Positions 1 to 64,000 of a DNA stretch of 64,000 bases are shown here, piece after piece (within the stretch, counting starts at the first letter, position 1; the number at the start of each line of letters is the position of its first letter). The stretch is from IMG/VR virus record IMGVR_UViG_3300033146_004128, positions 64,001-128,000 of that record; one strand, 5' to 3'. A program made the position numbers and the translations under genes. Source of the stretch: a virus. Under the pieces are notes generated by a model that saw only the letters and a list, made by a program, of their open reading frames with translations, was not told the origin of the DNA and ran no database searches.

Positions 1-1
1 A

Positions 2-466
2 GACAAGAAACTTACAGACAAACTCTATGACTGGATGGAAGACAACCCTGACATATCTCCTGGAGTTGGTATAATCATATATGATGGAGATCACATGAAT
101 GTGGTCAGAGAGGCAGAGAAGAATATTGTCCAGACAAACTATCTTGACATGCTGTGGTCGATAGAGAAGGAAAAGATACTGTATGGGCTTGGTCTATCTA
201 CATCTGCAACTACAGTAGAAGGCACAAGGGACCAAAGAATATCATCAGTATGCCTCAATGCAGATCACAGAATATCTTCAATATCTAAAACAGTATTATT
301 GTCAAGGCTCCGTAATTTTGCAAGAGGGAGGCATCCATCTTCACCAAAATACTCTGTAAACGATTGTGCCGGAACTATCTCGCTCACCCTGCTTCAGGTT
401 GTAGTATATGGAGAACCAGTATTAGATGGAGAGATGAAATCAAGTGGTGGCTGCTCTATACAATAA
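2..466 (+). CDS. Hypothetical protein, 5'-truncated by the window edge
   Basis: Frame is open from base 2 (DKKLTDKLYDWMED...) to TAA at 464-466, so the true start lies upstream of the window. No confident motif. Confidence 0.6.
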   Translation, partial: DKKLTDKLYDWMEDNPDISPGVGIIIYDGDHMNVVREAEKNIVQTNYLDMLWSIEKEKILYGLGLSTSATTVEGTRDQRISSVCLNADHRISSISKTVLLSRLRNFARGRHPSSPKYSVNDCAGTISLTLLQVVVYGEPVLDGEMKSSGGCSIQ

Positions 467-496
467 AAAAGTAGGGTTAGATTTATCTACTTATTT

Positions 497-505
497 TGTT
501 ATAAT
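497..505 (+). promoter_or_regulatory. Extended -10 promoter element (TGtTATAAT)
   Basis: Exact TGnTATAAT in the intergenic gap, 50 nt upstream of ATG 556 and its AAGGA RBS. No canonical -35 seen. Confidence 0.7.
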
Positions 506-513
506 AGCAGAAC

Positions 514-531
514 ATGTATTGGCCAATACAT
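514..531. repeat. Perfect 18-bp palindrome ATGTATTGGCCAATACAT (candidate operator or 5' RNA hairpin)
   Basis: ATGTATTGG followed directly by its reverse complement CCAATACAT, 8 nt downstream of the -10 hexamer. Confidence 0.75.
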
Positions 532-555
532 CTATAAAACAACTGAAGGAATGAC

Positions 556-1632
556 ATGAAGATCACAAAACATGTTGACTTTGACAGTCTCCTATCTAAA
601 ACAGCATCAAGAGAAGATATAATTGAAGCCCTAAAGATAGATGATGAACTTAAAGATCAGCAGAATGATAAGACAGCAGAGACTAAATCGGAAAAAGCTA
701 TGGCAGACACAGCTCAAGTGGGTGCACTCGGAGCAGGTGCAGTAGCATACGCAGGACATGCAAGAGCTAAGAAGCAGCTGGGCAAGCTTGGTAAGAAGCT
801 CAAGAAAGCCAAAGATGCAGAAGCATATGCATCAAGACCTTTGGGACAAAAAGTGAAAGATTACTTTTCCGACATGATAAAAGGTCCTAAGAAGAAGAAG
901 CCTCTAAGTGAGAAGATCATGAAGAAGATGAACAAGGTTAACGCTAGAGGCAAAAAAGGTGCGCTTGTTGCTATGGGAGCAGCCGGTACTACAGCAGCCA
1001 TTGGTGCATACAGATCATACAAAGGCAACAAGGACAGCCAGGGAAAGCTTGACAAGACTGCGGCCTCAGAAGAAGTTCGTGGTCAGATTGCCAATGATGT
1101 AGAGAGAGATAGTACACCTGAGGGTGGTGCCAAGTATAGAGGTACTCAGGGTGCAATCGTTGGTGGACTTGCAGGGTTTATGCATGGTGTGTCAAAGAAG
1201 AGCCCAATCAAAGGCAAGAAAGCAAAAATTGTAAGAGGGCTATGGCACGGAACATCTGGAGCAGTATGGGCAGGCGGTGCCGCTGGTGCAACTACCTATG
1301 CTAAAAAGAAGCTAATGCCTGACAGCGCAGAAGACAAGCAGAAAGAGTTTGAAAGCAGATTGGAGAAGAGAGCATCTGTTCCTATCGCTGTAAAAACAAC
1401 ACAAAAAGGGAAAGGTCTCGTAGCTGCCATATCAGGGCTATTCAAGAAGAAAACTAAGCCAACACTTAACCAAGGAAGAATAGCCAAAAGCCCTCAACAG
1501 AGAAAGCTTGAAGCTCAAGCAGCAAGCAAGAAGAGGAGCGTAAAGAAGATCAATTACGGTGAAGCTTACAGTATGGACAACAACTATAAAGACTTACAGA
1601 AGATGAGAGGAATACAAAGCAGATGGTCGTAG
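556..1632 (+). CDS. Lys/Ala-rich protein with repeated glycine-zipper hydrophobic segments and K-x-A motifs; putative internal virion/ejection protein
   Basis: 358 aa. GALGAGAVAYAG, GALVAMGAAGTTAAIG, GAIVGGLAG, GAVWAGGAAG segments; SKTAS, DKTAE, DKTAAS, EKRAS motifs; AAGGA RBS. Function inferred. Confidence 0.55.
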   Translation: MKITKHVDFDSLLSKTASREDIIEALKIDDELKDQQNDKTAETKSEKAMADTAQVGALGAGAVAYAGHARAKKQLGKLGKKLKKAKDAEAYASRPLGQKVKDYFSDMIKGPKKKKPLSEKIMKKMNKVNARGKKGALVAMGAAGTTAAIGAYRSYKGNKDSQGKLDKTAASEEVRGQIANDVERDSTPEGGAKYRGTQGAIVGGLAGFMHGVSKKSPIKGKKAKIVRGLWHGTSGAVWAGGAAGATTYAKKKLMPDSAEDKQKEFESRLEKRASVPIAVKTTQKGKGLVAAISGLFKKKTKPTLNQGRIAKSPQQRKLEAQAASKKRSVKKINYGEAYSMDNNYKDLQKMRGIQSRWS

Positions 1633-1928
1633 AAAAACAAGCCTCAACAGCAACAGGCAGAAGAGTTGCAGAACTTATGGGCATGGGGCAAGCGTCTCGT
1701 GCCACTAAGGTATTACGAAAGAGTATGGGAACAAAGCATGTCAGCACAGGTGATGTCCTTCGCACTAAGTCTATTCGAAAAGTGAAGAAAGAAGAGATAC
1801 CAGGAATAGGAACACTCAAGACAGTAAAGAGAAATACTCCAAAGGAAGACAAGTCAGTAATAAGACTAAGGTCAGCACGATCAAAGAATAAGCCATTATT
1901 CATACAAGATAAAGTAAGGGGCAAATAA
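1623..1928 (+). CDS. Small highly basic hypothetical protein
   Basis: 101 aa, K/R-rich, EKQAS near the N-terminus, overlaps both neighbours in an operon-like arrangement. Confidence 0.6.
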   Translation: MVVEKQASTATGRRVAELMGMGQASRATKVLRKSMGTKHVSTGDVLRTKSIRKVKKEEIPGIGTLKTVKRNTPKEDKSVIRLRSARSKNKPLFIQDKVRGK

Positions 1929-2893
1929 TGAAATACTCGGTAAGAAATACCAAGGCATTAGAGAAGAGAGCAGGCACAGTAGTAAATATCCATAATGGAG
2001 ACAGCAACAAAGATGATACTCCAAAGGGAGAGAACGCAGTAACTAAGGGACTAAGAGCAGGTGCCGGTGCTGGTGCTGCTGCCACTGTTGCGAGAGGTGT
2101 CATAGAAGATCATGAGGGTGACACAGTCCTTGGTCATGCTAAGAAGCTAAAGCAACACAAGGCTGATGCCAAGAAGAATGCAGAGAAGGCAAGTGCTGCC
2201 AAAGAGAAAGCTCACTCATTAAAAGACAAGTGGTTTGCATGGGGAGAGAAGTCTAAAGCTCAGAAGAACTACAGGTTCTACAAGAGTAGAGAGAAGAACT
2301 ATGCAAATACAGCAAAGAAACTCTCTAAGAAGCTATCTTCTTCAGCACGAGCTAAACTTGCATTGCCGGCATCAGTAGGTTCTGCATTGGCAGGAGCATC
2401 ATACTTCACATCGAACAAAGATGAGAGAGATGAGGCACGTAAAGCTAAAGAGCAGAAGTCACTAAAAAAGACAGCAGCAGAGAAGAAGAAAGACCAGACA
2501 GCCAATAAGGTTGGAGCAGCACTTGCAGGAACTGTTGCCGGTGGTGGAGTTCTTGGTGGATACTCTGCATACAAAGGTGCACAGGATAAAGAAGATGGCA
2601 AGAACAATGTAGGTAAGCACGCTGCAGGTCACGCTGCATTAGGTGGAGCTGTTACATACAAAGCTGTAAGCAGTATGGAAAAAGCTCATAACGCAGCAGT
2701 AGATGCACATAACAAGAAGCTAAGGAATACATTCAAGCAGGTTGGTAAACTGAAGATAGGGAAAGGTAAGGTTGCTGCCGTAGGAGCAGGAATTACTGGA
2801 GCACTCGGAGCAGGAAGATATGCTGCAGGAAGATTATTCACAGATACTCAAGCGAAAGACAAGACAAAGTCTGTAGCGAAAAAGGAAAAATAG
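1928..2893 (+). CDS. Lys/Ala-rich glycine-zipper protein, paralog-like to 556-1632; putative internal virion/ejection protein
   Basis: 321 aa. GLRAGAGAGAAA, VGAALAGTVAGGGVLGG, VAAVGAGITGALGAG segments; EKRAG and KKTAA motifs; TAATG overlap with upstream gene. Confidence 0.55.
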   Translation: MKYSVRNTKALEKRAGTVVNIHNGDSNKDDTPKGENAVTKGLRAGAGAGAAATVARGVIEDHEGDTVLGHAKKLKQHKADAKKNAEKASAAKEKAHSLKDKWFAWGEKSKAQKNYRFYKSREKNYANTAKKLSKKLSSSARAKLALPASVGSALAGASYFTSNKDERDEARKAKEQKSLKKTAAEKKKDQTANKVGAALAGTVAGGGVLGGYSAYKGAQDKEDGKNNVGKHAAGHAALGGAVTYKAVSSMEKAHNAAVDAHNKKLRNTFKQVGKLKIGKGKVAAVGAGITGALGAGRYAAGRLFTDTQAKDKTKSVAKKEK

Positions 2894-5302
2894 ATGAAAA
2901 GTCAAGTAACATCGAAGTTAACACAGCTCATCAATGATGAGGCAATGAAACAACTGGCAGACAACTATCATGAGTTGTTGCCTAAGCTCATAAAGATAGA
3001 TATAGATCACATCGAAGAAGATATGTCGTATGCTGTAGGTGCTGCCTATTTCATGATTGACAAGAGAATTATCTTTACTCCTATTATATACAGAGACGGA
3101 GCTGTTGACTCTATCTCTTATATAGGTGACACAGAGAACGAGACTCTATATGGTCTCACAAAGAGAATGTATAAGAGACTCATCAGTTCATCTAAGACAG
3201 AGTTTGGTAAAGCATTGTCAGAGAAAGAGCAAGAGAGACTTCTTATTGATAAAGGTATCATTGGAAGACTGTTCGCTACACCTCAGACAATATCTCCAAA
3301 GGTTGCCAGTGATGAGAACTACGAAGATAACATCATCATCGATATGCTAGACAGCCCTATCTTTGCAAAGTCTTTCGAGAAGTTGGCATCAATGCCTGCA
3401 TACAGAGAAGTACTTAACAAGGTGTATGGAGACAGAGTGTTTGAGAAGCTGGCGTCAGTCAACACCCTCCATAAGCTTGCATCTATAGATAGAGATGAAG
3501 ATGGATCAATGACATTCAACAGTATCTCTGATCTAAACTCTCTTCCTAAGAACAAGCGTGGTGAAGCAGCAATGGCTATTGCGAAAGAAGGCTTCTACAA
3601 GGTAGCATCAGCAGAGCCTACAAAGTCAGTTGCATTGAGGATCCCTACCATGGGAGAGCTTTTGATGAAGGCAAAGTCTAAGCTAGAGGTTCTTACAGAG
3701 CCAGGTATCTATAATGCTATTACGAAAGACCTTCGTCTTGTTCCTGCTATAGTTGCAAGACATGGGTCAGGGAATAAGAACTATATCTACTACCATGACA
3801 GTACAGCACTGGTTCAGAATGGTAGTCAAGAGCCAAGAAGCAAGAGGGGTGCATACAATTCACCTGAGAACCTTACTGGGTATCTAGGTATGGAGGCAGG
3901 TGCATTCAATGATGATCCTAGAAGTCATATCATATCTGTGTTTGGAGAAGAGAGAAAGCCTGTCAATGCAGACAAGTTGGTTATAACAGCATCGAAAGAT
4001 GACATCATTGTATACTCTATCAACAGTGTTACGAGAGTTGGAAAAGAGATTGTCGTAGATGTATGGTCTGATCCATCATCTGAGTCAATAGTGATAGGTG
4101 AAGCATACGGATACACCAAGAAGGAAAATACTACATACATACATCCTAACCATGTTCTGTTCCTAGGCAGGAAGTCAGGTCTCTCTCATGTAGGAGAGAG
4201 GAATAAAGCACACCCTCTGTCAGAGCTTATGACTACTGATGATATAGACAGTGCCTTTGTGAAGACAGCATCGTTTGATGTTACTTACTCTGCAGGTAGA
4301 TATTTCTATGGTAATGAGAGGCTAAGTAAGCCTGAATTAATCAATGAGTTAAGAGAAACTGGGTATGATAACGAAAGTATAAGCACGATTGTTAAAACAG
4401 CTCAGGACGCAGGCGGTATGCCTGTTGACTTCAACGAGATTTCTCTCACACTGAAGGCTATCCTGTCTGAGATAACTGAATCCAAAATACTCATGACTGA
4501 CTTACGTTCAGCTATGATGGCAGCACAAGGAATTGGAAATGGCGAGACTACAGAACAACCGCAACCGCAGGGGCAACCAGCGCAAACACCACAAGGCAAT
4601 CAGGGGCAACCAGAGCAAGCCACAGGGCAAGAAGGGCAGCCTGCAGGGGCTGATGGACAATCTGACCCAGCAGTTCAGTCTATTATGGAGTTGGCTGCTT
4701 CAGTGGGAGCAGACGGACAAGCGGTACTCCAAGCCGGTCAACAACAAGGTATGGAACCAGCACAAATAGCTCAACAGCTTCAGCAGGAGATATCACAAAT
4801 GCAGGGTGGCGGTGAACAACCACAGCCACAGCAAGGCGCAGGGCAAGGTTCTCCTATGGAGCAAGACATGGCTGCTCAAGGTCAGCAGATGGCAGGACAA
4901 GATCCTAGTCAGATGCAAGGACAAGCACAAAGTCCTCAGGTAGCAGGACAAGATGGTTCAGAGAGAACAACAGAAGAGCTACAACAGCAAGGGTATAACC
5001 CTAACATGACACCGGAGATGTTGGATCAGTTACAGCAGATAGCAGACAAGGATGTTCTTAATGCATCTATCATCTCTTATCTTGTTGACACTCCGGACGC
5101 AAAAGCAGTTACAAGTCAGTATATAGATGATATCACACGAGGTGTTAATGGTCTAGCTAGAACACTTCTTCTAGTAGAGATACAGAGAACATCATTTAAT
5201 GACCAGATTGGAGACAAGCAGTTGAACACATTCTTATCAAGAGGTAAGACACTCCTTAACCGTATGACAGACTTCGTTATAGATGTATCCGTTATAGACT
5301 AA
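2894..5302 (+). CDS. Large hypothetical (probably head-associated) protein with repeated K-[LVT]-A-S motifs and a Gln/Gly/Pro-rich low-complexity region
   Basis: 802 aa. KVAS x2, KLAS x3, KTAS; Q-rich tract about aa 550-705; lies two genes upstream of the portal. Confidence 0.55.
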   Translation: MKSQVTSKLTQLINDEAMKQLADNYHELLPKLIKIDIDHIEEDMSYAVGAAYFMIDKRIIFTPIIYRDGAVDSISYIGDTENETLYGLTKRMYKRLISSSKTEFGKALSEKEQERLLIDKGIIGRLFATPQTISPKVASDENYEDNIIIDMLDSPIFAKSFEKLASMPAYREVLNKVYGDRVFEKLASVNTLHKLASIDRDEDGSMTFNSISDLNSLPKNKRGEAAMAIAKEGFYKVASAEPTKSVALRIPTMGELLMKAKSKLEVLTEPGIYNAITKDLRLVPAIVARHGSGNKNYIYYHDSTALVQNGSQEPRSKRGAYNSPENLTGYLGMEAGAFNDDPRSHIISVFGEERKPVNADKLVITASKDDIIVYSINSVTRVGKEIVVDVWSDPSSESIVIGEAYGYTKKENTTYIHPNHVLFLGRKSGLSHVGERNKAHPLSELMTTDDIDSAFVKTASFDVTYSAGRYFYGNERLSKPELINELRETGYDNESISTIVKTAQDAGGMPVDFNEISLTLKAILSEITESKILMTDLRSAMMAAQGIGNGETTEQPQPQGQPAQTPQGNQGQPEQATGQEGQPAGADGQSDPAVQSIMELAASVGADGQAVLQAGQQQGMEPAQIAQQLQQEISQMQGGGEQPQPQQGAGQGSPMEQDMAAQGQQMAGQDPSQMQGQAQSPQVAGQDGSERTTEELQQQGYNPNMTPEMLDQLQQIADKDVLNASIISYLVDTPDAKAVTSQYIDDITRGVNGLARTLLLVEIQRTSFNDQIGDKQLNTFLSRGKTLLNRMTDFVIDVSVID

Positions 5303-5310
5303 GGGTACTC

Positions 5311-6081
5311 ATGCGGAATCTTTCCATATTTGATGAGGACTTCAACCTCATCCGTGAGCCGGAAGAAGATAATACCTTCGACCTGGCTCTAGAAATCAGC
5401 AACAGACTAAAGGGCAAAACAAAGAAGCTATCTCACGACGCAACAGAATTGCTTGAGGCAGAGCAGGGTAGAATAAGAGGCTCATTCATAAAGCTTATGC
5501 TTTTTGCTGATGCACAAATAGAAACCATAGCAGCATGTATGGATATGAAAGAAGAACTTGTAGTAGCCTATAAAGAGATTTTCTTTGATACTTCACTTAT
5601 TCGTGGACAGCTTGGTAAGACAGAGATGTATGAAGACATGCTATACAAGTATGACGATGGTACACAACAGTTCAATTTCGCTACAATGCTAAGAGACGCT
5701 CACTTAGGTGGTCCGGACATCGTAATGGCACAGTTTAATATAGAGCTAGATGCATACGGTGTAGCATCCTATAAAGATAGAGAGCAGAAGTATATGATGT
5801 GGCAACTCAAGGATACAGACAGAGGAAGTAGGGACTACATCACTCTCAATGATCAAATGAGGGCAAGAAAAGCTGTCTTGACCACAATCAAAGAGGCTGC
5901 TGCAACAAACGGACATCACAAGATGTCAGACCTTGCATCTCTTGTCAGAATCATAGAGACAATGAGTGAAGAGAGTATGGGTGTTGGAGAGATTGAAGTA
6001 AGATCATACGACATAGAGACAGACACAGTCATGGAAGCAGATTTATTGCCAGCACCTACAGAAGGAAGTACAGATGAATAG
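5311..6081 (+). CDS. Hypothetical helical protein immediately upstream of the portal
   Basis: 256 aa ORF with a possible HTH-like segment (QIETIAACMDMKEELVVAYKEIFFD). Function not assignable; a small terminase is one possibility. Confidence 0.55.
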   Translation: MRNLSIFDEDFNLIREPEEDNTFDLALEISNRLKGKTKKLSHDATELLEAEQGRIRGSFIKLMLFADAQIETIAACMDMKEELVVAYKEIFFDTSLIRGQLGKTEMYEDMLYKYDDGTQQFNFATMLRDAHLGGPDIVMAQFNIELDAYGVASYKDREQKYMMWQLKDTDRGSRDYITLNDQMRARKAVLTTIKEAAATNGHHKMSDLASLVRIIETMSEESMGVGEIEVRSYDIETDTVMEADLLPAPTEGSTDE

Positions 6082-6105
6082 TAAAAAAACAACAGGAGAT
6101 ATGTA

Positions 6106-7935
6106 ATGGGATCAACGTTTAGTGGAAAATTATACGACAGAAGGTTTATGGGTAAGTATAATAACCTATCCAGTGTATACGCAGACATTCTGCCAAATGA
6201 TATCAAGGAAGTCATACAGTGGTCAGAGTTCATTGTAGCAAACGTACCTACTGTAGCATCAGCATTGGACAAGATGTCAAGTGTTGCCATTACAGCTCTA
6301 CAGTATATGACGTCAGACCTTACAGAGATGTCTTCGACAGACGCTAAGTCATGGAAGAATATCCTTGAAGAAGAAATGGACATAGAAGAGAAGCTACAAG
6401 AGATAGGGTTCAACTATCTTCTTAACGGTAACGTATTCCTATCTGTGTTCTTCCCAGTACATAGAACTGTTACATGCATGAAGTGCAAGACTTCACTGTC
6501 ACAGGAGAGATTCTCTTCAGTAAGCAAACTGAAGCCAGAGATGGAAGAGATGCTAGTGCAGAACAATGGTAAGAGAGACGGAAAGAAGATGCCAGGAGAG
6601 AAACAGCACTCAAAGAAGAAGGTGTTGGTATTCAAGGGTGCTTGTCCTGCCTGTGCATCAAAGTCAATATTCACCATACAGGACATAAAGGTGAAGAATA
6701 TGCAAGGGGTAAATGTTGTTAACTGGCCTGTGAACAGTATGAACTTCGTATCTGACAACATCACAGGTAGGAGTACATATTACTACAAGATGCCAAACTC
6801 AACAAAGAAGATGATCACTTCAGGGTTCCTTGACATGCTATTCCATCAGCCATTAGATATGATAGAGTCAGCAGTAAACAATACAGCAGTAAAGTTTGAT
6901 CAGGATAAGATTCTACATATAAAGAGAAAGAAGATGTCCGGGACAAACACAGGATGGGGAATGCCTATACTTACCTCATCGATACCAGAGATGATCTCTC
7001 TACTCTTGCTTAGAAAGTCTCAAGAGAGAATACTATCGGATATGATATTCCCGTTACGAGGATTGTCACCAAGGGCAGCAGGGTCTGATGGTAACGCAGT
7101 GTACAACTTCATGTCCGGAAGTGACCTGACGAAGAAGGTAGAGGCTATTCTGATGCAACATAAGAACAATCCTACCTCTGTAAAGTTCTTCCCTATACCT
7201 CTAGACCAAGTGAATGCATTCGGAGAGGGTAAGGCACTCAACCTAAGCGAAGAGATAGACCAGATATCTACAATGATTATGACTTCTATTGGTGTACCTA
7301 TTGAGTTCGTAAAAGGTGGTCTTGGATATACAGCTGCCGGTGCATCTATTAGAGTGCTTGAAAACCAGTTGATGGGACTAACAAACTCTATGGAGAAGGT
7401 AGCAAACTTTGTAGCCAAGCAGATAGCAACATTCACAGATAAGAAACAGGTAAGGATTAAGATTACTCCATTCAGAATCATCGATGACCTTGCAGAGAAG
7501 CAAATCTTACTTCAAATGTACCAAGGACAGAAAGTATCAGATCACACTATGGCATCTATGTTCAAGCTCGATGCGAAGACAGAGAACGACAGAATGGAAG
7601 AGGAAGCAAAAGCAGGTGCAAGAACACAGGCTGCTGTGCAAGAGTATATGCAGAACATATCTCAGAACCTCGAAGAGAAGGCAAAGACAGAGGCTATGCT
7701 ATCTCAGAGTTCTACTCAGCAAGTCAATCAACAAGCTATCATGCAAGAGGCAGATCAGATGGCAGCACAGTTACAGCAGATGGAATCCGGGCAGCGTAAG
7801 TCAGAGATGGATCGTCTTCAGAAAGAGAACTGGCTATTATATGTTGCTACTAAGGAACGCATGGAGTTCAATGGTCGCAAGGACGCTACACAGGCTGCGC
7901 AACAACAACAAGCTGAACAGCAAGGAGGAATGTAA
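6106..7935 (+). CDS. Phage portal protein with a CxxC...CxxC insertion
   Basis: 609 aa with portal-like layout: PTVASALDKMSS helix, ILHIK...GWGMP motif, IMTSIGVPIEFVKGG stem helix, Q/E-rich helical C-terminus. AGGAG RBS. Confidence 0.7.
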   Translation: MGSTFSGKLYDRRFMGKYNNLSSVYADILPNDIKEVIQWSEFIVANVPTVASALDKMSSVAITALQYMTSDLTEMSSTDAKSWKNILEEEMDIEEKLQEIGFNYLLNGNVFLSVFFPVHRTVTCMKCKTSLSQERFSSVSKLKPEMEEMLVQNNGKRDGKKMPGEKQHSKKKVLVFKGACPACASKSIFTIQDIKVKNMQGVNVVNWPVNSMNFVSDNITGRSTYYYKMPNSTKKMITSGFLDMLFHQPLDMIESAVNNTAVKFDQDKILHIKRKKMSGTNTGWGMPILTSSIPEMISLLLLRKSQERILSDMIFPLRGLSPRAAGSDGNAVYNFMSGSDLTKKVEAILMQHKNNPTSVKFFPIPLDQVNAFGEGKALNLSEEIDQISTMIMTSIGVPIEFVKGGLGYTAAGASIRVLENQLMGLTNSMEKVANFVAKQIATFTDKKQVRIKITPFRIIDDLAEKQILLQMYQGQKVSDHTMASMFKLDAKTENDRMEEEAKAGARTQAAVQEYMQNISQNLEEKAKTEAMLSQSSTQQVNQQAIMQEADQMAAQLQQMESGQRKSEMDRLQKENWLLYVATKERMEFNGRKDATQAAQQQQAEQQGGM

Positions 7936-8132
7936 TGAGCAAGAAGAAGATAACATCAGTAAGCATACCATGTAGGGGACTTAAGCCTTCTAAGACAAGA
8001 GGGTTTAGTTGTAAGCAAGAAGTTAAGACAGCAAAGCAATTCATCACAACTCACAGAGCTAGATCTAAGGGATACGATTCACTATCTGACATTCCCGTAT
8101 CTATTCATAAATTTATAGACTCAACAGGATAA
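7935..8132 (+). CDS. Small basic hypothetical protein
   Basis: 65 aa, TAATG-coupled to the portal stop, fills the gap exactly, contains THRARSKGY. Confidence 0.6.
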   Translation: MSKKKITSVSIPCRGLKPSKTRGFSCKQEVKTAKQFITTHRARSKGYDSLSDIPVSIHKFIDSTG

Positions 8133-8136
8133 CATA

Positions 8137-8919
8137 ATGGCAAAAGACAAAAGCGTAAAGAAGAAAGAAGATAGAGAGTTAACCTTTGGTGAGAAGGTTC
8201 TTGGTTTTGGTGCTGGGTCAATCGCAGGTGGTGCAGTAGGACTTGGAGGTCAGATAGGAATAACGCTTGGAACAATAAAGGCTATGAACTCTAATCGTGG
8301 AGAGAAGTTTGACATGGAGAAGCTTCGTAAGAGCGTAACAGGAAAATCAAAAGATGGTTCCCTGGTCATGATTGACAATAAGTCACCACTATCATCACAT
8401 TATGCATCAAAACATGTAATCGATGCAGGAGGCGCTCCTCTTGGTAGGAAGAGTGGAGGAAAGAGATACGTCTCTTCACCACATGATAATGCAGCCATAA
8501 CAGCTCACGAGTTAGCACACTCGTCAAGTAAGTTCGTAAATCATAAGGCTGGTGCCGTAGCGTACGGACTATCAACTCTTGGAACTGCAGGTGCTCTACC
8601 TATAGCAGCAATGATACAAGGAGCAAGAGGTGAAGATCTAACCAAGACAGAAGCAGCAGGAATGCTCGGTGTATCTGCTCCTATGTTATATGAAGAGAGT
8701 AGAGCAAACATAAAAGCTTTCCAGGCATTAAGAAAGATGAAGCATAGAGACGGTCTATTGAGAGCATCTCTTCCGCTTATTGGATCTCAGCTGTCATATA
8801 CTGGGATGGCTGCGCTTCCATTTGCAATACGAAAAGGTGCTAAGACCGCTAGAGAGTATGTAGACAAGAATATTGTAGACCCAAATTCATCTACTAGCAA
8901 CTTGGCCTCTGCTCTATAG
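8137..8919 (+). CDS. Putative membrane-associated zinc metallopeptidase (zincin/gluzincin-like)
   Basis: AITAHELAH (HExxH) followed by YEESRAN (candidate third ligand Glu), hydrophobic helices, N-terminal glycine zipper. The layout resembles YugP-like neutral zinc peptidases. Confidence 0.65.
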   Translation: MAKDKSVKKKEDRELTFGEKVLGFGAGSIAGGAVGLGGQIGITLGTIKAMNSNRGEKFDMEKLRKSVTGKSKDGSLVMIDNKSPLSSHYASKHVIDAGGAPLGRKSGGKRYVSSPHDNAAITAHELAHSSSKFVNHKAGAVAYGLSTLGTAGALPIAAMIQGARGEDLTKTEAAGMLGVSAPMLYEESRANIKAFQALRKMKHRDGLLRASLPLIGSQLSYTGMAALPFAIRKGAKTAREYVDKNIVDPNSSTSNLASAL

Positions 8920-8941
8920 TATTTGAATATGGAAAGAAATA

Positions 8942-8956
8942 CTGTATAATTTACAG
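8942..8956 (+). promoter_or_regulatory. -10 element TATAAT (8945-8950) overlapped by inverted repeat CTGTA-n5-TACAG
   Basis: Intergenic gap upstream of ATG 8974 and its AAGGA RBS. Confidence 0.5.
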
Positions 8957-8973
8957 ATAAAAAGGAATATAAT

Positions 8974-9882
8974 ATGTCAAAATTTATGACCAGTGTAATT
9001 ATAAGGGGAGGGATAAACTTCTTGGGTAAACATCTATTAAACAGAGAAGGACCTCTCCAATCAACAATAGATGCAAGCGACCCCGCATCATGGACGTATA
9101 CAGGGAGTCAATTTTCATTTTCAGAAGGTACATTCAGCAGTACAAACCACTCTCATCGCTCAACATCTAGTATGAGCATGACAGTTCCACTGCTTAGTTT
9201 CATTAGACTTAAGTGGAGAGTAAGCTCAGAGGGCGGATGGGATTATATAAATATTTACATAAACGGAGAGAGAGTGATAAGAAGGTCAGGAGACAGTGGC
9301 TGGACTGACTTCAACTACACTGTAGATGGAGAACCACTTGAAAATGCAACTATAAAGATAGAATATTACAAGGATGGTAGTGTATCTAGAGGAGAAGATA
9401 GATGTCAAGTGAAAGATATAGTCGTGTCTGGACCAACTGTGTTTGGACCTCCTCCATGGAGACTTATGCATCAGTTCGCCTCAAATACCGGTGCACCTCC
9501 ATACCCTAACGAAGTCAGCCTTAATGGGGCTCACGAGGCAATCAATACACACGCCAAGCTTGACGCTGCAGGAATAACACACTCGTTGAGCCATTATAAC
9601 TATTCAGGCTATACTAGACCGGCAAACTACCTTCAGGCATTCAGAAGCGGATCACCTCAAGGATATATAGAAGTCACTATGCCAGTTGGATTCACTGAGA
9701 TGAAAGTAGAGTGGGGAAACTGGTATAGTGGACATGTGTTCCTTAAAGTTAATGGGACAACAATAAAGACTCTTTCTCCAAACCAGAAAGCAGATGTTGA
9801 AGAGTTCGCATGCTCCTCAGGCAGCAAGGTTAGAATACAAGAGGATGGGATTCTTTTTGTGAAAGCAATATGGGTACGATGA
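8974..9882 (+). CDS. Putative virion surface protein with jelly-roll/carbohydrate-binding-like domains
   Basis: LKWRVSSEGGWDYINIYING...IKIEYYKDGSVSRGED resembles a secreted beta-sandwich module; second beta-rich domain at the C-terminus. Confidence 0.5.
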   Translation: MSKFMTSVIIRGGINFLGKHLLNREGPLQSTIDASDPASWTYTGSQFSFSEGTFSSTNHSHRSTSSMSMTVPLLSFIRLKWRVSSEGGWDYINIYINGERVIRRSGDSGWTDFNYTVDGEPLENATIKIEYYKDGSVSRGEDRCQVKDIVVSGPTVFGPPPWRLMHQFASNTGAPPYPNEVSLNGAHEAINTHAKLDAAGITHSLSHYNYSGYTRPANYLQAFRSGSPQGYIEVTMPVGFTEMKVEWGNWYSGHVFLKVNGTTIKTLSPNQKADVEEFACSSGSKVRIQEDGILFVKAIWVR

Positions 9883-9883
9883 T

Positions 9884-10174
9884 ATGTATGATAAAGAAGC
9901 ATTAAGTATGAAGCTTACGGCAATGAAGAGACTGCAGAGTAAGTACGCTGGTCTTGCCAGTGAAGCCACTGAGCAAGCAAACATAATAAAGAGTATAGAT
10001 GGGGCAAGCAAAGAGGCTCTGAACTATGCCAGGATCGGAGAGAGCAGCGAAAAGAAACTGTACTCTCTTAGAGACAAGATAAAAAGTAAGGTATCAAAGA
10101 GATACAAGAAGATATACAAGACAGAGCCAACCATGCTAGGAAAGCTTACTCGGCTCATACAAGGTAAGAAGTAA
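9884..10174 (+). CDS. Basic helical hypothetical protein
   Basis: 96 aa ORF tightly packed between neighbours. Confidence 0.6.
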   Translation: MYDKEALSMKLTAMKRLQSKYAGLASEATEQANIIKSIDGASKEALNYARIGESSEKKLYSLRDKIKSKVSKRYKKIYKTEPTMLGKLTRLIQGKK

Positions 10175-10620
10175 TGGCAGCAAGGACAGAAAGAAGAGAG
10201 CCAACCGAGGCAGAGATACAAAAGGCTATCATGCAGTACCTGGCCACTAGGAAGAAGATGGTATTTTGGAGGCAAAACTCAGGATCATTTGTTGCTCCAG
10301 TATTACGTGCCATCGCTGCAGTCTTAGTCAAGTTTGGACTAGGCAAAAAGAAGATGGCTATCATGGCAGCCGTAAAGAAGGCTGCAGGTCACTATAAGTG
10401 TACAAGTGAACCAGGCATACCTGACATAACAGCAATATATCGTGGTGTATACGTTGGTCTTGAGGTGAAGACAAAGGTTGGAAGACTTACTAAGGACCAA
10501 AAGGTGATGCACGACAGAATGCACAAAAATGGTGTCAAGGTTGTCATTGTAAGAAGTGTTGATGAAGTGAAGATGGTGCTTGCTGACATAGACGAACTCT
10601 TTGAGAGAAGTGGTGCATAG
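10174..10620 (+). CDS. VRR-NUC domain nuclease (PD-(D/E)xK fold)
   Basis: TEAEIQKAIMQYL...GIPDITAIYRGVYVGLEVKTKVGRLTKDQK...VVIVRSVDEV matches the VRR-NUC pattern. Confidence 0.85.
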   Translation: MAARTERREPTEAEIQKAIMQYLATRKKMVFWRQNSGSFVAPVLRAIAAVLVKFGLGKKKMAIMAAVKKAAGHYKCTSEPGIPDITAIYRGVYVGLEVKTKVGRLTKDQKVMHDRMHKNGVKVVIVRSVDEVKMVLADIDELFERSGA

Positions 10621-10621
10621 C

Positions 10622-11269
10622 ATGAGCTACAGTAATCTAAGCAAGTGGATCAGTGACAAGTTTGGCGACATAGAGGTGAAAACATTGTCGTCTCTATCTG
10701 TGTGCATATATGGGACATATAGCATAGATATAGAGATGAGTTCTGAAGGAATGAGACTGGTATCAGACAGGGATCTCAATCTTCCTGTTATAGGACCAAA
10801 AGAAGGAATAGGTTGTGAAGAGATAGCCGGCTTCAGAGTCAAGGGCGCTACAGAACTCAGGAATATAGATATACTATTTGATATGAGTGATGTGTCAAAG
10901 TCTTCATTATTCATACAGAGAGGAGCAAAGCATACGTATCCGGACTCAGGAGTTGGTGTGATAGTAAATGCTGACATAAGCCTTGCTATATTCATAGCTT
11001 GGTACTTGTCTATTGATGAGGTGTCAACACACATAAACAATGAAGATGATGTTATAAAGGCACTAGAGATGCTTCCTGTTCCATTCTCTGATAAGCTAAT
11101 ACACTCAAAGTTTGTAAATGCTATAAAAAGCTCAATGGATGAAGAGGTAAGACTCATCATAAATGTAGAAGAGATGATATCTAGGGTGAAGGGGATAAGG
11201 CTTGATCTTATAGATGAAGTTCACTACTATCTCGAACATGATTGTCATTCCAATACAGACTCATTTTAG
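10622..11269 (+). CDS. Hypothetical protein
   Basis: ORF track 10601-11269. ATG 10622, directly after the upstream stop, is the more likely start. Confidence 0.6.
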   Translation: MSYSNLSKWISDKFGDIEVKTLSSLSVCIYGTYSIDIEMSSEGMRLVSDRDLNLPVIGPKEGIGCEEIAGFRVKGATELRNIDILFDMSDVSKSSLFIQRGAKHTYPDSGVGVIVNADISLAIFIAWYLSIDEVSTHINNEDDVIKALEMLPVPFSDKLIHSKFVNAIKSSMDEEVRLIINVEEMISRVKGIRLDLIDEVHYYLEHDCHSNTDSF

Positions 11270-11276
11270 ATATACT
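11264..11276 (+). promoter_or_regulatory. Candidate promoter TTTTAGA-TATACT
   Basis: -10-like TATACT upstream of ATG 11305; the same TTTTAGA prefix occurs at 30870. Confidence 0.4.
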
Positions 11277-11304
11277 ACGATAACAAGAATTTTAAGGAAA
11301 TAAC

Positions 11305-12375
11305 ATGAGTAACAAAAAAGTTTTACTATATAAAGACAAGATGGCTCCACTTACACATAGAGAATTGGATGACAACTTTGAGCTATTGGGTGCCAAGGCA
11401 GATGGAACGTTCTCTGGAGACTTTGCTATTGTGCTTGAAGGAATGAAGAGCGAAGACTATGTGAACCTTAGTAATGGTGCAGGTCACGCAAAACTGGAGG
11501 GACCTTGCCCACTATACGATAGTGACGGTAGTGCTATGTATCCTATAGAAGGTGAGATAGGAATAAAATTTGATCCTTCGACAGGAAGAAAGTCTTTTGT
11601 GTTGCTACCAAATGATGAAGATATGGCTCTATCTCCAAACGGACAGATAATTGCATCAGCAGGTGGGAGTAGAATTGTAATATCTTTTCTTGAAGATGAA
11701 AAATTTGGAGAGTTTTCGTTACCTGCTGGTTTTACCTCCCAGACATATTGTTGGTGGAAAGATGACGAAACACTATATGTAGCTGGCCACAGATATACTG
11801 ACATACTTGTACTGAAAGTTGATCTAACTAAAGACTCTCTTCTTGTGCTAGATAGTACCATGTCCGATATGTTGCCGGTAAACAAAAGAGGGGTCGTTCT
11901 TAGTGGAGACTATGCATGTTCCTATGACTATTCCAACAATAGCATTGTGACTGTTCATATTTCTACAGGTACAAAAGCGGTATTACCAGAAGAGTCAATA
12001 TCAGCTACAGCAGAATTTTTTGCCATATCTTTAATTGGGATGAAAGATAACAAGTCAATGTTTATAGGAATAGAGTATAACATGAATGAAGCTGGGGATA
12101 ATCTAGATATAGGATCCCTAGCTGTTGTTGGTATAGCCTTGGACGTGAACGGGTCTTTTACAAAGATGTATGATATGGATATGTCTGTTCTTGAGTCAGC
12201 AATGCTACTAAGCGATGATAATGAATTTGTACTTCAAAGACATGTCGTCCAAGGAAAAGAGTTCTATAAGCCTACATATCAAGAATTTTTTACAGGAATA
12301 TACATCCCAAATGAGGATAGATGTTTAGGTATAAACACGCTTTCTCAGGAGATAGCAGTTAAAAAAGGCAAATAA
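11305..12375 (+). CDS. Putative fibre/appendage protein: N-terminal KxxPLTHxELDxNF anchor motif plus beta-propeller-like region
   Basis: DKMAPLTHRELDDNF at the N-terminus; MALSPNGQIIASAG resembles a WD40-like blade. Confidence 0.5.
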   Translation: MSNKKVLLYKDKMAPLTHRELDDNFELLGAKADGTFSGDFAIVLEGMKSEDYVNLSNGAGHAKLEGPCPLYDSDGSAMYPIEGEIGIKFDPSTGRKSFVLLPNDEDMALSPNGQIIASAGGSRIVISFLEDEKFGEFSLPAGFTSQTYCWWKDDETLYVAGHRYTDILVLKVDLTKDSLLVLDSTMSDMLPVNKRGVVLSGDYACSYDYSNNSIVTVHISTGTKAVLPEESISATAEFFAISLIGMKDNKSMFIGIEYNMNEAGDNLDIGSLAVVGIALDVNGSFTKMYDMDMSVLESAMLLSDDNEFVLQRHVVQGKEFYKPTYQEFFTGIYIPNEDRCLGINTLSQEIAVKKGK

Positions 12376-12376
12376 C

Positions 12377-13171
12377 ATGACATGGATAATCACAGACCTG
12401 ACATCGAGTGGCTATGGAGTATATGTAGATCTTCCCTCTGATACAGAGGAGACCGCATGTACTGTAAAAGAGATATATACCGGGATGACATATCCGGTTG
12501 GCGATGAGTGGAGAATGGTGTCTGAGCCAATCGAAGGTCACAACGGAAGCGTTCAGGGTGGAACATACGTAGCTAATGGATATGTTGCATCGGGGTACAC
12601 AGAAATAGAGGCTGCTCCAACTTACACAGAATCAGGATATGTGGCAGCCGGATACGTTGAAGGTGGATCACCTATACCTGCTTCTTATGTGGCAGCCGGA
12701 TATGTAGCTTCTGGGTATACAGAAGGTGGAGCGGTAGTATGTACTATAGGAACCAATAATGATCTAGCTGTTGACGCAGGATTTGTTGACGCAGGCTACT
12801 TTGAAGGTGACGAGGGACAGAGTAATTATGTTGCTTCAGGATATGTTGCCAGTGGATATCTTCCTTCTGCAGACACCGCATGTGGTATCTATGTTGAAGA
12901 GGTAGAAGGAGTCTGGGAAAGATGGATAGTTGACCCAGTAGACTCTACATATGTCAGATCAGGGTTCTTCGCTGAAGACATAAACCCAACTCCATGTGTG
13001 CCATACACAGAGGAAGAAGACGATGATATGTTCAGTTCAATATACGGACTGTATCCTTTCGGGGACCAAGTACCTGCACTTCTAATAAATAAGAGCCTGA
13101 ATAGACTGTTCGGATCAAGAGTCCCAATAAAAGAGAGACCAGATATTGGCCACTCTGTACTAGGGAGATAG
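12377..13171 (+). CDS. Acidic repeat protein with tandem [YF]VxxG motifs; putative virion protein
   Basis: YVANGYVASGY, YVAAGYV, YVAAGYVASGY, FVDAGYF, YVASGYVASGY; 17-bp direct repeat TATGTGGCAGCCGGATA at 12638 and 12686. Confidence 0.55.
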   Translation: MTWIITDLTSSGYGVYVDLPSDTEETACTVKEIYTGMTYPVGDEWRMVSEPIEGHNGSVQGGTYVANGYVASGYTEIEAAPTYTESGYVAAGYVEGGSPIPASYVAAGYVASGYTEGGAVVCTIGTNNDLAVDAGFVDAGYFEGDEGQSNYVASGYVASGYLPSADTACGIYVEEVEGVWERWIVDPVDSTYVRSGFFAEDINPTPCVPYTEEEDDDMFSSIYGLYPFGDQVPALLINKSLNRLFGSRVPIKERPDIGHSVLGR

Positions 13172-13172
13172 T

Positions 13173-13676
13173 ATGGGATGGACAGACTTATTTAAGTCCA
13201 AAGAGGCAGACACTCTTAAGGACATAGACAAGATAGTAAAAGACCTAAAGGATCTTCAGTTGAGTATAATTGAGTTCACAAATGATTCCTCTATAGATAT
13301 GGAGATATCAGAGATGATAGGGAAGCTTAAGGCACAGAACCCAGAGAATGTAGATCCTGAAAAGCTTATGGAGTTTCTGGCTTATCTTAGCGACAAGACA
13401 AAAACAAAGAGTGACATGACACAGAGCCACTATACTGACACAATGATGAAGGTTATTCATGCTAAAATAGAACTGCTTGCAATATATCATACCGGTGTAG
13501 TAAGAGGTAGTGTGATAAGGCAGATATTCTCAATGTCTTCAGTATGGCCTATTCTATTCTCGCTTGTGTTTATTGTGGCTATCCTGATAGGTACACACAA
13601 GTATGATCCGTCTTTGTTTCGTGACTTAGGGATATCAGGACAAAGAACAGTAAAGACAGAAGGAACTTCAAAATGA
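13173..13676 (+). CDS. Small membrane protein (single C-terminal TM helix), first gene of the two-component operon
   Basis: VWPILFSLVFIVAILIG hydrophobic segment; ATGA overlap with the receiver gene. Confidence 0.6.
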   Translation: MGWTDLFKSKEADTLKDIDKIVKDLKDLQLSIIEFTNDSSIDMEISEMIGKLKAQNPENVDPEKLMEFLAYLSDKTKTKSDMTQSHYTDTMMKVIHAKIELLAIYHTGVVRGSVIRQIFSMSSVWPILFSLVFIVAILIGTHKYDPSLFRDLGISGQRTVKTEGTSK

Positions 13677-14305
13677 TATCTTTTTTAAGAAAAATAATGA
13701 GCCCAAGTGAAGAGACAGTAGACTCAAAGAGTATAGATGATATCCGGGAGAGAATGGCTAATCATCTTAAGGATACAAAGACTCCAGCTCTCAAATATCC
13801 AGACGGATTTGCCTCTGACAGGAAGACGGTAATTATACTTGATGACAGTGCAGGTGCAACTATGCTGTTTGATGACACGATACGAGAACTTCAAAAGAGT
13901 GGGGAGAACTGTGTAAACGAGATACAATTCGTAAAGATAAGCACACCTCAGGCAGTATTTATGCTTAAGAATGAAGTTAACAGAGGAAACTTGTCAAACA
14001 TAGTAGGTGCAGTGCTTGACATTACAATAGGAGGATATGCTATAGTTGATGGCAACACGGTTATCTTGGACGGTATCGATGCCTTTGAATTTCTTAGCTC
14101 AAGATTCCCTGAGGCAGAGATGAGGTTCTTTACTTCTCACTCTATGAACGAGAAGAACGCAGAGATATTCAGGTTTATGCAGAAATACAAGAAGCTAACT
14201 GGTGAAGACATTACAGGTAAGACATACATAAAAAATCCGTTCTCTACCAACAGAATAGACATGATGAGAGATATACTAGAGAGTATATGTAATGCAAAGA
14301 ATTAA
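13673..14305 (+). CDS. Stand-alone response-regulator receiver (CheY-like) protein with N-terminal extension
   Basis: VIILDD acidic pocket, AVLDITI phosphoacceptor Asp, LDGIDAF, FFTS Thr/Ser, YIKNPF conserved Lys; no output domain. Confidence 0.8.
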   Translation: MISFLRKIMSPSEETVDSKSIDDIRERMANHLKDTKTPALKYPDGFASDRKTVIILDDSAGATMLFDDTIRELQKSGENCVNEIQFVKISTPQAVFMLKNEVNRGNLSNIVGAVLDITIGGYAIVDGNTVILDGIDAFEFLSSRFPEAEMRFFTSHSMNEKNAEIFRFMQKYKKLTGEDITGKTYIKNPFSTNRIDMMRDILESICNAKN

Positions 14306-15704
14306 AACATTTGTTGACTCATCGAGCGTAACATTCGCTGCCAAGTTCTTCTTTATGTTCGGTATCATTTATACCCTAGTAGTGAGTATAGCATTTCTTG
14401 TAGTTGTTGACGAGTGGAAGCAATATGCGAGCAGTGGAGTATATGCTGTAGAAAAGAGCGAGGCTCATGCTATAGATGTGTGTGACATACTTCAGTGTGA
14501 GTATATAAATATTGATGGAAGTATGATATATAGGATATCAAAAGGTGAATATGACGTAAAGAAGCTTCCGGAAAATAAGGTTATGGAGGCGATAAACTCA
14601 ATCCTTACTGTCGATATACCAAGTCATACAAGTGGTGTTACATTTGGATTCTCACTAGAAAACATAATAAAATTCTATGCCAATGCCGTTACAATACTCT
14701 ATTCACTACTCATGATACTGTCATTACTCTTCCTGGTGCGTTTTTTGATTAAGAACAATATCAACAATCTAGTTCAGGGAGCAAGCACAACAGCGTCATT
14801 GCACAATAAGAATATGGCTATATTAGCAGAGCAACTTCATCATGAATTGAATACACCACTATCTGTTGTAAAAGAGCTTTGTGACAAGATATTCGTCAAC
14901 GTAGAAAGAGATGCAACATGTGGTGTTGGAGATCCAAAAAAGAGATCAGCATGCGACAAGTGTGAGGCAGCGAAAAACTACTCTCAACTTAGTGTGTACA
15001 AGAGAATAATAGACAACAATATAAAGCAAGCATTTGTATTCATAGAGAGAATGGCAGATGTAAAACAGATACGATATTCCAATGGTAATAAGAGCGTATA
15101 TGACATAACAAAAGCAACCTTTGATGTGATGGGCGTATTCAATAGAGCAAACTACTCGTTTGATGTAGATCAGAAGCTAAGAGGATACACCCTAGATCAT
15201 GCCTCCGGGCTTCAGAACCATGAGCTAATGAATATACTCCTGAACCATATTAAGAACTCTCTAGAAGCAGGGTCTAGTCATATATTCATATCCCTTAACA
15301 AGATAGAACCTCCAAAGAAAACCTCATTAGACAAGATAATACTAAAAACTATAGACATACTGAATAAGTACAATATAGGTGTACCAACATACGCATCAAT
15401 AGTAATGCTGTCTAAGATGCTTAGTCCAAAGGTTAAGTCAGGTGTAACTATTGCAAGGATAGCACTCATAGATAATGGATCAGGTATACCTAAAGAATTT
15501 CAAGCCAATATATTCAATCTTAACACGTCTACAAAAACAAAGGATGGAGTCATACGTGGCGCAGGTCTATATCTAAACAGACAGATATTAAGAGATGCCG
15601 GCGGAGACATCTGGCAACATGACACAAGTGGAAAAGGGACAACCTTCATATTGGACGTTCCAGTAGCAGCTGCCTCGAAAGAGATGTTCCTCTATGGGAC
15701 ATAA
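14292..15704 (+). CDS. Membrane sensor histidine kinase (HisKA + HATPase_c)
   Basis: Two TM segments; H-box LHHELNTPL; N-box LLNHIKNSLEA; G1 IDNGSGIP; F-box IFNLNTSTK; G2 GAGLYL; GKGTTFILDVP. Confidence 0.92.
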   Translation: MQRIKTFVDSSSVTFAAKFFFMFGIIYTLVVSIAFLVVVDEWKQYASSGVYAVEKSEAHAIDVCDILQCEYINIDGSMIYRISKGEYDVKKLPENKVMEAINSILTVDIPSHTSGVTFGFSLENIIKFYANAVTILYSLLMILSLLFLVRFLIKNNINNLVQGASTTASLHNKNMAILAEQLHHELNTPLSVVKELCDKIFVNVERDATCGVGDPKKRSACDKCEAAKNYSQLSVYKRIIDNNIKQAFVFIERMADVKQIRYSNGNKSVYDITKATFDVMGVFNRANYSFDVDQKLRGYTLDHASGLQNHELMNILLNHIKNSLEAGSSHIFISLNKIEPPKKTSLDKIILKTIDILNKYNIGVPTYASIVMLSKMLSPKVKSGVTIARIALIDNGSGIPKEFQANIFNLNTSTKTKDGVIRGAGLYLNRQILRDAGGDIWQHDTSGKGTTFILDVPVAAASKEMFLYGT

Positions 15705-15706
15705 TA

Positions 15707-15715
15707 TGATATAAT
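15707..15715 (+). promoter_or_regulatory. Extended -10 promoter element (TGaTATAAT)
   Basis: Exact TGnTATAAT upstream of the AAGGA RBS and ATG 15752. Confidence 0.7.
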
Positions 15716-15751
15716 ACATTTGTAACAAAAACACAATCTAAGGAACATATA

Positions 15752-17089
15752 ATGCCAAACGCAGAAATGGTAGCTATGCTACAACACTTAATGGCGATCA
15801 CTGGTGCTCACACTGGTACAGCGATCAAAAATGCTATAGACAATCTTGTTGGAACACACGATATTGACGTAGATGCTTTACAAGCAAAAATCCAAGTAAT
15901 ACAAGACATATTGGATGCTGACCCGTCGACCCCGGAGTTTGACCAAGCTCAGAACATAATCACTTCACTTAACTCAATCCTCTCTCGTCTTTCTATTGTA
16001 GAGACTACGATTGCACGCCTTGAAGGTGACGAAACCGTTGCTGGATCAGTAGACTTTAAAGTCGCTGCTGAAAGAGCGAGAGCTATGGCTGCCGAGCAGG
16101 CGAACGCTACATGCTGTTCAACAAATGCTGACAACCTTACAGCTCACATTGCTGCATACGATGCCTTCGTAACAGCTACGAATGCTTCACTAACAACACT
16201 TGCTAGTGACATATCTACAAATGCTCAAGCGATCTCAGATGAGACAACTCGTGCAACAGCTGCAGAAGATGCGATCAACGCTGCTATCTCGGCTATACAG
16301 ACAGCTACAGGTGCATCTGATGCAGACTTAGCAGACCTTACAGATCTTGTTGGAGACATTGTAACTGGTACCGGTCTAAACCCGGACGGCTCATTCACTC
16401 CAGACACTGCAGCCTCTGACGCTACAAACCTATACGAGTACATCCATGATGTTACTGCTGAAGGTGCTGACCGTGCGAATACGCTACGTAAAGCCATCAG
16501 ACGTCTTGCTCGTAAATCACGTCTTGCTGATGAAGCACTAGACGCTCGTCTTGACATACTTGAGGGTGATGCTTCTGTTGCCGGTTCAATCGTGCAAATT
16601 GTAACTGATGCAGTTGCTACAGAGACAGCTCGTGCTGAAGCTGCTGAAGCTGCTCTTGCTCAAGCTGTGGCAGATGAGGAAACTCGTGCCACTGCTGCTG
16701 AAGTTGCACTACAGGCACAGATCGATGATCTGTCTGGTGGTGGTGACGGTTCAATACAGTCAGTACGTGATGAAGTAGATGCTACTCAGACCGGTGCAGG
16801 CTTAGAGGCTGACGGATCGTATGTTGCTGATGCTACGACTGAGTATCTTGGTGATGCGACATCTCTCAAAGATGCCGATAAGAAGCTTGACGTTGAGATC
16901 AAAGGTCTCGAAGATCGTAAAGCTGACCGTACAGAGGTAGTTCTTTCTGCAGATATTGCAGCTATCGACTACTCAGCACTCGGAACAATCTTCCTAGATG
17001 CTCTTAACTGTGGTCTAACAGGAGGAACTGACTGTGGAACACCTAACACAACACCTGATGGTGGTGATGGAGACGGTGCTGTACTTTAA
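15752..17089 (+). CDS. Ala/Asp-rich coiled-coil repeat protein; putative abundant virion fibre
   Basis: Repeats ERARAMAAE, ETTRATAAE, ETARAEAAE, ETRATAAE; LEGDETVAGSV/LEGDASVAGSI; TGLNPDGSF/AGLEADGSY. Has its own promoter and terminator. Confidence 0.6.
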   Translation: MPNAEMVAMLQHLMAITGAHTGTAIKNAIDNLVGTHDIDVDALQAKIQVIQDILDADPSTPEFDQAQNIITSLNSILSRLSIVETTIARLEGDETVAGSVDFKVAAERARAMAAEQANATCCSTNADNLTAHIAAYDAFVTATNASLTTLASDISTNAQAISDETTRATAAEDAINAAISAIQTATGASDADLADLTDLVGDIVTGTGLNPDGSFTPDTAASDATNLYEYIHDVTAEGADRANTLRKAIRRLARKSRLADEALDARLDILEGDASVAGSIVQIVTDAVATETARAEAAEAALAQAVADEETRATAAEVALQAQIDDLSGGGDGSIQSVRDEVDATQTGAGLEADGSYVADATTEYLGDATSLKDADKKLDVEIKGLEDRKADRTEVVLSADIAAIDYSALGTIFLDALNCGLTGGTDCGTPNTTPDGGDGDGAVL

Positions 17090-17097
17090 GTCTTACA

Positions 17098-17119
17098 GAG
17101 AACTCCTTCGGGAGTTTTC
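17098..17119 (+). terminator. Probable intrinsic terminator or stabilising hairpin with cUUCGg tetraloop
   Basis: GAGAACTCC-TTCG-GGAGTTTTC, 8 nt after the stop at 17089. The U-tract is short. Confidence 0.7.
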
Positions 17120-17159
17120 GATAAGGCCTAAGCCATAGCAATAAAAACAGGAGAAAGAA

Positions 17160-18110
17160 ATGCAATCAATTAATGTGCATGATGCAGAAGAACTACAGAT
17201 AGGTGAGACCACGCTAAGCAGTCTTAATGCTGGAAAAATATACAAGATAACTGCTAAAAAAGGTCACGTGTATACAATGTCAATGAAAGCTCCAGACGGG
17301 AACTATATTTCACTTCGTGGATTCAATGCATATGGATACGAAACACTTAGCTCTTCAGCATATGGTGAAGAGTATAGTAGTGAGATAGAGATTCAGCTTG
17401 AGGAATGGGAAGAAGAAGATACTCCAGTATTCTTTGAGCTTAATGCAAACTCAGGAGACTATACTGGAACTGTTAAAATTTCTGAAACATTCGTGACCCT
17501 TCGTGAGAAGAAAGGAAAGTCTCTTACTCATTCTGAAATGGATAACAATTTCAGAATGATGGATAAATCAATGCGTGTCCTTGAAGAGAAACTCTGGTCT
17601 AACAGATTTATACCTGAACATACTGCACTATTTGCACAGGGGATAATGGGAACCGTGAATCCTGGGTCATCAGGATCAGCGTCTCTATTCCAGATATCAA
17701 CGGATGACTTTGAAGAGGATGATCTCATAATGGTTGAGATGAAGCTCATGGTAAGAGAAGCAGGAACGTCAGTACCATTCACACTAGTCAATACACTGTC
17801 AGTTTTCAAGGTGTTGGCTAATGGTGAAGTAGCAGAAGAGGACTTCCAGTATATGTCTGGGCCTTATGACTTTGCTACAATAAAGCCTGCCGTGTATGGT
17901 AGTGAAGACAGCAACATAGGGTACAGCGAAGAGTCAGTTACTCCAGAAGGAGAAGATGCTATAGAAGTTGAGTATGTTGGAACACTAAGCTTCAGTTCGT
18001 CGTCGTCACCTAGTGCTCCACAGACATATTATGTTTATGACTCAGAAGATGGGTCAGGTAGTGGTTCCGGAAGTGGTTCTGGAAGTGGTTCTGGAAGTGG
18101 TGGGAAATGA
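17160..18110 (+). CDS. Putative fibre/appendage protein: beta-sandwich N-domain, internal KGKSLTHSEMDNNF anchor motif, Ser/Gly-repeat tail
   Basis: Motif shared with 11305 and 18875; C-terminal SFSSSSSPS and (GS)n; AGGAG RBS. Confidence 0.55.
   Translation: MQSINVHDAEELQIGETTLSSLNAGKIYKITAKKGHVYTMSMKAPDGNYISLRGFNAYGYETLSSSAYGEEYSSEIEIQLEEWEEEDTPVFFELNANSGDYTGTVKISETFVTLREKKGKSLTHSEMDNNFRMMDKSMRVLEEKLWSNRFIPEHTALFAQGIMGTVNPGSSGSASLFQISTDDFEEDDLIMVEMKLMVREAGTSVPFTLVNTLSVFKVLANGEVAEEDFQYMSGPYDFATIKPAVYGSEDSNIGYSEESVTPEGEDAIEVEYVGTLSFSSSSSPSAPQTYYVYDSEDGSGSGSGSGSGSGSGSGGK
18051..18101 (+). repeat. Coding tandem repeat (GGAAGTGGTTCT-like units) encoding a Gly-Ser tail
   Basis: gggtcaggtagtggttccggaagtggttctggaagtggttctggaagtggt encodes GSGSGSGSGSGSGSGSG. 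Confidence 0.85.
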
Positions 18111-18802
18111 TAACGGTAGTCTATCCTCTTATTAAAGCAGAGAGAGATTGTGAGGAGTTTCGATACTCTCTAAGATCTCTTGAGGCAAATATGCAAGAGG
18201 AATTCAGAGTATACGTGATAGGGCATAAGCCTTACTGGTGCACAGGGGTAGAGCATATACCATACTCTGATGCAGGAGAGAAGCAGCAAAATAAGAACAT
18301 AAAGGCACTTATAGCATCATCTCTTGCCGATGAATTTCTATGGGTGAGTGACGATATGTATATTGATGAGCCTGTATCAATAGATGAACTCTCTAAACAG
18401 TACTATCTTGAGGTGTTCAGTGGCATCAAGAAGGGAAGAGTAAAAGGGTTCAAGGCAATGCTATGGAGAACCTATGATAAGGCAAAAGCACTTGGCCTGC
18501 ATGGGCTAAACTATACTACACATACACCGGTACTATTTAATTCTGAAAAGCTAAGAAGAGCGATGGTTGATTTCGGTGCAGTAGAGAATGGATTACATCT
18601 TGAGACTCTATATCTGAATCATATTGGTGCAGAGAAAGATGCCATCAAAATAGGTAGCGAGAAAGTTGGCAGATATAGCAACAGTGAATTTCGTGGTGCC
18701 AAAGATGCTATATATTTGAGTTTTGACGATGCCGGAAAGGGCAGTGGAATATTCAAGTACATCAAGGCTAAGTATAAAAATAAAAGCAGATTTGAAATAT
18801 AG
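18107..18802 (+). CDS. Stealth-family-like sugar-phosphate transferase
   Basis: VVYPL (CR1-like), EEFRYSLRSLEAN, GHKPYW and FLWVSDDMYI (CR2-like), HTPVLF (CR3-like); ATGA-coupled to the upstream fibre-like gene. Confidence 0.7.
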   Translation: MITVVYPLIKAERDCEEFRYSLRSLEANMQEEFRVYVIGHKPYWCTGVEHIPYSDAGEKQQNKNIKALIASSLADEFLWVSDDMYIDEPVSIDELSKQYYLEVFSGIKKGRVKGFKAMLWRTYDKAKALGLHGLNYTTHTPVLFNSEKLRRAMVDFGAVENGLHLETLYLNHIGAEKDAIKIGSEKVGRYSNSEFRGAKDAIYLSFDDAGKGSGIFKYIKAKYKNKSRFEI

Positions 18803-18839
18803 GCAGTACCAGTTAGGTATTGTAGCCATATACTATTTC

Positions 18840-18848
18840 TGCTATAAT
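18840..18848 (+). promoter_or_regulatory. Extended -10 promoter element (TGcTATAAT)
   Basis: Exact TGnTATAAT upstream of the AAGGA RBS and ATG 18875. Confidence 0.7.
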
Positions 18849-18874
18849 GACAAAAAACAATAAAAGGACAACAC

Positions 18875-19987
18875 ATGCCAGTATCAGTACCAATAACAAC
18901 AGAGGGTCAATTCCTAAACAACTTAGATTTTGCAGAGTTTGGGTTTGCGCCATCAGTAGACGGAGTATATAATATTACATTGTTTGCACTAAATGATAGC
19001 TACACTGCAGCAGGGGAACTTACTCCATCAGCTCGTGTTAACGGGGACATAGTAAATGACAAAGACGGAGACCCAGTTGATACATCAACATCATACTCAC
19101 TAGAAAGAGGCGAGTTCTGTACCATAGCTATCCCACTCGTAGCAGGGGGAACGGTATATATTCAGACAGGTGCAGCCAAGATAGCAGGTATTGTTAGACT
19201 TGAAAAGCCTTTCATCTCAAGAGAGGCAAAAGGGTCAGAACTTTCTTTCGAAGAGATGGATGCGAATGTTGCGCTAGGTAAGGAAGCAATATTTAGATTG
19301 GAGCAGGATGAATTAGAGGCTCTAGCAGAGAAGCATTCAGTTGAGCCTGCTGCTAAGACACTTATCCCTAATGGAGATATAGATGCATTCTTTGATGCGA
19401 TGTCATCAAACTATGTTAGTAGACCGATTCAGCTTGGAACAGATGATAATGGTCAGTTCGGGTTTGGATATATGCAAATAGATGAATATGCAGGAAACTT
19501 TGTTGTAAGAATGCCTATCCCAGGATTTGACTCAGTATTCTCTCCAAGTTCAATGCTTAGCTTCGGCAAGGACTATTATGACAATTTATCCATTACAGAA
19601 TGGACTATAGAGGCTGATGAGTATGGCTCTAGTGGTTGGGTAACTTCAACTGTTACAAATGCAGATCTTGTGGCAATGAAAGAAATCGCTGAGCTCGATA
19701 TAGGCCAAGGAGAAGAGCACATTGTACTAATGGCATTCGCAGGGGATAACTACCTGGCACCTCAGATAGGAAAAGGATTTGGAAATTTCGGATACGACTT
19801 TAGCGACAGCCCTATGCCATACTCAGAGCCTATGCATCCTGCTGAAGTATGTGGAGTACCAAACAGAGTTCTTACAACAGTGTCTATGACCGTAGGACAA
19901 AAGAACATTAGGGTTGCAAGATGGTGCGCCATGAACATCGACGAGTACAACAACATCACATTTGACCCATCAGCACAAGCGGGCTAA
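18875..19987 (+). CDS. Putative fibre/appendage protein: beta-sandwich N-domain plus KGSELSFEEMDAN anchor motif
   Basis: Same architecture as 17160-18110; acidic beta-rich C-terminal domain. Confidence 0.5.
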   Translation: MPVSVPITTEGQFLNNLDFAEFGFAPSVDGVYNITLFALNDSYTAAGELTPSARVNGDIVNDKDGDPVDTSTSYSLERGEFCTIAIPLVAGGTVYIQTGAAKIAGIVRLEKPFISREAKGSELSFEEMDANVALGKEAIFRLEQDELEALAEKHSVEPAAKTLIPNGDIDAFFDAMSSNYVSRPIQLGTDDNGQFGFGYMQIDEYAGNFVVRMPIPGFDSVFSPSSMLSFGKDYYDNLSITEWTIEADEYGSSGWVTSTVTNADLVAMKEIAELDIGQGEEHIVLMAFAGDNYLAPQIGKGFGNFGYDFSDSPMPYSEPMHPAEVCGVPNRVLTTVSMTVGQKNIRVARWCAMNIDEYNNITFDPSAQAG

Positions 19988-19989
19988 GC

Positions 19990-20622
19990 ATGAGACATGA
20001 CAACTTAACAGCTGTCGTAACTCACTACAATACACCGAGAGACCTGCTCGTCAGGGCTCTTGCCTCTCTAGATAAATTCAAAATACCATATATCATTGTT
20101 GATGACGGAAGCGACCAAGAATTTGTTGATGGGCTACGTGAGTTTGGCGACAGGGTGATATACCTGAAGAAGAACATAGGTCAAGCACAAGCATTTTATA
20201 CTGGAGCATATGCAGTAAAGACAAAATGGACTCTAAAACTAGATAGTGATGATTATATCACAGACCATCCAGTATATGACGATACTCATGATGCACATGT
20301 TCCTAAGATAAAATACGATGCTCCTATAACACACAAAGGATTGATGGCTGTACCATATTGTTACTTTTCAGGATCAGTTATTAAGACATCATTTTCATGT
20401 GCTTCATATGCTAAAGTCACCAGAAGATTAAATGATGATGTTGAGGCGTATGCACACTTGATAGGTCTTGGAGCAAAGATAGCTACATATGAGTCTAGTT
20501 GGTATAAGTATGCATCAGACAAGCCTAAGAGCGTGTCTAAATCACACAATATATCAGAAAAAAAACAGGCACAAAGGGAAATAAGACAATTAATAACAGA
20601 AGAGTATGGAGAGTTCGTATGA
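19990..20622 (+). CDS. Family 2 glycosyltransferase (GT-A fold)
   Basis: AVVTHYN, IIVDDGSD, KNIGQAQA, LKLDSDD (DxD) motifs. Confidence 0.85.
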   Translation: MRHDNLTAVVTHYNTPRDLLVRALASLDKFKIPYIIVDDGSDQEFVDGLREFGDRVIYLKKNIGQAQAFYTGAYAVKTKWTLKLDSDDYITDHPVYDDTHDAHVPKIKYDAPITHKGLMAVPYCYFSGSVIKTSFSCASYAKVTRRLNDDVEAYAHLIGLGAKIATYESSWYKYASDKPKSVSKSHNISEKKQAQREIRQLITEEYGEFV

Positions 20623-21338
20623 TAGCTGATGTGCAGATGGAAATAACAACGGTATGTAATATGGCATGCTTCTATTGCCCTATCGAGGACATGCCACATA
20701 AACATATGGATCTTGCGCTGGCCAAGGAGATTGTTGACCGGTATGATAAAGGTTCAATGTTCATGCTCAATGGTACCGGAGAGCCAACATTGTATCCGCA
20801 TCTTCTTGAGCTTGTTACTTATATTGTGGACAATGGGAAGCTAGCAAACTTCATTACAAACGGAGTGAACTGTGTAGATGAGGACATACTTAGATTGCTT
20901 GATCACATAGCCTTCTCTGTTGATGACTCAGATACAGACAAGAATGTGAAGACACTAGAGAATGCAGAAAAAGCAATACGTCATGCATGCTCAATAATTG
21001 GAGGCGGAAAAGTTTCTACAATGACTGCTGACTATGGTCAAGATTTGTCAAAGATAAAAGCATTCAGTGAAGAGCTTGGGTTCACGATGAGAAAGCAGAG
21101 GCTGCAACCAAAGGCGTCATATCAAAAGAAGTATTCTATACCTGGGCATAAGCCAAACAGGCTTGAATGTCCATATATAAAGTTCTCGTATATGGATTTC
21201 TATTTTCAGAACGGAACAAAGGCACCATGCTGTTTCATGGTATATGAAGAGCAAAGCATGTCACGTGATGAAGTTGAGAAATCCCTTAATAAGGGAATAG
21301 TTCCAGAGTGCTGCTCCGGATGCTACTTAATGAAATAA
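20619..21338 (+). CDS. Radical SAM protein with C-terminal SPASM/twitch-like Cys cluster
   Basis: CNMACFYC (CxxxCxxC), GTGEPTL, FITNG, and C-terminal CPY...GTKAPCC...CCSGC; ATGA-coupled to the GT2 gene. Confidence 0.88.
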   Translation: MIADVQMEITTVCNMACFYCPIEDMPHKHMDLALAKEIVDRYDKGSMFMLNGTGEPTLYPHLLELVTYIVDNGKLANFITNGVNCVDEDILRLLDHIAFSVDDSDTDKNVKTLENAEKAIRHACSIIGGGKVSTMTADYGQDLSKIKAFSEELGFTMRKQRLQPKASYQKKYSIPGHKPNRLECPYIKFSYMDFYFQNGTKAPCCFMVYEEQSMSRDEVEKSLNKGIVPECCSGCYLMK

Positions 21339-21358
21339 TTGTAGAGTGAAGATAGTTA

Positions 21359-21367
21359 TGGCATAAT
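21359..21367 (+). promoter_or_regulatory. Extended -10-like element (TGgCATAAT)
   Basis: One mismatch to TATAAT with the TG extension, upstream of the AGGAG RBS and ATG 21393. Confidence 0.5.
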
Positions 21368-21392
21368 TACATATTGAAAACAGGAGATTGCT

Positions 21393-21995
21393 ATGGCAGG
21401 TGCGTTATGGAAAAAAGAGGTCGTTATACGTCAGAACTCAACAATAGGAATAGTGGCAGCTCAGAACTGGACAAAAAATTGGCTTGCTAGCTTCCAAGAT
21501 AATCCAGTAAACATTGATGAAAATGGAGACTACATAGATCACTTCTTTGGAGATCTCTTTGATGCAAGAACCGGAAACTTGTATAGGATATTCTCAGATG
21601 CTGCAGGCGTTAAATATAGCATGCCAAATGTAATCTTTGACGTACTTATAACTTCTAAGTTTGTGCCATGGGATAGCGTAAGTGATAATCCCGATCTTGC
21701 CACCGATGAAGACTTTCTTATTACTAGAGGTGGTGTTGCTGATGTAATAGATGAGTTTATTAGTGAGGCAAAGATAATCAATGATGGTGGGATAATCAAC
21801 AATAATAAAATAACCCTGTCGAATACTCCAGTAGGAGGTATAATTGGGGGGACATGTAGGATCAAGATAGGAGCAGTAAATGTGTTCGACGAGGTTGACT
21901 GTGTAGCCAATGGGAATATCCTTACTGTGCTTCCTGATCAAGGTGTAGACTACGAGGGAGAAATGTGTCTTGTCAGCTATCTAATTAACACATAG
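21393..21995 (+). CDS. Hypothetical acidic beta-rich protein (possible virion component)
   Basis: 200 aa ORF with a good RBS; no recognisable motif. Confidence 0.6.
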   Translation: MAGALWKKEVVIRQNSTIGIVAAQNWTKNWLASFQDNPVNIDENGDYIDHFFGDLFDARTGNLYRIFSDAAGVKYSMPNVIFDVLITSKFVPWDSVSDNPDLATDEDFLITRGGVADVIDEFISEAKIINDGGIINNNKITLSNTPVGGIIGGTCRIKIGAVNVFDEVDCVANGNILTVLPDQGVDYEGEMCLVSYLINT

Positions 21996-22014
21996 TGCTT
22001 TTTGGACAACACTA

Positions 22015-22023
22015 TGCTATAAT
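22015..22023 (+). promoter_or_regulatory. Extended -10 promoter element (TGcTATAAT)
   Basis: Exact TGnTATAAT upstream of the AAGGA RBS and ATG 22050. Confidence 0.7.
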
Positions 22024-22049
22024 AAAATAAAATTTTTAAGGAAGAAGAT

Positions 22050-22751
22050 ATGTTGAGAGATGCAATTTCTGGCCAAGAATACGATAAAGAGGCTATCTTG
22101 GGAGGAGCACTGCTTGCCGGCGGTAAAATGATAAAGTCTCTCGGTAGTGGAATAGGCAAGTTAGGGTCTGGTAAAATTTCAAAAGTTGGAAAAAATATGA
22201 AGTCTTGGGCCACTAATAGGAATAAGGCACTACAGACGAGAATGACCAAGACAGATAACCTCATCAAGAAGAATGGATTAGAGAACAATCTTGGCGTTGG
22301 TGGAAGCATAGGTAAGAGTCTACTTAGACACACAAAGCAGAGTGGAGGTTTTGTAAGTTCAAAACTTAACTCTCTGGGAAAAACTCTCATTAACAGACGT
22401 AGTGTAAAAATAAAGGCTAAAAAGACTGGTCCGTATGATCTGAATGACATCAATACAAAAGGACCTACCAGTGGTGGAGGTTCTGGAACCACAACTACGA
22501 CCTCAAGCACAACAAGTAGCACAGGTGCACAGCATGGGCCAAGAACACCTCAAGAAGAAATAGACTTCCTTAAAAATAAAAATAAAAAGCTAAAAAAGAA
22601 GAGCAAGAACAACTCTTTGCTTGATGCATACAAGACTACAAAGCTACATAAAAACTACGGGAACACCCCTCTTTACGCAGCCGGTGGCGTTGCTGCTTAT
22701 GCTGCAGGTGGAGGATTGGGCGGTGGTCCAACCGTAGTTAACAACGGATAA
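22050..22751 (+). CDS. Basic protein with terminal glycine-rich hydrophobic segments
   Basis: AILGGALLAGG at the N-terminus, AAGGVAAYAAGGGLGGG at the C-terminus, K-rich core and T/S linker; compositionally like the 556 and 1928 proteins. Confidence 0.55.
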   Translation: MLRDAISGQEYDKEAILGGALLAGGKMIKSLGSGIGKLGSGKISKVGKNMKSWATNRNKALQTRMTKTDNLIKKNGLENNLGVGGSIGKSLLRHTKQSGGFVSSKLNSLGKTLINRRSVKIKAKKTGPYDLNDINTKGPTSGGGSGTTTTTSSTTSSTGAQHGPRTPQEEIDFLKNKNKKLKKKSKNNSLLDAYKTTKLHKNYGNTPLYAAGGVAAYAAGGGLGGGPTVVNNG

Positions 22752-22760
22752 GGACATATC

Positions 22761-23207
22761 ATGGTTGACCCAGACAAAGTAAGAGCATATATACGAGACA
22801 GGAAAGAGCTAAACGTTCTACTGAACAATAAAGAGCAGTTTGATGATGACGAGATAGAGATATTTGATATGGACACAAGAGAAGAGCTTGTCCTTATGAT
22901 ACCTGCTCTTAAGTCTCAGATAGGGTCAATTAGCGATCTGATAATACTTAACGGTATAATCGCAAAACTCATGGAAGCTGTTGCTCAGCAAGAGAACAGA
23001 AACCAAATGACAGTCGGTGATGACAACGTGGGACAGATAGATTTCTCAAATAAAGCAGACAAGTATTTATCCTTGTCTCAAGCATATTACAACAAGATGA
23101 TGAGACTTGCTACAAATGCGGCAGCTTCATCATTCTACAATGATGCCTGGGGAAGTGTAAATATGGGTTCTGGGGACTATGAGTTCTACTTAGGAAGCTC
23201 TGACTAA
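22761..23207 (+). CDS. Putative head-tail adaptor (head completion) protein
   Basis: 148 aa helical protein (DKVRAYIRD...LILNGIIAKLMEAVAQQENRNQ...DFSNKADKY). Size and pattern are typical of adaptor proteins; assignment by resemblance only. Confidence 0.45.
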   Translation: MVDPDKVRAYIRDRKELNVLLNNKEQFDDDEIEIFDMDTREELVLMIPALKSQIGSISDLIILNGIIAKLMEAVAQQENRNQMTVGDDNVGQIDFSNKADKYLSLSQAYYNKMMRLATNAAASSFYNDAWGSVNMGSGDYEFYLGSSD

Positions 23208-23725
23208 TGAGTGATATAGTACGAGAGAGTGTCGTAGTTACACCTATATCGTCAGAGAGAATGGACGTTACTGGTGCTGTTCATAGATACAACTTCGGAT
23301 GGATAAAAATACATAGGGTAGTTGGTGGTGATCCTGGGGATGGAGAGGTTATAGAATCTACATCTACAGGAATATCAGGGATGTCAAGAGTGTTTGACGA
23401 AAATGTAACAGAGGAGATCCTACCGCCTAGCCTGGAAACACCAGATGTGACAGGATCGGTATCAGCAACAGGGATATCGGTTTCTACGTTTTACAAGATA
23501 GGAATAAAAAAGAGAGCGATAGTAAGAACACGAGCTGCTGCTCCGGCAGAGCTTATTATTCTTGGGGCACTGCCGTTTTCTATAATGGAAGATAAATTGT
23601 ATGCAGATGCAATAGGAAATGGAAGCGAAGCTCCTACTCCCGAAGGGGGGCCAGAGTCCGCAGATGGCGGAGTAACAATAACTGCAGCGAATGGCGTAAT
23701 AACAACAACAAAAATAAAAGGCTAA
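23207..23725 (+). CDS. Hypothetical beta-rich protein, possibly neck-associated
   Basis: 172 aa, TAATG-coupled to the putative adaptor gene. Confidence 0.55.
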   Translation: MSDIVRESVVVTPISSERMDVTGAVHRYNFGWIKIHRVVGGDPGDGEVIESTSTGISGMSRVFDENVTEEILPPSLETPDVTGSVSATGISVSTFYKIGIKKRAIVRTRAAAPAELIILGALPFSIMEDKLYADAIGNGSEAPTPEGGPESADGGVTITAANGVITTTKIKG

Positions 23726-23727
23726 AT

Positions 23728-26541
23728 ATGTATTTCAATTTACAAGGCAAAAAATTTAACGAATCAAGACTTAAGTGTATAGTTGACAAGACAAGATACT
23801 ACTGGCCACTAGACTATCACCTGAGTGGGCAATTCAGTACTGCAATCACAGGGCATAGAACAAAGTTCGAAGAGGTTGACGGAGTACACGCTCTGCATTT
23901 GGAAGCAGCAACATACGCATATCTTAATTCTTATGTTGGATTATTTATGTATGGTGCTGGCTGTGCGTACGGAGTGATGCGTGATGATGGGAATAGTGAT
24001 ACCGAGATGAGACTATTTGCAATTACACATGATTACAGATGGGGAGATGATGCAACTAAATTATCAGTAACTCTTCTTCCTGGAGACAGAAATGTGTTTA
24101 GAGTAAGAGCAAATGTAGATGGGGTAATGAAAAGTGTAGATACTATTGTTGAAAATTTTGACTCGAATAAGTGGTTTGAGTTGGCAGTTCAGTTTGAAGG
24201 AACAAGAGTAGAGCTACGCATCAATAACAAATCAGTAATGAATCATGATTTTGGACCTGGGGATCTACCAGCTACGTCATATTGTTACTTTGGAGGCAGA
24301 GAAAACTATAATGGTTTTTATTTGAGAGAGGTGTCCTTATTCCCGGAGATATTAAATGATGAAGAAATGGATACTCTACATGAATATAAAAATAAAATCA
24401 TAGATGAAGAGTTTAAAACCGATGATAGGTACGCAATGCTACCCGAAGGAAGAGTTCTTAGAGCTTACCCTTTTCAAAAAAATTCAAGAGACATGATAAC
24501 TGGGGATTATCTTACCTACGAAGGTAGCCTAAGCGGCTTTGTTGTTGATACAAAATACTGTAGATTTAACGGCGGCAAAATGGCCGTCAAGAACCTACCA
24601 ATAAATGACGACACAGAAGCTGTAACAATCTCGATGAGTCTAGGAAACCTATACAGGGGAGCATTATTTGGTATAGGCTCTCAGTATCTATACTTTAATT
24701 ATAATTACTATTTTGGGTTTAGTACCGGGAAAGGCGACGTGTATGGAGTAGCTCCTAACCCTATATATTACAAGAATTCCCATATAATAGTAGTGTTTAG
24801 GAAGGGAAGCTATGGCGATATCTATGTAGATGGAATAAAGCAGGAGTTGACGCACAAGGGGGCGATACCAGACTCAATAGTAAACACACTCGGCAACGAA
24901 CTAGTTGTGAATGGAAGAATTGGAACAACATCAGACAGTTCGTATGTTAATGCATACAATATGAAGATCATAGAAGGAGAGGTTACGGACGAAGAGGCAA
25001 TGGATCTCTTTAAGGAAGAGTGGCCAGAGAATAGAGAAGTTGGAAGTTACGTGAAGGCTATTCAAGGAGGCGAACTTGAATGTGGGGACTATACTGAAAA
25101 AGGATGCATTACCGCATCTACAGCATCTTCTGATATTGGGTTCTGGTCAAAGCATATTTTGGAAAAGGTAAAGAGTCATCCGTTTGCAGAATCAACAGCA
25201 GTAGATATTGTTAATGAGAAGGTATTCCAGATACTAAATGAGGTTTCTGACGGATCATCAATATTCAGTCTTGACATAGATGCACTCCCTGAGTTTATGT
25301 ACAGTATACATAATGGAGAGGCGGCACTAGTATCTTCTGAAGCAACACTTACCTATCTTAACAGCAGAAACGATATAAATATGGATAGTGTAAGATCAAT
25401 ATATGCAAGAATAGCGATAGATGACAATACTGTATTTGGATTTGGATCTTCATACCCTCGTGTACTGATAAAGAATAAAGTGATCATAATAGAGTGGGAC
25501 GATAGTGAATACCACAGGACAGCATATCCTATAAGTGGAGTCACGGATGGAGACTGGGCAGATGTAACAATAGTTTTCTCTGTGACAGGAGTAGATCATG
25601 ATAGAGTAGTTGTTAACGGTGACACAATATATAGGGATTATTCTCTATATGCAGAACAGCTAGCATTGCTCCTAAAAGAAAGATCCGGGAAGATCGATAT
25701 TGGATCATGCAAAGTAGGCTCTGAAGAATATGTTCCTAACGCAAGAATATCAAGACTTGAAATATTCTGTACCGGGATGGGTCTCAAGAATATAGAGAAT
25801 ATAGTGTCAGGACTAGAATATAATCACGGAATGAGCAAAGATTTGATACCTGAAAGCAAGATATATATGGATGGAGAAAATATATTTGGAATGTTCAAAG
25901 GGCTTCTACTTCTTCCATATTCGTCAAGAAATAGTCCGTACTGGGAACATGAGCCAGTTGAAGCAATAGCGGGAGAGATACCTGTCCTTGCAGGAATACG
26001 TGCCTTTGATAGACCAAATAAGATAAGAGATATTTCGATAGGGAAAGCTACATTAAATGGTGCATATCGCAAGGTTAACCCACACATTGGGAACTATGCA
26101 ATAACTGGAAACTATGGCGGTAGCATTTCTATTACGGAAAACAATCTTACCCCAAATAAAGATGTGTATGTATATATGGACTTAATAATTTGTGAGTATT
26201 TCTATCTCTATAATTTAACAGTCAGAGTGACTGTAGGCACAAGAAGTTTTGTTATAGAGCCTCCAGTATATAATGGCTATGGTATCGATAATATCGATAG
26301 CCTTCTTAGAACAATAGACGAGGTAGTAGATGTCAAGCCAACACCTATAAATTTAGAAAACTCCGGAAGATATTATGAAGTTGGAGAGATGATAGTCACA
26401 CTTAAAGTAAAGGCAAATACAGGACCAGACGGAAATGTGTATATGCAGACAAAGCTAATATCTGGAAAAACTGAATACTATGGTGCCATAGGACTATCTA
26501 ATGTGTCAGTATGCGACATAGAAGATCCACAGCAGAAATAG
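23728..26541 (+). CDS. Multi-LamG/concanavalin-A-like domain protein; putative receptor-binding or tail appendage protein
   Basis: Repeated LamG signatures: YYWPLD / RAYPFQ starts, WFELAVQFEGTRVELRINN, HIIVVFRKGSYGDIYVDG, WADVTIVFS...RVVVNG, and ILNDEEMDTL / EVTDEEAMDLF ends. Confidence 0.7.
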   Translation: MYFNLQGKKFNESRLKCIVDKTRYYWPLDYHLSGQFSTAITGHRTKFEEVDGVHALHLEAATYAYLNSYVGLFMYGAGCAYGVMRDDGNSDTEMRLFAITHDYRWGDDATKLSVTLLPGDRNVFRVRANVDGVMKSVDTIVENFDSNKWFELAVQFEGTRVELRINNKSVMNHDFGPGDLPATSYCYFGGRENYNGFYLREVSLFPEILNDEEMDTLHEYKNKIIDEEFKTDDRYAMLPEGRVLRAYPFQKNSRDMITGDYLTYEGSLSGFVVDTKYCRFNGGKMAVKNLPINDDTEAVTISMSLGNLYRGALFGIGSQYLYFNYNYYFGFSTGKGDVYGVAPNPIYYKNSHIIVVFRKGSYGDIYVDGIKQELTHKGAIPDSIVNTLGNELVVNGRIGTTSDSSYVNAYNMKIIEGEVTDEEAMDLFKEEWPENREVGSYVKAIQGGELECGDYTEKGCITASTASSDIGFWSKHILEKVKSHPFAESTAVDIVNEKVFQILNEVSDGSSIFSLDIDALPEFMYSIHNGEAALVSSEATLTYLNSRNDINMDSVRSIYARIAIDDNTVFGFGSSYPRVLIKNKVIIIEWDDSEYHRTAYPISGVTDGDWADVTIVFSVTGVDHDRVVVNGDTIYRDYSLYAEQLALLLKERSGKIDIGSCKVGSEEYVPNARISRLEIFCTGMGLKNIENIVSGLEYNHGMSKDLIPESKIYMDGENIFGMFKGLLLLPYSSRNSPYWEHEPVEAIAGEIPVLAGIRAFDRPNKIRDISIGKATLNGAYRKVNPHIGNYAITGNYGGSISITENNLTPNKDVYVYMDLIICEYFYLYNLTVRVTVGTRSFVIEPPVYNGYGIDNIDSLLRTIDEVVDVKPTPINLENSGRYYEVGEMIVTLKVKANTGPDGNVYMQTKLISGKTEYYGAIGLSNVSVCDIEDPQQK

Positions 26542-26547
26542 TTTCTG

Positions 26548-26556
26548 TGCTATAAT
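26548..26556 (+). promoter_or_regulatory. Extended -10 promoter element (TGcTATAAT) upstream of the RNA polymerase gene
   Basis: Exact TGnTATAAT in the 37-nt gap before ATG 26579. Confidence 0.7.
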
Positions 26557-26578
26557 ATGATAAAAATAGGATATATTT

Positions 26579-29500
26579 ATGACAAGTCTTAACAGGGATC
26601 ACAATGAGATAAATGAAGCTATTCACAATGAGATAGTTAAGGCTTTCGAGGGAAGAAAGGTAGAGGGAAAGACAAAGACTCTTGAGTACTCCAATGTGAC
26701 AGGAGCAAAAGCAGACATGTCATACCGAAAGCTAACAGATGCAATAAACTCAGGTGGAACAATAGCTAGAAAATATAAAGCTGATGTTACGATAAGAGAT
26801 AACGAGACCGGTAAAGTACTTGATAAGAAGAGTGGTGTACATATAGGGGAGACTCCAATTTACACAAAGAAGGGTGGGTTGGTTGTTGACGGGAATACAT
26901 ACAACCTTCCTAGCCAGATAAGACTTAAGCCTGGTGCGTATACTCTCAACAAGGCAAATGGCGATGTTGAGACTATGATGAACGTAAAGAACGGAAGAGG
27001 TATGAAGCTTGTATCTCCTCAGGACAAAGATGATGTAAAATTGCAGATAGGTTCAAGACAGTTTAATCCTCTTGATGTCGCAAAGATACTTGGTGCAACG
27101 GATAAGGAATTGTCATCAAACATAGGTAAAGATGTTGCTGCTCACTTAAATAAGAAGTCGAATGTTGAAGGAACAGCACTTAAGCTATCTCAGACCCTTG
27201 GGCTTGTCGGTCCAGACATAACACCTCCACACAAAGAAGTGATATCAAATCTACGAGATTATTTTGGAAAGACTGAGCTAGATACAAGCGTAACTACTCA
27301 TACACTTGGAAGGGCAATAGATAAGATTGATAAAGATGCGATAATGCTTGGTATCAAAAGGAATGTTGCTGTCAAGAGAGGGACAGAAGAGGAAGATGAC
27401 AAAGAAAACCTAATGTTCAAGAAGATTATCCCTCCAGAGAAACTTATGGTAGAGGGTGTAAAGAGGGACCTAATGAAGCCAGAGGCAAGAATGAAAGGTC
27501 TTCTGAATAACCCATTTAACCATGCAAGCATAACAGAGGTTCTTTCTGAGCCTACATTGAAGCATGCAGCAAAGAAGTTTGTGACAACAAGTGCGATCTC
27601 AAGAATGCCTGAAGAGTACAATCCATTACATACATTGCAAGGGAGTAGTGATATAACTCCATTGGGAGAAGGCGGTATAACATCTACCGAGATGATAACA
27701 CCATCTGTAAGGTCACTACACCTATCACAGCTTGGATTTATAGACCCTATAAAGTCTCCAGAGGGTGCAAACACTGGAGTCACATTAAGTACGACTCACG
27801 GGGCTTATATAGACGACAAGGGTAATGCTGCCATGAAGGTTAAGAACTTAAAGTCTGGGAAGATTGAGACAAAGACTGTGGCAGACCTATGGGACAAGAA
27901 GATAGCGTTCCCTGATCCAAACAAAAAAGGAGAGGTTGGCATAAGACACAAGAGCGATATCAGTGTAGGCAAGATGAAAGATGCTGACTATCAGATAACG
28001 CACTCTGAGAATATGTATGGGCCGGCTATGAACTCTCTTGGAATAATAAGTTCAAATGACCCAACCAGAAACCTTATGGCATCAAAGCATGTCATGCAAG
28101 CACTTCCTCTTGTTGATGGCGATGCTAACCCGGTAAGTCTGCTTGGAGCAAATGGAAAGAGTATGCTAGCAAACATAGCATCGAAGCACTTGCCTACTGC
28201 GAGTGTTTCCGGGACTGTTACAAGGGTTGATACTAGAGCTGGGAAGATACACTATAAAGATTCGTCTGGAAAAGAACACAACAGTGACTACGCTATATCT
28301 CCAATGCAATTAAATACAAAGACTTTCATACAGCATTCTCCTATAGTTAAAGCAGGAGACAAAGTAGAGGCAGGACAGGCTCTCGCTGATTCAAACTTCT
28401 CTAAGGGTGGAGAATTGGCCATAGGAAAGAATCTTAGAACAGCATGGATGATGTACCCAGGTACAAGAAATGATGCATTCGTATTGTCTGAGTCTGCAGC
28501 TAAAAAGATGACATCGGTACACTCTTCAAAGTTTGATATAGATGGGACAAAAGGTACGATACTGGATAAGAAGAAGTTTGCAGCCATGTTCCCAGAGGTT
28601 GTTAAGAAGATAAGCCTTGACAAATATGATGACAGGGGGATAATTCTTCCTGGTCAGACAGTGGCTAAAGATGAACCAATCGTTCTAGGCATGAAAAAGA
28701 TGGATCCATCAGAGGTCAGATTTGCAAATGACAAAGTAAAAAAATTACTATATGGCGGAATGGCACCGGTTATGCAAAAATGGAAGGGAGACAATTCAGC
28801 AACCATATCTCATGTCACAACCAAAGGATCCCAGCATAGAGTTATTGCTCAGTACAAGGCAGAGATGAAGACTGGAGATAAGCTTGCAGGTAGATCTGGA
28901 AACAAAGGTATTATCTCAGCTGTTATCCCAGACAAGGAGATGCCTAGAGATGAGAATGGAAAGCCTATAGAGCTTATACTTGGTGGTGCTGGTGTTAACT
29001 CAAGACAGAACCCTGCTCAGATCATAGAAGCTCAACTTACGGAGGTAGCAAAGAAGACAGGGAAGAAGTACGTACTTCCTCACTACACTCATGATGATCT
29101 TCATATATTTGCAAACAACGAGGCAAAGAAGAACAATGTGAACATGTATCATGAAATATACGACCCTGTAAGAAAGACCAAATTGAAGAATAAGGTATTT
29201 GTGGCAGACTACAATGTAATGAAGTTGTTCAAGCAGGGAGAGGGGACATACTCAGCAACAGGTCATGGCCCGGTTGACTCATTGAACCAACCGAAGAAAG
29301 GAGGAAAAGAGTCTGCGGCATCGATATCTAATATGGAGATAAACTCTCTATTGTCACATGACGCAAGAGACTTCCTCAAAGAGGTTGGAACAGTAAAATC
29401 ACAGAGAAACCAAAAGTGGTTCTCTGCATTTGAGTCAGGAGCTATACCGCCTGCACCTGAGAAGAAGTCTGCTAGGGACAATTTTCATGGGCTTCTGAAC

Positions 29501-30826
29501 CAACTCAACATATCAGTGAGAGAGGACGGAACAAGTAAACACATAGTACCTCTAACGGATAAAGATATAGTAAGGAAAAGTAGTGGTAAAATTATTGAGC
29601 CGTATGGTCTTAAGCGTAATACTCTGGATGCTGTCAGTGGCGGCTTTTATGACACTAGTGTATTTGGTGGACATGGTGAAAACTTCGGTCACATAGATCT
29701 TGGATCACATATCATTAACCCTCTATACAAAAAGCCAGTGGCGGCTATGATGGGTACCACAGAAAAAGGTCTAGATAAGATGATGGAGTCAGAGGGCATA
29801 TCAAACATATACAAAAAGATAAGTGGCTCAAGACTAAAGTCAACAGTGAATAGGTTAAAGAAAGACATAGAGAAGACTAAAGATACATCAAAAATAGACA
29901 GAAGCATGAAGGCGATAAAGGCTCTAAGAAAGATAGATAGTCTTGGAGATAACCCTGCAGACGTTATGTTTATGTCAAAAGTTCCGGTATTGCCTGTGAA
30001 GATGAGACCAATATCTAAACTTCCAGACGGCAGTATTATCGAGCATGATGTAAATCATCACTATGCGAACATAATAAGGGCGTCAAATTCTTTACAGAGA
30101 GCAAATGAATCCGATACTCCGGCACCAATAAAGAACAGACTTCATAGAGAGCTACAGGACCATGTTGGGGCAATGTACGGAACAAACAAATCTCCTGATC
30201 CAAAGATGGAGAGAAAAGAGGTCAAGAGCGTAATGGATGTTGTGGCCGGCTCAAACCCAAAGACATCTTTTTGGCATCAAAAGATACTTAAGAATAAGGT
30301 TTTTGGATCAGGTAGAGCTGTAATTGTTCCACACATAAAGACTATGAATATGGACCAAGTAGAGATACCTAAGTATGTAGCATGGAAAGCGTTTGAGCCT
30401 CATATAACAAGACGCATGTCTCAGATGGGTATACCTAATGATATGGCGAAAGACATGATTGACAAGAAGAACGAGACAGCAACCAATGTTCTGCATAGCG
30501 TTATGAAGGAGGTTCCGGTTGTTATAAACAGAGCACCTGCTCTTCATAAGCACAATATGACAGGACACTACGCAAAGATATCATCCGGAAATACAATGCA
30601 TATACCTCCTGAGATAGAGAATGGTCAAAATGCAGACTACGACGGAGATCAACTTGCAGTACATGTTCCTCTTGGGCATGCTGCAATAAAGGATGTTAAG
30701 ACAAAGCTTATGGCGTCAAAGCAGTTGTTTACTGATACGTCTAAGAATGGTCTGACAATGGGAATAGACTTGGATCCTTTTATAGGATTCTATGATGCTA
30801 CAAAACATAAGAATGGTAAAAAGTAA
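26579..30826 (+). CDS. rpoBC: Phage two-barrel DNA-directed RNA polymerase: beta-like chain fused to the N-terminal (catalytic) half of beta'
   Basis: Beta motifs IGETPIYTKKGGLVVDG, FIDPIKSPEGANTG, NDPTRNLMAS, GDKLAGRSGNKGIIS, GVNSRQNPAQI. Beta' motifs FGHIDL, VPVLPVKMRP, SGRAVI, NRAPALH, NADYDGDQLAVHVP. Ends at the equivalent of QDVVLGLYYMT. Confidence 0.95.
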   Translation: MTSLNRDHNEINEAIHNEIVKAFEGRKVEGKTKTLEYSNVTGAKADMSYRKLTDAINSGGTIARKYKADVTIRDNETGKVLDKKSGVHIGETPIYTKKGGLVVDGNTYNLPSQIRLKPGAYTLNKANGDVETMMNVKNGRGMKLVSPQDKDDVKLQIGSRQFNPLDVAKILGATDKELSSNIGKDVAAHLNKKSNVEGTALKLSQTLGLVGPDITPPHKEVISNLRDYFGKTELDTSVTTHTLGRAIDKIDKDAIMLGIKRNVAVKRGTEEEDDKENLMFKKIIPPEKLMVEGVKRDLMKPEARMKGLLNNPFNHASITEVLSEPTLKHAAKKFVTTSAISRMPEEYNPLHTLQGSSDITPLGEGGITSTEMITPSVRSLHLSQLGFIDPIKSPEGANTGVTLSTTHGAYIDDKGNAAMKVKNLKSGKIETKTVADLWDKKIAFPDPNKKGEVGIRHKSDISVGKMKDADYQITHSENMYGPAMNSLGIISSNDPTRNLMASKHVMQALPLVDGDANPVSLLGANGKSMLANIASKHLPTASVSGTVTRVDTRAGKIHYKDSSGKEHNSDYAISPMQLNTKTFIQHSPIVKAGDKVEAGQALADSNFSKGGELAIGKNLRTAWMMYPGTRNDAFVLSESAAKKMTSVHSSKFDIDGTKGTILDKKKFAAMFPEVVKKISLDKYDDRGIILPGQTVAKDEPIVLGMKKMDPSEVRFANDKVKKLLYGGMAPVMQKWKGDNSATISHVTTKGSQHRVIAQYKAEMKTGDKLAGRSGNKGIISAVIPDKEMPRDENGKPIELILGGAGVNSRQNPAQIIEAQLTEVAKKTGKKYVLPHYTHDDLHIFANNEAKKNNVNMYHEIYDPVRKTKLKNKVFVADYNVMKLFKQGEGTYSATGHGPVDSLNQPKKGGKESAASISNMEINSLLSHDARDFLKEVGTVKSQRNQKWFSAFESGAIPPAPEKKSARDNFHGLLNQLNISVREDGTSKHIVPLTDKDIVRKSSGKIIEPYGLKRNTLDAVSGGFYDTSVFGGHGENFGHIDLGSHIINPLYKKPVAAMMGTTEKGLDKMMESEGISNIYKKISGSRLKSTVNRLKKDIEKTKDTSKIDRSMKAIKALRKIDSLGDNPADVMFMSKVPVLPVKMRPISKLPDGSIIEHDVNHHYANIIRASNSLQRANESDTPAPIKNRLHRELQDHVGAMYGTNKSPDPKMERKEVKSVMDVVAGSNPKTSFWHQKILKNKVFGSGRAVIVPHIKTMNMDQVEIPKYVAWKAFEPHITRRMSQMGIPNDMAKDMIDKKNETATNVLHSVMKEVPVVINRAPALHKHNMTGHYAKISSGNTMHIPPEIENGQNADYDGDQLAVHVPLGHAAIKDVKTKLMASKQLFTDTSKNGLTMGIDLDPFIGFYDATKHKNGKK

Positions 30827-30869
30827 ACCGGTTAGTAAATAATGGTGTGACTATAGCGTAATCAATGTT

Positions 30870-30882
30870 TTTTAGATACAAT
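30870..30882 (+). promoter_or_regulatory. Candidate promoter TTTTAGA-TACAAT at the head of the 31-kb gene block
   Basis: -10-like TACAAT 30 nt upstream of ATG 30913 (GGGAG RBS); same prefix as 11264. Confidence 0.45.
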
Positions 30883-30912
30883 GTTAAATAAACAAATTAG
30901 TGGGAGCAAAAA

Positions 30913-32604
30913 ATGATAACACTCGTAGGAAAAGTCCTAAAAGACGAGATAGCGGTTCCAAATTCACGTGTACAAGTATGCGTTAAGGACTCAGCAAACA
31001 ATATAGGTGGCTGGTCTGAAGTCGTATCTACAGACAGTTCGGGAAGATATCAGATTTCATTTGGTGATATAAGAGATCTTCATCAGAACTTCTCAGACGG
31101 CACAGAAATTCTAATCGCAGCATGGAATGATGATCTAGAAAGAACAGAGAATCACGCTGAACTTGGGACAAAAGTAGCAACCTATAATGGGGATGCACTT
31201 ATTGTAGAAGATGTCACAATACTTGACGCAGACCAGTGTGATTATTACCTTGTGAACAGTGCAATTTTTGTAGTTCAGAAAGAAAGAGTGCCATATACCC
31301 CGGTATTCGAATCAAGAAATCAGAAATCTATGTTCCATGAAGAGAGAGTGTTCCCACAAAATGCTACCACCGAAGTTCAGATGCATAACGGTACTGACTA
31401 CATAAGTCCATTTGACATCATAAAGAACGATGTTGGTGAAAGTTGGATCTTAGTAAGGGGTAGAAATGCGAGTGGACTATCCTATGTTGGATCACTACTT
31501 GTCACCACAACAGAGGCTGCGAACAGTCAAGATATAGACTTTAATTCTATAGATATAGATCAAGGCTTGTCTTTCTTTGTTGTAAAAGACAGAGGAATAT
31601 CTGATAATATATTCAGCGCTACTATATTCACCTCTCAAAGATACACTCTTACAAATGCAAAGTTTTTCGCAAACGGACTCCTGGTTAGAGAGATGACAGA
31701 CTTCTCTATCCCTCTCGTATCAATATCACTGTCCGGAATAGCAGACAGAACAAGAACAATGAAGATGGTAACTACTGGAACAATAGAGGGAAGTGATGAG
31801 CTTGTAGAATACACATACGAAAAAGAGGTAGCAGACTTCGACTCAATAACGGGAGATATCTCTATATCACTTGATGCCAACAGTGGTCTTCATACTGCCG
31901 GGCTTAATATAAACAATTCATCTGAGGTGACAGAGATCCTTTGGCAGATAGTTTACAGGTCTACTATTGTTGAGAGAGTAATTAAAGTAACCGATGCGGA
32001 AGAGAAAGCTCTTATCAATATTCTATATCAAGAGTATGCTAATCCTTCAGATACAACACTTGAGTTTGAGGCATTGCAGCCGGGTAACTATACCGTTATG
32101 GCATACGTTATAAACTCATCAGGTGCATTCTTTAAGATATCAGAAGACCTGTTTGTGCCAGGCGATGCAGGAACAGATCAGCCCATAGAGGTTGGAGATG
32201 CAATAACCATAGGGTGCCTAAGCAACCATGGAGAGGTTCCTATCCTGTCAGTGTATAGGCTGTCTAGAGATGGATATGTGGAAGAGGTATCTGTTCCCAT
32301 GGACCATGCCTACGAAAGAACGTATTTTTATGACTTTACTGTTGCTGATGATGATAGCTTCTATATCTTTAAGGCAGCAGACAGTGTTGTCGTAAAGAAG
32401 GTTGGGATACCAAGAGGATGTGCAGTTGCATATTCAAAAAGTAAAGAGAGCGGAAGAACTATTGAATACAAACTACAAGATTTTAACGGGAATACTATAG
32501 ACGAAGGTACGTTGGATGACTCAGGGTTTGGTGTATACTACAAAGTAATGTCAGAGAATGTTCATGGAGTATTAGTAATAGGAAAAACATATAAGGTTGT
32601 GTGA
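30913..32604 (+). CDS. Putative virion structural protein with Ig-like/PKD-like beta-sandwich domains
   Basis: N-terminal ITLVGKV...VPNSRVQV...VSTDSSGRYQI (transthyretin-like fold pattern) and FEALQPGNYTVMAYVIN (PKD-like). Confidence 0.5.
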   Translation: MITLVGKVLKDEIAVPNSRVQVCVKDSANNIGGWSEVVSTDSSGRYQISFGDIRDLHQNFSDGTEILIAAWNDDLERTENHAELGTKVATYNGDALIVEDVTILDADQCDYYLVNSAIFVVQKERVPYTPVFESRNQKSMFHEERVFPQNATTEVQMHNGTDYISPFDIIKNDVGESWILVRGRNASGLSYVGSLLVTTTEAANSQDIDFNSIDIDQGLSFFVVKDRGISDNIFSATIFTSQRYTLTNAKFFANGLLVREMTDFSIPLVSISLSGIADRTRTMKMVTTGTIEGSDELVEYTYEKEVADFDSITGDISISLDANSGLHTAGLNINNSSEVTEILWQIVYRSTIVERVIKVTDAEEKALINILYQEYANPSDTTLEFEALQPGNYTVMAYVINSSGAFFKISEDLFVPGDAGTDQPIEVGDAITIGCLSNHGEVPILSVYRLSRDGYVEEVSVPMDHAYERTYFYDFTVADDDSFYIFKAADSVVVKKVGIPRGCAVAYSKSKESGRTIEYKLQDFNGNTIDEGTLDDSGFGVYYKVMSENVHGVLVIGKTYKVV

Positions 32605-33203
32605 TGAACGCAGCCACAAGAGCACCCAAGATAATAAAAGAGAGTCAGTTTGACATCTACTGCAAAGAAGATTCAGATCTTGATATTTTCTCTTTTGTGT
32701 CAGGACAACTCAATAGGCTGGACGTAACATTCACAAGTCGAAATAATGGTCTAAAATCAGTTGTTGTCCCGGCAACATCTGATGGATACTATTTTGTAAG
32801 ATCAGCTAGAAGCATACAATCTCTAAAGAAAGGAAATGTAGAATATAAGTTATTCTTTTTCGATCCAAGACAGCGTGAGAACCTACTTTTGCTACCAGAG
32901 TCATTTGACTACAATGGAGATAAAATTGGGTATAATGACTGTACGCATATTGGATATGGGATATATGCAATAACACCACTAGTCCTAACCCCTTCAATAG
33001 TGAAGATACTAGGAAAGGTATTTTATAGTTTCCCAAATTCAAAAGAGGTCGAGTGTCCTGAGCAGAGTAGAGCTGCCTCAACAGTATCTCTCGGAGCAGA
33101 CCAAGACACAACAACAATAAGTATAGGCGGAGATGATCCTAGCATAGAGGCTAAAGAATCAAATGTTGGCCTATCTGTTGAACAGACAATTTTCAAGGTA
33201 TAA
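32604..33203 (+). CDS. Hypothetical protein
   Basis: ORF track 32601-33203. ATG 32604 (TGATG overlap, AAGG RBS) is preferred. Confidence 0.6.
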   Translation: MNAATRAPKIIKESQFDIYCKEDSDLDIFSFVSGQLNRLDVTFTSRNNGLKSVVVPATSDGYYFVRSARSIQSLKKGNVEYKLFFFDPRQRENLLLLPESFDYNGDKIGYNDCTHIGYGIYAITPLVLTPSIVKILGKVFYSFPNSKEVECPEQSRAASTVSLGADQDTTTISIGGDDPSIEAKESNVGLSVEQTIFKV

Positions 33204-33204
33204 T

Positions 33205-33345
33205 ATGAAGAGACAAACATTACGACTGTCAGTAAAGGCAAACAAGCAAGTAAGGCTAAAGACTTCAAAAACAAAGACAAACGCTTCCGCAACAAGTACC
33301 GGTGGCGGAACAATAACATTAAAAGGAACACGACATGGCAATTAG
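33205..33345 (+). CDS. Very small basic protein (46 aa)
   Basis: MKRQTLRLSVKANKQVRLKTSK... fills the gap between two genes; ATG 33205 lies one base after the upstream stop. Confidence 0.45.
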   Translation: MKRQTLRLSVKANKQVRLKTSKTKTNASATSTGGGTITLKGTRHGN

Positions 33346-34321
33346 TGAAGAAGAGTTTATAAAATTACAAGGTAAAGTTGGAGCATTAGTAAGCATCCTA
33401 TCAGGTAGAGAAGTAGATGAAGCAGATGGCGAGAAGATAAAACGCTTCATAGATAATTACTCAGTTGTAGAGTCTATCATAGAGAACGATACTATTAGTG
33501 AACTTATTGATAATGTTATCCAGATCAAGGTTAGATTCGAGGATGTATCAAGCAGGGTCGACGGAATACTTGGGGCTGTTGAGGTTGAGTCAAGCAAGCT
33601 CGTTTCAAATATTAGTGGAGGTGCTTCCGGAGTAGCTCTAAATATTGCAGATATGGTATTGTTTCAAACGTCAGTGTCTGATGCATACAAGTCACTTCTT
33701 CAGCACCTTAATGATATAGACCTTACAGGAAAAGTAAACAGAATGGAGTCGTCACTGCGTGAGTCTCTTGGTCTTATTGATCAGATGAAGGCGCAGAGAG
33801 AAGAGATTAATGTTCTTCTGCAGAAGGTTGCGGACAACAAAGCATTGATAGACAATATGGACGATGTAAACCATACTCAAGCAGTTCTTATAGATAATGC
33901 TGAGAACATGATAGCAGAAATGGAAAAGCAGATAGAGAACTACTCTTTCTATGCAGAAGAGTTTGATAAGGTATACACAACAGCTGTAATATTCGTATCA
34001 AAGTTCTCATCGATAGTTGCTGAGCTAGATAGAGTTTCGGCAAGAGACGCCAAGCTGGAAGAACTGATGGCGTCAGTAATATCTGTTTCGACGCAGGACT
34101 TCACAGCAATGGAAGAGATTAATGACAAGATGGCTATGGCAATAGAGTCTCTTGGCCTAAATACAGCTCAAAAGCTTGATGACATGATAATGTTCGTGAA
34201 CGAGTACAATGCGGTAGGAATGGCTCTTGACGGAGTAAGAACAGATATGCAAGCAATCACATCAGCTGTTGGAGACGAGCTTACAACACTAGGCGAAGAG
34301 CAAATAGGCTACCAAGCATAA
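33335..34321 (+). CDS. Acidic coiled-coil protein
   Basis: 328 aa, almost entirely heptad-like helical, no Pro, Trp or Cys. Confidence 0.6.
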   Translation: MAISEEEFIKLQGKVGALVSILSGREVDEADGEKIKRFIDNYSVVESIIENDTISELIDNVIQIKVRFEDVSSRVDGILGAVEVESSKLVSNISGGASGVALNIADMVLFQTSVSDAYKSLLQHLNDIDLTGKVNRMESSLRESLGLIDQMKAQREEINVLLQKVADNKALIDNMDDVNHTQAVLIDNAENMIAEMEKQIENYSFYAEEFDKVYTTAVIFVSKFSSIVAELDRVSARDAKLEELMASVISVSTQDFTAMEEINDKMAMAIESLGLNTAQKLDDMIMFVNEYNAVGMALDGVRTDMQAITSAVGDELTTLGEEQIGYQA

Positions 34322-34333
34322 TAGGAGAGTTTC

Positions 34334-35485
34334 ATGAGACAGTTCAATTACAAGTATAAATCATATCTCAAGAATAGACATGGATTCGTAAATATGGTTC
34401 CTGATGCAAAGCTGCTCCATGACTATATGGGGATAAGTGGTAAGTATGGAATGCCTGTATTCCAGACACCAGGAGCAAAGTTTTACGGAGAGTTATTTTG
34501 TGATATATTTAAGGACAACAAGAGAACTTTTCAGCACAAGGTAAAAATGTTCTTCCCTGAGATAAAGCACGGCGTTATCTCAATAGACAAGATACAGTAC
34601 TCAATGGAGTCTGACCCAGTTGATGATGTGTCTATGGAGTATAGGCTCATACAAAATGGAAAATACGAAGAATACTATGTTATTGACGACTTTGTAGTTG
34701 AGTTTGAAATAGAAGTGTCTGTATCTTTTGGTAAAAGAAATTCAATAACAAAACCGGTTGAAATATTTTGTGACTACATAGATGTGTATGTGCATAATCA
34801 GTTAATATCTCTTACTGTCCATGATAATAATATCCTATTTGTTCCTTATGCTATGTCGTATAGGTTAGATATGCCTCCTGAAGCTGCACGAAACGAAACA
34901 GATTCGTCAAACATGACAGTAAACACAGACTTGTCATATGGTTTTATTTTAAATAAGGCTTCTAGAGACAAAATGGAAGAGAAGGGGTTCAAGACAACAG
35001 AAATGGATATGCTTCTCTTGGATTCAAAAAAGAAAATTCAAGGGCTAAAAGAAGATGTGGTAGACAACCCTATGGATACAGGCATCCCAGGTCCACTTGT
35101 TGCTAAGAGGCACAGTGGTGTATCCAAGAAGTACATGATCTCTCTTCCTGAGTCAATATTCCCAGATAGGATGACATATAGTGGATTGCCAATTTTCAAC
35201 TCAGAGAATTGTCTATCGTGTTGTGATGTAAAGAAGCTTGGATGGTGTTCTGTGCACTTCAAGCCATATGGGCTACCGATGAGTAGTCCATGCCCACCCC
35301 CAGCACCTCCATGTGGAGAAAAATGTTCTAAATTTACACGGTATACAGTAAGGAATAGACTTATAGACACATTATTGATCCTCATGGATAAAACATTTGA
35401 AGAGCTCGATAGCCTTGTTGTGAAGCACAGTTCTAGAGCAGCAACGGAACTCATAGATGACGAATATATAGTAGAAAAGGAATAA
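34334..35485 (+). CDS. Hypothetical protein with a Cys/Pro-rich C-terminal segment
   Basis: CLSCC...WC...PCPPPAPPCGEKC; AGGAG RBS. Confidence 0.65.
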   Translation: MRQFNYKYKSYLKNRHGFVNMVPDAKLLHDYMGISGKYGMPVFQTPGAKFYGELFCDIFKDNKRTFQHKVKMFFPEIKHGVISIDKIQYSMESDPVDDVSMEYRLIQNGKYEEYYVIDDFVVEFEIEVSVSFGKRNSITKPVEIFCDYIDVYVHNQLISLTVHDNNILFVPYAMSYRLDMPPEAARNETDSSNMTVNTDLSYGFILNKASRDKMEEKGFKTTEMDMLLLDSKKKIQGLKEDVVDNPMDTGIPGPLVAKRHSGVSKKYMISLPESIFPDRMTYSGLPIFNSENCLSCCDVKKLGWCSVHFKPYGLPMSSPCPPPAPPCGEKCSKFTRYTVRNRLIDTLLILMDKTFEELDSLVVKHSSRAATELIDDEYIVEKE

Positions 35486-35486
35486 C

Positions 35487-37724
35487 ATGATTGTAGTTCA
35501 TGGAAGATCAGAATTAGGAGAAGGTGGTAGCGGAGGGCAGTCGTTTGAGATACTGATAGATAATGATGATCCAAAGATAACCAAAGACGAGAGAAAGTCC
35601 ATAAATGACTCAGAGGTATCAACTGACCCATTCACTAGGTTTGATGCAAGTGATGCTAGTGGAGGAGTAGAGCTCACTATTAAAGGCACAGTAAAAGGAA
35701 TCGAGGGCATGTCTATAGAGAGTGCAATAGTTAGGGGATATACCCATAAAATAAAAGCACCTTCTTTTGATGTTCCATCACTAGGAAAAGAAGATTACCT
35801 TCGTGAAGTTACAGCGTTTTCATCTGCGGCTGCATCTATTTCTATAGGAAGAGGAGAGTGGCACAGTCCAAAGTATGGAAAGATAACATGCGACACGCAA
35901 AAGAATGAAAAAGAGATTGACGTTAAAGGATCAACAGAACTAAAAATGGAGGGGGAAAGCTTTGAAATAAAACTAGCCCTGACTGAGATATTTGCAAGGT
36001 TTATTGGTGACGATAGCTATGGTATCATACAGTCTGTTGACTTTAAGTTTGTTGGCACATCAACAACAGATGGATCAGTGGCAAAAACAGAGGCTACATA
36101 CGTGAACTCAGATGACCGTCCATTGACAAATGGCGTGTCCGGGCTAGATAGCGCAGATATTAACATGATAACATTTGATGACTCTATGAAAATGCTAGGA
36201 GGATGGCTTGATGGGATGGAGATATCATATCAAAAGAGACTGGTAGCAAAAACAGAAGGAATGCTATATAAAGCTCTATTTACATATAAGTTTTATGCCG
36301 AGGTATCACCGAGATACTTTAGTTCAGACATATCACGAATAGCCCTTTGTGCAGACAGGAATGGAGATCAATATTTACTGTCTAAGATCTTTACAAACAA
36401 TTCTCATTTTGGGGGGAAGAACCCAGACGTAAGCGTTACCGCACGTGGTCCAGATGTAGACGGAGACATAACAGTTACTTCTACAGGTGACAAAATAATA
36501 TTTGACACATCAGGATGTTCGACTGCAAGCGGAAGAGTTATAGGTGATCTAGTCATAGAAGGAAGCAATTACCCTTTCCACCCATTTGAGATGCCAAGCG
36601 GCATAGCTACAGGCGACCTTGTTGTTGCAGCAGTTGATTGCAAGATTGCGTATAATGGTCTTGGTAATACGGACTACTATAGAGAGTATGAGGCTCATGT
36701 ATGTGGGCTACACACATTTGACCATGCGGTAAGAGGGTTCTTAAATATAGCGTCAAAACAAAGTGTAGTAAATATACTTACCGGTCTTGTTTTTGCAGTC
36801 TATACACGAGGTATATCCTGTATTCTTATGTCACATACTCTGCCATTTATATATGGAATGATGTATCTTGAGGATCTCAGGAGACTTGGCCCTGCCGTGA
36901 CAACAGCAACACTTAGTGGTTACGATGCCGTGTTTGAAAGATTTCAACTATCTATGGCTGCCACCATAAAAGGAGTTCCTAGAGAGTTGAGATCAGATAT
37001 GGCAGAACAGTTTCTAGAAACAGTATCAGAAGAAAGAGTAGAGGCAATGTCTCATGAGCAGCAAGTTTCTTTGACTATGACGATACTGTGCGTATCTCTA
37101 AACTTCTTATTTCCAGTAAGGTCTGCATGGATGCCTGCTGCTGCAGACTATGGTGTTCCTCTAGGGTCAAATATACTTGAAAACTCAGAAAAAACAGAAG
37201 GCGGTCTTCTTACTGACGATATCAAATCAATGATAAAGAAAAATATGGCTCACAACCTATATGAGACTGCCGTAGATTGGAATGAGGTAACGGTCATAAC
37301 GCTACAGAGAGGTAGGACTGTCATACTTAAGAGGGAAGGAAGACATCAAGAGATGTATGCAATAGAAGACCCTGGGTATATGACAGGAGAATCATTGGCG
37401 AAAGATGGTGGACCCGGAACTGTAGATGATCTAACATATGTTACAATACCTGGAGAGATAGCAGATGAATGGAACGAGAAGAAGAGAAAGTATATAGGCA
37501 TCATGAACAGTCCATATTACCAATATAAGATTGATGGGTATTATGGTAGTGAAGCAGAGACAAAAATAGAGGACCAGAAAACAACAAAAACAGATCTGCA
37601 GCCAATAGGTACAGAGTTTGTAATTATCGATATAGATGCGGAGTCTGTTAAGGACAAAGACGGCACAACAGATGTCAAAATCATAAGACCAAATGAAGAT
37701 TTGCTTCTAGCTTTAAGGAAATAA
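35487..37724 (+). CDS. Large hypothetical protein (unassigned block)
   Basis: 745 aa ORF, tightly packed in the operon. Confidence 0.65.
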   Translation: MIVVHGRSELGEGGSGGQSFEILIDNDDPKITKDERKSINDSEVSTDPFTRFDASDASGGVELTIKGTVKGIEGMSIESAIVRGYTHKIKAPSFDVPSLGKEDYLREVTAFSSAAASISIGRGEWHSPKYGKITCDTQKNEKEIDVKGSTELKMEGESFEIKLALTEIFARFIGDDSYGIIQSVDFKFVGTSTTDGSVAKTEATYVNSDDRPLTNGVSGLDSADINMITFDDSMKMLGGWLDGMEISYQKRLVAKTEGMLYKALFTYKFYAEVSPRYFSSDISRIALCADRNGDQYLLSKIFTNNSHFGGKNPDVSVTARGPDVDGDITVTSTGDKIIFDTSGCSTASGRVIGDLVIEGSNYPFHPFEMPSGIATGDLVVAAVDCKIAYNGLGNTDYYREYEAHVCGLHTFDHAVRGFLNIASKQSVVNILTGLVFAVYTRGISCILMSHTLPFIYGMMYLEDLRRLGPAVTTATLSGYDAVFERFQLSMAATIKGVPRELRSDMAEQFLETVSEERVEAMSHEQQVSLTMTILCVSLNFLFPVRSAWMPAAADYGVPLGSNILENSEKTEGGLLTDDIKSMIKKNMAHNLYETAVDWNEVTVITLQRGRTVILKREGRHQEMYAIEDPGYMTGESLAKDGGPGTVDDLTYVTIPGEIADEWNEKKRKYIGIMNSPYYQYKIDGYYGSEAETKIEDQKTTKTDLQPIGTEFVIIDIDAESVKDKDGTTDVKIIRPNEDLLLALRK

Positions 37725-37725
37725 A

Positions 37726-38892
37726 ATGGCACAAATAATTAAGAACCTGCAGGGTCAGTACGAATTAGGATTAGCTCCGGATTCTATAATCCGGGCATTT
37801 GGAAATGGTGTCGGTGGAGAGTATCCGAAGCAAGTAGATGCTCAAGACAAACACTATACGGAAACTATACTTGTGACAATAACTGAAGATTTTGCAAACT
37901 ATGCAAGAGCTCTATGTTCGCAGAAGCTACACCTTGAGGATGGGTTTGGTTCTCAAGGCAATGAGGTTTCTATAATACAGGGGCTAATGAAGGCTCCTCT
38001 ACCAATGGCTCCAGTATACACAGATGTAAATGGAAGTGTCCCTCAGCTTTCCGCATCAGATATTTCAAACATGTCTACAAATCTTGAGAATGTGCAAAGA
38101 GACTTTACTTTTACCGTGTCAATTCAGGTTCCAAATGGAGGATCTTTTTCTCTTATATTTATGCCTGATGCTAGGGGGTTCAATATTATCGCAGTAGATC
38201 CATCCAAGCCCATAAGCCTAGATTATTCTCACCCATTCATATTAACAAAGCCTATAAAGACGCCTTTTGAACAGGCAGACCGACTTACTGACGGGGAAGC
38301 AACAATATCAGGAAATTTCTCTGTAGATGACGCTAGAATTTATAAGTTCTCAACAGAGGAAAGTGTAAAGTTTGGAGAAACTATATCAGGAAGTCTTTCT
38401 ACAATTAGAGGTGACAATGAATACACTGGGAGTTTCATAAGATTATATGAAGCCGTACATAATGAGATGTTCTGGAGAGAGGGGGCAAATCAAACAAAAG
38501 GTGAAATTACAGGTGATAGGCCATGGACATCAGTATTGTATGGTGTGAGTCCAGAGGGAAGAAGTATACAGATAGTAGATATAAGGGACTGTGAAAGACA
38601 AGAGACTGCTGCTCCAGGTATCAATATGATGCTAACAGGATCCGTTACATCTACTTATGTATATGGGGATATAAAATACCCTGCTGACCCAAGAATAGGT
38701 TCACATAAGCCAGTATTCGACATAATATCAGATAGTGAGGGGTGGACAAAGTATGGTCCGACATCTGTAAAGTATGTAGATGGAGAAGATGGAGATAAGG
38801 AAGCACCTATGATATTCTCATGGGAAGGAAGAAGATCATCTTCTCCAAAGATACTTCCTAGAGTAGCTGCACAACTAGAAAAATTTGAATAG
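37726..38892 (+). CDS. Hypothetical protein (unassigned block)
   Basis: 388 aa ORF with AAGGA RBS. Confidence 0.65.
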   Translation: MAQIIKNLQGQYELGLAPDSIIRAFGNGVGGEYPKQVDAQDKHYTETILVTITEDFANYARALCSQKLHLEDGFGSQGNEVSIIQGLMKAPLPMAPVYTDVNGSVPQLSASDISNMSTNLENVQRDFTFTVSIQVPNGGSFSLIFMPDARGFNIIAVDPSKPISLDYSHPFILTKPIKTPFEQADRLTDGEATISGNFSVDDARIYKFSTEESVKFGETISGSLSTIRGDNEYTGSFIRLYEAVHNEMFWREGANQTKGEITGDRPWTSVLYGVSPEGRSIQIVDIRDCERQETAAPGINMMLTGSVTSTYVYGDIKYPADPRIGSHKPVFDIISDSEGWTKYGPTSVKYVDGEDGDKEAPMIFSWEGRRSSSPKILPRVAAQLEKFE

Positions 38893-38900
38893 GAACTAAA

Positions 38901-41900
38901 ATGAGTAAGTTTATAGAAGAACATGTCAATGTTGATACGATACACAATCTAGCGAGAGTATACACAAAAGATCTAGGAAATGAAAACTGCATGGTTTCAA
39001 CTGCAGGGGTAAAGCTATCAACAAACAGATCTTTAATGCTGAGCCTTGGCATAGGAGCTACTGTTCCCGTCATAGGAGAATATATAGAGATTCAAGTTCC
39101 TGGAGGAGACTATCTTAGCATGTATGCATACTCAGTTCCAGACTCCACTAGCACTATGGGTCATATATACAGTATCGGATATGATATAGAACATCTCGGA
39201 TATATAGATCAGGAACATTGGGATGAGGATGCAACCCATGAAGACAGAGTAAATGCAGTATTTAGATTTGTAACAATGAAGAGAATGAAGGCTAGACAGT
39301 CAATAACACTAGATGGGATATCGTACAATTCTCAGGGGATGGTGCAATCAGGTGGCGCTAAAGATGTGGCAATGCCAATAACACTAGACATGGAAACAAT
39401 GAGCTTTGGAGACATCGATAGACAACTGTCTACATATAATATGGCAAAGCTATCTAGAGAGGTTTCCATTGTCAGATTCAACAAAGACAACAAATTATGT
39501 TTAACTATAAATACGGATAGAATAAACGACAACTTCATAGGCATGATTGAGTACGAGATGCTCGACTCGTCTTCTTCCGTAGAGGATTCTATAGCGAAGA
39601 AAAAGATAATTATAAATAGTTCTGTGTCTGGTCTAGTTGACATACCTGTAGTGGAAGGAATGTTCATTGATAGAGTTGTAACAGGAGATGACCTACTTAG
39701 GACTGTCGAGGTGATACAGAGCGAATGTGAGACAGCTGTAATTATTGATGATGGCACAATCTCAAAAGGTGAGTGGTTTGCGGTGAATAAGACCCAATAC
39801 AACATGAGAGTATCAATGCAAAATGGTGAAAGTGTGACACTCGATCCTTATGGAATAGTAAAGACAGGATCATCGCAGCCTCAATCTGCAGCAATCTTCA
39901 AGCCTGTATATGCAAGACCTTCAACCGTTTCAGGAAACATAGATAACGAGGTATTGTATAAGCACCCAAAAAGGTTCGAGATAACTCACGCAGGAGGATA
40001 TTTTATGTATCCTGCCGTATCTGTTATACACGGCATAGACAGTGATTCGCTCGTATATGTAGGGAATGCGTCCGGTGGTGGGTATGTAAATATTGGCCCA
40101 TATGAAATAGGAGCTGATATACTTGATGGAACCCATGAGATAAATCAGTTTGGTGACGGACTTGATAAGTTTTTTGCTATCAGATACAGAGGTGTAGATA
40201 TTAGATTATTGAACCACGAGGTATATGCAAAGCTTGAGTCTGATCTAGACTTTACGAAGGTTGAGCTCGGCGATGAGTTCCACTACGGATGGAGGGTAGC
40301 CACCATAGGAGACGTGGAATTTAGAGGTAGATATGACGAGCATTATGGATCAGTACATAGAAACAAGTCGTTTATGTATGAGAGCAACTATATCGTGTCT
40401 AGCGAGAGTGTAGACTCAGAAGTAATTGGGCATGTATACCCTACTGAATTTTTCAGGATGGCGAGACTCAAGAATAAGACATGTCAGACGTTTTCTGATT
40501 TTCCAATGCCAGACGGGCATGCAAACGCAAAGAATAGATACGAGGCAGGCGAAGTTACGGTTGTGTTCGAAGAAGGTGACGGATATCTATTGGTTGGTAA
40601 CAATAAAGAAGTAGAGAATGACAATATAACATACTCATGTTTGGCAGTCGGTGGTAAGTTATCAGATGTTCCTGTGGTTGTGGAGTCATTTGGCTTTGTC
40701 AGTAGAGAAACAATGCTCGGACTTCCTTCTGAGCATTTCTTGTCAAGCAGTATAAAAATGTCAAATGTTTCAAGAACAAGAAAGAGATACTCTGGGGCTA
40801 TAGAGAATATAACTTCCGAGTATCTTCTGATGTGGATAAAGCTTAGAAAAGTAGGAACAACAGAAGAGAATTTATTTGTAGAACATGAGTATGCAGATGA
40901 AAGTAGTATGCATCTTGGCTTTTCTGGGTATCTTGCCAAAGGTGGATCATGTGAAGGAAGCGTGGATCCGGTTAGTAGGCTTACGGCAATAACCAACATG
41001 TTGAAATACCCAGTATACCATGAGTCTAAAAATGGATCCATAGTTCCTAGAGAGCTTAATAGATTAGAGCTTCCAGTAAACAAGGCAGTAACTCATATGT
41101 CTGGAAATTATTATGGGAATATCAATACACATACTATTGATGGAGTCGATGGTGTTCGCATAACAGCACTATCTCTTCAGTCCCCAACAAGAGTGGTTGA
41201 TACGTCAATAATAACAGACCCTGTCGTGTTAAGATCAGACGAGACATTGTTCCTTAGGAACTCAGTAGTTGCATTCCCAGAAATAGGATTCTTTTATCAT
41301 ACCCTAGACGAGGTTGAGTTTAACGATATTATGACATACCAAAAGACAGAGATACGAGAGCCGTCCAGGAGAGGTGTTAGGATCACATGGGAAGATTATG
41401 AACTCGACGCATATTTGGAATATAGAGCTGCAGACACAAATGTATTCTCTGTCTATGAGCTAAGGAGAGCGTCATCTAGCGTAGTTTGTCACATTGAGCA
41501 AAGGTTCCCTGATGCAGCTATCGATGTATCAAAAATGAACAATGTAGATGGTTTATACGATGAATATAGAGGGGATCAGCATGCAGACTCAAATAATATG
41601 TTGCAAAAGTGTATACCTATGTACCTAGCAAATTTTCTTCTTGAAAATTATGGTCATGCACAGAACATAGCAGGAGTATGGGATGAAAGCAGTGGGATAC
41701 TTATAGATGATGCAAGCTTAGAGTTTGTATCGGAAGATGCAGAGGCAGGAGTCAGAGTTGTTCCGGTGTGCTCAGGATCTGAGCCTATGGATATAGTGGA
41801 TCACTACGCAATGCTTTCAATCATGAAGACAGGTAAGCCATACGATGTAAGTACAGAGACAAGAGTCAAGATGAGCAAGTCAGGACTCGTGCAAGGTATA

Positions 41901-42908
41901 GATGAGAACCTATTGCCTGACAGCACAGCTCTATTTGAGAACGGTGATGCCGATGCAGCATCCATAATGGTAGCTAAAAGCATATCCGAAAATATAGATG
42001 GGAATTTAGTCATGATAAGTGTTGCGCCTGTCCTTTACGGTATGCAGGGGCCATGGAAGAATCCTATAGACTATTTAGATACAAAGGAAAAAGTTATTCT
42101 TTCCGGAGACATATCATATAAGATAAAGCCGAAGAACAGACTCATTCTTGAGTTTGATGTTGGTCCTGAGAATACGTTATCTCTAAACTGCCCAGGTAGA
42201 AAATTTGATGAGATGTATAAGATGATCGATGGGTTTGTAGAGGAAGAAGTTGTGTCAGACGACAAGAAGACCCCAATACAGAGAGGAGATACAACATACT
42301 CTTTAAAATACTCCACACATGTAGGTGACAACATAATTTTGAGAAGAGACATTGTTGTGGACCTTGAGGCGTATCCAGCAAGATTGTCTTATCCCAAGAA
42401 TAATCTAATACGAGAACTCATATCTCCAATAAGAGAAGATGCTCACAGCAAGAAAATGGATGCTAGAGCAGTGTATGTCAGGTTCGACACAAGATATGTA
42501 AGTGAATCAGTAAGGTCATACTATGACAAGTTTATAGAGGCACCAACGGCCCTCACATGTGACTCTTTGCCTGAGGAAGCCATACTTAGTAGAGAACATG
42601 GAAATGATGACTCACTGTACAAGAAAAAGATGATGTCAGTTGATGGTAGCGATCTCATGAGAGTTGGAGGAAAGATATTATTGTCATTTGATAATGATAC
42701 TGATTCGGAGATAACATTAACTCCTGAGTATGACAACTCTAGATGCATGGTAAGTACAAACAAGCAAGGGATAGGGTCAATACCTATCTCAAGTGTTTAT
42801 GAGCTGTTCTCTAAGGACTTATTGTTCGCAGGGATAAGTACAGAGAACCCTATAGGAAGAGTTAAAAAAGGCAAGAAATTTGTCAACACAGAAGTGGAAG
42901 GAATATAA
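38901..42908 (+). CDS. Very large acidic hypothetical protein (unassigned block)
   Basis: 1335 aa ORF with AGGA RBS; no catalytic motif recognised. Confidence 0.65.
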   Translation: MSKFIEEHVNVDTIHNLARVYTKDLGNENCMVSTAGVKLSTNRSLMLSLGIGATVPVIGEYIEIQVPGGDYLSMYAYSVPDSTSTMGHIYSIGYDIEHLGYIDQEHWDEDATHEDRVNAVFRFVTMKRMKARQSITLDGISYNSQGMVQSGGAKDVAMPITLDMETMSFGDIDRQLSTYNMAKLSREVSIVRFNKDNKLCLTINTDRINDNFIGMIEYEMLDSSSSVEDSIAKKKIIINSSVSGLVDIPVVEGMFIDRVVTGDDLLRTVEVIQSECETAVIIDDGTISKGEWFAVNKTQYNMRVSMQNGESVTLDPYGIVKTGSSQPQSAAIFKPVYARPSTVSGNIDNEVLYKHPKRFEITHAGGYFMYPAVSVIHGIDSDSLVYVGNASGGGYVNIGPYEIGADILDGTHEINQFGDGLDKFFAIRYRGVDIRLLNHEVYAKLESDLDFTKVELGDEFHYGWRVATIGDVEFRGRYDEHYGSVHRNKSFMYESNYIVSSESVDSEVIGHVYPTEFFRMARLKNKTCQTFSDFPMPDGHANAKNRYEAGEVTVVFEEGDGYLLVGNNKEVENDNITYSCLAVGGKLSDVPVVVESFGFVSRETMLGLPSEHFLSSSIKMSNVSRTRKRYSGAIENITSEYLLMWIKLRKVGTTEENLFVEHEYADESSMHLGFSGYLAKGGSCEGSVDPVSRLTAITNMLKYPVYHESKNGSIVPRELNRLELPVNKAVTHMSGNYYGNINTHTIDGVDGVRITALSLQSPTRVVDTSIITDPVVLRSDETLFLRNSVVAFPEIGFFYHTLDEVEFNDIMTYQKTEIREPSRRGVRITWEDYELDAYLEYRAADTNVFSVYELRRASSSVVCHIEQRFPDAAIDVSKMNNVDGLYDEYRGDQHADSNNMLQKCIPMYLANFLLENYGHAQNIAGVWDESSGILIDDASLEFVSEDAEAGVRVVPVCSGSEPMDIVDHYAMLSIMKTGKPYDVSTETRVKMSKSGLVQGIDENLLPDSTALFENGDADAASIMVAKSISENIDGNLVMISVAPVLYGMQGPWKNPIDYLDTKEKVILSGDISYKIKPKNRLILEFDVGPENTLSLNCPGRKFDEMYKMIDGFVEEEVVSDDKKTPIQRGDTTYSLKYSTHVGDNIILRRDIVVDLEAYPARLSYPKNNLIRELISPIREDAHSKKMDARAVYVRFDTRYVSESVRSYYDKFIEAPTALTCDSLPEEAILSREHGNDDSLYKKKMMSVDGSDLMRVGGKILLSFDNDTDSEITLTPEYDNSRCMVSTNKQGIGSIPISSVYELFSKDLLFAGISTENPIGRVKKGKKFVNTEVEGI

Positions 42909-42909
42909 T

Positions 42910-44652
42910 ATGCTTTGGATAAATGAAGAATTGGTTAGCTACGATAAGGCTATAAATGGATTAAATTTTGATAAGCTTGGTCATGAGACTGGGCTTGGTT
43001 CATGGGGTGCACTTTTGACTGTTGAAGATAGCTTTGATACTCCACTGTCCCTATTTATAGGTCTTAAGTTTGATGTTGTAAGCATCATAACAAACAGATT
43101 TATAACCACTTTTGTAAATATACCTAGGGAGATAAAAGAGAGATCCCAAAAGCTTAGAGGAGGTAGACCATTATCTGACTCCATATCTGGAATCTCAAAC
43201 TTCATACCAGACATAGATGGTGAAAACGTGATAACATTCTATATAGATACTCATAGGGTAGACATAGATGTTGTTGAGATGTCAAATGTGCTATATAAGT
43301 ACGCAGACACAACAGAGGAGTACGCTGCACTAGCAAGAGATGTGGTGTTCTTGTCCGGTGGGAAGAGGGCATCAAGAGCAATATCTGCATCAATGCTTAG
43401 GGTGTATGATGGCAATCTTGAAAATTTTGGCTTCATATTCACTAGGAGTGGAGTAAATTTTGTTCTTAATGAGATGATGGTGGACGAGGACCTATTAAAT
43501 GATGAGATAAAGTTCACATACTGGCTAACTCCACATGACAGGGAAGAGTACTCTTTTTTTGAGAACAACAACAACGTTAAGGCTGAGGGGGGATCAGAAT
43601 TTGTAGATGGTCTTGGGGTAGAGAAGGTTTCAGGGTATGAGACAGATAAGTTATATCAATATGACAGAAGAGGTATGAGAAATGGATACTATGATATCAC
43701 TGTTGAAAATCCACTAATAAATTCAGGATATACAGATGGCACCATAGAGGTGCATGACACATTCCAGTATACAAAAGATACCGGGGCAAGGATACATAAG
43801 CATAAGGCAGGTGTAGAGATAGACGCTGGATACCAAGATCATACATCGAAAGTTCTGTCATCTCTTGTCCCTGATGAGGGAACCGGAGATAAGCTATCTA
43901 AGATATCACAGATATTGACTCCAATATTCAAGCTAGGCGCACTAAAAATGATGAAAGACGGATACAATGGAAGCTTTACCGACACATTCAATAGCACAGT
44001 GACAGGTGTCGTAATAGATGCTGTCCTTGAGGCTATAGAGCTCACTAGTGAAGAGATACCAGACTCAACAAAGACATATGTATCGAACAATATAAAGGAT
44101 ACCCTAGTCATCCCGTTGGCAATGATGAATAAAATGCATTCATTTGAAGACATAGATGTTCAAAGTATTTATGAAAGTATTGTTTTTATCTATCATCCAG
44201 TCATAGACAAATTTGTGTTTTACGAATTTGGGCAGAATGATCCTGCCATTGTAACAGAGGACTCCATAATATTCACATCAGATGGTACACGATATGGGAT
44301 AGACATGTCAGGCAATGACAATGAGTTTATATGGTCAAACTTCAAGAAGAAATTTAGGCTTGATTCATCAAGATGGATAAACGCATATGGTGAGGTTTCC
44401 GATAATGATACATTTGTAGAGGAGAGTAGCAGAAGTCTTGAACCATTGTATAGTGTACTAAGTAAAGAGGATTCTGGAGTTCCATATTATGATGACCTGA
44501 CATTTGAAGGAAAATCTGCTAAAATTATGGTAATAAACAAAAAAGATATTCGAGAAATCGTTAGGAAAACACATGGCGAAGTTGCCGGTGAATATATCCT
44601 TGGTTTAAAGACAGGTGATGTAGAAATTGTAAGGGATGGATTATGGATGTAA
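42910..44652 (+). CDS. Hypothetical protein (unassigned block)
   Basis: ORF track 42880-44652. ATG 42910 has an AAGGA RBS and follows the upstream stop. Confidence 0.65.
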   Translation: MLWINEELVSYDKAINGLNFDKLGHETGLGSWGALLTVEDSFDTPLSLFIGLKFDVVSIITNRFITTFVNIPREIKERSQKLRGGRPLSDSISGISNFIPDIDGENVITFYIDTHRVDIDVVEMSNVLYKYADTTEEYAALARDVVFLSGGKRASRAISASMLRVYDGNLENFGFIFTRSGVNFVLNEMMVDEDLLNDEIKFTYWLTPHDREEYSFFENNNNVKAEGGSEFVDGLGVEKVSGYETDKLYQYDRRGMRNGYYDITVENPLINSGYTDGTIEVHDTFQYTKDTGARIHKHKAGVEIDAGYQDHTSKVLSSLVPDEGTGDKLSKISQILTPIFKLGALKMMKDGYNGSFTDTFNSTVTGVVIDAVLEAIELTSEEIPDSTKTYVSNNIKDTLVIPLAMMNKMHSFEDIDVQSIYESIVFIYHPVIDKFVFYEFGQNDPAIVTEDSIIFTSDGTRYGIDMSGNDNEFIWSNFKKKFRLDSSRWINAYGEVSDNDTFVEESSRSLEPLYSVLSKEDSGVPYYDDLTFEGKSAKIMVINKKDIREIVRKTHGEVAGEYILGLKTGDVEIVRDGLWM

Positions 44653-47600
44653 AATCAACGCACACAGAGCAGGTGGCTGAAGATGCTCTATGGAGAATAA
44701 AACAAGATACGTTTTTTAGGATAATGGATCAAGTTGGCCAGATACATGTAGACGACCAGATACCTCCATTGATGAAGAATATATCTCTATATCTAGAGTC
44801 AGATGCTGATAATACGTTCATCCAGACAAAGTTCCAAGGAATATATAGAGCTACAAGATATAATGTCACCATCCGTGAGTTTTCAAAATTTGATGACAAT
44901 AACTGGGTTGTATACATAGACGTATATAATATCCCAGACATAAAGGACGGTGTTGTTACAGACCTAAATATAGAGAACTCTTTTGCTCAGATAGAGGCCT
45001 TTACTATTGGTGCCGTAGACGGAGTCATAATGATTGCCCCACGAGAGGCAGAGAGATTAATAGCTATCACTGAAGACTTTGAGACTAAGAAGTTGAAAGT
45101 GTGTCTAAAAGAGCTCCGGGAGTTCATGGCTCTTCAGGAAAATAGAAATGGGTACAAAACAGATCAGTTTGATGACGAAGTTTATATTATAGATTCACCT
45201 GCTCCTATGTTCGCAAAAGATACCGTAATGTATAGAGATTCAGACTATGTTGGAATGTGGATATCCTTTGGAACATTGTTGAAATTCGATCTTAGGAATC
45301 TAAATGTGTTTAACATAGATGGAGTTAAGGTAGGTGCTGTGGATATAGGTTCCGGATCTCCGCAAATAAATGCACTAAAATTACTTAGCAACTCTGCATA
45401 TGGATATGCATCAATACTGTTCGACAAGGAATCGTTATTCTCAAAGATAATGGATTATTCAAGAAGATATGTGTATGAGACAAACATGGAAGATGGAACT
45501 AGAATATGTGTTGACAATATACTTGAAACACTTCAAGAGAAGGGTATACTCGGACTGTTATATGAAGATTTTGATGTCGTTAGCAACTACCCTATGATGG
45601 CATTTGACGAAGTAACTGGTGAAGTAAAGAAGATACTCAGCACAATGATAAAGTTTAAATATAGAAATGAGTATATATACATGGTTCTGGATATGCCAAA
45701 TAATAAAATGTACTTTGCATCATACGCAGGACGCATACAGGACTTCTACAACAGTAAGTACGAGTATAATGTCAAGATAATGAATGATATGTGGATAACA
45801 AAGGTAAATGACATCAGTCCTGACAACTTTATTTTGTTTACCGGCTTTCCTAACTTGCAACACAATAAAGTTATAGACATATACTTCGATGACACTATAG
45901 AGACATTTAGTGACTTGGACAAGAGCTTCTCTATTGATGTTACTGAGTTCGACGGATTTTATAGGGACTCTGTACTGCACCCAAATGAGGAAAGCTATGA
46001 TAGAAACACTGACCTTGTACATTCGTATGGTAACAACCCATTCCCTTTAGTGTCAGGACTTATTGCATATCAACCAAAAGATTATGTTGGTCGCACGCAG
46101 AGATATGAACTTGATACACATGCAGAGCCAATAATAACTACATTTATAGACCCTGAGAATAAAGCAGCATACCTGATGGTTCCAGGAGTAAAGACAAACT
46201 GTCTCGTAGATAAGATGGACACACCTATAGGAGCACACGATTTTATCAACAACTATATGGTAAGATGGTTTAAGGGAGAGGATGTTGACGAGTGGATAAA
46301 AGAGGCAGAGCAAGGCGGATTCGCCCATATGGTTCGCAGAGCATATTATAATAATGGATGGACTATTGTAAAGACAGGTGAAGATACCTACTCTACACTG
46401 AAGCTAAATTCTACTAGGCTTATGTATGTATATAATGGAGCTGTCGAGCACCTATGCTACCCAGAAACACAAATTCTTGTTGATATGGCAGAAAAGCTAC
46501 GGGAAAACATGTCTGAAAGTGAAGTAAAGCAAGAGGTAATGGCCCAGGCAAGTAAAGTTGCTGACAAGATAACTGCTAAAGTTATGACTCAGATAAGAGC
46601 CATAGATACGCAATTTATCCAAGAAATAATGGAAAAGTCAAACCAGGTAGTATCTGTTGTTGACTACGCTACTCCAAGATTCGACTTTGATAGGTTCGAA
46701 GATGCGGACAATATCTACGTGAACAATGCTCCTTCTGGGCCGGTTCTTAATCATGCTCTTCTTTTTGAAGACACATTCCACATGATGCAGCAAAAAATGA
46801 AGTCTGAGTACTTTGATGATATGGGATTTGAAATTCTACCAGCAGAGGTATATTGCCCTTACTTCAAGGGTCTAGTTGCTGAAAAGTCTGGCGATATCAC
46901 CCACATAGAAGTTACATCAGATATGTCAAACTCTATAGAAATACTGAAGAATAAATCCATAGGCATAAGGCTAAAGGGGGACAGTATATCTAGAGAGGGC
47001 ACAATAAATGTGGAGGGCAATGTGTTTAGCGTAAAGGATGCCTATACGAAGAATATAGAGCTAAATTACTTTGGAGTAAGGACCATAAACGGAGAAGACT
47101 TCAATATCTATAAGCTAACAACATTCACAACGATGTCCGATGCAGTAAGAGATGCATATGCTGCAGGATTTACGGAGTTTACGCAGAAAGCATCAGAAGA
47201 TGCAGGTGTAGATTACGAGGAGCAGAAGAGATACATACATGGCATAATGGGTATAGACTCTTCGCCTACAGAAATAGAGGTTCCGCCAATTCCTTCAGGG
47301 CAGCCACTATATATTGCAAACATAGAGAATAAACTTATGGTATCTCTAGACGGGAATTCATTTATGGATGCACCTATTGGTTCTGATGGGGTAGAGTTGT
47401 CAGCAAGAATAACAATAGAGGATAAGGTTAGATTTTTGTCTATGCTGAGGAATATTGTAAATGCTGACAAGAATAGTGTTTCGTTCAAGCTTTCTTATGC
47501 GGAGGCTCATGTTGCTGACGATGTGTATTCTGTTGGTGTTAAAGAAATGTGGATAGATCATACCGATATTCTCACTAGAGGAACGGTTTCTGTCACCGCA

Positions 47601-47960
47601 AGAATGTTTGTAGATAACGGTCAGATTGTTTTAGATGATAATCATGATATAATATACTCTCAAGATGATGAGTTTATGATAACCAAAGAAGTTGACATAG
47701 ATGGGTACGTGAGCGATGATGGCGACAGACTAAAGATACTTGTCAATATGGACGTGATATACTACACAAGCATACCTACTACCGATATCACATATGGCAC
47801 AGCTCAAGAGCTAATGATTCAAGATACAACATACAAGATAAGACTCGGACTTCCTGTATCTCTTTCTGTTCTAAATGGAGGGTACGTTTTTGTTGACAGA
47901 GACGATGCACATGAGAATGGTGTGTCTGGGTGGTTTGATTTTACTAAGATGGGAGACTAA
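44643..47960 (+). CDS. Very large acidic hypothetical protein (unassigned block)
   Basis: 1105 aa ORF overlapping the upstream gene by 10 nt. Confidence 0.65.
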   Translation: MDVKSTHTEQVAEDALWRIKQDTFFRIMDQVGQIHVDDQIPPLMKNISLYLESDADNTFIQTKFQGIYRATRYNVTIREFSKFDDNNWVVYIDVYNIPDIKDGVVTDLNIENSFAQIEAFTIGAVDGVIMIAPREAERLIAITEDFETKKLKVCLKELREFMALQENRNGYKTDQFDDEVYIIDSPAPMFAKDTVMYRDSDYVGMWISFGTLLKFDLRNLNVFNIDGVKVGAVDIGSGSPQINALKLLSNSAYGYASILFDKESLFSKIMDYSRRYVYETNMEDGTRICVDNILETLQEKGILGLLYEDFDVVSNYPMMAFDEVTGEVKKILSTMIKFKYRNEYIYMVLDMPNNKMYFASYAGRIQDFYNSKYEYNVKIMNDMWITKVNDISPDNFILFTGFPNLQHNKVIDIYFDDTIETFSDLDKSFSIDVTEFDGFYRDSVLHPNEESYDRNTDLVHSYGNNPFPLVSGLIAYQPKDYVGRTQRYELDTHAEPIITTFIDPENKAAYLMVPGVKTNCLVDKMDTPIGAHDFINNYMVRWFKGEDVDEWIKEAEQGGFAHMVRRAYYNNGWTIVKTGEDTYSTLKLNSTRLMYVYNGAVEHLCYPETQILVDMAEKLRENMSESEVKQEVMAQASKVADKITAKVMTQIRAIDTQFIQEIMEKSNQVVSVVDYATPRFDFDRFEDADNIYVNNAPSGPVLNHALLFEDTFHMMQQKMKSEYFDDMGFEILPAEVYCPYFKGLVAEKSGDITHIEVTSDMSNSIEILKNKSIGIRLKGDSISREGTINVEGNVFSVKDAYTKNIELNYFGVRTINGEDFNIYKLTTFTTMSDAVRDAYAAGFTEFTQKASEDAGVDYEEQKRYIHGIMGIDSSPTEIEVPPIPSGQPLYIANIENKLMVSLDGNSFMDAPIGSDGVELSARITIEDKVRFLSMLRNIVNADKNSVSFKLSYAEAHVADDVYSVGVKEMWIDHTDILTRGTVSVTARMFVDNGQIVLDDNHDIIYSQDDEFMITKEVDIDGYVSDDGDRLKILVNMDVIYYTSIPTTDITYGTAQELMIQDTTYKIRLGLPVSLSVLNGGYVFVDRDDAHENGVSGWFDFTKMGD

Positions 47961-48722
47961 ATGTACGACAATACAAATGGATACAGAGCGATTGTGACAG
48001 ACTGCGAGTTTGTTACAGAGGAATTAGACGGCATGGGAGAGGTCTCTTTCTATGCAAAGTCTGGTGATAACCCTGAGATAAATATTTATCCAGCGGACAC
48101 ACAAGCAAGTCTTGAACCTTTTCTTGAGGGGAATGGTGACTATGTCATGTTTGCATACATAGGCCAAGCGCCATCATTTTCATACGACTATCATATTGAT
48201 GAGGTGACAGAGGGAAGCATTCTTTCTGTGAGGACTGACCACAGCTTATTTTTTGATGTAGAATTTGATCCAAGTGCAGACCTTCTAACAGGGTACATTA
48301 GGAGGGCCATATCTGCAGCTTCTTTTACCGGTAAGAATATAGTGAATCAATTTGCAGGCAAGAATGATGTCGGAGTAGAAACCTTTATGTTACAGATGCT
48401 GTTTCCAGACCCTGCGATCAATGGAGGAAATATAGATATTGTCGCATATGGAAACGGAGAGAGAAACCATATTGCTAGGTCAAAAGTAGAAACAACCTCA
48501 TATGGCTCTCTAAGAAAGAAGCTTAGAATAGTTCTCGGCGATAGCACCAAGCTTATATCCGTATCATTCGGAAGGCTTGATGCCGGAAATATGTATAGTG
48601 GAGGAGAAGAGATCTTAGAAACAAAAGCTATACAGGAACTTGGAAGCGATCAGATGTTCCGAACGATAACAAGAATGCTTGATGCCCCAAACAAGATTTA
48701 TAATACAGAGGTGAATATATAA
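47961..48722 (+). CDS. Hypothetical protein (unassigned block)
   Basis: 253 aa ORF, GGGAG RBS, abuts the upstream stop. Confidence 0.65.
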   Translation: MYDNTNGYRAIVTDCEFVTEELDGMGEVSFYAKSGDNPEINIYPADTQASLEPFLEGNGDYVMFAYIGQAPSFSYDYHIDEVTEGSILSVRTDHSLFFDVEFDPSADLLTGYIRRAISAASFTGKNIVNQFAGKNDVGVETFMLQMLFPDPAINGGNIDIVAYGNGERNHIARSKVETTSYGSLRKKLRIVLGDSTKLISVSFGRLDAGNMYSGGEEILETKAIQELGSDQMFRTITRMLDAPNKIYNTEVNI

Positions 48723-51700
48723 TGTCAAATTTTTTTACAATCATGGATCCTTCTATAGGGTTGGTATACAAAGAGGAAAACAAGAAGAATGGAGTAGCCG
48801 GTATTTCATTCTACTTCACAAGAAAGACTGTTGATAGCAACCTTCCAATAGAGATATCATTCGTTGACTATGACGGAGAGATCAATGCTGTATCAAGACA
48901 ACTAAACGGAAGCTTCCTTGACTCTGCTTCAATAGATGGTGTTGACAAGTTCATGTACATGAATGATATTATTTTTGATAAAAATGAGATAGCAAATGCA
49001 CTTTCTACAATACCAAACGAAGAGGTTGATAATGATATCGTTTCAATTATTGATGGGCTATTTGGGATAGATATTTCAGGAGTAGACAACATAGAAGCTC
49101 TTGAGTTTGACAAAGTTGTATATGTTGATAGACTAGATGTTGATGGAACATCAAACTACCTAGACGGATACATGTTAATATTCCATGACATATCAACAAA
49201 GACAGTCAAGCTTGCTCTGTATGCAGGAGAACTTGTAGCATACACGTATGAAGACTATAAAGATCAGCTCAATGAGTATGGTAAGAGTAGGATATTGTCT
49301 GAGATACTTGTTACTAACTCAACAAGCAAGACGATCATAAAAAACACATCTCCATTCAGAGTTAAGATAAAAATGGATAGATATACATATGACGTAAATA
49401 GAGCAGTGTATAGAGACAAGAGTTTCACTATAAATTATGATGATGGATTTACATTTGTGCTTACTCCTGGACAAGAATACTCATTCGTACACGATAATGC
49501 TCAAAGAGAGAGATCGTACTCTCTTCTAGACAACCCGATAGACCCACCTAGAGGACCAATATACTCAATGAACTCATGGGAGTATAATGATGCAAGTGAA
49601 TATATTGTAGAGGCTCCATTCAAGCTATCTTTCCAAGAGGTGATAAGCCCGGTTGGGGTAACTGACCCGGATAGATACCTAGCGGTAAGCTCAATGCATA
49701 ATTTGTTCAAGGATAAGTACTCATTCGAGAGAGCAATAGTTGACAAAAATGATGATCTTCTTGGGCTTGAAGTAATAAGCAGTCATGGCACTATAAAGGT
49801 TTCAAATGACAGTGTATTTAAAGATTTTGCATCCAGTGGCGGAGCATCCGTATTCGCTGACAAAATAAGAGTCATGCTAAAGTCAAAACTTAAAAAGATA
49901 TACTCTTATCTTGGTCAGGATGAGATGAATATACTTGTTGACTATTCAATAGAGAGCACAAGATATAGAATATTAGACATACAGAATAGGATAGTATACA
50001 ATGATACGATATCTATGCCACAGCAGGCATTCACAGTAACTATAGGTCTTATTGGAAATATAGATGAAGTATTGCAAAAGAGTAGTCATCTTGAGTACGA
50101 GATGATTGTTAAAAAAGGCGACCTCCCATGCAAGTCAGACAGAAAAGCACTTATCAACAAGATTATAGGGGCAGAGCTATTCACATCAGACTATCTATCT
50201 TTCAATGTAAATGACGTACTGAATAACCCGACAAAGAAGGTGTACCAGGGCCCGTCGTACAAGACATATAACGGAGAGATAGATGATGCATACGAGATGT
50301 ATCAGAAGAGAATGGTATCAGAGATAGAGGGATTCGGACTCGTTAACTCATCAGACATACTCAGCTCTAAAGAATTTGCTGCTGTAATGCCTGTATTTAA
50401 TATGCTATCTGAGGGAAGTGATGGATGTACCGAAGATTTTGTTTTTGATATAGAAGAAAGCATAGATGAGCATGGACTTGAGATAAGCCTAAATGACATG
50501 CTTAAAAAGATGAGACAAGTGGCATACATATACAGACAAAAAGAGGAGATCATAGCCACTGTGTCTTTAGGTATCACTCTTGATAATGAATGGTACTTCT
50601 GTGGTGAGGACTTCTTCCCTGCCTCTGTGATAGAGAACTCTGAATATACTACATATATGGATAATGATGTGGTTACTATGTCTAGAGATATAGAGGGAGG
50701 GAATGTTCCTATCTATGATAAGAAATTATTCCTCGACTCAAATGATTGGGACGAAGACTATAAGCAGCAGATGCACGATGCCTTCATGGCCTTTGTTGTT
50801 GGGTCAATAGACACATCCACTATATACGATAATCCGGGACTTAAATATATCGTAGATCACCTACTAGATAGGCAGAGAAAGTTATCATTCTCTTATGATG
50901 ATATTTTCATACATGCGAGAGATATCGTTTTTTCTAAGAAAGTAGAGCACGTAAGAAATACAATGATAATGCCCAATATATTTGAGCAGATGATAGCTGA
51001 CGGGAAGACAAACTTCACAGGATATGTTGGAGATGACGATGCCCACTATTTTGGAAAATTAAAAGCTGAATATCATGAGAACTACTACTATATATCGCAT
51101 GATGAACCACTAGATTCTGCATACGAGATAGGCCACACTGTTAGTGCAATGATGAATACGGACTCCATAAAGAATGGATCATTACTTTACCGTGAGCCAG
51201 GGAAACTGCTATTCGGTGTGAATACAGGATCATTTACTCAAGTTGACACTCTCTCAGTTAAGAAGGAGACAAATGTAATTATGGATGGCGAGAGATATGC
51301 ATTTGCGCTTAGCCTTGTAAAAAATGACGTGAAAGAGATGTCCATATGCTATGACTACAAGACAAAGAATCTGAAGATAGTAAATTTAGGAAGCTTCACA
51401 ATACACAGTTTCCCTTTGCTTATGGCATCGTTTGATGTATTACTGCATGACTACTATAGCTCATTAGAGGGGTATAAGCGTGTCGCTCTAGGAGTATACG
51501 ACTACTATGAGTCTGACATAGATAGCGGAACACTAAGTAAGCAATATCTTCTCGTAAATAATACACTACAGGCAGAGGATAAATATATCCTGCTTAAGGC
51601 TACAGTTGGATTGTATGATGCACAAGTTATGGTTGATGCGGATAGTGCGCAATGGAAGTATATGTATATGTCTGGGCTAAATAATGGAATTAGAGTTAGG

Positions 51701-52150
51701 TTTACTGGCGGAGATCTGCAGATACAGAAAGGAGATAGGGGTACATCCACGATACCAAGAACACTGATGGAAAACTATCCTGACACAACGTTAGCTATAG
51801 ATGGAGCCTATATTAAATTATATAGACTAGAAAGATTCCTCCCAGTAAGGTATAATAACGAAAGCATTACAAGAACGATAATAAAAGTTACCGATGCTGA
51901 TGGAGCATTATCATCATTGATTGGGTCTTTAACCATTGTTGATTTCGGCAGCTATAAGGAAGTCTTGTCTCCTAATGGGAAAAAGTATGCATTTGCGTTA
52001 GGCGGAGAAGGTATCGTTGGGTGGAGTTCATCAAACGGGTACACCATGCCTCCAGAGAAGCTACTTGACATAGACGAAATATTGTACAATAAAGATGCTA
52101 TACACACTATTACGATTGACGATATAGTCTTTCAGATTACTTTTGAATAG
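48722..52150 (+). CDS. Very large acidic hypothetical protein (unassigned block)
   Basis: 1142 aa ORF with TAATG coupling. Confidence 0.65.
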   Translation: MSNFFTIMDPSIGLVYKEENKKNGVAGISFYFTRKTVDSNLPIEISFVDYDGEINAVSRQLNGSFLDSASIDGVDKFMYMNDIIFDKNEIANALSTIPNEEVDNDIVSIIDGLFGIDISGVDNIEALEFDKVVYVDRLDVDGTSNYLDGYMLIFHDISTKTVKLALYAGELVAYTYEDYKDQLNEYGKSRILSEILVTNSTSKTIIKNTSPFRVKIKMDRYTYDVNRAVYRDKSFTINYDDGFTFVLTPGQEYSFVHDNAQRERSYSLLDNPIDPPRGPIYSMNSWEYNDASEYIVEAPFKLSFQEVISPVGVTDPDRYLAVSSMHNLFKDKYSFERAIVDKNDDLLGLEVISSHGTIKVSNDSVFKDFASSGGASVFADKIRVMLKSKLKKIYSYLGQDEMNILVDYSIESTRYRILDIQNRIVYNDTISMPQQAFTVTIGLIGNIDEVLQKSSHLEYEMIVKKGDLPCKSDRKALINKIIGAELFTSDYLSFNVNDVLNNPTKKVYQGPSYKTYNGEIDDAYEMYQKRMVSEIEGFGLVNSSDILSSKEFAAVMPVFNMLSEGSDGCTEDFVFDIEESIDEHGLEISLNDMLKKMRQVAYIYRQKEEIIATVSLGITLDNEWYFCGEDFFPASVIENSEYTTYMDNDVVTMSRDIEGGNVPIYDKKLFLDSNDWDEDYKQQMHDAFMAFVVGSIDTSTIYDNPGLKYIVDHLLDRQRKLSFSYDDIFIHARDIVFSKKVEHVRNTMIMPNIFEQMIADGKTNFTGYVGDDDAHYFGKLKAEYHENYYYISHDEPLDSAYEIGHTVSAMMNTDSIKNGSLLYREPGKLLFGVNTGSFTQVDTLSVKKETNVIMDGERYAFALSLVKNDVKEMSICYDYKTKNLKIVNLGSFTIHSFPLLMASFDVLLHDYYSSLEGYKRVALGVYDYYESDIDSGTLSKQYLLVNNTLQAEDKYILLKATVGLYDAQVMVDADSAQWKYMYMSGLNNGIRVRFTGGDLQIQKGDRGTSTIPRTLMENYPDTTLAIDGAYIKLYRLERFLPVRYNNESITRTIIKVTDADGALSSLIGSLTIVDFGSYKEVLSPNGKKYAFALGGEGIVGWSSSNGYTMPPEKLLDIDEILYNKDAIHTITIDDIVFQITFE

Positions 52151-52162
52151 AAGGATTTCTAA

Positions 52163-54907
52163 ATGATACCATTAATGTATATATTGAATACAGATGAGAT
52201 TTACACACATGCTTCAGGCATAATAACTAAGATAACGCCTAGCTACAGTCACTATAGACACAGTATTCAAGTTGAGTTCAAATACAACCTAGATGAGTTC
52301 TTTTTCATAGAGATATACCTTAATGAGTTTGATCAACCATCAAAAGTTTCTCTGTATGGGTTTTATGGGTCTGAGAGTATAGAAATATCAGATCTTGTAG
52401 ATGAGTATCATCTTTCCGGAAAAAAGGTATCCGTTATCATGTCTAGAGATGTGATACTTGAGATCGCAAACAATGTCGTTACACATACATCATTCCTTGA
52501 GGGCACAACAATAGAGTTTAAGGTCATACAAGACAAGCAAGAAGTAGAGGATAGAGCAAAAGTTACATCTATAAGAGTTATGCCTACAGTGACAGAGGTG
52601 ACTATAAATGGTATTAGATACTCATACGAAGAGGGTACTAAGGCAACAGGCTATATGCCAACCTTGAATAGTGCAGGAGTAAAGAGAGAGCCTGATGTTG
52701 TAGATGGACACTATAATATTTTTCACTTAGATGGAGACAACGACGGATTGTCGTTCTTGGCAATACCGCCTCAAGATATAGATAAGCATTATCTATTTAG
52801 ACAGAACTCTCTTCTAGCACATATCGACATGGACGGAAATGATATGATTGTAGGTGGAACATCGTATAGATACAATAATGGAATGATAAAGCACTTCGGG
52901 ATGGTTCACTCAATGCAAGAGTTTCTAATATTGAAGAAAAACGAAGAGTACAAGACATACATATTCAATGCAGCAAGAGATAAAAATTTATACAGCGAGA
53001 TATCATTACTATTCCCTGCTGTGCAACACAACTCTATGACAGTATATGATCTTCGTGAGAATATACTAATAAAAGGCCAGGCTACATACCACTCAGAGAT
53101 AGATGTCGAGACAGATAAGCTTCTATTCCATATTACAATAGACAACTGTATTGACTTCTTCGGAAGAAGGGTAAACAAGATATTTGAATTCAGAGTGTCT
53201 CCGGAAAAGATACTTTCAAGTAATGCAGAAGGCATAAGTAACGCCACAGAACTTGGAACTTTTTATGTTATAGATAAGGATACCGGAGAGCAGGATGTAA
53301 TACCTACTGATGGAGCACATATAGATATGCAGAAGGATGGGTATATGACAGGGTCAAACAATAAATATTCATTCAGTATCAATAAAAAGTCTCTAGTAAG
53401 AAACAGTAATCTAATGAGAGGTCAATACACGACCTTTAAGGCGATAACTGCAGATGATTATCTGTCCCCAATGTATAGGTTTGACGAGATAGATTTCAAC
53501 GATAACACCATACAGATAAAGAATGGAACAAAGACAATAAAGACTGAACTGTTCAACTCAAGTAAGTATCTGATATCTACACAGAATGGAAAGATGTCAA
53601 GCAGAGACGTAATGACTGAGTTCGGTGGAGTTGAGTTTACAATAGCACCAGAAGTAATATCTTCATCTGGAATAAATATCACAAATTTCTCTGACTATAT
53701 TATGCTGTGCAGAATGGTAGAGACTCCTGAGTATGGTATAATCGGGGTAAGAAGAGATACAAGAGATCTTCTTTACTCGATAGTGATGTCATACAATTTT
53801 ACTGACATAGCAATGGTATATAATATAAACCTAGATAAGGTATATTACATAGACTTTTCCAGGAAAGAAGTTAGTGACAATGTAAACATGTTGCCATCAA
53901 CATTTGACACCTATATATCTACTATAGACGAGGAGAAGCTAAAAGCTTATCTTAGAGATGGTGGATTTGCAACCTTTAAGGCTATAAATACACCAAACTC
54001 TTCACTTGTTACTCTTGAAGGGCAATCTCTTTTCTCTGAAGAAGTAATGCATGAGAAGTACTTAGACTCAAGCAGAAACATGTCTTCACTGGCAATAACT
54101 GGGTCTGGGGTTGTTGATGCAAGCGTGATAGCGAAAGGAAATGCTATAGACGGTACATATATTTCAAGACCTGGAGAGATATCTGTAATGAAAGCAGGGT
54201 TTGGAAAAAACAGAACAATATTTAGAAAAGTTTCAAATGGAGTATATTCTAATGAGAACATTGATATTGAGTCGGTATCTGTTTCTGGGTCTACGTACAC
54301 TATAGGCTTTTCTCATGAAGGTGACTCTCACTCTGCTTCTATATCAATAGACGGAGGACCGATAGAGGTAAAGAAGGGCTTGAAGCATAGTCTAGTTGAC
54401 GACTCTGAAAGCTTTGAATATATGACTGGATTCACATACTCTTCAACAGTTCCTCAAGATAACATATTCCAGAAGTCAGGAGTCCTAGTTATGGAGTCAT
54501 ATCTAGGCATAGGTCTTGCCTTTGACATTAACACCGTTGAAGATATGATAAATTCATCTTCTATTGGACTACACAGTACAGTTTCGCTATCATATGACAG
54601 TAAGATGATTATGATATCTGGTATAGAAGCAGATACGGTTTCCGTATCAGACTCAGTGTTCAGTAGCGACGGGTTAACTATTGATCTTGACTCTCCTACA
54701 GGAAGTGCATATGCACTATCTTTCAATGGTGATAATGGCGAGATATCAACAACCATACCTAGCGATGACTATGACGCATATCTTACGGCATGGGAAGAAG
54801 ATCTTGAAGACAACGGATTCACAGAGATAAATGAGTACGAGAGCGGAAGCCTCTACGCTATAGCATTTGACATTACAAAAGCACAGTATCTACAATTTAA
54901 GGAATAA
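52163..54907 (+). CDS. Large beta-rich hypothetical protein (unassigned block)
   Basis: 914 aa, S/T/I/D-rich, AAGGA RBS. Confidence 0.65.
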   Translation: MIPLMYILNTDEIYTHASGIITKITPSYSHYRHSIQVEFKYNLDEFFFIEIYLNEFDQPSKVSLYGFYGSESIEISDLVDEYHLSGKKVSVIMSRDVILEIANNVVTHTSFLEGTTIEFKVIQDKQEVEDRAKVTSIRVMPTVTEVTINGIRYSYEEGTKATGYMPTLNSAGVKREPDVVDGHYNIFHLDGDNDGLSFLAIPPQDIDKHYLFRQNSLLAHIDMDGNDMIVGGTSYRYNNGMIKHFGMVHSMQEFLILKKNEEYKTYIFNAARDKNLYSEISLLFPAVQHNSMTVYDLRENILIKGQATYHSEIDVETDKLLFHITIDNCIDFFGRRVNKIFEFRVSPEKILSSNAEGISNATELGTFYVIDKDTGEQDVIPTDGAHIDMQKDGYMTGSNNKYSFSINKKSLVRNSNLMRGQYTTFKAITADDYLSPMYRFDEIDFNDNTIQIKNGTKTIKTELFNSSKYLISTQNGKMSSRDVMTEFGGVEFTIAPEVISSSGINITNFSDYIMLCRMVETPEYGIIGVRRDTRDLLYSIVMSYNFTDIAMVYNINLDKVYYIDFSRKEVSDNVNMLPSTFDTYISTIDEEKLKAYLRDGGFATFKAINTPNSSLVTLEGQSLFSEEVMHEKYLDSSRNMSSLAITGSGVVDASVIAKGNAIDGTYISRPGEISVMKAGFGKNRTIFRKVSNGVYSNENIDIESVSVSGSTYTIGFSHEGDSHSASISIDGGPIEVKKGLKHSLVDDSESFEYMTGFTYSSTVPQDNIFQKSGVLVMESYLGIGLAFDINTVEDMINSSSIGLHSTVSLSYDSKMIMISGIEADTVSVSDSVFSSDGLTIDLDSPTGSAYALSFNGDNGEISTTIPSDDYDAYLTAWEEDLEDNGFTEINEYESGSLYAIAFDITKAQYLQFKE

Positions 54908-54910
54908 TTG

Positions 54911-56851
54911 ATGGCCAACATTTACAGACTAGACAATAACTGGATATCATCGGCACTTATGCCGTTAGAGACTATATTTACATCATCGAACATAAGAGCA
55001 TCATCTTCTGCGGTAAACATATTCACTGGTGGAGATATCGCACTTGGTCTTAATGCCGGATCAAGAAGAATCGCATACAAGCACAACGACATCTTATTCA
55101 AGACACAGACAAAAGATAGTGGAACTAATAATATCACTTTCGTAACAAGACCTTCTATAGAGAAGGGATTTGTGCAGTGGAATGGATCATTCTCGTGGAA
55201 GAATATCCTAAAAGACCTTCTTTCATTCGACATAACTACAGAACCTGAATCATTGGATATTACAATCAGTAGCGAAAGCAAGACTCTAGTATCTACTGGG
55301 GAAGCTCCATTTACGATCTCATGGAATGATACTGATATAATGTTTAATGACGTACCGTTTACGGGTACTGGGTCTTTTACTCCTGGTACAATGGAATTTA
55401 CAGTAGATGCCACAGAGCTTCTAGATAAGCTTCATGGAGAATATGCAAGTATAGATAGAGTTGAGTATCAGGCACCAACTGAGCCATACGACCTATCCTA
55501 TTCATTGATAGATGGAGAGGAAGGCGTATACAGGGAAGAAGAAATAGTTATTGATTACACGGACATAATCTTTGATGATTATGGTCATCAGTACTTTGTA
55601 GTTCCTGACTATTCATTTGGAGTTTCTCAGACTGCAATATGGTTCCCGTCAGGATCACCATCGTATCTTAAGAATGACCAGTTCTCTTTTATACTTGCAG
55701 GGGATATAGCAAATTCAACGCTACCTAATAGTTTTGCAGAGTTCAGCAAGGATAGATTGCGGTCTGCAGTAAACACATCTACGCTATACAATGACGGACT
55801 AATAGAGTGTTCAGAAAAGACATACATCGGATACGTTCGTGTTTACAGTTCATATATATATGTTGACTATTACTATATAAAAATACCTGTTACAGAAGAT
55901 GAATGTGCACAACTTGAAGAGTCCATATCGTACGGTAGAGCATGTAGACTTAAGATTTCAGATACAGACATTACTATACGGAACATAGACAGTTCACTAG
56001 ATCATGTATCACTAGTAAGTAATGCGACTTCATTGGCCCATAGTGCATATACAAAGTTTAAATTTGGAGCAGGATCGTTCAAGTCAAACTACCCTCTGTA
56101 CTCATACAGAGACAAGAGGGATACTCTTGAGGTAACATTCAACAGAGAAAGTTCATCTAAGTACATAAAGATTACAATAGAGGATCAACCTACAAGGTAC
56201 AGAGCTACCATTGAGACGAGAAGTGGTACCCAAACATCAACGTCAACGAAAAACTTCCCAAGATACTCATCTAATGCAGAGTGGTCTTTAGGTAGCACAG
56301 CATATATAAACATGATTCTTAAGAGATCCCTCGACAACGTGTCGGACACGACAGAGACTTTATTTACGAACGGTGCTATATCTCTTGATGGGGATACAAT
56401 AAAGATTCTTACTCGAACACTATATGTCAATATACTTGAGCAAGCTGTAGCTTTTCCTCAGTTAAATCTTACATATGACACACTTGCAGTTGTGGCATGG
56501 CCAGATGAGGAAGGAAACCTTCAGAATCTTCAAATAAACTTCCAGCCGGCAACTGGCGCCATATATGGTAGAATTGCGCAAGGGTCATCATATGACTACT
56601 ATAACAAGGATGCAATGTTAGAGATGCTGAACTCTATAAATCCTATATACGACTTCAATATGACATGTAACATATCTAGCCTTACATACGAAGACCTAGA
56701 TGGCGTAACACAGGTATATCCATTTACGAACTCAACAATGATCATCGCTGAAGCAATAAACGGATTCTCAGGCAAGTTCTACAGAGTGTATTATAAAAAT
56801 GCTGATAGCTATGGTTTTGTAGTAGCTAAACAATATTCAATCCAGGAGTAA
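54911..56851 (+). CDS. Beta-rich S/T-rich hypothetical protein (unassigned block)
   Basis: ORF track 54908-56851. ATG 54911 is correctly spaced from AAGGA. Confidence 0.65.
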   Translation: MANIYRLDNNWISSALMPLETIFTSSNIRASSSAVNIFTGGDIALGLNAGSRRIAYKHNDILFKTQTKDSGTNNITFVTRPSIEKGFVQWNGSFSWKNILKDLLSFDITTEPESLDITISSESKTLVSTGEAPFTISWNDTDIMFNDVPFTGTGSFTPGTMEFTVDATELLDKLHGEYASIDRVEYQAPTEPYDLSYSLIDGEEGVYREEEIVIDYTDIIFDDYGHQYFVVPDYSFGVSQTAIWFPSGSPSYLKNDQFSFILAGDIANSTLPNSFAEFSKDRLRSAVNTSTLYNDGLIECSEKTYIGYVRVYSSYIYVDYYYIKIPVTEDECAQLEESISYGRACRLKISDTDITIRNIDSSLDHVSLVSNATSLAHSAYTKFKFGAGSFKSNYPLYSYRDKRDTLEVTFNRESSSKYIKITIEDQPTRYRATIETRSGTQTSTSTKNFPRYSSNAEWSLGSTAYINMILKRSLDNVSDTTETLFTNGAISLDGDTIKILTRTLYVNILEQAVAFPQLNLTYDTLAVVAWPDEEGNLQNLQINFQPATGAIYGRIAQGSSYDYYNKDAMLEMLNSINPIYDFNMTCNISSLTYEDLDGVTQVYPFTNSTMIIAEAINGFSGKFYRVYYKNADSYGFVVAKQYSIQE

Positions 56852-56853
56852 TT

Positions 56854-58377
56854 ATGATACCGAATAGTAGAAGATTTCAACGAGGGGCATACAGAGTTCT
56901 GATGCCAAACTCATTCAATGGGAATATTGTTTTTGACAAGTTTGGAGAGGCAAAAGGGAATGACATCAGGGTAGACGGAGCCATACATGAGGAGATAGGT
57001 AGTGCAGGCGACTTCAATGATGTGTATCTGAACAAGAGAAGCGTTGTGAGGATATCAAAAGGACGCAAGATTCCAGTAGTTGCAAACGTAGACTTCTCTA
57101 TCGGAAGCAAGAACTACGGAAAAATAAGACTTATGTCTGTAAGTAAATCAGACTTCTCTTTGGATATATCTTTGGGGGACGACAACTATCTAGACATGAA
57201 GACATACGACACTGATGATATCAATATCGGAAACAATAATGTAGTGTATGGAGCACTTGATGTCTCTAATGGAGGTGTATCAATAGGTAATAACAACATG
57301 CTTATAGACTTTAAAACGGAGATACACAAAGATACTGTCGTAAAAGGCTTCCCTAGAGTCGGCTCACTTATGTTCGAGACAAAAGTTACAGAGTATGCAG
57401 GTATCGGACAAGACTATATTGAAGTTGAGGATACAAGTAGAATAGCCTTTGGAACTGAGATCAGGTTCAGTAGTGTTTCGGCAGCTTTTGTATCCAGAAT
57501 AGTAACATCTGTGACAGGGAACAGAGTTTATTTTGATGAGCCCCTGCTGTCAAAAGAGTCAACCTTCCCGGACGGGTTGGTATTTAATGAGTTTTACGAG
57601 ATCTTACCTGAAGAGGCAGTAAATGTTGATTCCAACCACATGTACAAGCCAGGTCCAACAAAGCGATTATTCCTAAGTAGGTATGTAAATTGGCCTCTTA
57701 GGGATGTCACCATCACATCATATCATGGAGAAGTCCTTATGCAGACAAAAATGTTCTTTGTTAGAGCTGGTGACAATATGGCAATTATTCGTGACCTAAT
57801 ACCAGACTCAAGTGATATAAGCGGAATGTTTCTTGTCACGGCTGCAGAGTTTAATCCATATAAGGAGTGGACAGTAACCCTAACGAAAGACGAGGTAGAT
57901 ACACACAAATACTATATCAATAGCAAATGCTTGGCTTTCATAGGAAGATCCACAATAGTAGATGGAGTAGAAGCTACCATTATAGCATATGATAATGAGA
58001 GCATTACTCTTGATGTTGAACTAGTAGAGACTGAGACAGAAGTTGTGTTTGCCGAAGAAGACAGTACTCCTTCCGGAGAGATGATTTTGTCTAAGATAAC
58101 ATCAAACATACCAGGAAACTCATCTGAGATCCCTGTTGTCGATGGTAGTGCGTTCTTTATTGGCCAAAAGATAAAGGTTGATGGTATGTCAACAATAGCA
58201 ACTATCACTGAGATAAACGACAATATTTTATCTCTAAGCGAGAATCTATTCGACAGCGTAGTGTCAGATAAGTTCTACATAGGAAGATATGAGTTGTCAC
58301 TTGGTACTGATATGCACAAAAGTAAAATATCTGGGGCAGAAGAAGATCTGCATGAATTTATATTTGGAGAAAATTAA
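56854..58377 (+). CDS. Putative virion structural protein with short beta-helix-like repeats and repeated small beta-barrel modules
   Basis: INIGNNN/VSIGNNN repeats; IEVEDTSRIAFGTEIRF and IPVVDGSAFFIGQKIKV modules. Confidence 0.5.
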   Translation: MIPNSRRFQRGAYRVLMPNSFNGNIVFDKFGEAKGNDIRVDGAIHEEIGSAGDFNDVYLNKRSVVRISKGRKIPVVANVDFSIGSKNYGKIRLMSVSKSDFSLDISLGDDNYLDMKTYDTDDINIGNNNVVYGALDVSNGGVSIGNNNMLIDFKTEIHKDTVVKGFPRVGSLMFETKVTEYAGIGQDYIEVEDTSRIAFGTEIRFSSVSAAFVSRIVTSVTGNRVYFDEPLLSKESTFPDGLVFNEFYEILPEEAVNVDSNHMYKPGPTKRLFLSRYVNWPLRDVTITSYHGEVLMQTKMFFVRAGDNMAIIRDLIPDSSDISGMFLVTAAEFNPYKEWTVTLTKDEVDTHKYYINSKCLAFIGRSTIVDGVEATIIAYDNESITLDVELVETETEVVFAEEDSTPSGEMILSKITSNIPGNSSEIPVVDGSAFFIGQKIKVDGMSTIATITEINDNILSLSENLFDSVVSDKFYIGRYELSLGTDMHKSKISGAEEDLHEFIFGEN

Positions 58378-59609
58378 TGAAAATATCTATGCCAGCAAGA
58401 ACTGCCCACTTCAAGAGTGGAATACTGTTCTTTAACTTAAAAAACAGCAGACACAATATAGTTGATGAAGACATACAGTCTGGATATGATTTGTGCTTCG
58501 TCCTTGATAAACATTCCGTGTATGTCAATATAGACCCAGGACTTGAGTTTGGAGTTCTTGAATCTGACACAGGTGAAATGTACGGGCCATATTCAAGTTA
58601 TATGTCTGTGGTATCATTGCATTTATTTGGACAGTATGACAACCTTATAAAGTTTCTAAGAGAGAGTTTCGTTCTCAATAATGATATAGGTGCATATCAA
58701 TTCATTTTTGGTTCTTTTAGATATACAAGAGGACTGTATGAGTTTACAGAAGACACTCCTGTTACGGCAAGAAGACTAGCAGAGTTTATACCTCCAATGT
58801 ATGAGAGATTCGAGTATGAGTTTGAGCCTCATACGTATTTTGCTGACGGGTCCATAGAGATGTTCCTGAACAAGCTAAACATTATGTTCAATGAAGGAAA
58901 CTTTGCGGAAGAGAAAAGAGAGACTGAGAATTTCCTAATGGGCTCAGTAGAGAGGTCTTCTGGATATGGCGTTCGGAAGGAGAATGGAAAATCATTCATG
59001 GTAGCAAATCTTTCACACAGAAGACACTCTGTATTTTTTGCACCTTTCAGGATGCCAGTAGAGTATATATCGTTCTTGAGTGACGGATCTCAAAAAGCAG
59101 AGGATGTCATGTATGAGTATATTACAAGCGCAGAGATAGAGACAGTTGATAATGATGCAGATGTAGAATATTACTCGGATGTATATGGTGTAGATATAGC
59201 AAGTAAAACAGTAGATATGGCAACATACTCTCTATTTGAAGATATAGTATTTGTATTGACACCTTTTGATGACCCGTCCGAAGTATATATATTCGTAAAG
59301 ACTTCTGACTTTGGAATAGTTACAATAGGTTTTGATCCGCTTAGAAAAAGGTTCACAATTTTTGGAGATGATAAAATTGCAGATATAAGCTCTGGAATGA
59401 CAAATGCCAACGTTTTAGTTGATGGCACAACATTGAAGTTTGCATATGACTCAGATATAGATGGTGTAGTTGCCAACAATGACCTAGCAATCAGAATATC
59501 TGACACAGAGTTTAGTCTTGACTGTAATAAAAATAGAGCGTACACAACACTAGGCAACGTGCTTGCTGCCACATATGTTGGTGACTTGCTCAACAATATA
59601 TTCGTATAG
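58377..59609 (+). CDS. Hypothetical protein (unassigned block)
   Basis: 410 aa ORF with TAATG coupling. Confidence 0.65.
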   Translation: MKISMPARTAHFKSGILFFNLKNSRHNIVDEDIQSGYDLCFVLDKHSVYVNIDPGLEFGVLESDTGEMYGPYSSYMSVVSLHLFGQYDNLIKFLRESFVLNNDIGAYQFIFGSFRYTRGLYEFTEDTPVTARRLAEFIPPMYERFEYEFEPHTYFADGSIEMFLNKLNIMFNEGNFAEEKRETENFLMGSVERSSGYGVRKENGKSFMVANLSHRRHSVFFAPFRMPVEYISFLSDGSQKAEDVMYEYITSAEIETVDNDADVEYYSDVYGVDIASKTVDMATYSLFEDIVFVLTPFDDPSEVYIFVKTSDFGIVTIGFDPLRKRFTIFGDDKIADISSGMTNANVLVDGTTLKFAYDSDIDGVVANNDLAIRISDTEFSLDCNKNRAYTTLGNVLAATYVGDLLNNIFV

Positions 59610-59617
59610 GAGACATA

Positions 59618-60511
59618 ATGAAATATTATAATGAGGCAACTGCAGAGATTGTCTCTTCAACCGAAGAGAGAGATGGGGTTATACCTATAGAAAAAAAGAT
59701 ATTGAGCAGTATAAAGTGCAAAATAGATCCTATAAGTGGGGACAGCCTAACAATATTTAATGAGGATTTAACAAAGAACTATAAGGTTACATTACAGTAT
59801 GATGGGGATACACGTTTCCTGGCAGAGAATGGATATCCTGATCCTGTAGAGCTAATTAGAGAGCCATGCTACAGGGAGCCTGACATAGATGCACTTAAGG
59901 TATCGTGGTGTGATGATGTGTCTATGAGCAAAGTTAAGCTTAAAACAGGGACAGAAAGAAAACCTATAGGCAGATCATATCTTGACTCAAGCAGTACGTT
60001 TATGGCATATAGCGTATCTTTTGTTGTATATACAGGAGAAAGATATAACCTGTTTGAATCTCAAAACATTGTAGTGTTCGTAGATAGAGGAAAATTATAT
60101 ATAAATGACACAGAGCTTATGGATGTTAGGCTTGGTGAAAAAACAATATTTACTATACTTAGATATCCTTACTACAACACGTATGGAGCATATTCCACGA
60201 GGAACCATATTGCGTCCATTATCCTTGTTGACAAGTTTGCACTTGCTCTCCATCTTGATGGATCACAGAACTATAAAGATGCATTTGTAAACACTGGAGA
60301 AGATGGATTCGAGGTTTATGACTCGAATGTGTACAGGATAGATAGAGAGGTTGACGGACATGGAGTAACTCCCTACTACTTAAGAAGATATGCGTATACT
60401 GCCGAGGGTGTGTATCAGGATACTCTCATTAGTCAGCACTTTAGCAGTATGCTTCAGGCGAAGAGAGCACCATGTAAAATACTTAAAGAAATGAGAGGTG
60501 AATGCAAATGA
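59618..60511 (+). CDS. Hypothetical protein (unassigned block)
   Basis: 297 aa ORF with AGGAG RBS. Confidence 0.65.
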   Translation: MKYYNEATAEIVSSTEERDGVIPIEKKILSSIKCKIDPISGDSLTIFNEDLTKNYKVTLQYDGDTRFLAENGYPDPVELIREPCYREPDIDALKVSWCDDVSMSKVKLKTGTERKPIGRSYLDSSSTFMAYSVSFVVYTGERYNLFESQNIVVFVDRGKLYINDTELMDVRLGEKTIFTILRYPYYNTYGAYSTRNHIASIILVDKFALALHLDGSQNYKDAFVNTGEDGFEVYDSNVYRIDREVDGHGVTPYYLRRYAYTAEGVYQDTLISQHFSSMLQAKRAPCKILKEMRGECK

Positions 60512-61782
60512 TAAACATGAAGGAAGTTTTTTACTCAAAAATAGGAAACCATTCTATGGGTAGAGAGATTGTATATAAGGTATACTTCGGGAGTATAGAC
60601 CCACAGTTCTACTTTGCTGCATATGTTATTCCAAGAGGAGAATCTTATGACATGTTTTACATCCCACAGGTGAACAATATTGCCGACAATGGGATTATTG
60701 ATATGTCCGAAGACAGCTCCACATCAAGAATGAATATTCAATATGGAGAGCCTGTAGAAATTCTCCTAACAAACCCTTTTGTTGAAGGAAGAGGATCTAT
60801 TGTTAGTGTATCTGTATCTATAGATGAGAGTCCCGTTGCAGTAAACACCAGCAGTCTTACCCAATTTAACCTAGACGATGCAAGGGCTATAACAAGAGAA
60901 GCCATACAGCCATTGATAGACGCAAAGATGTATCTACTTGCCAATATTGCAATGATAGAGGTTGAGACCAAGCTCAGAAACATATTGGAATCTTCCGTAG
61001 GCGTTAATCAGGATACTGCAATACCTACAATCCTGAGAAGTGTTCTAGCAGTAAAGAAAATTTTCATAGACAACCTACCTGATGGGATGCCTGAAGAAGA
61101 CGAAGAGATGTTCTATATGCTGTATGTGCGAATGCTAAATGTATCTCCAGACTCGAATAATATACCTAGTATATTTGCAAAGGGGATACTGTTTGCAAAT
61201 ATGATGTACTCAGAGGGAATGACGGCACACTTGATACCATATGAAATACTGTTCAGACTAATGATAGATTGGTCAAAAGAATATAGGCCAGAGTACGTGT
61301 ATCTACTAAAGCAAGCATCAGACAATATTGAGATAAAGAGAACCATATCTGTAAACCTGTCTACCATGGAGGATCAGTCTAAGGTATATGAGCTTCTCAA
61401 TAAGACTCAAGAGTTCGTGTACTTGACGAATATAAGGTTCACAAATATGGATAACGGGGAGTATAAGGACTTCAGAATAAACAATGAGTACTTCGAAAAC
61501 TACATAAAGACCACAGACAGATGTATAGAGCAAAAGGGAATACCGTCAGAAGATGGTACAATTACGATACAATACGGATATGGAACAGATTGCGATAGCT
61601 TCATAGGGCTAACATCGACAGACAATCAAAATGTAAAGCGTGGTGTTAGGCGTGACGATAAGATTATTGATAATGAGTTCAAGACGGCAAGAACATGGCA
61701 ATGGGTCAATGACGAGATCATCCAGATAGAGGGTGATGTTACTACAGCAGGAACGATAGCTGTTGAATTTACAGGAGTATAG
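60508..61782 (+). CDS. Hypothetical protein (unassigned block)
   Basis: ORF track 60502-61782. ATG 60508 (ATGA overlap, GAGGTG RBS) is preferred. Confidence 0.65.
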   Translation: MINMKEVFYSKIGNHSMGREIVYKVYFGSIDPQFYFAAYVIPRGESYDMFYIPQVNNIADNGIIDMSEDSSTSRMNIQYGEPVEILLTNPFVEGRGSIVSVSVSIDESPVAVNTSSLTQFNLDDARAITREAIQPLIDAKMYLLANIAMIEVETKLRNILESSVGVNQDTAIPTILRSVLAVKKIFIDNLPDGMPEEDEEMFYMLYVRMLNVSPDSNNIPSIFAKGILFANMMYSEGMTAHLIPYEILFRLMIDWSKEYRPEYVYLLKQASDNIEIKRTISVNLSTMEDQSKVYELLNKTQEFVYLTNIRFTNMDNGEYKDFRINNEYFENYIKTTDRCIEQKGIPSEDGTITIQYGYGTDCDSFIGLTSTDNQNVKRGVRRDDKIIDNEFKTARTWQWVNDEIIQIEGDVTTAGTIAVEFTGV

Positions 61783-62496
61783 ATGAATAATATTATGCAT
61801 GATTTCAGTGGGAAGATATCAGCTACAATGAATGCGCTAGACAAGGATGCAACCTTGTATGCAATGGCTTCAAGAGCAGAAATGCCTGCCATACTAGCGT
61901 TCTATGGAGCATGCATGATCGTAGGTAGAGACATTCTTGAATATGAGAACGAAACTATACAATATCTTCTCCTTGAGAAGAGGACTGCACCATCAATAGT
62001 CCAGAAGGCAATAATGGTAAAAAGTCTGATCTCAAACATGGATGGTGTATTGACTGTGCCTGAGTATTTAAACATTGCTGCAGATGTACTATGTGATGAT
62101 GATGTAGAGACTGGGATCATTGATTATGTAGAGCCGGCAAAGTTGATATGGACTATAATCATGCTTATGGCCATTTATAATGCTGACAATATACCCATTG
62201 ATGGGGATGCGCTAAGATATGTAGTTGCATGCCTTAAATCAGATGGCTGGACAATGCCTCCATATTTACTTAACGTAGACAAGGTTGCAACATACTTTGA
62301 ATATTATGATGAGGAATACTATAAGTCCATAATGTGTGAGGAGAATGAACTACTTATGGTGTGCGGGACAAATACTGACAGAGATATGGTTGATGCAAAA
62401 TCAAACTTCATGGAAATGCATAAGCCACTATTCCAATATCTTCATCTAAAATCTGCAGAACTTCAAAGAGAAACAAAAGATCTTAGGGTTAAATAA
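61783..62496 (+). CDS. Helical hypothetical protein coupled to the terminase gene
   Basis: 237 aa, acidic; its stop TAA overlaps the terminase ATG. Confidence 0.65.
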   Translation: MNNIMHDFSGKISATMNALDKDATLYAMASRAEMPAILAFYGACMIVGRDILEYENETIQYLLLEKRTAPSIVQKAIMVKSLISNMDGVLTVPEYLNIAADVLCDDDVETGIIDYVEPAKLIWTIIMLMAIYNADNIPIDGDALRYVVACLKSDGWTMPPYLLNVDKVATYFEYYDEEYYKSIMCEENELLMVCGTNTDRDMVDAKSNFMEMHKPLFQYLHLKSAELQRETKDLRVK

Positions 62497-64000
62497 TGAG
62501 GACTGACACTAGGGTATCATTCCTTATTGACAAGTATGCCCAGATAGATGGCAAGAAGATGGACTTCGACAAGTATGATGCCTTTAGGCTACCGTACGAA
62601 GTTGATGAAAGAAAGATGATGGTTACTGCCGGTAGACAGGTCGGAAAGACAGTATACCTTGCAGCTAAGATATCAGCCAAGTCCATAATAAGAAAATCAA
62701 ACAGAGCTGTGTATGTTGCCCCACTTGAAGCACAGACAAAATCTTTCTCAAAAACAAAACTGCAAAAAATTATCGATGATACACCTCAGTTTAAGGCAGT
62801 ATATACAGGAAGTGATGCGCAGAGTGATGTTTTCTTCAAGAAGAATATACTTGGAAGCTATGTAGAGCTTACGTATGCATCACTATCTGGAATGGACCCC
62901 GTGCGTGTACGTGGTAAGTCAGCAGATGACTTGTATATTGATGAAGCACAGGATATTGACTACGACATACTTCCTGCGATAGAAGAGGTAACTACATCAT
63001 CAAGTCAGCCAGTAATAACATATACAGGTACAGCAAAGAGTCTGGAGAATACTACCGGTGTAATATGGGAGAGATCCACAAAGATGGAGAGAATGATAAG
63101 ATGTACGTCTTGTCACAAGCTAAACAATCTAGGGTACTCAAATGTTACAAAAGAAGGTCTGGTATGTAACAATATGAAATGCAGAAAGCGACTCGATGTT
63201 GCAAATGCAGAATGGATGATGACCGGGGACAAGCATGCAAACTATGTTGCATTTAGGATCCCTCAGATATGTCTACCATTCCATAATGAGCCAGAGAAGT
63301 GGCAGGCAGTATGGTCTAAGTACGAAGAATACCCTCCTGACAAATTCAACCAAGAGGTTCTTGGGATACCAAGTGGAGCGTCTGATAGGTTCCTTACTCT
63401 AGACAAGATGAAGAAGTTGTGTACCGGTGGTAGAATGACATATACTCCAGACAGGGAGTTTATGTCAAGATATCATGGATTCTTTATGGGTATCGACTGG
63501 ACCGGTGATGGTCTTTTGCAAAAATCTAGGACCGTTGCTGTAATAATTGGTCATAGACGTGATGGCAAGATGGAAATGGTTTGGGGAAAAATATTCCCTC
63601 CAGGTAATGCAAACCATCAGGCAGAGGATCTAATAAAACAAGCTCAACTATTTCAGTGTACCATTGTCGGAGCAGATGCCGGTATGGGAATGATACAGAA
63701 TGCTGACATGATGCAGAGCCTTGGCAATAATAGATTCAGACAGATACAATATGTTGCAAGCAATGATGGATTCTCATATGAGATTGATAAGAACATGATT
63801 AGACTAGGCAAGACACAAGCGATAGATACGGTAATGAGTATGTTTGTAGGAAAGTTTTTTCCAAGGCCTCTCAATGGAGGGAAGAAGCTAGAGTTCATAA
63901 TGCCTGACTATGATGACTCTAGGTTTTTCGTAGAGGATATACTTGCTGAGTTTGAACAGGAAACACGACAAGGTAAGAAAATGTGGACTCATAGTAATAT
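62496..64000 (+). CDS. terL: Terminase large subunit (GpA-like), 3'-truncated by the window edge; absent from the supplied ORF track
   Basis: Hand translation from ATG 62496 is open to the end: Walker A AGRQVGKT, VRVRGKSADDLYIDEAQD (Walker B), TYTGTAKS coupling motif, CTSC...CNNMKC Zn-like pairs, FNQEVLG, nuclease FMGIDW and IVGADAG. Confidence 0.92.
   Translation, partial: MRTDTRVSFLIDKYAQIDGKKMDFDKYDAFRLPYEVDERKMMVTAGRQVGKTVYLAAKISAKSIIRKSNRAVYVAPLEAQTKSFSKTKLQKIIDDTPQFKAVYTGSDAQSDVFFKKNILGSYVELTYASLSGMDPVRVRGKSADDLYIDEAQDIDYDILPAIEEVTTSSSQPVITYTGTAKSLENTTGVIWERSTKMERMIRCTSCHKLNNLGYSNVTKEGLVCNNMKCRKRLDVANAEWMMTGDKHANYVAFRIPQICLPFHNEPEKWQAVWSKYEEYPPDKFNQEVLGIPSGASDRFLTLDKMKKLCTGGRMTYTPDREFMSRYHGFFMGIDWTGDGLLQKSRTVAVIIGHRRDGKMEMVWGKIFPPGNANHQAEDLIKQAQLFQCTIVGADAGMGMIQNADMMQSLGNNRFRQIQYVASNDGFSYEIDKNMIRLGKTQAIDTVMSMFVGKFFPRPLNGGKKLEFIMPDYDDSRFFVEDILAEFEQETRQGKKMWTHSN

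Follow-up and report, generated by a model that had tools for sequence, protein, structure and literature searches.

Mycobacteriophages are known to encode sugar-transfer enzymes that modify the proteins of their own particles. Virion O-glycosylation is reported for Che8, Corndog and Myrna (Freeman et al. 2023, via PMC12619734 and PMC12363180), where the C-termini of capsid and tail-tube subunits carry the glycans; the enzymes named in these two sources, Che8 gp110 and Corndog gp38, are described only as glycosyltransferases. Serine phosphoglycosylation is represented by the Ser-GlcNAc-1-phosphate of Dictyostelium proteinase I and by the pond-water glycofibril TLP-2, whose model is a linear repeat of dipeptides with a phosphodiester-linked glycan on every second residue, assigned as Ser (bioRxiv 10.1101/2025.09.30.679562). 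A literature search found no paper linking Stealth enzymes to virion glycosylation.

The locus compared here with these systems belongs to an uncultured phage with a 188-kb genome, to which all genome-wide statements refer; the window is the 64,000-nt stretch of that genome that was analyzed.

Layout of the locus

Five open reading frames (F1, ST, F2, GT2 and a radical SAM gene) lie on the + strand, exactly where the initial annotation had placed them. That annotation treated them as two consecutive units of one system. They are instead two independent cassettes of two to three genes, F1 with ST and F2 with GT2 and the radical SAM gene, since GT2 is absent from the ST-bearing phages compared and ST was not seen in the searched fragment L007, a phage sequence carrying F2 and GT2.

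Both cassettes are situated within a variable island extending from the portal gene to the RNA polymerase gene; in Arash and D69, one small gene separates the portal gene (or the gene in its place) from the polymerase gene. The phage encodes its own RNA polymerase. The high variability of this region would suit an accessory island placed among structural-type genes, whose enzymes act, in the course of infection, on capsule, LPS, teichoic acid or exopolysaccharide in the envelope of the host, perhaps preventing superinfection or assisting release. We consider such a role unlikely, given the arrangement of the ST genes described below.

Upstream of F1 lies a gene (15752..17089, +) for an Ala-rich coiled-coil protein of 445 aa ending in GDGDGAVL, with homologues in L007 (89%), L005, L004, L090, L098 and L099. 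In phages of ~40 kb, the homologous gene is flanked by the major head protein gene on one side and a tail-protein/ST pair on the other. Downstream of the radical SAM gene, a 200-aa protein (21393..21995, +) has homologues in the same six sequences (75% in L007), and its N-terminal ~75 residues are kept beside the tail-protein/ST pair in the small phages. Judged by these sequence relationships, the coiled-coil protein and the tail-protein/ST pair of the small phages belong to one conserved virion-gene module, with the 200-aa protein marking its far edge. Directly after the coiled-coil gene and upstream of F1, a 9-bp hairpin with a TTCG loop (17098..17119, +), recognized by eye and missing from the terminator scan output, may represent a terminator or a stability element.

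A miniature Stealth-like enzyme

ST (231 aa; 18107..18802, +) begins with an ATG overlapping the stop codon of F1 as ATGA. It matches phrog_7999 (E 1.9e-25) and scores 26 bits against Pfam Stealth_CR2, under the 39.4-bit cut-off; its assignment is based on a profile of its own family and on a fold search, not on Pfam. The family profile matches the catalytic cores of the GlcNAc-1-phosphotransferase GNPTAB (E 1.5e-17 for human 9bgg, and 3.1e-17), as well as Drosophila GNPT (E 5.8e-12) and the Mycobacterium tuberculosis exopolysaccharide phosphotransferase CpsY (8j2n; E 1.2e-8), with the LNDD and HMPH stretches falling on the DD and HxP of ST. Among 101 relatives, the corresponding residues D82, D83 and H139-x-P141 vary hardly or not at all. 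An AF2 model (pLDDT 97) is confident across all 231 residues and forms a single compact domain, for which Foldseek returned CpsY and GNPTAB as top matches. The profile and the model thus identify ST as a genuine miniature member of the Stealth family, as initially annotated, and probably a sugar-1-phosphate transferase.

Like GNPTAB (9bgg, 7s6n, 7s05) and CpsY (8j2n), ST has a GT-A-type fold and the EE(L/F)RYSLRS, DD, HxP and KSxFE stretches. Unlike them, it is only 231 aa long and lacks the spacer, Notch, DMAP and EF-hand parts as well as a membrane segment (none is evident by eye in model or sequence), while CR1 is at best vestigial, amounting to a few residues. By analogy with GNPTAB, for which PMC11418123 names His-956 as base, partnered by Asp-408, His139 of ST could serve as the base, and Asp82/83 could hold the metal and the histidine.

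The ST family is large, comprising 4,797 representative clusters at E<=1e-3. Some relatives are fused to GT41/TPR, GT2, FkbM methyltransferase, sulfotransferase or capsule-synthesis domains, and some sit after a protein read as GDP-mannose dehydratase, which together suggest a glycan-building context. A target in the host envelope finds some support in characterized bacterial Stealth proteins, which make capsule or exopolysaccharide (for CpsY, as its title states). However, a single compact domain with no evident membrane segment argues against such a target.

Serine tails and the likely target of the enzyme

F1 (316 aa; 17160..18110, +) consists of ~100 N-terminal residues, an anchor motif, a body and a Ser-rich C-terminal tail (17991..18107, +) that reads SSSSS, then (GS)9, then GGK. 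The (GS)9 stretch (about 18051-18101) is encoded by a 12-nt tandem repeat, with the repeat DNA spanning 18045-18101, and no other protein encoded in the 188-kb genome has a Ser/Gly run at its C-terminus. No F1 homologues were found in cultured phages or related loci. Its anchor motif (17490..17552, +; residues 111-131, ...REKKGKSLTHSEMDNNF) follows the consensus KGxxL(T/S)xxEMDxN and lies in a ~43-residue stretch, the only part common to F1 and F2, found at the same position in both (about residues 100-143; BLASTP E 6e-5, hhalign E 1.3e-4). A third protein of 356 aa (11305..12375, +), for which family searches gave no match, bears the motif at its N-terminus (...KDKMAPLTHRELDDNF). Sequence and fold searches gave no evidence that F1 and F2 are fibres, as had been proposed; that term and the accompanying "capsule-like coat" are interpretive.

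The closest relatives of ST, found in five phage contigs (G004, L090, L098, L099 and L101), directly follow a gene for an anchor-motif protein with a (Ser-Gly/Ser-Ala)n tail analogous to that of F1 but longer. In all five, as in the window, the ST start overlaps or abuts the stop of the tailed gene. The bodies of the upstream proteins are of several different kinds, with a coiled coil in L090, L098 and L099. Moreover, the pair occupies three genome positions in three relatives of one lineage: after the coiled-coil gene in the window, before homologues of 33335-35485 in G004 and right after the portal gene in L101. The adjacency foreseen by the initial annotation is therefore conserved and co-varying for this unit, and F1 and ST support its idea of a structural-type protein coupled to its own downstream glyco-enzyme. 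In a second ST clade (clade B), the gene just upstream encodes a major head protein in three cases and a major tail protein in one, each with a Ser run at its C-terminus, a setting that recalls the C-terminal glycosylation sites of mycobacteriophages.

In a phylogeny of 70 ST sequences, serine tails are confined to two clades, one of them the window's own, and the trait requires 4 changes against 9.6 in shuffles (0 of 500 shuffles as low). Across the whole family the link is modest, with serine-rich upstream C-termini in 7/59 cases against 20/639 other ORFs (Fisher p 0.005). L092, within the window's clade, has no tail upstream, and many ST genes adjoin methyltransferases or genes of no assigned function. 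That many family members do not sit beside serine-tailed genes would fit an enzyme directed at the host envelope. Such a target nevertheless leaves unexplained why ST begins where a serine-tailed gene ends in each of six phages, with varied upstream bodies and at three positions in this lineage, and why clade B follows head and tail proteins ending in Ser runs.

Fibrous phage proteins commonly have low-complexity tails. The Ser/Gly tail could accordingly be only a disordered spacer or "bristle", carried with ST in one recombination cassette while the enzyme acts elsewhere; indeed, tail and ST could co-travel merely as neighbors. The two tail-linked clades represent only two independent origins on the tree, implying few independent events, and the coiled-coil homologue of L090 bears its own S/G/A/T tail without an ST directly after it. 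Yet it is hard to see what a spacer would be for if nothing came after it, and one end of the cassette would need to lie within the upstream gene time after time, with tail and ST retained together as the body changes. The mycobacteriophage precedent, in which the C-termini of capsid and tail-tube subunits are modified, also speaks against a mere spacer, which we find improbable.

Phage glycosyltransferases often act on DNA (PMC12619734), and a QueC-like PP-loop protein is encoded just before F2 in L007. Glycosyl or phosphoglycosyl hypermodification of phage DNA bases, allowing evasion of restriction, nevertheless seems very unlikely to us: no base-modifying partner was seen among the genes adjoining those discussed here, and capsid, tail and serine-tailed proteins make up the conserved neighborhood of ST.

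The likeliest reading of the first cassette is thus that sugar-1-phosphate is transferred to serines in the tails of particle proteins, and we lean, by a modest preference, towards ST decorating the (Ser-Gly)n tail of F1 in this way, with F2, GT2 and the radical SAM gene as a separate cassette. What the analysis establishes is the gene order with its overlaps, the family and fold of ST, the conservation of its catalytic residues and the recurrent linkage of tail with ST and of F2 with GT2; the acceptor, the chemistry, the donor sugar, the virion location and all targets of the second cassette we infer. We propose that ST, translated in a coupled manner with F1, most likely uses a UDP-sugar to place sugar-1-phosphate onto serine hydroxyls of the F1 tail, so that this flexible tail would come to carry phosphodiester-linked sugars or short phosphoglycan chains. 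Docking of the protein on the particle is the most likely role of the anchor motif; the virion surface would then display the decorated tail.

Such a system would resemble that of mycobacteriophages in directing phage-encoded enzymes at particle proteins, but the enzyme is a Stealth phosphotransferase homologue and its partner, in this clade, a separate motif protein with a long dipeptide-repeat tail. The proposed acceptor is a protein serine, in contrast to the mannose on N-glycans or the polysaccharide of GNPTAB and CpsY. Like TLP-2 as modeled, the tails are dipeptide repeats, (Ser-Gly)/(Ser-Ala), here adjacent to a sugar-1-phosphate transferase homologue; unlike that long fibril, the window tail has ~9 repeats, rising to about 90 in L101. 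If true, this would be a phage coat modification of a kind that has had no experimental demonstration so far.

The second cassette

A 72-nt gap before F2 contains a promoter-like sequence (18820..18848, +; TTGTAG, a 17-nt spacer, TGcTATAAT). The promoter annotated there is thus readable by eye, but it falls under the threshold of a generic promoter scan, which gave no excess of sites (13 against 13.0 in shuffles). In F2 (370 aa; 18875..19987, +), the first ~100 residues are followed by the anchor motif (residues 113-131; 19211-19267) and a middle part that varies, whereas the C-terminal end (RWC...DEYNNITFDP) is conserved; the protein has no Ser/Thr-rich region. Only two homologues were found, P0002 (43%) and L007:2892-3977 (27%).

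GT2 (210 aa; 19990..20622, +) is a GT-A core of minimal size that carries the motifs DDGSD and DSDD, and its annotation as a family 2 glycosyltransferase is upheld by a PF00535 match over the Pfam cut-off (E 4.7e-11). A homologue annotated in its source as "involved in cell wall biosynthesis" offers some further support to a host-envelope target. The radical SAM gene (239 aa; 20619..21338, +) overlaps GT2 by 4 nt and encodes CX3CX2C at residues 13-20; PF04055 matches over its cut-off (E 3.6e-10). Of the radical SAM-SPASM enzyme initially annotated, the first part holds, while HMM searches gave no support for SPASM, leaving a cysteine pattern within the last 56 residues (CX14GX4C followed by CC-x25-CC-x2-C) that is kept in the one full-length homologue, P0156 (74%). 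The CX3CX2C core, the CX14GX4C after it and the best weak matches resemble SPASM/twitch enzymes (PqqE 6c8v, MftC, BtrN), but the CX2CX5CX3C block is lacking and only 56 residues follow the barrel. From this pattern, the C-terminal end possibly holds one auxiliary cluster (twitch-like) and not a full SPASM domain.

The NCBIfam matches of the radical SAM enzyme are peptide and cofactor maturases, including MftC (E 1.9e-11), and those of GT2 include MftF (E 3.8e-4). Following mycofactocin logic, the radical SAM enzyme could modify the C-terminal end of F2 and GT2 glycosylate the product; among three very divergent homologues, conservation along F2 is indeed highest in the last ~40 residues. All these matches, however, cover generic cores only (the N-terminal core of the radical SAM enzyme) and lie far under curated cut-offs, the C-terminal Cys region is too short for SPASM, and L007 has F2 and GT2 without a radical SAM gene. 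We regard peptide maturation as decidedly unlikely. In our preferred reading, the substrate of GT2 is most likely F2 itself or a glycan that F2 carries, and the radical SAM enzyme would play an accessory part by modifying the sugar or F2.

The proposed coupling of protein and enzyme holds more weakly here than for F1 and ST. In L007, the closest relative, a GT2 homologue (45%) lies directly 3' of F2, in keeping with the annotated adjacency, and the radical SAM gene is missing. On a 100,441-bp JGI contig, homologues of GT2 (P0159, 75%), F2 (P0002, 43%) and the radical SAM enzyme (P0156, 74%) co-occur, the comparison covering presence in the contig rather than gene adjacency. F2 and GT2 are found together in all three genomes having F2, and the radical SAM gene in two of them. 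Any GT2 at all is present in just 2 of 46 related phage records. The second cassette would be a separate, rapidly swapping unit: its flanking genes are 75-89% identical in L007, against 27% for F2 and 45% for GT2.

Gene content and genomic setting

All real genes in the window lie on the + strand, and the five open reading frames of the initial annotation are present exactly as described there. F1 (17160–18110, +; 316 aa) carries the anchor motif, a stretch of the form KGxxL(T/S)xxEMDxN; at its C-terminus is SSSSS...(GS)9GGK, for which the gene has a 12-nt tandem repeat. The ATG of ST (18107–18802, +; 231 aa) overlaps the F1 stop codon as ATGA, and these two genes constitute cassette 1. Cassette 2 comprises F2 (18875–19987, +; 370 aa), which also bears the motif, a GT2 gene (19990–20622, +) starting after a 2-nt gap, and a radical SAM gene (20619–21338, +) overlapping GT2 by 4 nt. 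As for the promoter proposed for cassette 2, the sequence TTGTAG-17-TGcTATAAT can be read in the 72-nt gap preceding F2; a generic scan returned promoter-like sites at a frequency not above that in shuffled sequences.

Both enzyme assignments of cassette 2 hold at the family level. The GT2 protein matches PF00535 in Pfam with 43.4 bits (cut-off 23.3), and DDGSD and DSDD (the DxD motif) are readable in its sequence; the radical SAM protein matches PF04055 with 40.7 bits (cut-off 29.5), its CX3CX2C motif being C13-x3-C17-x2-C20. The SPASM domain also ascribed to the latter could not be recovered. Such domains follow the pattern CX9-15GX4C, gap, CX2CX5CX3C, gap, C; here CX14GX4C is present, followed only by CC-x2-C before the stop, no SPASM model in Pfam was matched at E ≤ 0.1, and the NCBIfam matches listed cover the N-terminal core only. 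A one-cluster, "twitch-like" C-terminal end is possible; the AF2 model, built from 3 sequences, has a pLDDT of 52 and leaves the C-terminus unmodelled.

F1 and F2 had been called fibre genes, a name we drop, as we recognised in neither product a fibre-type domain or similarity to any fibre or particle protein already known. Searches gave sub-threshold low-complexity matches in Pfam, no match of note in PHROGs or NCBIfam and none in cultured phages. In the ESM Atlas both are poorly modelled (pLDDT 0.56 and 0.35), with weak look-alikes, including, for F1, a single weak resemblance to a "virion structural protein" cluster. The two proteins share only about 43 residues around the anchor motif, at equal distance from the N-terminus, and we rejected a paralogous relationship because the alignment is limited to this stretch. 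The motif also stands at the very N-terminus of the protein encoded at 11305–12375 (+).

The window covers bases 64001–128000 of an IMG/VR phage record of 187,664 bp that has direct terminal repeats. In Salmonella phage Arash, a distant cultured relative, only one small gene separates the portal and polymerase genes; the layout is identical in Vibrio phage D69, whose genes are unnamed. Since a single small gene occupies this place in both, the approximately 18 kb between the portal-like gene (6106–7935, +) and the fused beta/beta' RNA polymerase chain (26579–30826, +) is an inserted, variable island. Closer uncultured relatives, when compared, bore this out, the content of the island differing between phages. 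When the region, F1 and F2 were searched against cultured phages at the DNA and protein levels, nothing matched. In two relatives the same island is filled by paralogous proteins (L005:5389-7794 and L004:4852-5682) with a common N-terminal domain of about 170 aa; DUF285 repeats are present in one of them (E 6e-98), which illustrates how payloads are swapped behind a shared N-terminal part. Directly after the coiled-coil gene at 15752–17089, and 40 nt 5' of F1, comes a 9-bp hairpin closed by a TTCG tetraloop (17098–17119).

ST and the Stealth family

The family profile, fold and catalytic residues of ST agree with the Stealth family, as initially proposed. Used as a single sequence, ST reaches PF11380 (Stealth_CR2) at E 1.1e-5 with 26 bits, under the 39.4-bit cut-off, and PHROG 7999 at E 1.9e-25; a PDB sequence search with the single ST and GT2 sequences was uninformative. 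Residues 16–24 read EEFRYSLRS and residues 81–83 SDD, Stealth region 2 being characterised by EELRYSLRS and NDD. A profile of 101 relatives, searched against solved structures, matched the cores of GlcNAc-1-phosphotransferase (GNPTAB) over CR2–CR3 (E 1.5e-17 and 3.1e-17); the E-values were 5.8e-12 for the Drosophila enzyme and 1.2e-8 for CpsY of M. tuberculosis. In the profile alignment D82–D83 fall on the GNPTAB NDD and H139-x-P141 on HMPH; none of the 101 relatives departs from D83 or H139, and conservation of D82 and P141 is at least 90%. In human GNPTAB the catalytic base is His-956, oriented by Asp-408, in the residue numbering of the structural paper (PMC11418123). The remaining conserved regions are fainter: the C-terminal KSRFEI of ST aligns weakly to PSQFE of GNPTAB (CR4, FPxxSxFE), one relative matches PF17103 at E 5e-4, and the N-terminal VVYP is a remnant of CR1 (DVVYTWV...).

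The AF2 model of ST, computed from the 101-relative alignment, has a pLDDT of 97 and a pTM of 0.92. Foldseek placed CpsY (8j2n, E 3.3e-11) at ranks 1–2 and GNPTAB at ranks 3–6 and 9 (TMq 0.63–0.71), above the other GT-A enzymes listed, LARGE1 and blood-group transferases among them. Judged by profile match and predicted fold, ST is genuinely Stealth-like.

A profile from six phage ST homologues, run on 1.84 billion proteins at E ≤ 1e-3, collected 4,797 representative clusters, mostly stand-alone proteins of about 230 aa. Longer members are tandem duplications or fusions to GT41/TPR, GT2, FkbM methyltransferase, sulfotransferase or capsule-synthesis domains, and a 344-aa protein encoded upstream of three distant members reads, by sequence, as a putative GDP-mannose 4,6-dehydratase. 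The identity of ST, the fusions and the dehydratase-type neighbour together indicate work on glycans. Among individual representatives, P0050, P0079 and P0102 carry TPR with GT41 (O-GlcNAc-transferase-type), a sulfotransferase and a GT2–FkbM methyltransferase–GT2 array, and several proteins contain a tandem pair of Stealth domains.

In the collections scanned, the family is essentially viral. IMG/VR holds at least 461 ST loci and PHROG 7999 matched in none of 14 control genomes; 185,579 species genomes (one per species) yielded nine distant partial matches, so no host can be inferred. Single-protein IMG/VR scans with ST, a kinase and P0002 (a homologue of F2) gave no matches. Two mycobacteriophage homologues, Nebkiss gp166 and Patt gp6, are flanked by hypothetical genes and are uninformative on tails.

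Serine-rich tails encoded next to ST

F1 itself has no detectable homologue in cultured phages or related loci, and the arrangement of a serine-tailed motif protein followed by ST nevertheless recurs in other phages, as the initial annotation would predict for cassette 1. In G004, a phage whose polymerase is 52% identical, the ST homologue (36–37%) follows the gene of a 476-aa protein in which the motif (RPLSANEFDANN) lies close to the N-terminus and a C-terminal tail of about 55 residues is rich in Ser/Gly/Thr/Asp; the GTG start of ST lies 11 nt inside the end of that gene. This pair adjoins homologues of window genes 33335–35485, a genome position different from that in the window. A third position is found in L101 (portal 65% identical), where the pair stands directly 3' of the portal gene and the tail comprises about 180 Ser-Gly/Ser-Ala residues.

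Three further loci (L090, L098 and L099, the latter two from contigs of about 40 kb) share one gene order: a major head protein, which in L090 and L098 belongs to phrog_1328, then a small gene, homologues (in this order) of the 15752–17089 coiled coil and of the N-terminus of the 21393–21995 product, a coiled-coil protein with an N-terminal motif (e.g., RPLTIEEMDNNF) and a long S-G/S-A/S-T tail, and then ST. Because of this order, we regard the coiled coil, F1–ST and the 21393 gene of the window as one module into which F2–GT2–radical SAM has been inserted. The upstream bodies are of several kinds, and F1 is only 21% identical to the G004 protein; what stays constant across the pairs is motif, tail and ST. 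Either element also occurs singly: the motif without a tail in F2, the 11305 protein and a 174-aa L090 protein, and the tail without the motif in the L166 capsid protein.

The coiled coil at 15752–17089 belongs to an Ala-rich family that includes L005:4359-5327, L004:7367-8377 and L090:2676-3422. The N-terminal LDADPSTPEFD is found in the window and L090 members, and members of the family terminate in an unusual conserved sequence, G(D/E)(G/D)DGAV(L/I/A/V), which in L090 is preceded by a long S/G/A/T tail. The sole other Ser/Thr/Gly-rich stretch of the genome is an internal GGGSGTTTTTSSTTSSTG run in a 233-aa basic protein (22050–22751), which could be another sugar acceptor.

The distribution of tails was examined on a quick maximum-likelihood IQ-TREE tree of 70 ST proteins. 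Serine-rich upstream C-termini concentrate in two clades: clade A, which contains the window (6 of 7 rows, aLRT 94; the tail is absent upstream in L092), and a second, independent one, clade B (4 of 5 rows, aLRT 99). The label requires 4 changes on the tree versus 9.6 in shuffles, none of 500 being as low. In clade B, the protein encoded upstream of ST is an HK97-type major head protein in L166, L176 and L141 and a major tail protein in L124; these end in AAAASGSGSGSASGSGSGA or in runs of 5–8 serines. Among 39 upstream neighbours scanned, the commonest PHROGs are major head protein families. By crude ORF calls, 6 or more of the final 20 residues are Ser in 7 of 59 upstream genes versus 20 of 639 other ORFs (Fisher p 0.005); given this modest enrichment over the whole sample, the serine-tail link is limited to particular ST lineages and does not extend to the whole family.

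The enzyme gene is linked to genes for C-terminally extended virion proteins, known or candidate: six tail-protein/ST pairs in clade A, the partners in L090, L098 and L099 being coiled coils after the major head gene (context, not proof of a fibre), and three major head proteins plus one major tail protein in clade B. The initial proposal that fibres are decorated by their own downstream enzymes is right in kind for cassette 1 and plausible for cassette 2; the evidence does not reach as far as the terms "fibre", "SPASM" and "capsule-like coat".

For cassette 1, we hypothesize that coupled translation would produce F1 and ST together, the anchor motif probably being a docking element for the particle. 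By analogy with the family, ST would bind a nucleotide sugar, His139 would deprotonate a tail serine, and the serine would attack the beta-phosphate, yielding Ser-O-phosphate-sugar and a nucleoside monophosphate; repetition along the dipeptide repeat could then give a densely charged, sugar-bearing tail. Extension of an ST-started glycan by GT2 and radical SAM is unlikely: GT2 is absent from the five other tail/ST records that were searched and also from G004, and L007 has F2–GT2 without ST (on a 62-kb fragment). ST may instead act alone, because the complete 42-kb record holding L098 (100%, CheckV estimate) has ST without GT2. A precedent for serine phosphoglycosylation is the Ser-GlcNAc-1-phosphate of Dictyostelium proteinase I; to our knowledge, this modification has so far been described in eukaryotic microbes only.

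Clade B resembles mycobacteriophages, for which published work, as cited in two papers, describes glycans on the C-termini of capsid and tail-tube subunits and names Che8 gp110 and Corndog gp38 (PMC12619734, PMC12363180). In mycobacteriophages, particle sugar coats reduce antibody binding and neutralising-antibody production (PMC12363180); phage sugar coats might plausibly also affect adhesion and particle stability. We found no report in the literature connecting Stealth proteins with phage particles. If the mini-Stealth family coats particles, it would represent a second route to such coats, one that differs in its chemistry, the sugars being joined to serine by a phosphodiester, that is widespread (at least 461 IMG/VR loci and thousands of protein clusters) and that uses a portable, easily recognised acceptor tag, the C-terminal Ser-X repeat. 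PHROG 7999, at present a family without an annotated function, would thereby gain one, and there would be a two-gene system directly testable with a tail peptide and a 231-aa soluble enzyme.

In the published model of the pond-water glycofibril TLP-2, whose producer is unknown, dipeptides repeat in a linear chain and each repeat bears a glycan linked through phosphoserine (bioRxiv 10.1101/2025.09.30.679562). We speculate, at long odds, that (Ser-Gly)/(Ser-Ala)n tails are templates on which a mini-Stealth enzyme places a glycan at every second residue via a phosphodiester, giving a TLP-2-type sheathed filament. A link between TLP-2 and phage tails is of low probability and high value: particle coating by this family would supply a candidate genetic origin for TLP-2-like structures, and were the tails such templates, phages or phage-derived particles would be one source of pond-water dipeptide-repeat glycofibrils and serine phosphoglycosylation would also be a bacteriophage virion modification.

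Cassette 2 and related glycan clusters

Only two homologues of F2 were found in 5.8 billion proteins plus IMG/VR. One is in L007, the closest relative (polymerase 79%), where the coiled-coil gene (89% identical) and the 21393 gene (75%) flank a QueC-like PP-loop gene, the F2 homologue (27%) and GT2 (45%), with F1, ST and radical SAM absent. The PP-loop protein (L007:2280-2831, 183 aa; PF06508, E 1.2e-7) stands at the place of F1 and ST, directly 5' of the F2 homologue. A 100,441-bp JGI contig encodes F2 (43%), GT2 (75%) and radical SAM (74%), each protein being recorded on one contig of this length, which gives presence and not gene order. GT2 occurs in 2 of 46 related phage records. These identities and the rarity of GT2 suggest that F2 and GT2 travel and diverge together, F2 always faster, a pattern that would fit an exposed protein with a dedicated enzyme; F2 has no Ser/Thr-rich stretch. 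Judging by gene content, radical SAM is optional in the cassette, and its best matches, all weak, are peptide and cofactor maturases.

The second relative with GT2, G021, is a distant one (polymerase 29%), and its glycan cluster (G021:C1:116639-125095, the same as L086:8640-17096, −) is separate and lies downstream of a gene for a tail fibre that has a Peptidase_S74 chaperone domain. The cluster repeats the theme with other parts. The order is the Peptidase_S74 tail fibre, a 204-aa protein, two small proteins (133 and 139 aa), a 292-aa protein of unknown function, GT2, GT8, GT8, radical SAM and GT8. The two small proteins consist mostly of Ser/Thr/Trp repeats (TSYWTSYW...), and the radical SAM protein has an N-terminal Cys-rich element.

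Follow-up and report, generated by a model that had tools for sequence, protein, structure and literature searches.

Multisubunit RNA polymerases (RNAPs) of the two-barrel type are recognized by a GRxGNKG lysine motif in the beta-type barrel and a DxDGD metal site in the beta'-type barrel. The cellular enzyme has omega and an alpha dimer that serves as the assembly platform, and in the rpoBC genes of Helicobacter and Wolbachia the C-terminus of beta is joined straight to the N-terminus of beta' in one frame; these fusion chains include all of beta' and function together with alpha2 and omega. In cyanobacteria (gamma plus beta') and in phages of the phiKZ/AR9 type, beta' is divided into an N-terminal and a C-terminal polypeptide downstream of the catalytic barrel, and in phiKZ-type phages beta is also split, into two or three polypeptides, two paralogous enzyme sets, virion and non-virion, are encoded and no sigma is used (PMC7598289). 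The mReC phages of Weinheimer and Aylward (2020) carry, in the table rows and passages of that paper drawn on here, a separate complete beta of ~1000-1560 aa and a beta' of 899-1391 aa; those passages mention fusion for crAss-like phages only, the single-chain RNAP of which gave no detectable match to beta/beta' profiles in the search reported there (PMC7481178). Salmonella phage Arash has a fused beta-beta'N protein of 1525 aa (gp206, OQ632216.1), a separate beta'-C protein of 606 aa with an Rpb1_5 domain (gp216) and a small sigma-like protein (gp10), and Vibrio phages D69, D181 and D148 have the same three-gene set. Mass spectrometry of Arash virions found gp206 to be the most abundant protein and gp216 the fifth, with gp10 also detected, and the authors cautioned that abundant enzymes may copurify with particles; both the record and the paper label gp206 plainly as "subunit beta" and leave the fusion unmentioned (PMC10585845).

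The window analyzed here is a stretch of 64,000 nucleotides (positions 64,001 to 128,000 of IMG/VR record IMGVR_UViG_3300033146_004128) from a complete phage genome of 187,664 bp with terminal repeats. Within it, the gene P0001 is a single open reading frame of 1415 aa with no internal stops (Table 1), whose product is probably chain 1 of a functional bacterial-type RNAP that belongs to the phage and has two large chains.

Table 1. Features of the two-chain polymerase genes and their surroundings (window positions unless marked as genome positions)
Feature	Position	Strand	Basis or remark
TGCTATAAT, extended -10-like element, putative promoter	26548..26556	+	23 nt 5' of ATG
Fused gene, beta + N-terminal half of beta' (P0001)	26579..30826	+	Pfam, phmmer; chain 1 of two-chain RNAP core
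Beta portion, aa 1 to ~988	26579..29542	+	phmmer, junction alignment
GDKLAGRSGNKG, conserved lysine motif of the beta catalytic barrel (aa 766-777)	28874..28909	+	
LNQLNISV, beta C-terminal motif (aa 973-980)	29495-29518	+	
Junction: last beta residues, few-residue linker, first beta' residues (IVPLTDKDI)	29519..29560	+	
Beta' N-terminal portion: clamp helices, lid/rudder region, catalytic barrel	29543..30823	+	Pfam, 10ma_J alignment
Site of absence of the beta' N-terminal zinc ribbon, GGFYD..FGG-HGENFGHIDL	29640..29705	+	alignment
NADYDGD, Mg2+-binding aspartate triad (aa 1351-1357)	30629..30649	+	motif
TAA stop, ~ E. coli beta' residue 521	30824..30826	+	alignment
Beta'-C gene, chain 2 (P0002, 580 aa)	genome 163416-165158	-	Pfam Rpb1_5, phmmer, AlphaFold, Foldseek; outside window
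Sigma-like gene (P0333, 209 aa, sigma-70 family)	genome ~132050-132679	+	Arash gp10 homology, Sigma70_r3, fold matches

That beta is fused to the N-terminal half of beta' in one frame, as the preliminary description of this locus had it, was upheld by four Pfam domains, two on the beta side (Rpb2_3, aa 345-407; Rpb2_6, aa 541-908, E 3e-36) and two on the beta' side (Rpb1_1, aa 1082-1224; Rpb1_2, aa 1293-1374, E 1e-17). Residues 72-959 align with residues 85-1035 of the 1104 of cyanobacterial beta (8gzg_C; phmmer, E 2.6e-50), indicating that beta is near complete and forms one continuous, unsplit segment, and the beta' portion aligns with residues 179-514 of E. coli beta' (10ma_J, E 8e-34). Among solved structures, the best relatives are bacterial beta subunits (E 2.6e-50) and bacterial beta' subunits (E 1e-39), both aligning collinearly. 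Because the matches to bacterial beta and beta' reach E values of 1e-36 to 1e-50, chance is, on these alignments, excluded as the source of the similarity. In chain 1, the natural C-terminus of a near-complete beta thus leads into the N-terminal part of beta', and the chain has both barrels, the Mg2+ site and the clamp helices. The earlier placements of LNQLNISV (near 29520) and NADYDGD were correct, and the C-terminus lies 58 aa past the latter motif, close to the ~55 aa first estimated. The tyrosine of this motif stands at the position of the cellular phenylalanine, and the protein contains no cysteine. The stop codon is followed by a gap of 86 nt and then by an unrelated 563-aa gene in another reading frame, which was considered as a hidden beta'-C gene and rejected.

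The remainder of beta' is encoded elsewhere in the same complete genome, by a gene on the opposite strand 69 kb from that of chain 1. A whole-genome search with Pfam Rpb1_5 and with a family-specific HMM returned one site each, at 163.4-165.2 kb; no ORF of the window was matched, in keeping with the earlier statement that bridge helix and trigger loop are absent from them. Rpb1_4, the other beta' C-terminal profile that had been proposed for this search, gave no match in the six-frame genome search, and neither did Sigma70_r2 or Sigma70_r4. P0002 matches Rpb1_5 at E 4e-14 and residues 723-1084 of bacterial beta' (8i23_D) at E 1e-26 by phmmer, in an alignment that spans the bridge helix, four cysteines and the TQL...H trigger-loop motif. 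Its AlphaFold model (pLDDT 82) contains a bridge helix of 36 residues (168-203) and trigger-loop helices at 290-309 and 324-332, and each of the top Foldseek matches to this model is a bacterial beta' (E 1e-24, TM 0.63-0.70). P0002 carries the F-loop region, bridge helix, second zinc site, trigger loop and C-terminal part of beta'. The proposal of both catalytic barrels on one polypeptide, with a separate subunit for the bridge helix and trigger loop, has therefore been confirmed, and the two barrels with their motifs, the bridge helix and the trigger loop are all present across the two chains, which are predicted to carry out template-dependent RNA synthesis.

Like the Helicobacter and Wolbachia proteins, chain 1 has the C-terminus of beta fused to the N-terminus of beta'; unlike them, it stops past the catalytic barrel and has the zinc ribbon deleted, and genes for alpha and omega were not found. 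The cut in beta' is of the same kind as in cyanobacteria and phiKZ/AR9-type phages but maps to about residue 528 of gamma, which is 625 residues long, and so precedes the cyanobacterial cut by ~100 aa, compared with ~60 aa in most family members. In contrast to the phiKZ/AR9 enzymes, beta is here unsplit and fused, only one set is encoded and a sigma-like gene is present, and the view that the enzyme is more bacterial-like than those is borne out by the match of chain 1 to bacterial beta at E 1e-50 (phmmer) against only 4e-6 for AR9 beta (tblastn). The crAss-like RNAP likewise has both barrels on one polypeptide, whereas chain 1 matches Pfam beta/beta' domains at E 1e-17 to 3e-36. With mReC it shares an origin in large uncultured tailed phages and an RNAP readily alignable to bacterial beta and beta'. 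The mReC table rows, in the part of the source used, give two separate complete genes, so the layout here is not that of mReC (PMC7481178), and the suggestion that this phage belongs with that deep-branching metagenomic group is unsupported as written; no contig common to mReC and the fused family was found by matching metagenome numbers. Arash and the Vibrio phages have the same set of genes, at identities of only 27-31%: gp206 aligns with 94% of chain 1 at 29% identity (E 2e-154) and shares its four Pfam domains, and gp216 matches chain 2 at E 2.5e-63. The position of the beta'-C gene differs, being 4.8 kb downstream on the same strand in Arash and 0.6 kb downstream in D69, as opposed to the 69 kb and opposite strand of the present genome.

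Hundreds of other phages appear, from their sequences, to share this layout. More than 100 fused homologues occur, on contigs of up to ~210 kb, together with ~50 clusters of stand-alone proteins of ~580 aa on the same contigs, and nearly all of 80 IMG/VR loci contain one long open frame that includes the beta' metal motif. A search at E <= 1e-30 returned 916 cluster representatives, a number that does not separate family members from cellular beta'. Among the best 150 cluster representatives, 77 are split and 25 single-chain, and of the 120 full-length representatives, 114 have a complete beta ahead of beta' on one chain. At least five switches between the split and single-chain states are counted when a true beta'-C domain is required; a first count of 13 had been inflated by 12 long-tailed proteins that lack this domain. 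The cut after the catalytic barrel is, on this comparison, fluid within the family. The zinc ribbon of beta' is missing in all 41 aligned members, and NADYDGD and NADFDGD are about equally frequent. Intein domains are present in some family members. The literature that we searched, the coverage of which is incomplete, contained no description of the two-chain layout, and this does not prove that none exists.

Each chain is encoded once, and Pfam and the family HMMs reveal a single polymerase set in the complete genome. The alpha and omega profiles (PF01193, PF01000 and PF01192) gave no match in it and matched in 14 of 14 control genomes; analogues too divergent for Pfam may be present, or host alpha may be used. 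The sigma-like gene, P0333, lies 4 kb beyond the end of the window and was found only through its similarity to Arash gp10 (E 2e-7). P0333 matches Sigma70_r3 at E 6e-5, with a score of 23.5 bits that is below the Pfam cutoff of 25.3, and sigma F at E 6e-4; its alignment contains, by eye, a region-2.2-like motif and a C-terminal helix-turn-helix, and the top matches of a fold search are all sigma factors, at a TM of only ~0.25. The idea of a sigma without region 4, and hence in need of extended -10 promoters, was dropped in view of that helix-turn-helix.

As the genome derives from a single metagenomic assembly, misassembly, a frameshift artefact or the decay of a captured rpoBC operon into a relic has to be considered as the source of the fusion; all of these are extremely improbable. 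Cultured phages, and independent assemblies from NCBI, JGI, ENA and Logan, show the same uninterrupted frame, junction and stop, the stop position is the same in the closest relatives, and the matching beta'-C gene is intact; the preliminary description had held a break at the junction, continuation past the stop or a missing beta'-C gene to count against the fusion, and none of these was found. An alignment of 41 homologues (30-85% identity) shows a conserved, collinear junction region, and D767, K768, G774 and K776 of the beta barrel and D1353, D1355, G1356 and D1357 of the metal site are invariant in 29. Against a relative of 85% identity the junction has a dN of 0.094 with synonymous sites saturated; dN values range from 0.09 to 0.12 with dS likewise saturated, which leaves the NG86 dS undefined and dN/dS hence without a number. 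Since the junction aligns in 41 diverse homologues, replacement changes are few and silent sites are saturated, the sequence comparison indicates that the fusion is genuine and not an artefact.

For the working enzyme that we favor, homology suggests that chains 1 and 2 would associate noncovalently, as the cyanobacterial gamma and beta' halves do, and that the 209-aa sigma-70-family protein would supply promoter recognition. Because genes for alpha and omega were not found, the covalent link between beta and beta' may substitute for the alpha dimer in holding the large subunits together. By analogy with Arash, enzyme and sigma might be packed in the virion and injected with the DNA, and phage genes could then be transcribed without the host polymerase; because this is the sole polymerase set in the genome, newly made copies of the same enzyme would also serve later transcription. 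It is rather unlikely that the enzyme, though real, is instead made after infection and confined to middle or late genes, with transcription of the early genes and of its own gene left to the host polymerase. Such a role would suit the extended -10-like element upstream of chain 1 and the roughly ten similar host-like sites before other genes: TGNTATAAT occurs 26 times in the genome, and ~11 of these sites sit 18-51 nt 5' of a same-strand gene start, where ~2% would be expected by position. These sites resemble host sigma-70/sigma-A promoters but may just as well be recognized by the phage's own sigma; no -35 match accompanies TGCTATAAT. The K-x-A motif, a candidate head-protease site, is in neither chain, and the proteomic support for packing comes from Arash and not from this phage. 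On the other side, the counterparts of both chains and of the sigma-like protein rank among the most abundant proteins of Arash particles (PMC10585845), and the chain 1 gene belongs to a block of large genes, 65 kb long and all on one strand, that includes a portal-like ORF. Annotation of the 18 large window ORFs did not demonstrate a virion context, PHROGs giving a weak portal match only and Pfam weak lectin-type and Y_Y_Y matches, and the genes that flank chain 1 (937 and 563 aa) had no match in 50,697 phage records.

The sigma-like protein might, alternatively, redirect host polymerase in the manner of T4 gp55 or SPO1 gp28, leaving the phage RNAP to use another factor or none, an arrangement that we consider quite improbable. 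Many phages do encode sigma factors for host core, and the zinc ribbon, which helps to contact promoters in bacteria, is missing from the phage beta'. Chain 1 nevertheless has the beta' clamp helices, to which sigma mainly docks, relatives of P0333 share contigs with the polymerase in all cases on long contigs, and the Arash homologue is packed together with the polymerase (PMC10585845). We tentatively propose, as possible rather than probable in all its parts, a very large undescribed family in which beta is placed ahead of beta', the link replaced the alpha platform, the zinc ribbon was lost, the cut moved at least five times and the enzyme is borne in the virion with its own sigma, as an injected sigma-dependent holoenzyme of two or three proteins.

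For annotation, the label "beta subunit" on records such as that of Arash gp206 conceals half of beta'. The enzyme would be a minimal form, found in nature, of the bacterial transcription machinery, comprising two chains and a sigma, with alpha, omega and the zinc ribbon absent, and its similarity to bacterial RNAP is high enough for modeling on solved structures. The enzyme is also relevant to the alpha-independent assembly of large subunits, a question left open for the phiKZ/AR9 enzymes (PMC7598289), and because the family includes Vibrio phages and a cultured phage of Salmonella Typhimurium, such questions are testable at the bench. The subunit boundaries of this ancient enzyme appear to move freely, which is relevant to inferences about the time before LUCA that are drawn from the partitions of phage RNAPs (PMC7824862).

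The whole virus record, rated complete, has 187,664 bp with direct terminal repeats, and the window, its bases 64001-128000, is almost entirely a single plus-strand block of 51 genes, among them the fused beta-beta'N gene, P0001. The preliminary description had read beta and beta' as continuous on one polypeptide, and this observation is confirmed by an uninterrupted frame on which the Pfam domains follow in the order Rpb2_3, Rpb2_6 (E 3e-36), Rpb1_1, and Rpb1_2 (E 1e-17); the positions that it gave for the motifs LNQLNISV and NADYDGD are likewise correct. In comparisons with solved structures, residues 72 to 959 align to residues 85 to 1035 of a 1104-residue cyanobacterial beta subunit (E 2.6e-50) and the last 431 residues to E. 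coli beta' residues 179 to 514 (E 8e-34); the chain ends 58 aa past NADYDGD. The main interpretation, a fused chain with a separately encoded bridge-helix/trigger-loop half, is supported by the presence in the genome of a 580-aa beta'-C open reading frame, P0002.

Coordinates of the polymerase genes, their motifs, and associated sites
Feature	Position	Strand	Remark
TGCTATAAT site before P0001	window 26548-26556	+	23 nt upstream of ATG
TGNTATAAT sites in the window	497-505, 15707-15715, 18840-18848, 22015-22023, 26548-26556
Fused beta-beta'N gene P0001	window 26579-30826	+	uninterrupted ORF, 1415 aa
LNQLNISV motif of P0001	nt 29495-29518	+	sequence
NADYDGD motif of P0001	nt 30629-30649	+	sequence
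Putative sigma-70-family gene, 209-217 aa	genome 132026-132679 (L015:1414-2067)	+	about 4 kb beyond window end; Arash gp10 homology
beta'-C gene P0002, 580 aa	genome 163416-165158	-	Pfam Rpb1_5; outside window

At the junction, the counterpart of the beta C terminus is followed, after a handful of residues, by that of the beta' N terminus (IVPLTDKDI ... GGFYD ... FGHIDL), an arrangement that is collinear and conserved in an alignment of 41 homologues (30 to 85% identity) drawn from NCBI, JGI, ENA, and Logan assemblies. Against an 85%-identical relative, dN at the junction is 0.094 with silent sites saturated, and the flanking parts show the same pattern. Judged by this conservation in 41 homologues and by the low dN with saturated silent sites, the fusion is real and under selection. 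The zinc ribbon of bacterial beta' is located between GLFC..IFGP and RMGHIEL; it is absent from P0001, which lacks any cysteine, and from 41 of 41 aligned family sequences.

P0002 is the single genome locus matched by Pfam Rpb1_5. It aligns to clostridial beta' residues 723 to 1084 (E 1e-26) and also to E. coli beta' residues 719 to 1007, and the bridge helix lies within the aligned region, as do the trigger-loop motif (TQL...H) and the second zinc site with its four cysteines (DCGT ... C ... CxxC). The AlphaFold model, based on 23 relatives (mean pLDDT 82), contains a 36-residue helix (aa 168 to 203) and helices at aa 290 to 309 and 324 to 332 on either side of a low-confidence loop; in a Foldseek search with this model, each of the top matches was a beta' chain from bacteria (E 1e-24, TM 0.63 to 0.70). 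The beta'-C zinc-site region, aa 205 to 276, is weakly matched (E 3e-4 and 4e-5 per genome) by a structural protein about 225 aa long (gp7 of the cultured Salmonella phage Arash, OQ632216.1 7425-8105; Vibrio phage D69, 7918-8118), a similarity that may be due to chance or to a common zinc-binding element.

Among 50,697 phage records, the best match to P0001 was from Arash (E 2e-154; 29% identity with 94% query coverage), together with Vibrio phages D69, D181, and D148. The four Pfam domains of P0001 recur on Arash gp206 (1525 aa), and the counterpart of P0002 is gp216 (606 aa), the beta'-C of that phage. The position of beta'-C differs: the distance downstream is 4.8 kb in Arash and 0.6 kb in D69, whereas here 68.6 kb separate it from the fused gene's end. 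In the 85%-identical relative (192 kb), beta'-C is likewise about 70 kb off on the opposite strand, and the flanking genes are syntenic. In D181/D148 (OZ196140.1 144128-149390), the fused gene matches as two pieces that together span 5.2 kb, and a homing endonuclease is annotated beneath the match; the gene looks as if it carries an intron or endonuclease insertion. The polymerase chain of some family members (P0057, P0064, P0068, P0070, P0075, P0076, P0082, and P0094) bears extra Pfam domains: LAGLIDADG/intein, SET, GNAT acetyltransferase, and M23 peptidase.

With the beta'-N part as query, 1.8 billion cluster representatives yielded 5144 matches, of which 916 reached E 1e-30 or better, totals that mix the phage family with cellular beta'. 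Layout classes were assigned to the best 150 of the 5144: 77 have the layout found in the window, 25 are single chains of about 2000 aa running into a true beta'-C domain (P0096, for example, is collinear with P0001 plus P0002), 12 have a long tail, possibly an intein, that lacks this domain, 30 are fragments or short proteins, and 6 have other partitions. Single chains make up about half of 80 IMG/VR loci. Two of the 6 other partitions are those of relatives L018 (JGI 3300072488) and L019/L020, which cut the same enzyme elsewhere; one has a two-piece beta and then a complete beta' of 1114 aa, and another a beta C-terminal piece fused to complete beta' (1234 aa). On a quick FastTree of the single beta'-N domain, the family forms one well-supported clade that excludes both the stand-alone beta' of phages RHph_TM30 and Va2 and the two bacterial beta' sequences included; three single-chain forms make up the sister group of the window's clade, and at least five changes between split and single-chain states are required, to which the tree gives no direction. 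Most split forms stop near E. coli residue 565, past a short hairpin, and the window's close relatives about 35 aa earlier; the cyanobacterial gamma/beta' cut is downstream of both.

By family-specific HMMs, each chain is encoded exactly once in the genome, and Pfam found one beta and one beta'-N; this single polymerase set differs from phiKZ-type phages. Alpha (PF01193, PF01000) and omega (PF01192) had no match in the genome, whereas 14 of 14 control genomes matched. Pfam sigma regions 2 and 4 had no match in the six-frame genome translation. The sigma-like gene was matched by Arash gp10 (E 1.9e-7), an annotated sigma factor (Sigma70_r3, E 9e-9). Its product scores 23.5 bits on Sigma70_r3, slightly below the cut-off, matches sigma F (1l0o_C, E 6e-4), and shows a helix-turn-helix at its C terminus as well as a region-2.2-like motif, FD..K.ASF.THL; of its 12 relatives, those on the longest contigs share a contig with the polymerase. 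The top structural matches to its model (pLDDT 75) are solely sigma factors (D, B, A, WhiG, S, and 28), at the low TM expected because the protein has flexible domains. TGNTATAAT is extended -10-like, without a -35, and about 11 of its 26 genome-wide sites are on the coding strand, 18 to 51 nt ahead of a gene start. These sites look like a real promoter-like class, whose candidate readers are the sigma-like protein of the phage and a host sigma.

The beta-beta'N fusion is not described in jumbo-phage RNAP reviews (PMC7598289, PMC7824862, PMC13282480) or in the paper on multisubunit-RNAP-encoding Caudovirales (PMC7481178). The table rows considered from the latter list separate beta and beta' proteins, in contrast to the fused beta-beta'N and separate beta'-C of the present phage, and gp206 is named "subunit beta" in the Arash paper (PMC10585845). 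Assignment of the present phage to these Caudovirales (mReC), which the preliminary description thought probable, is at most tentative. The fused-chain layout is widespread, with cultured members.

Searches gave no annotation for the neighbours of P0001, and a candidate head-protease motif was absent from both P0001 and P0002. A 609-aa plus-strand ORF (window 6106-7935) weakly matches a portal protein (phrog_64, E 3.5e-4); this candidate lies 19 kb upstream of the polymerase, whereas the portal of Arash is two genes upstream. The catalytic residues are intact, selection is purifying, and the set of parts is complete, all of which argues that the enzyme is active. Mass spectrometry of the Arash virion detected gp206 as the most abundant protein (3516 spectra), gp216 as the fifth (1210 spectra), and also gp10; its authors propose early transcription and warn of co-purification (PMC10585845). 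From the homology with Arash, we infer that the present phage also injects its polymerase.
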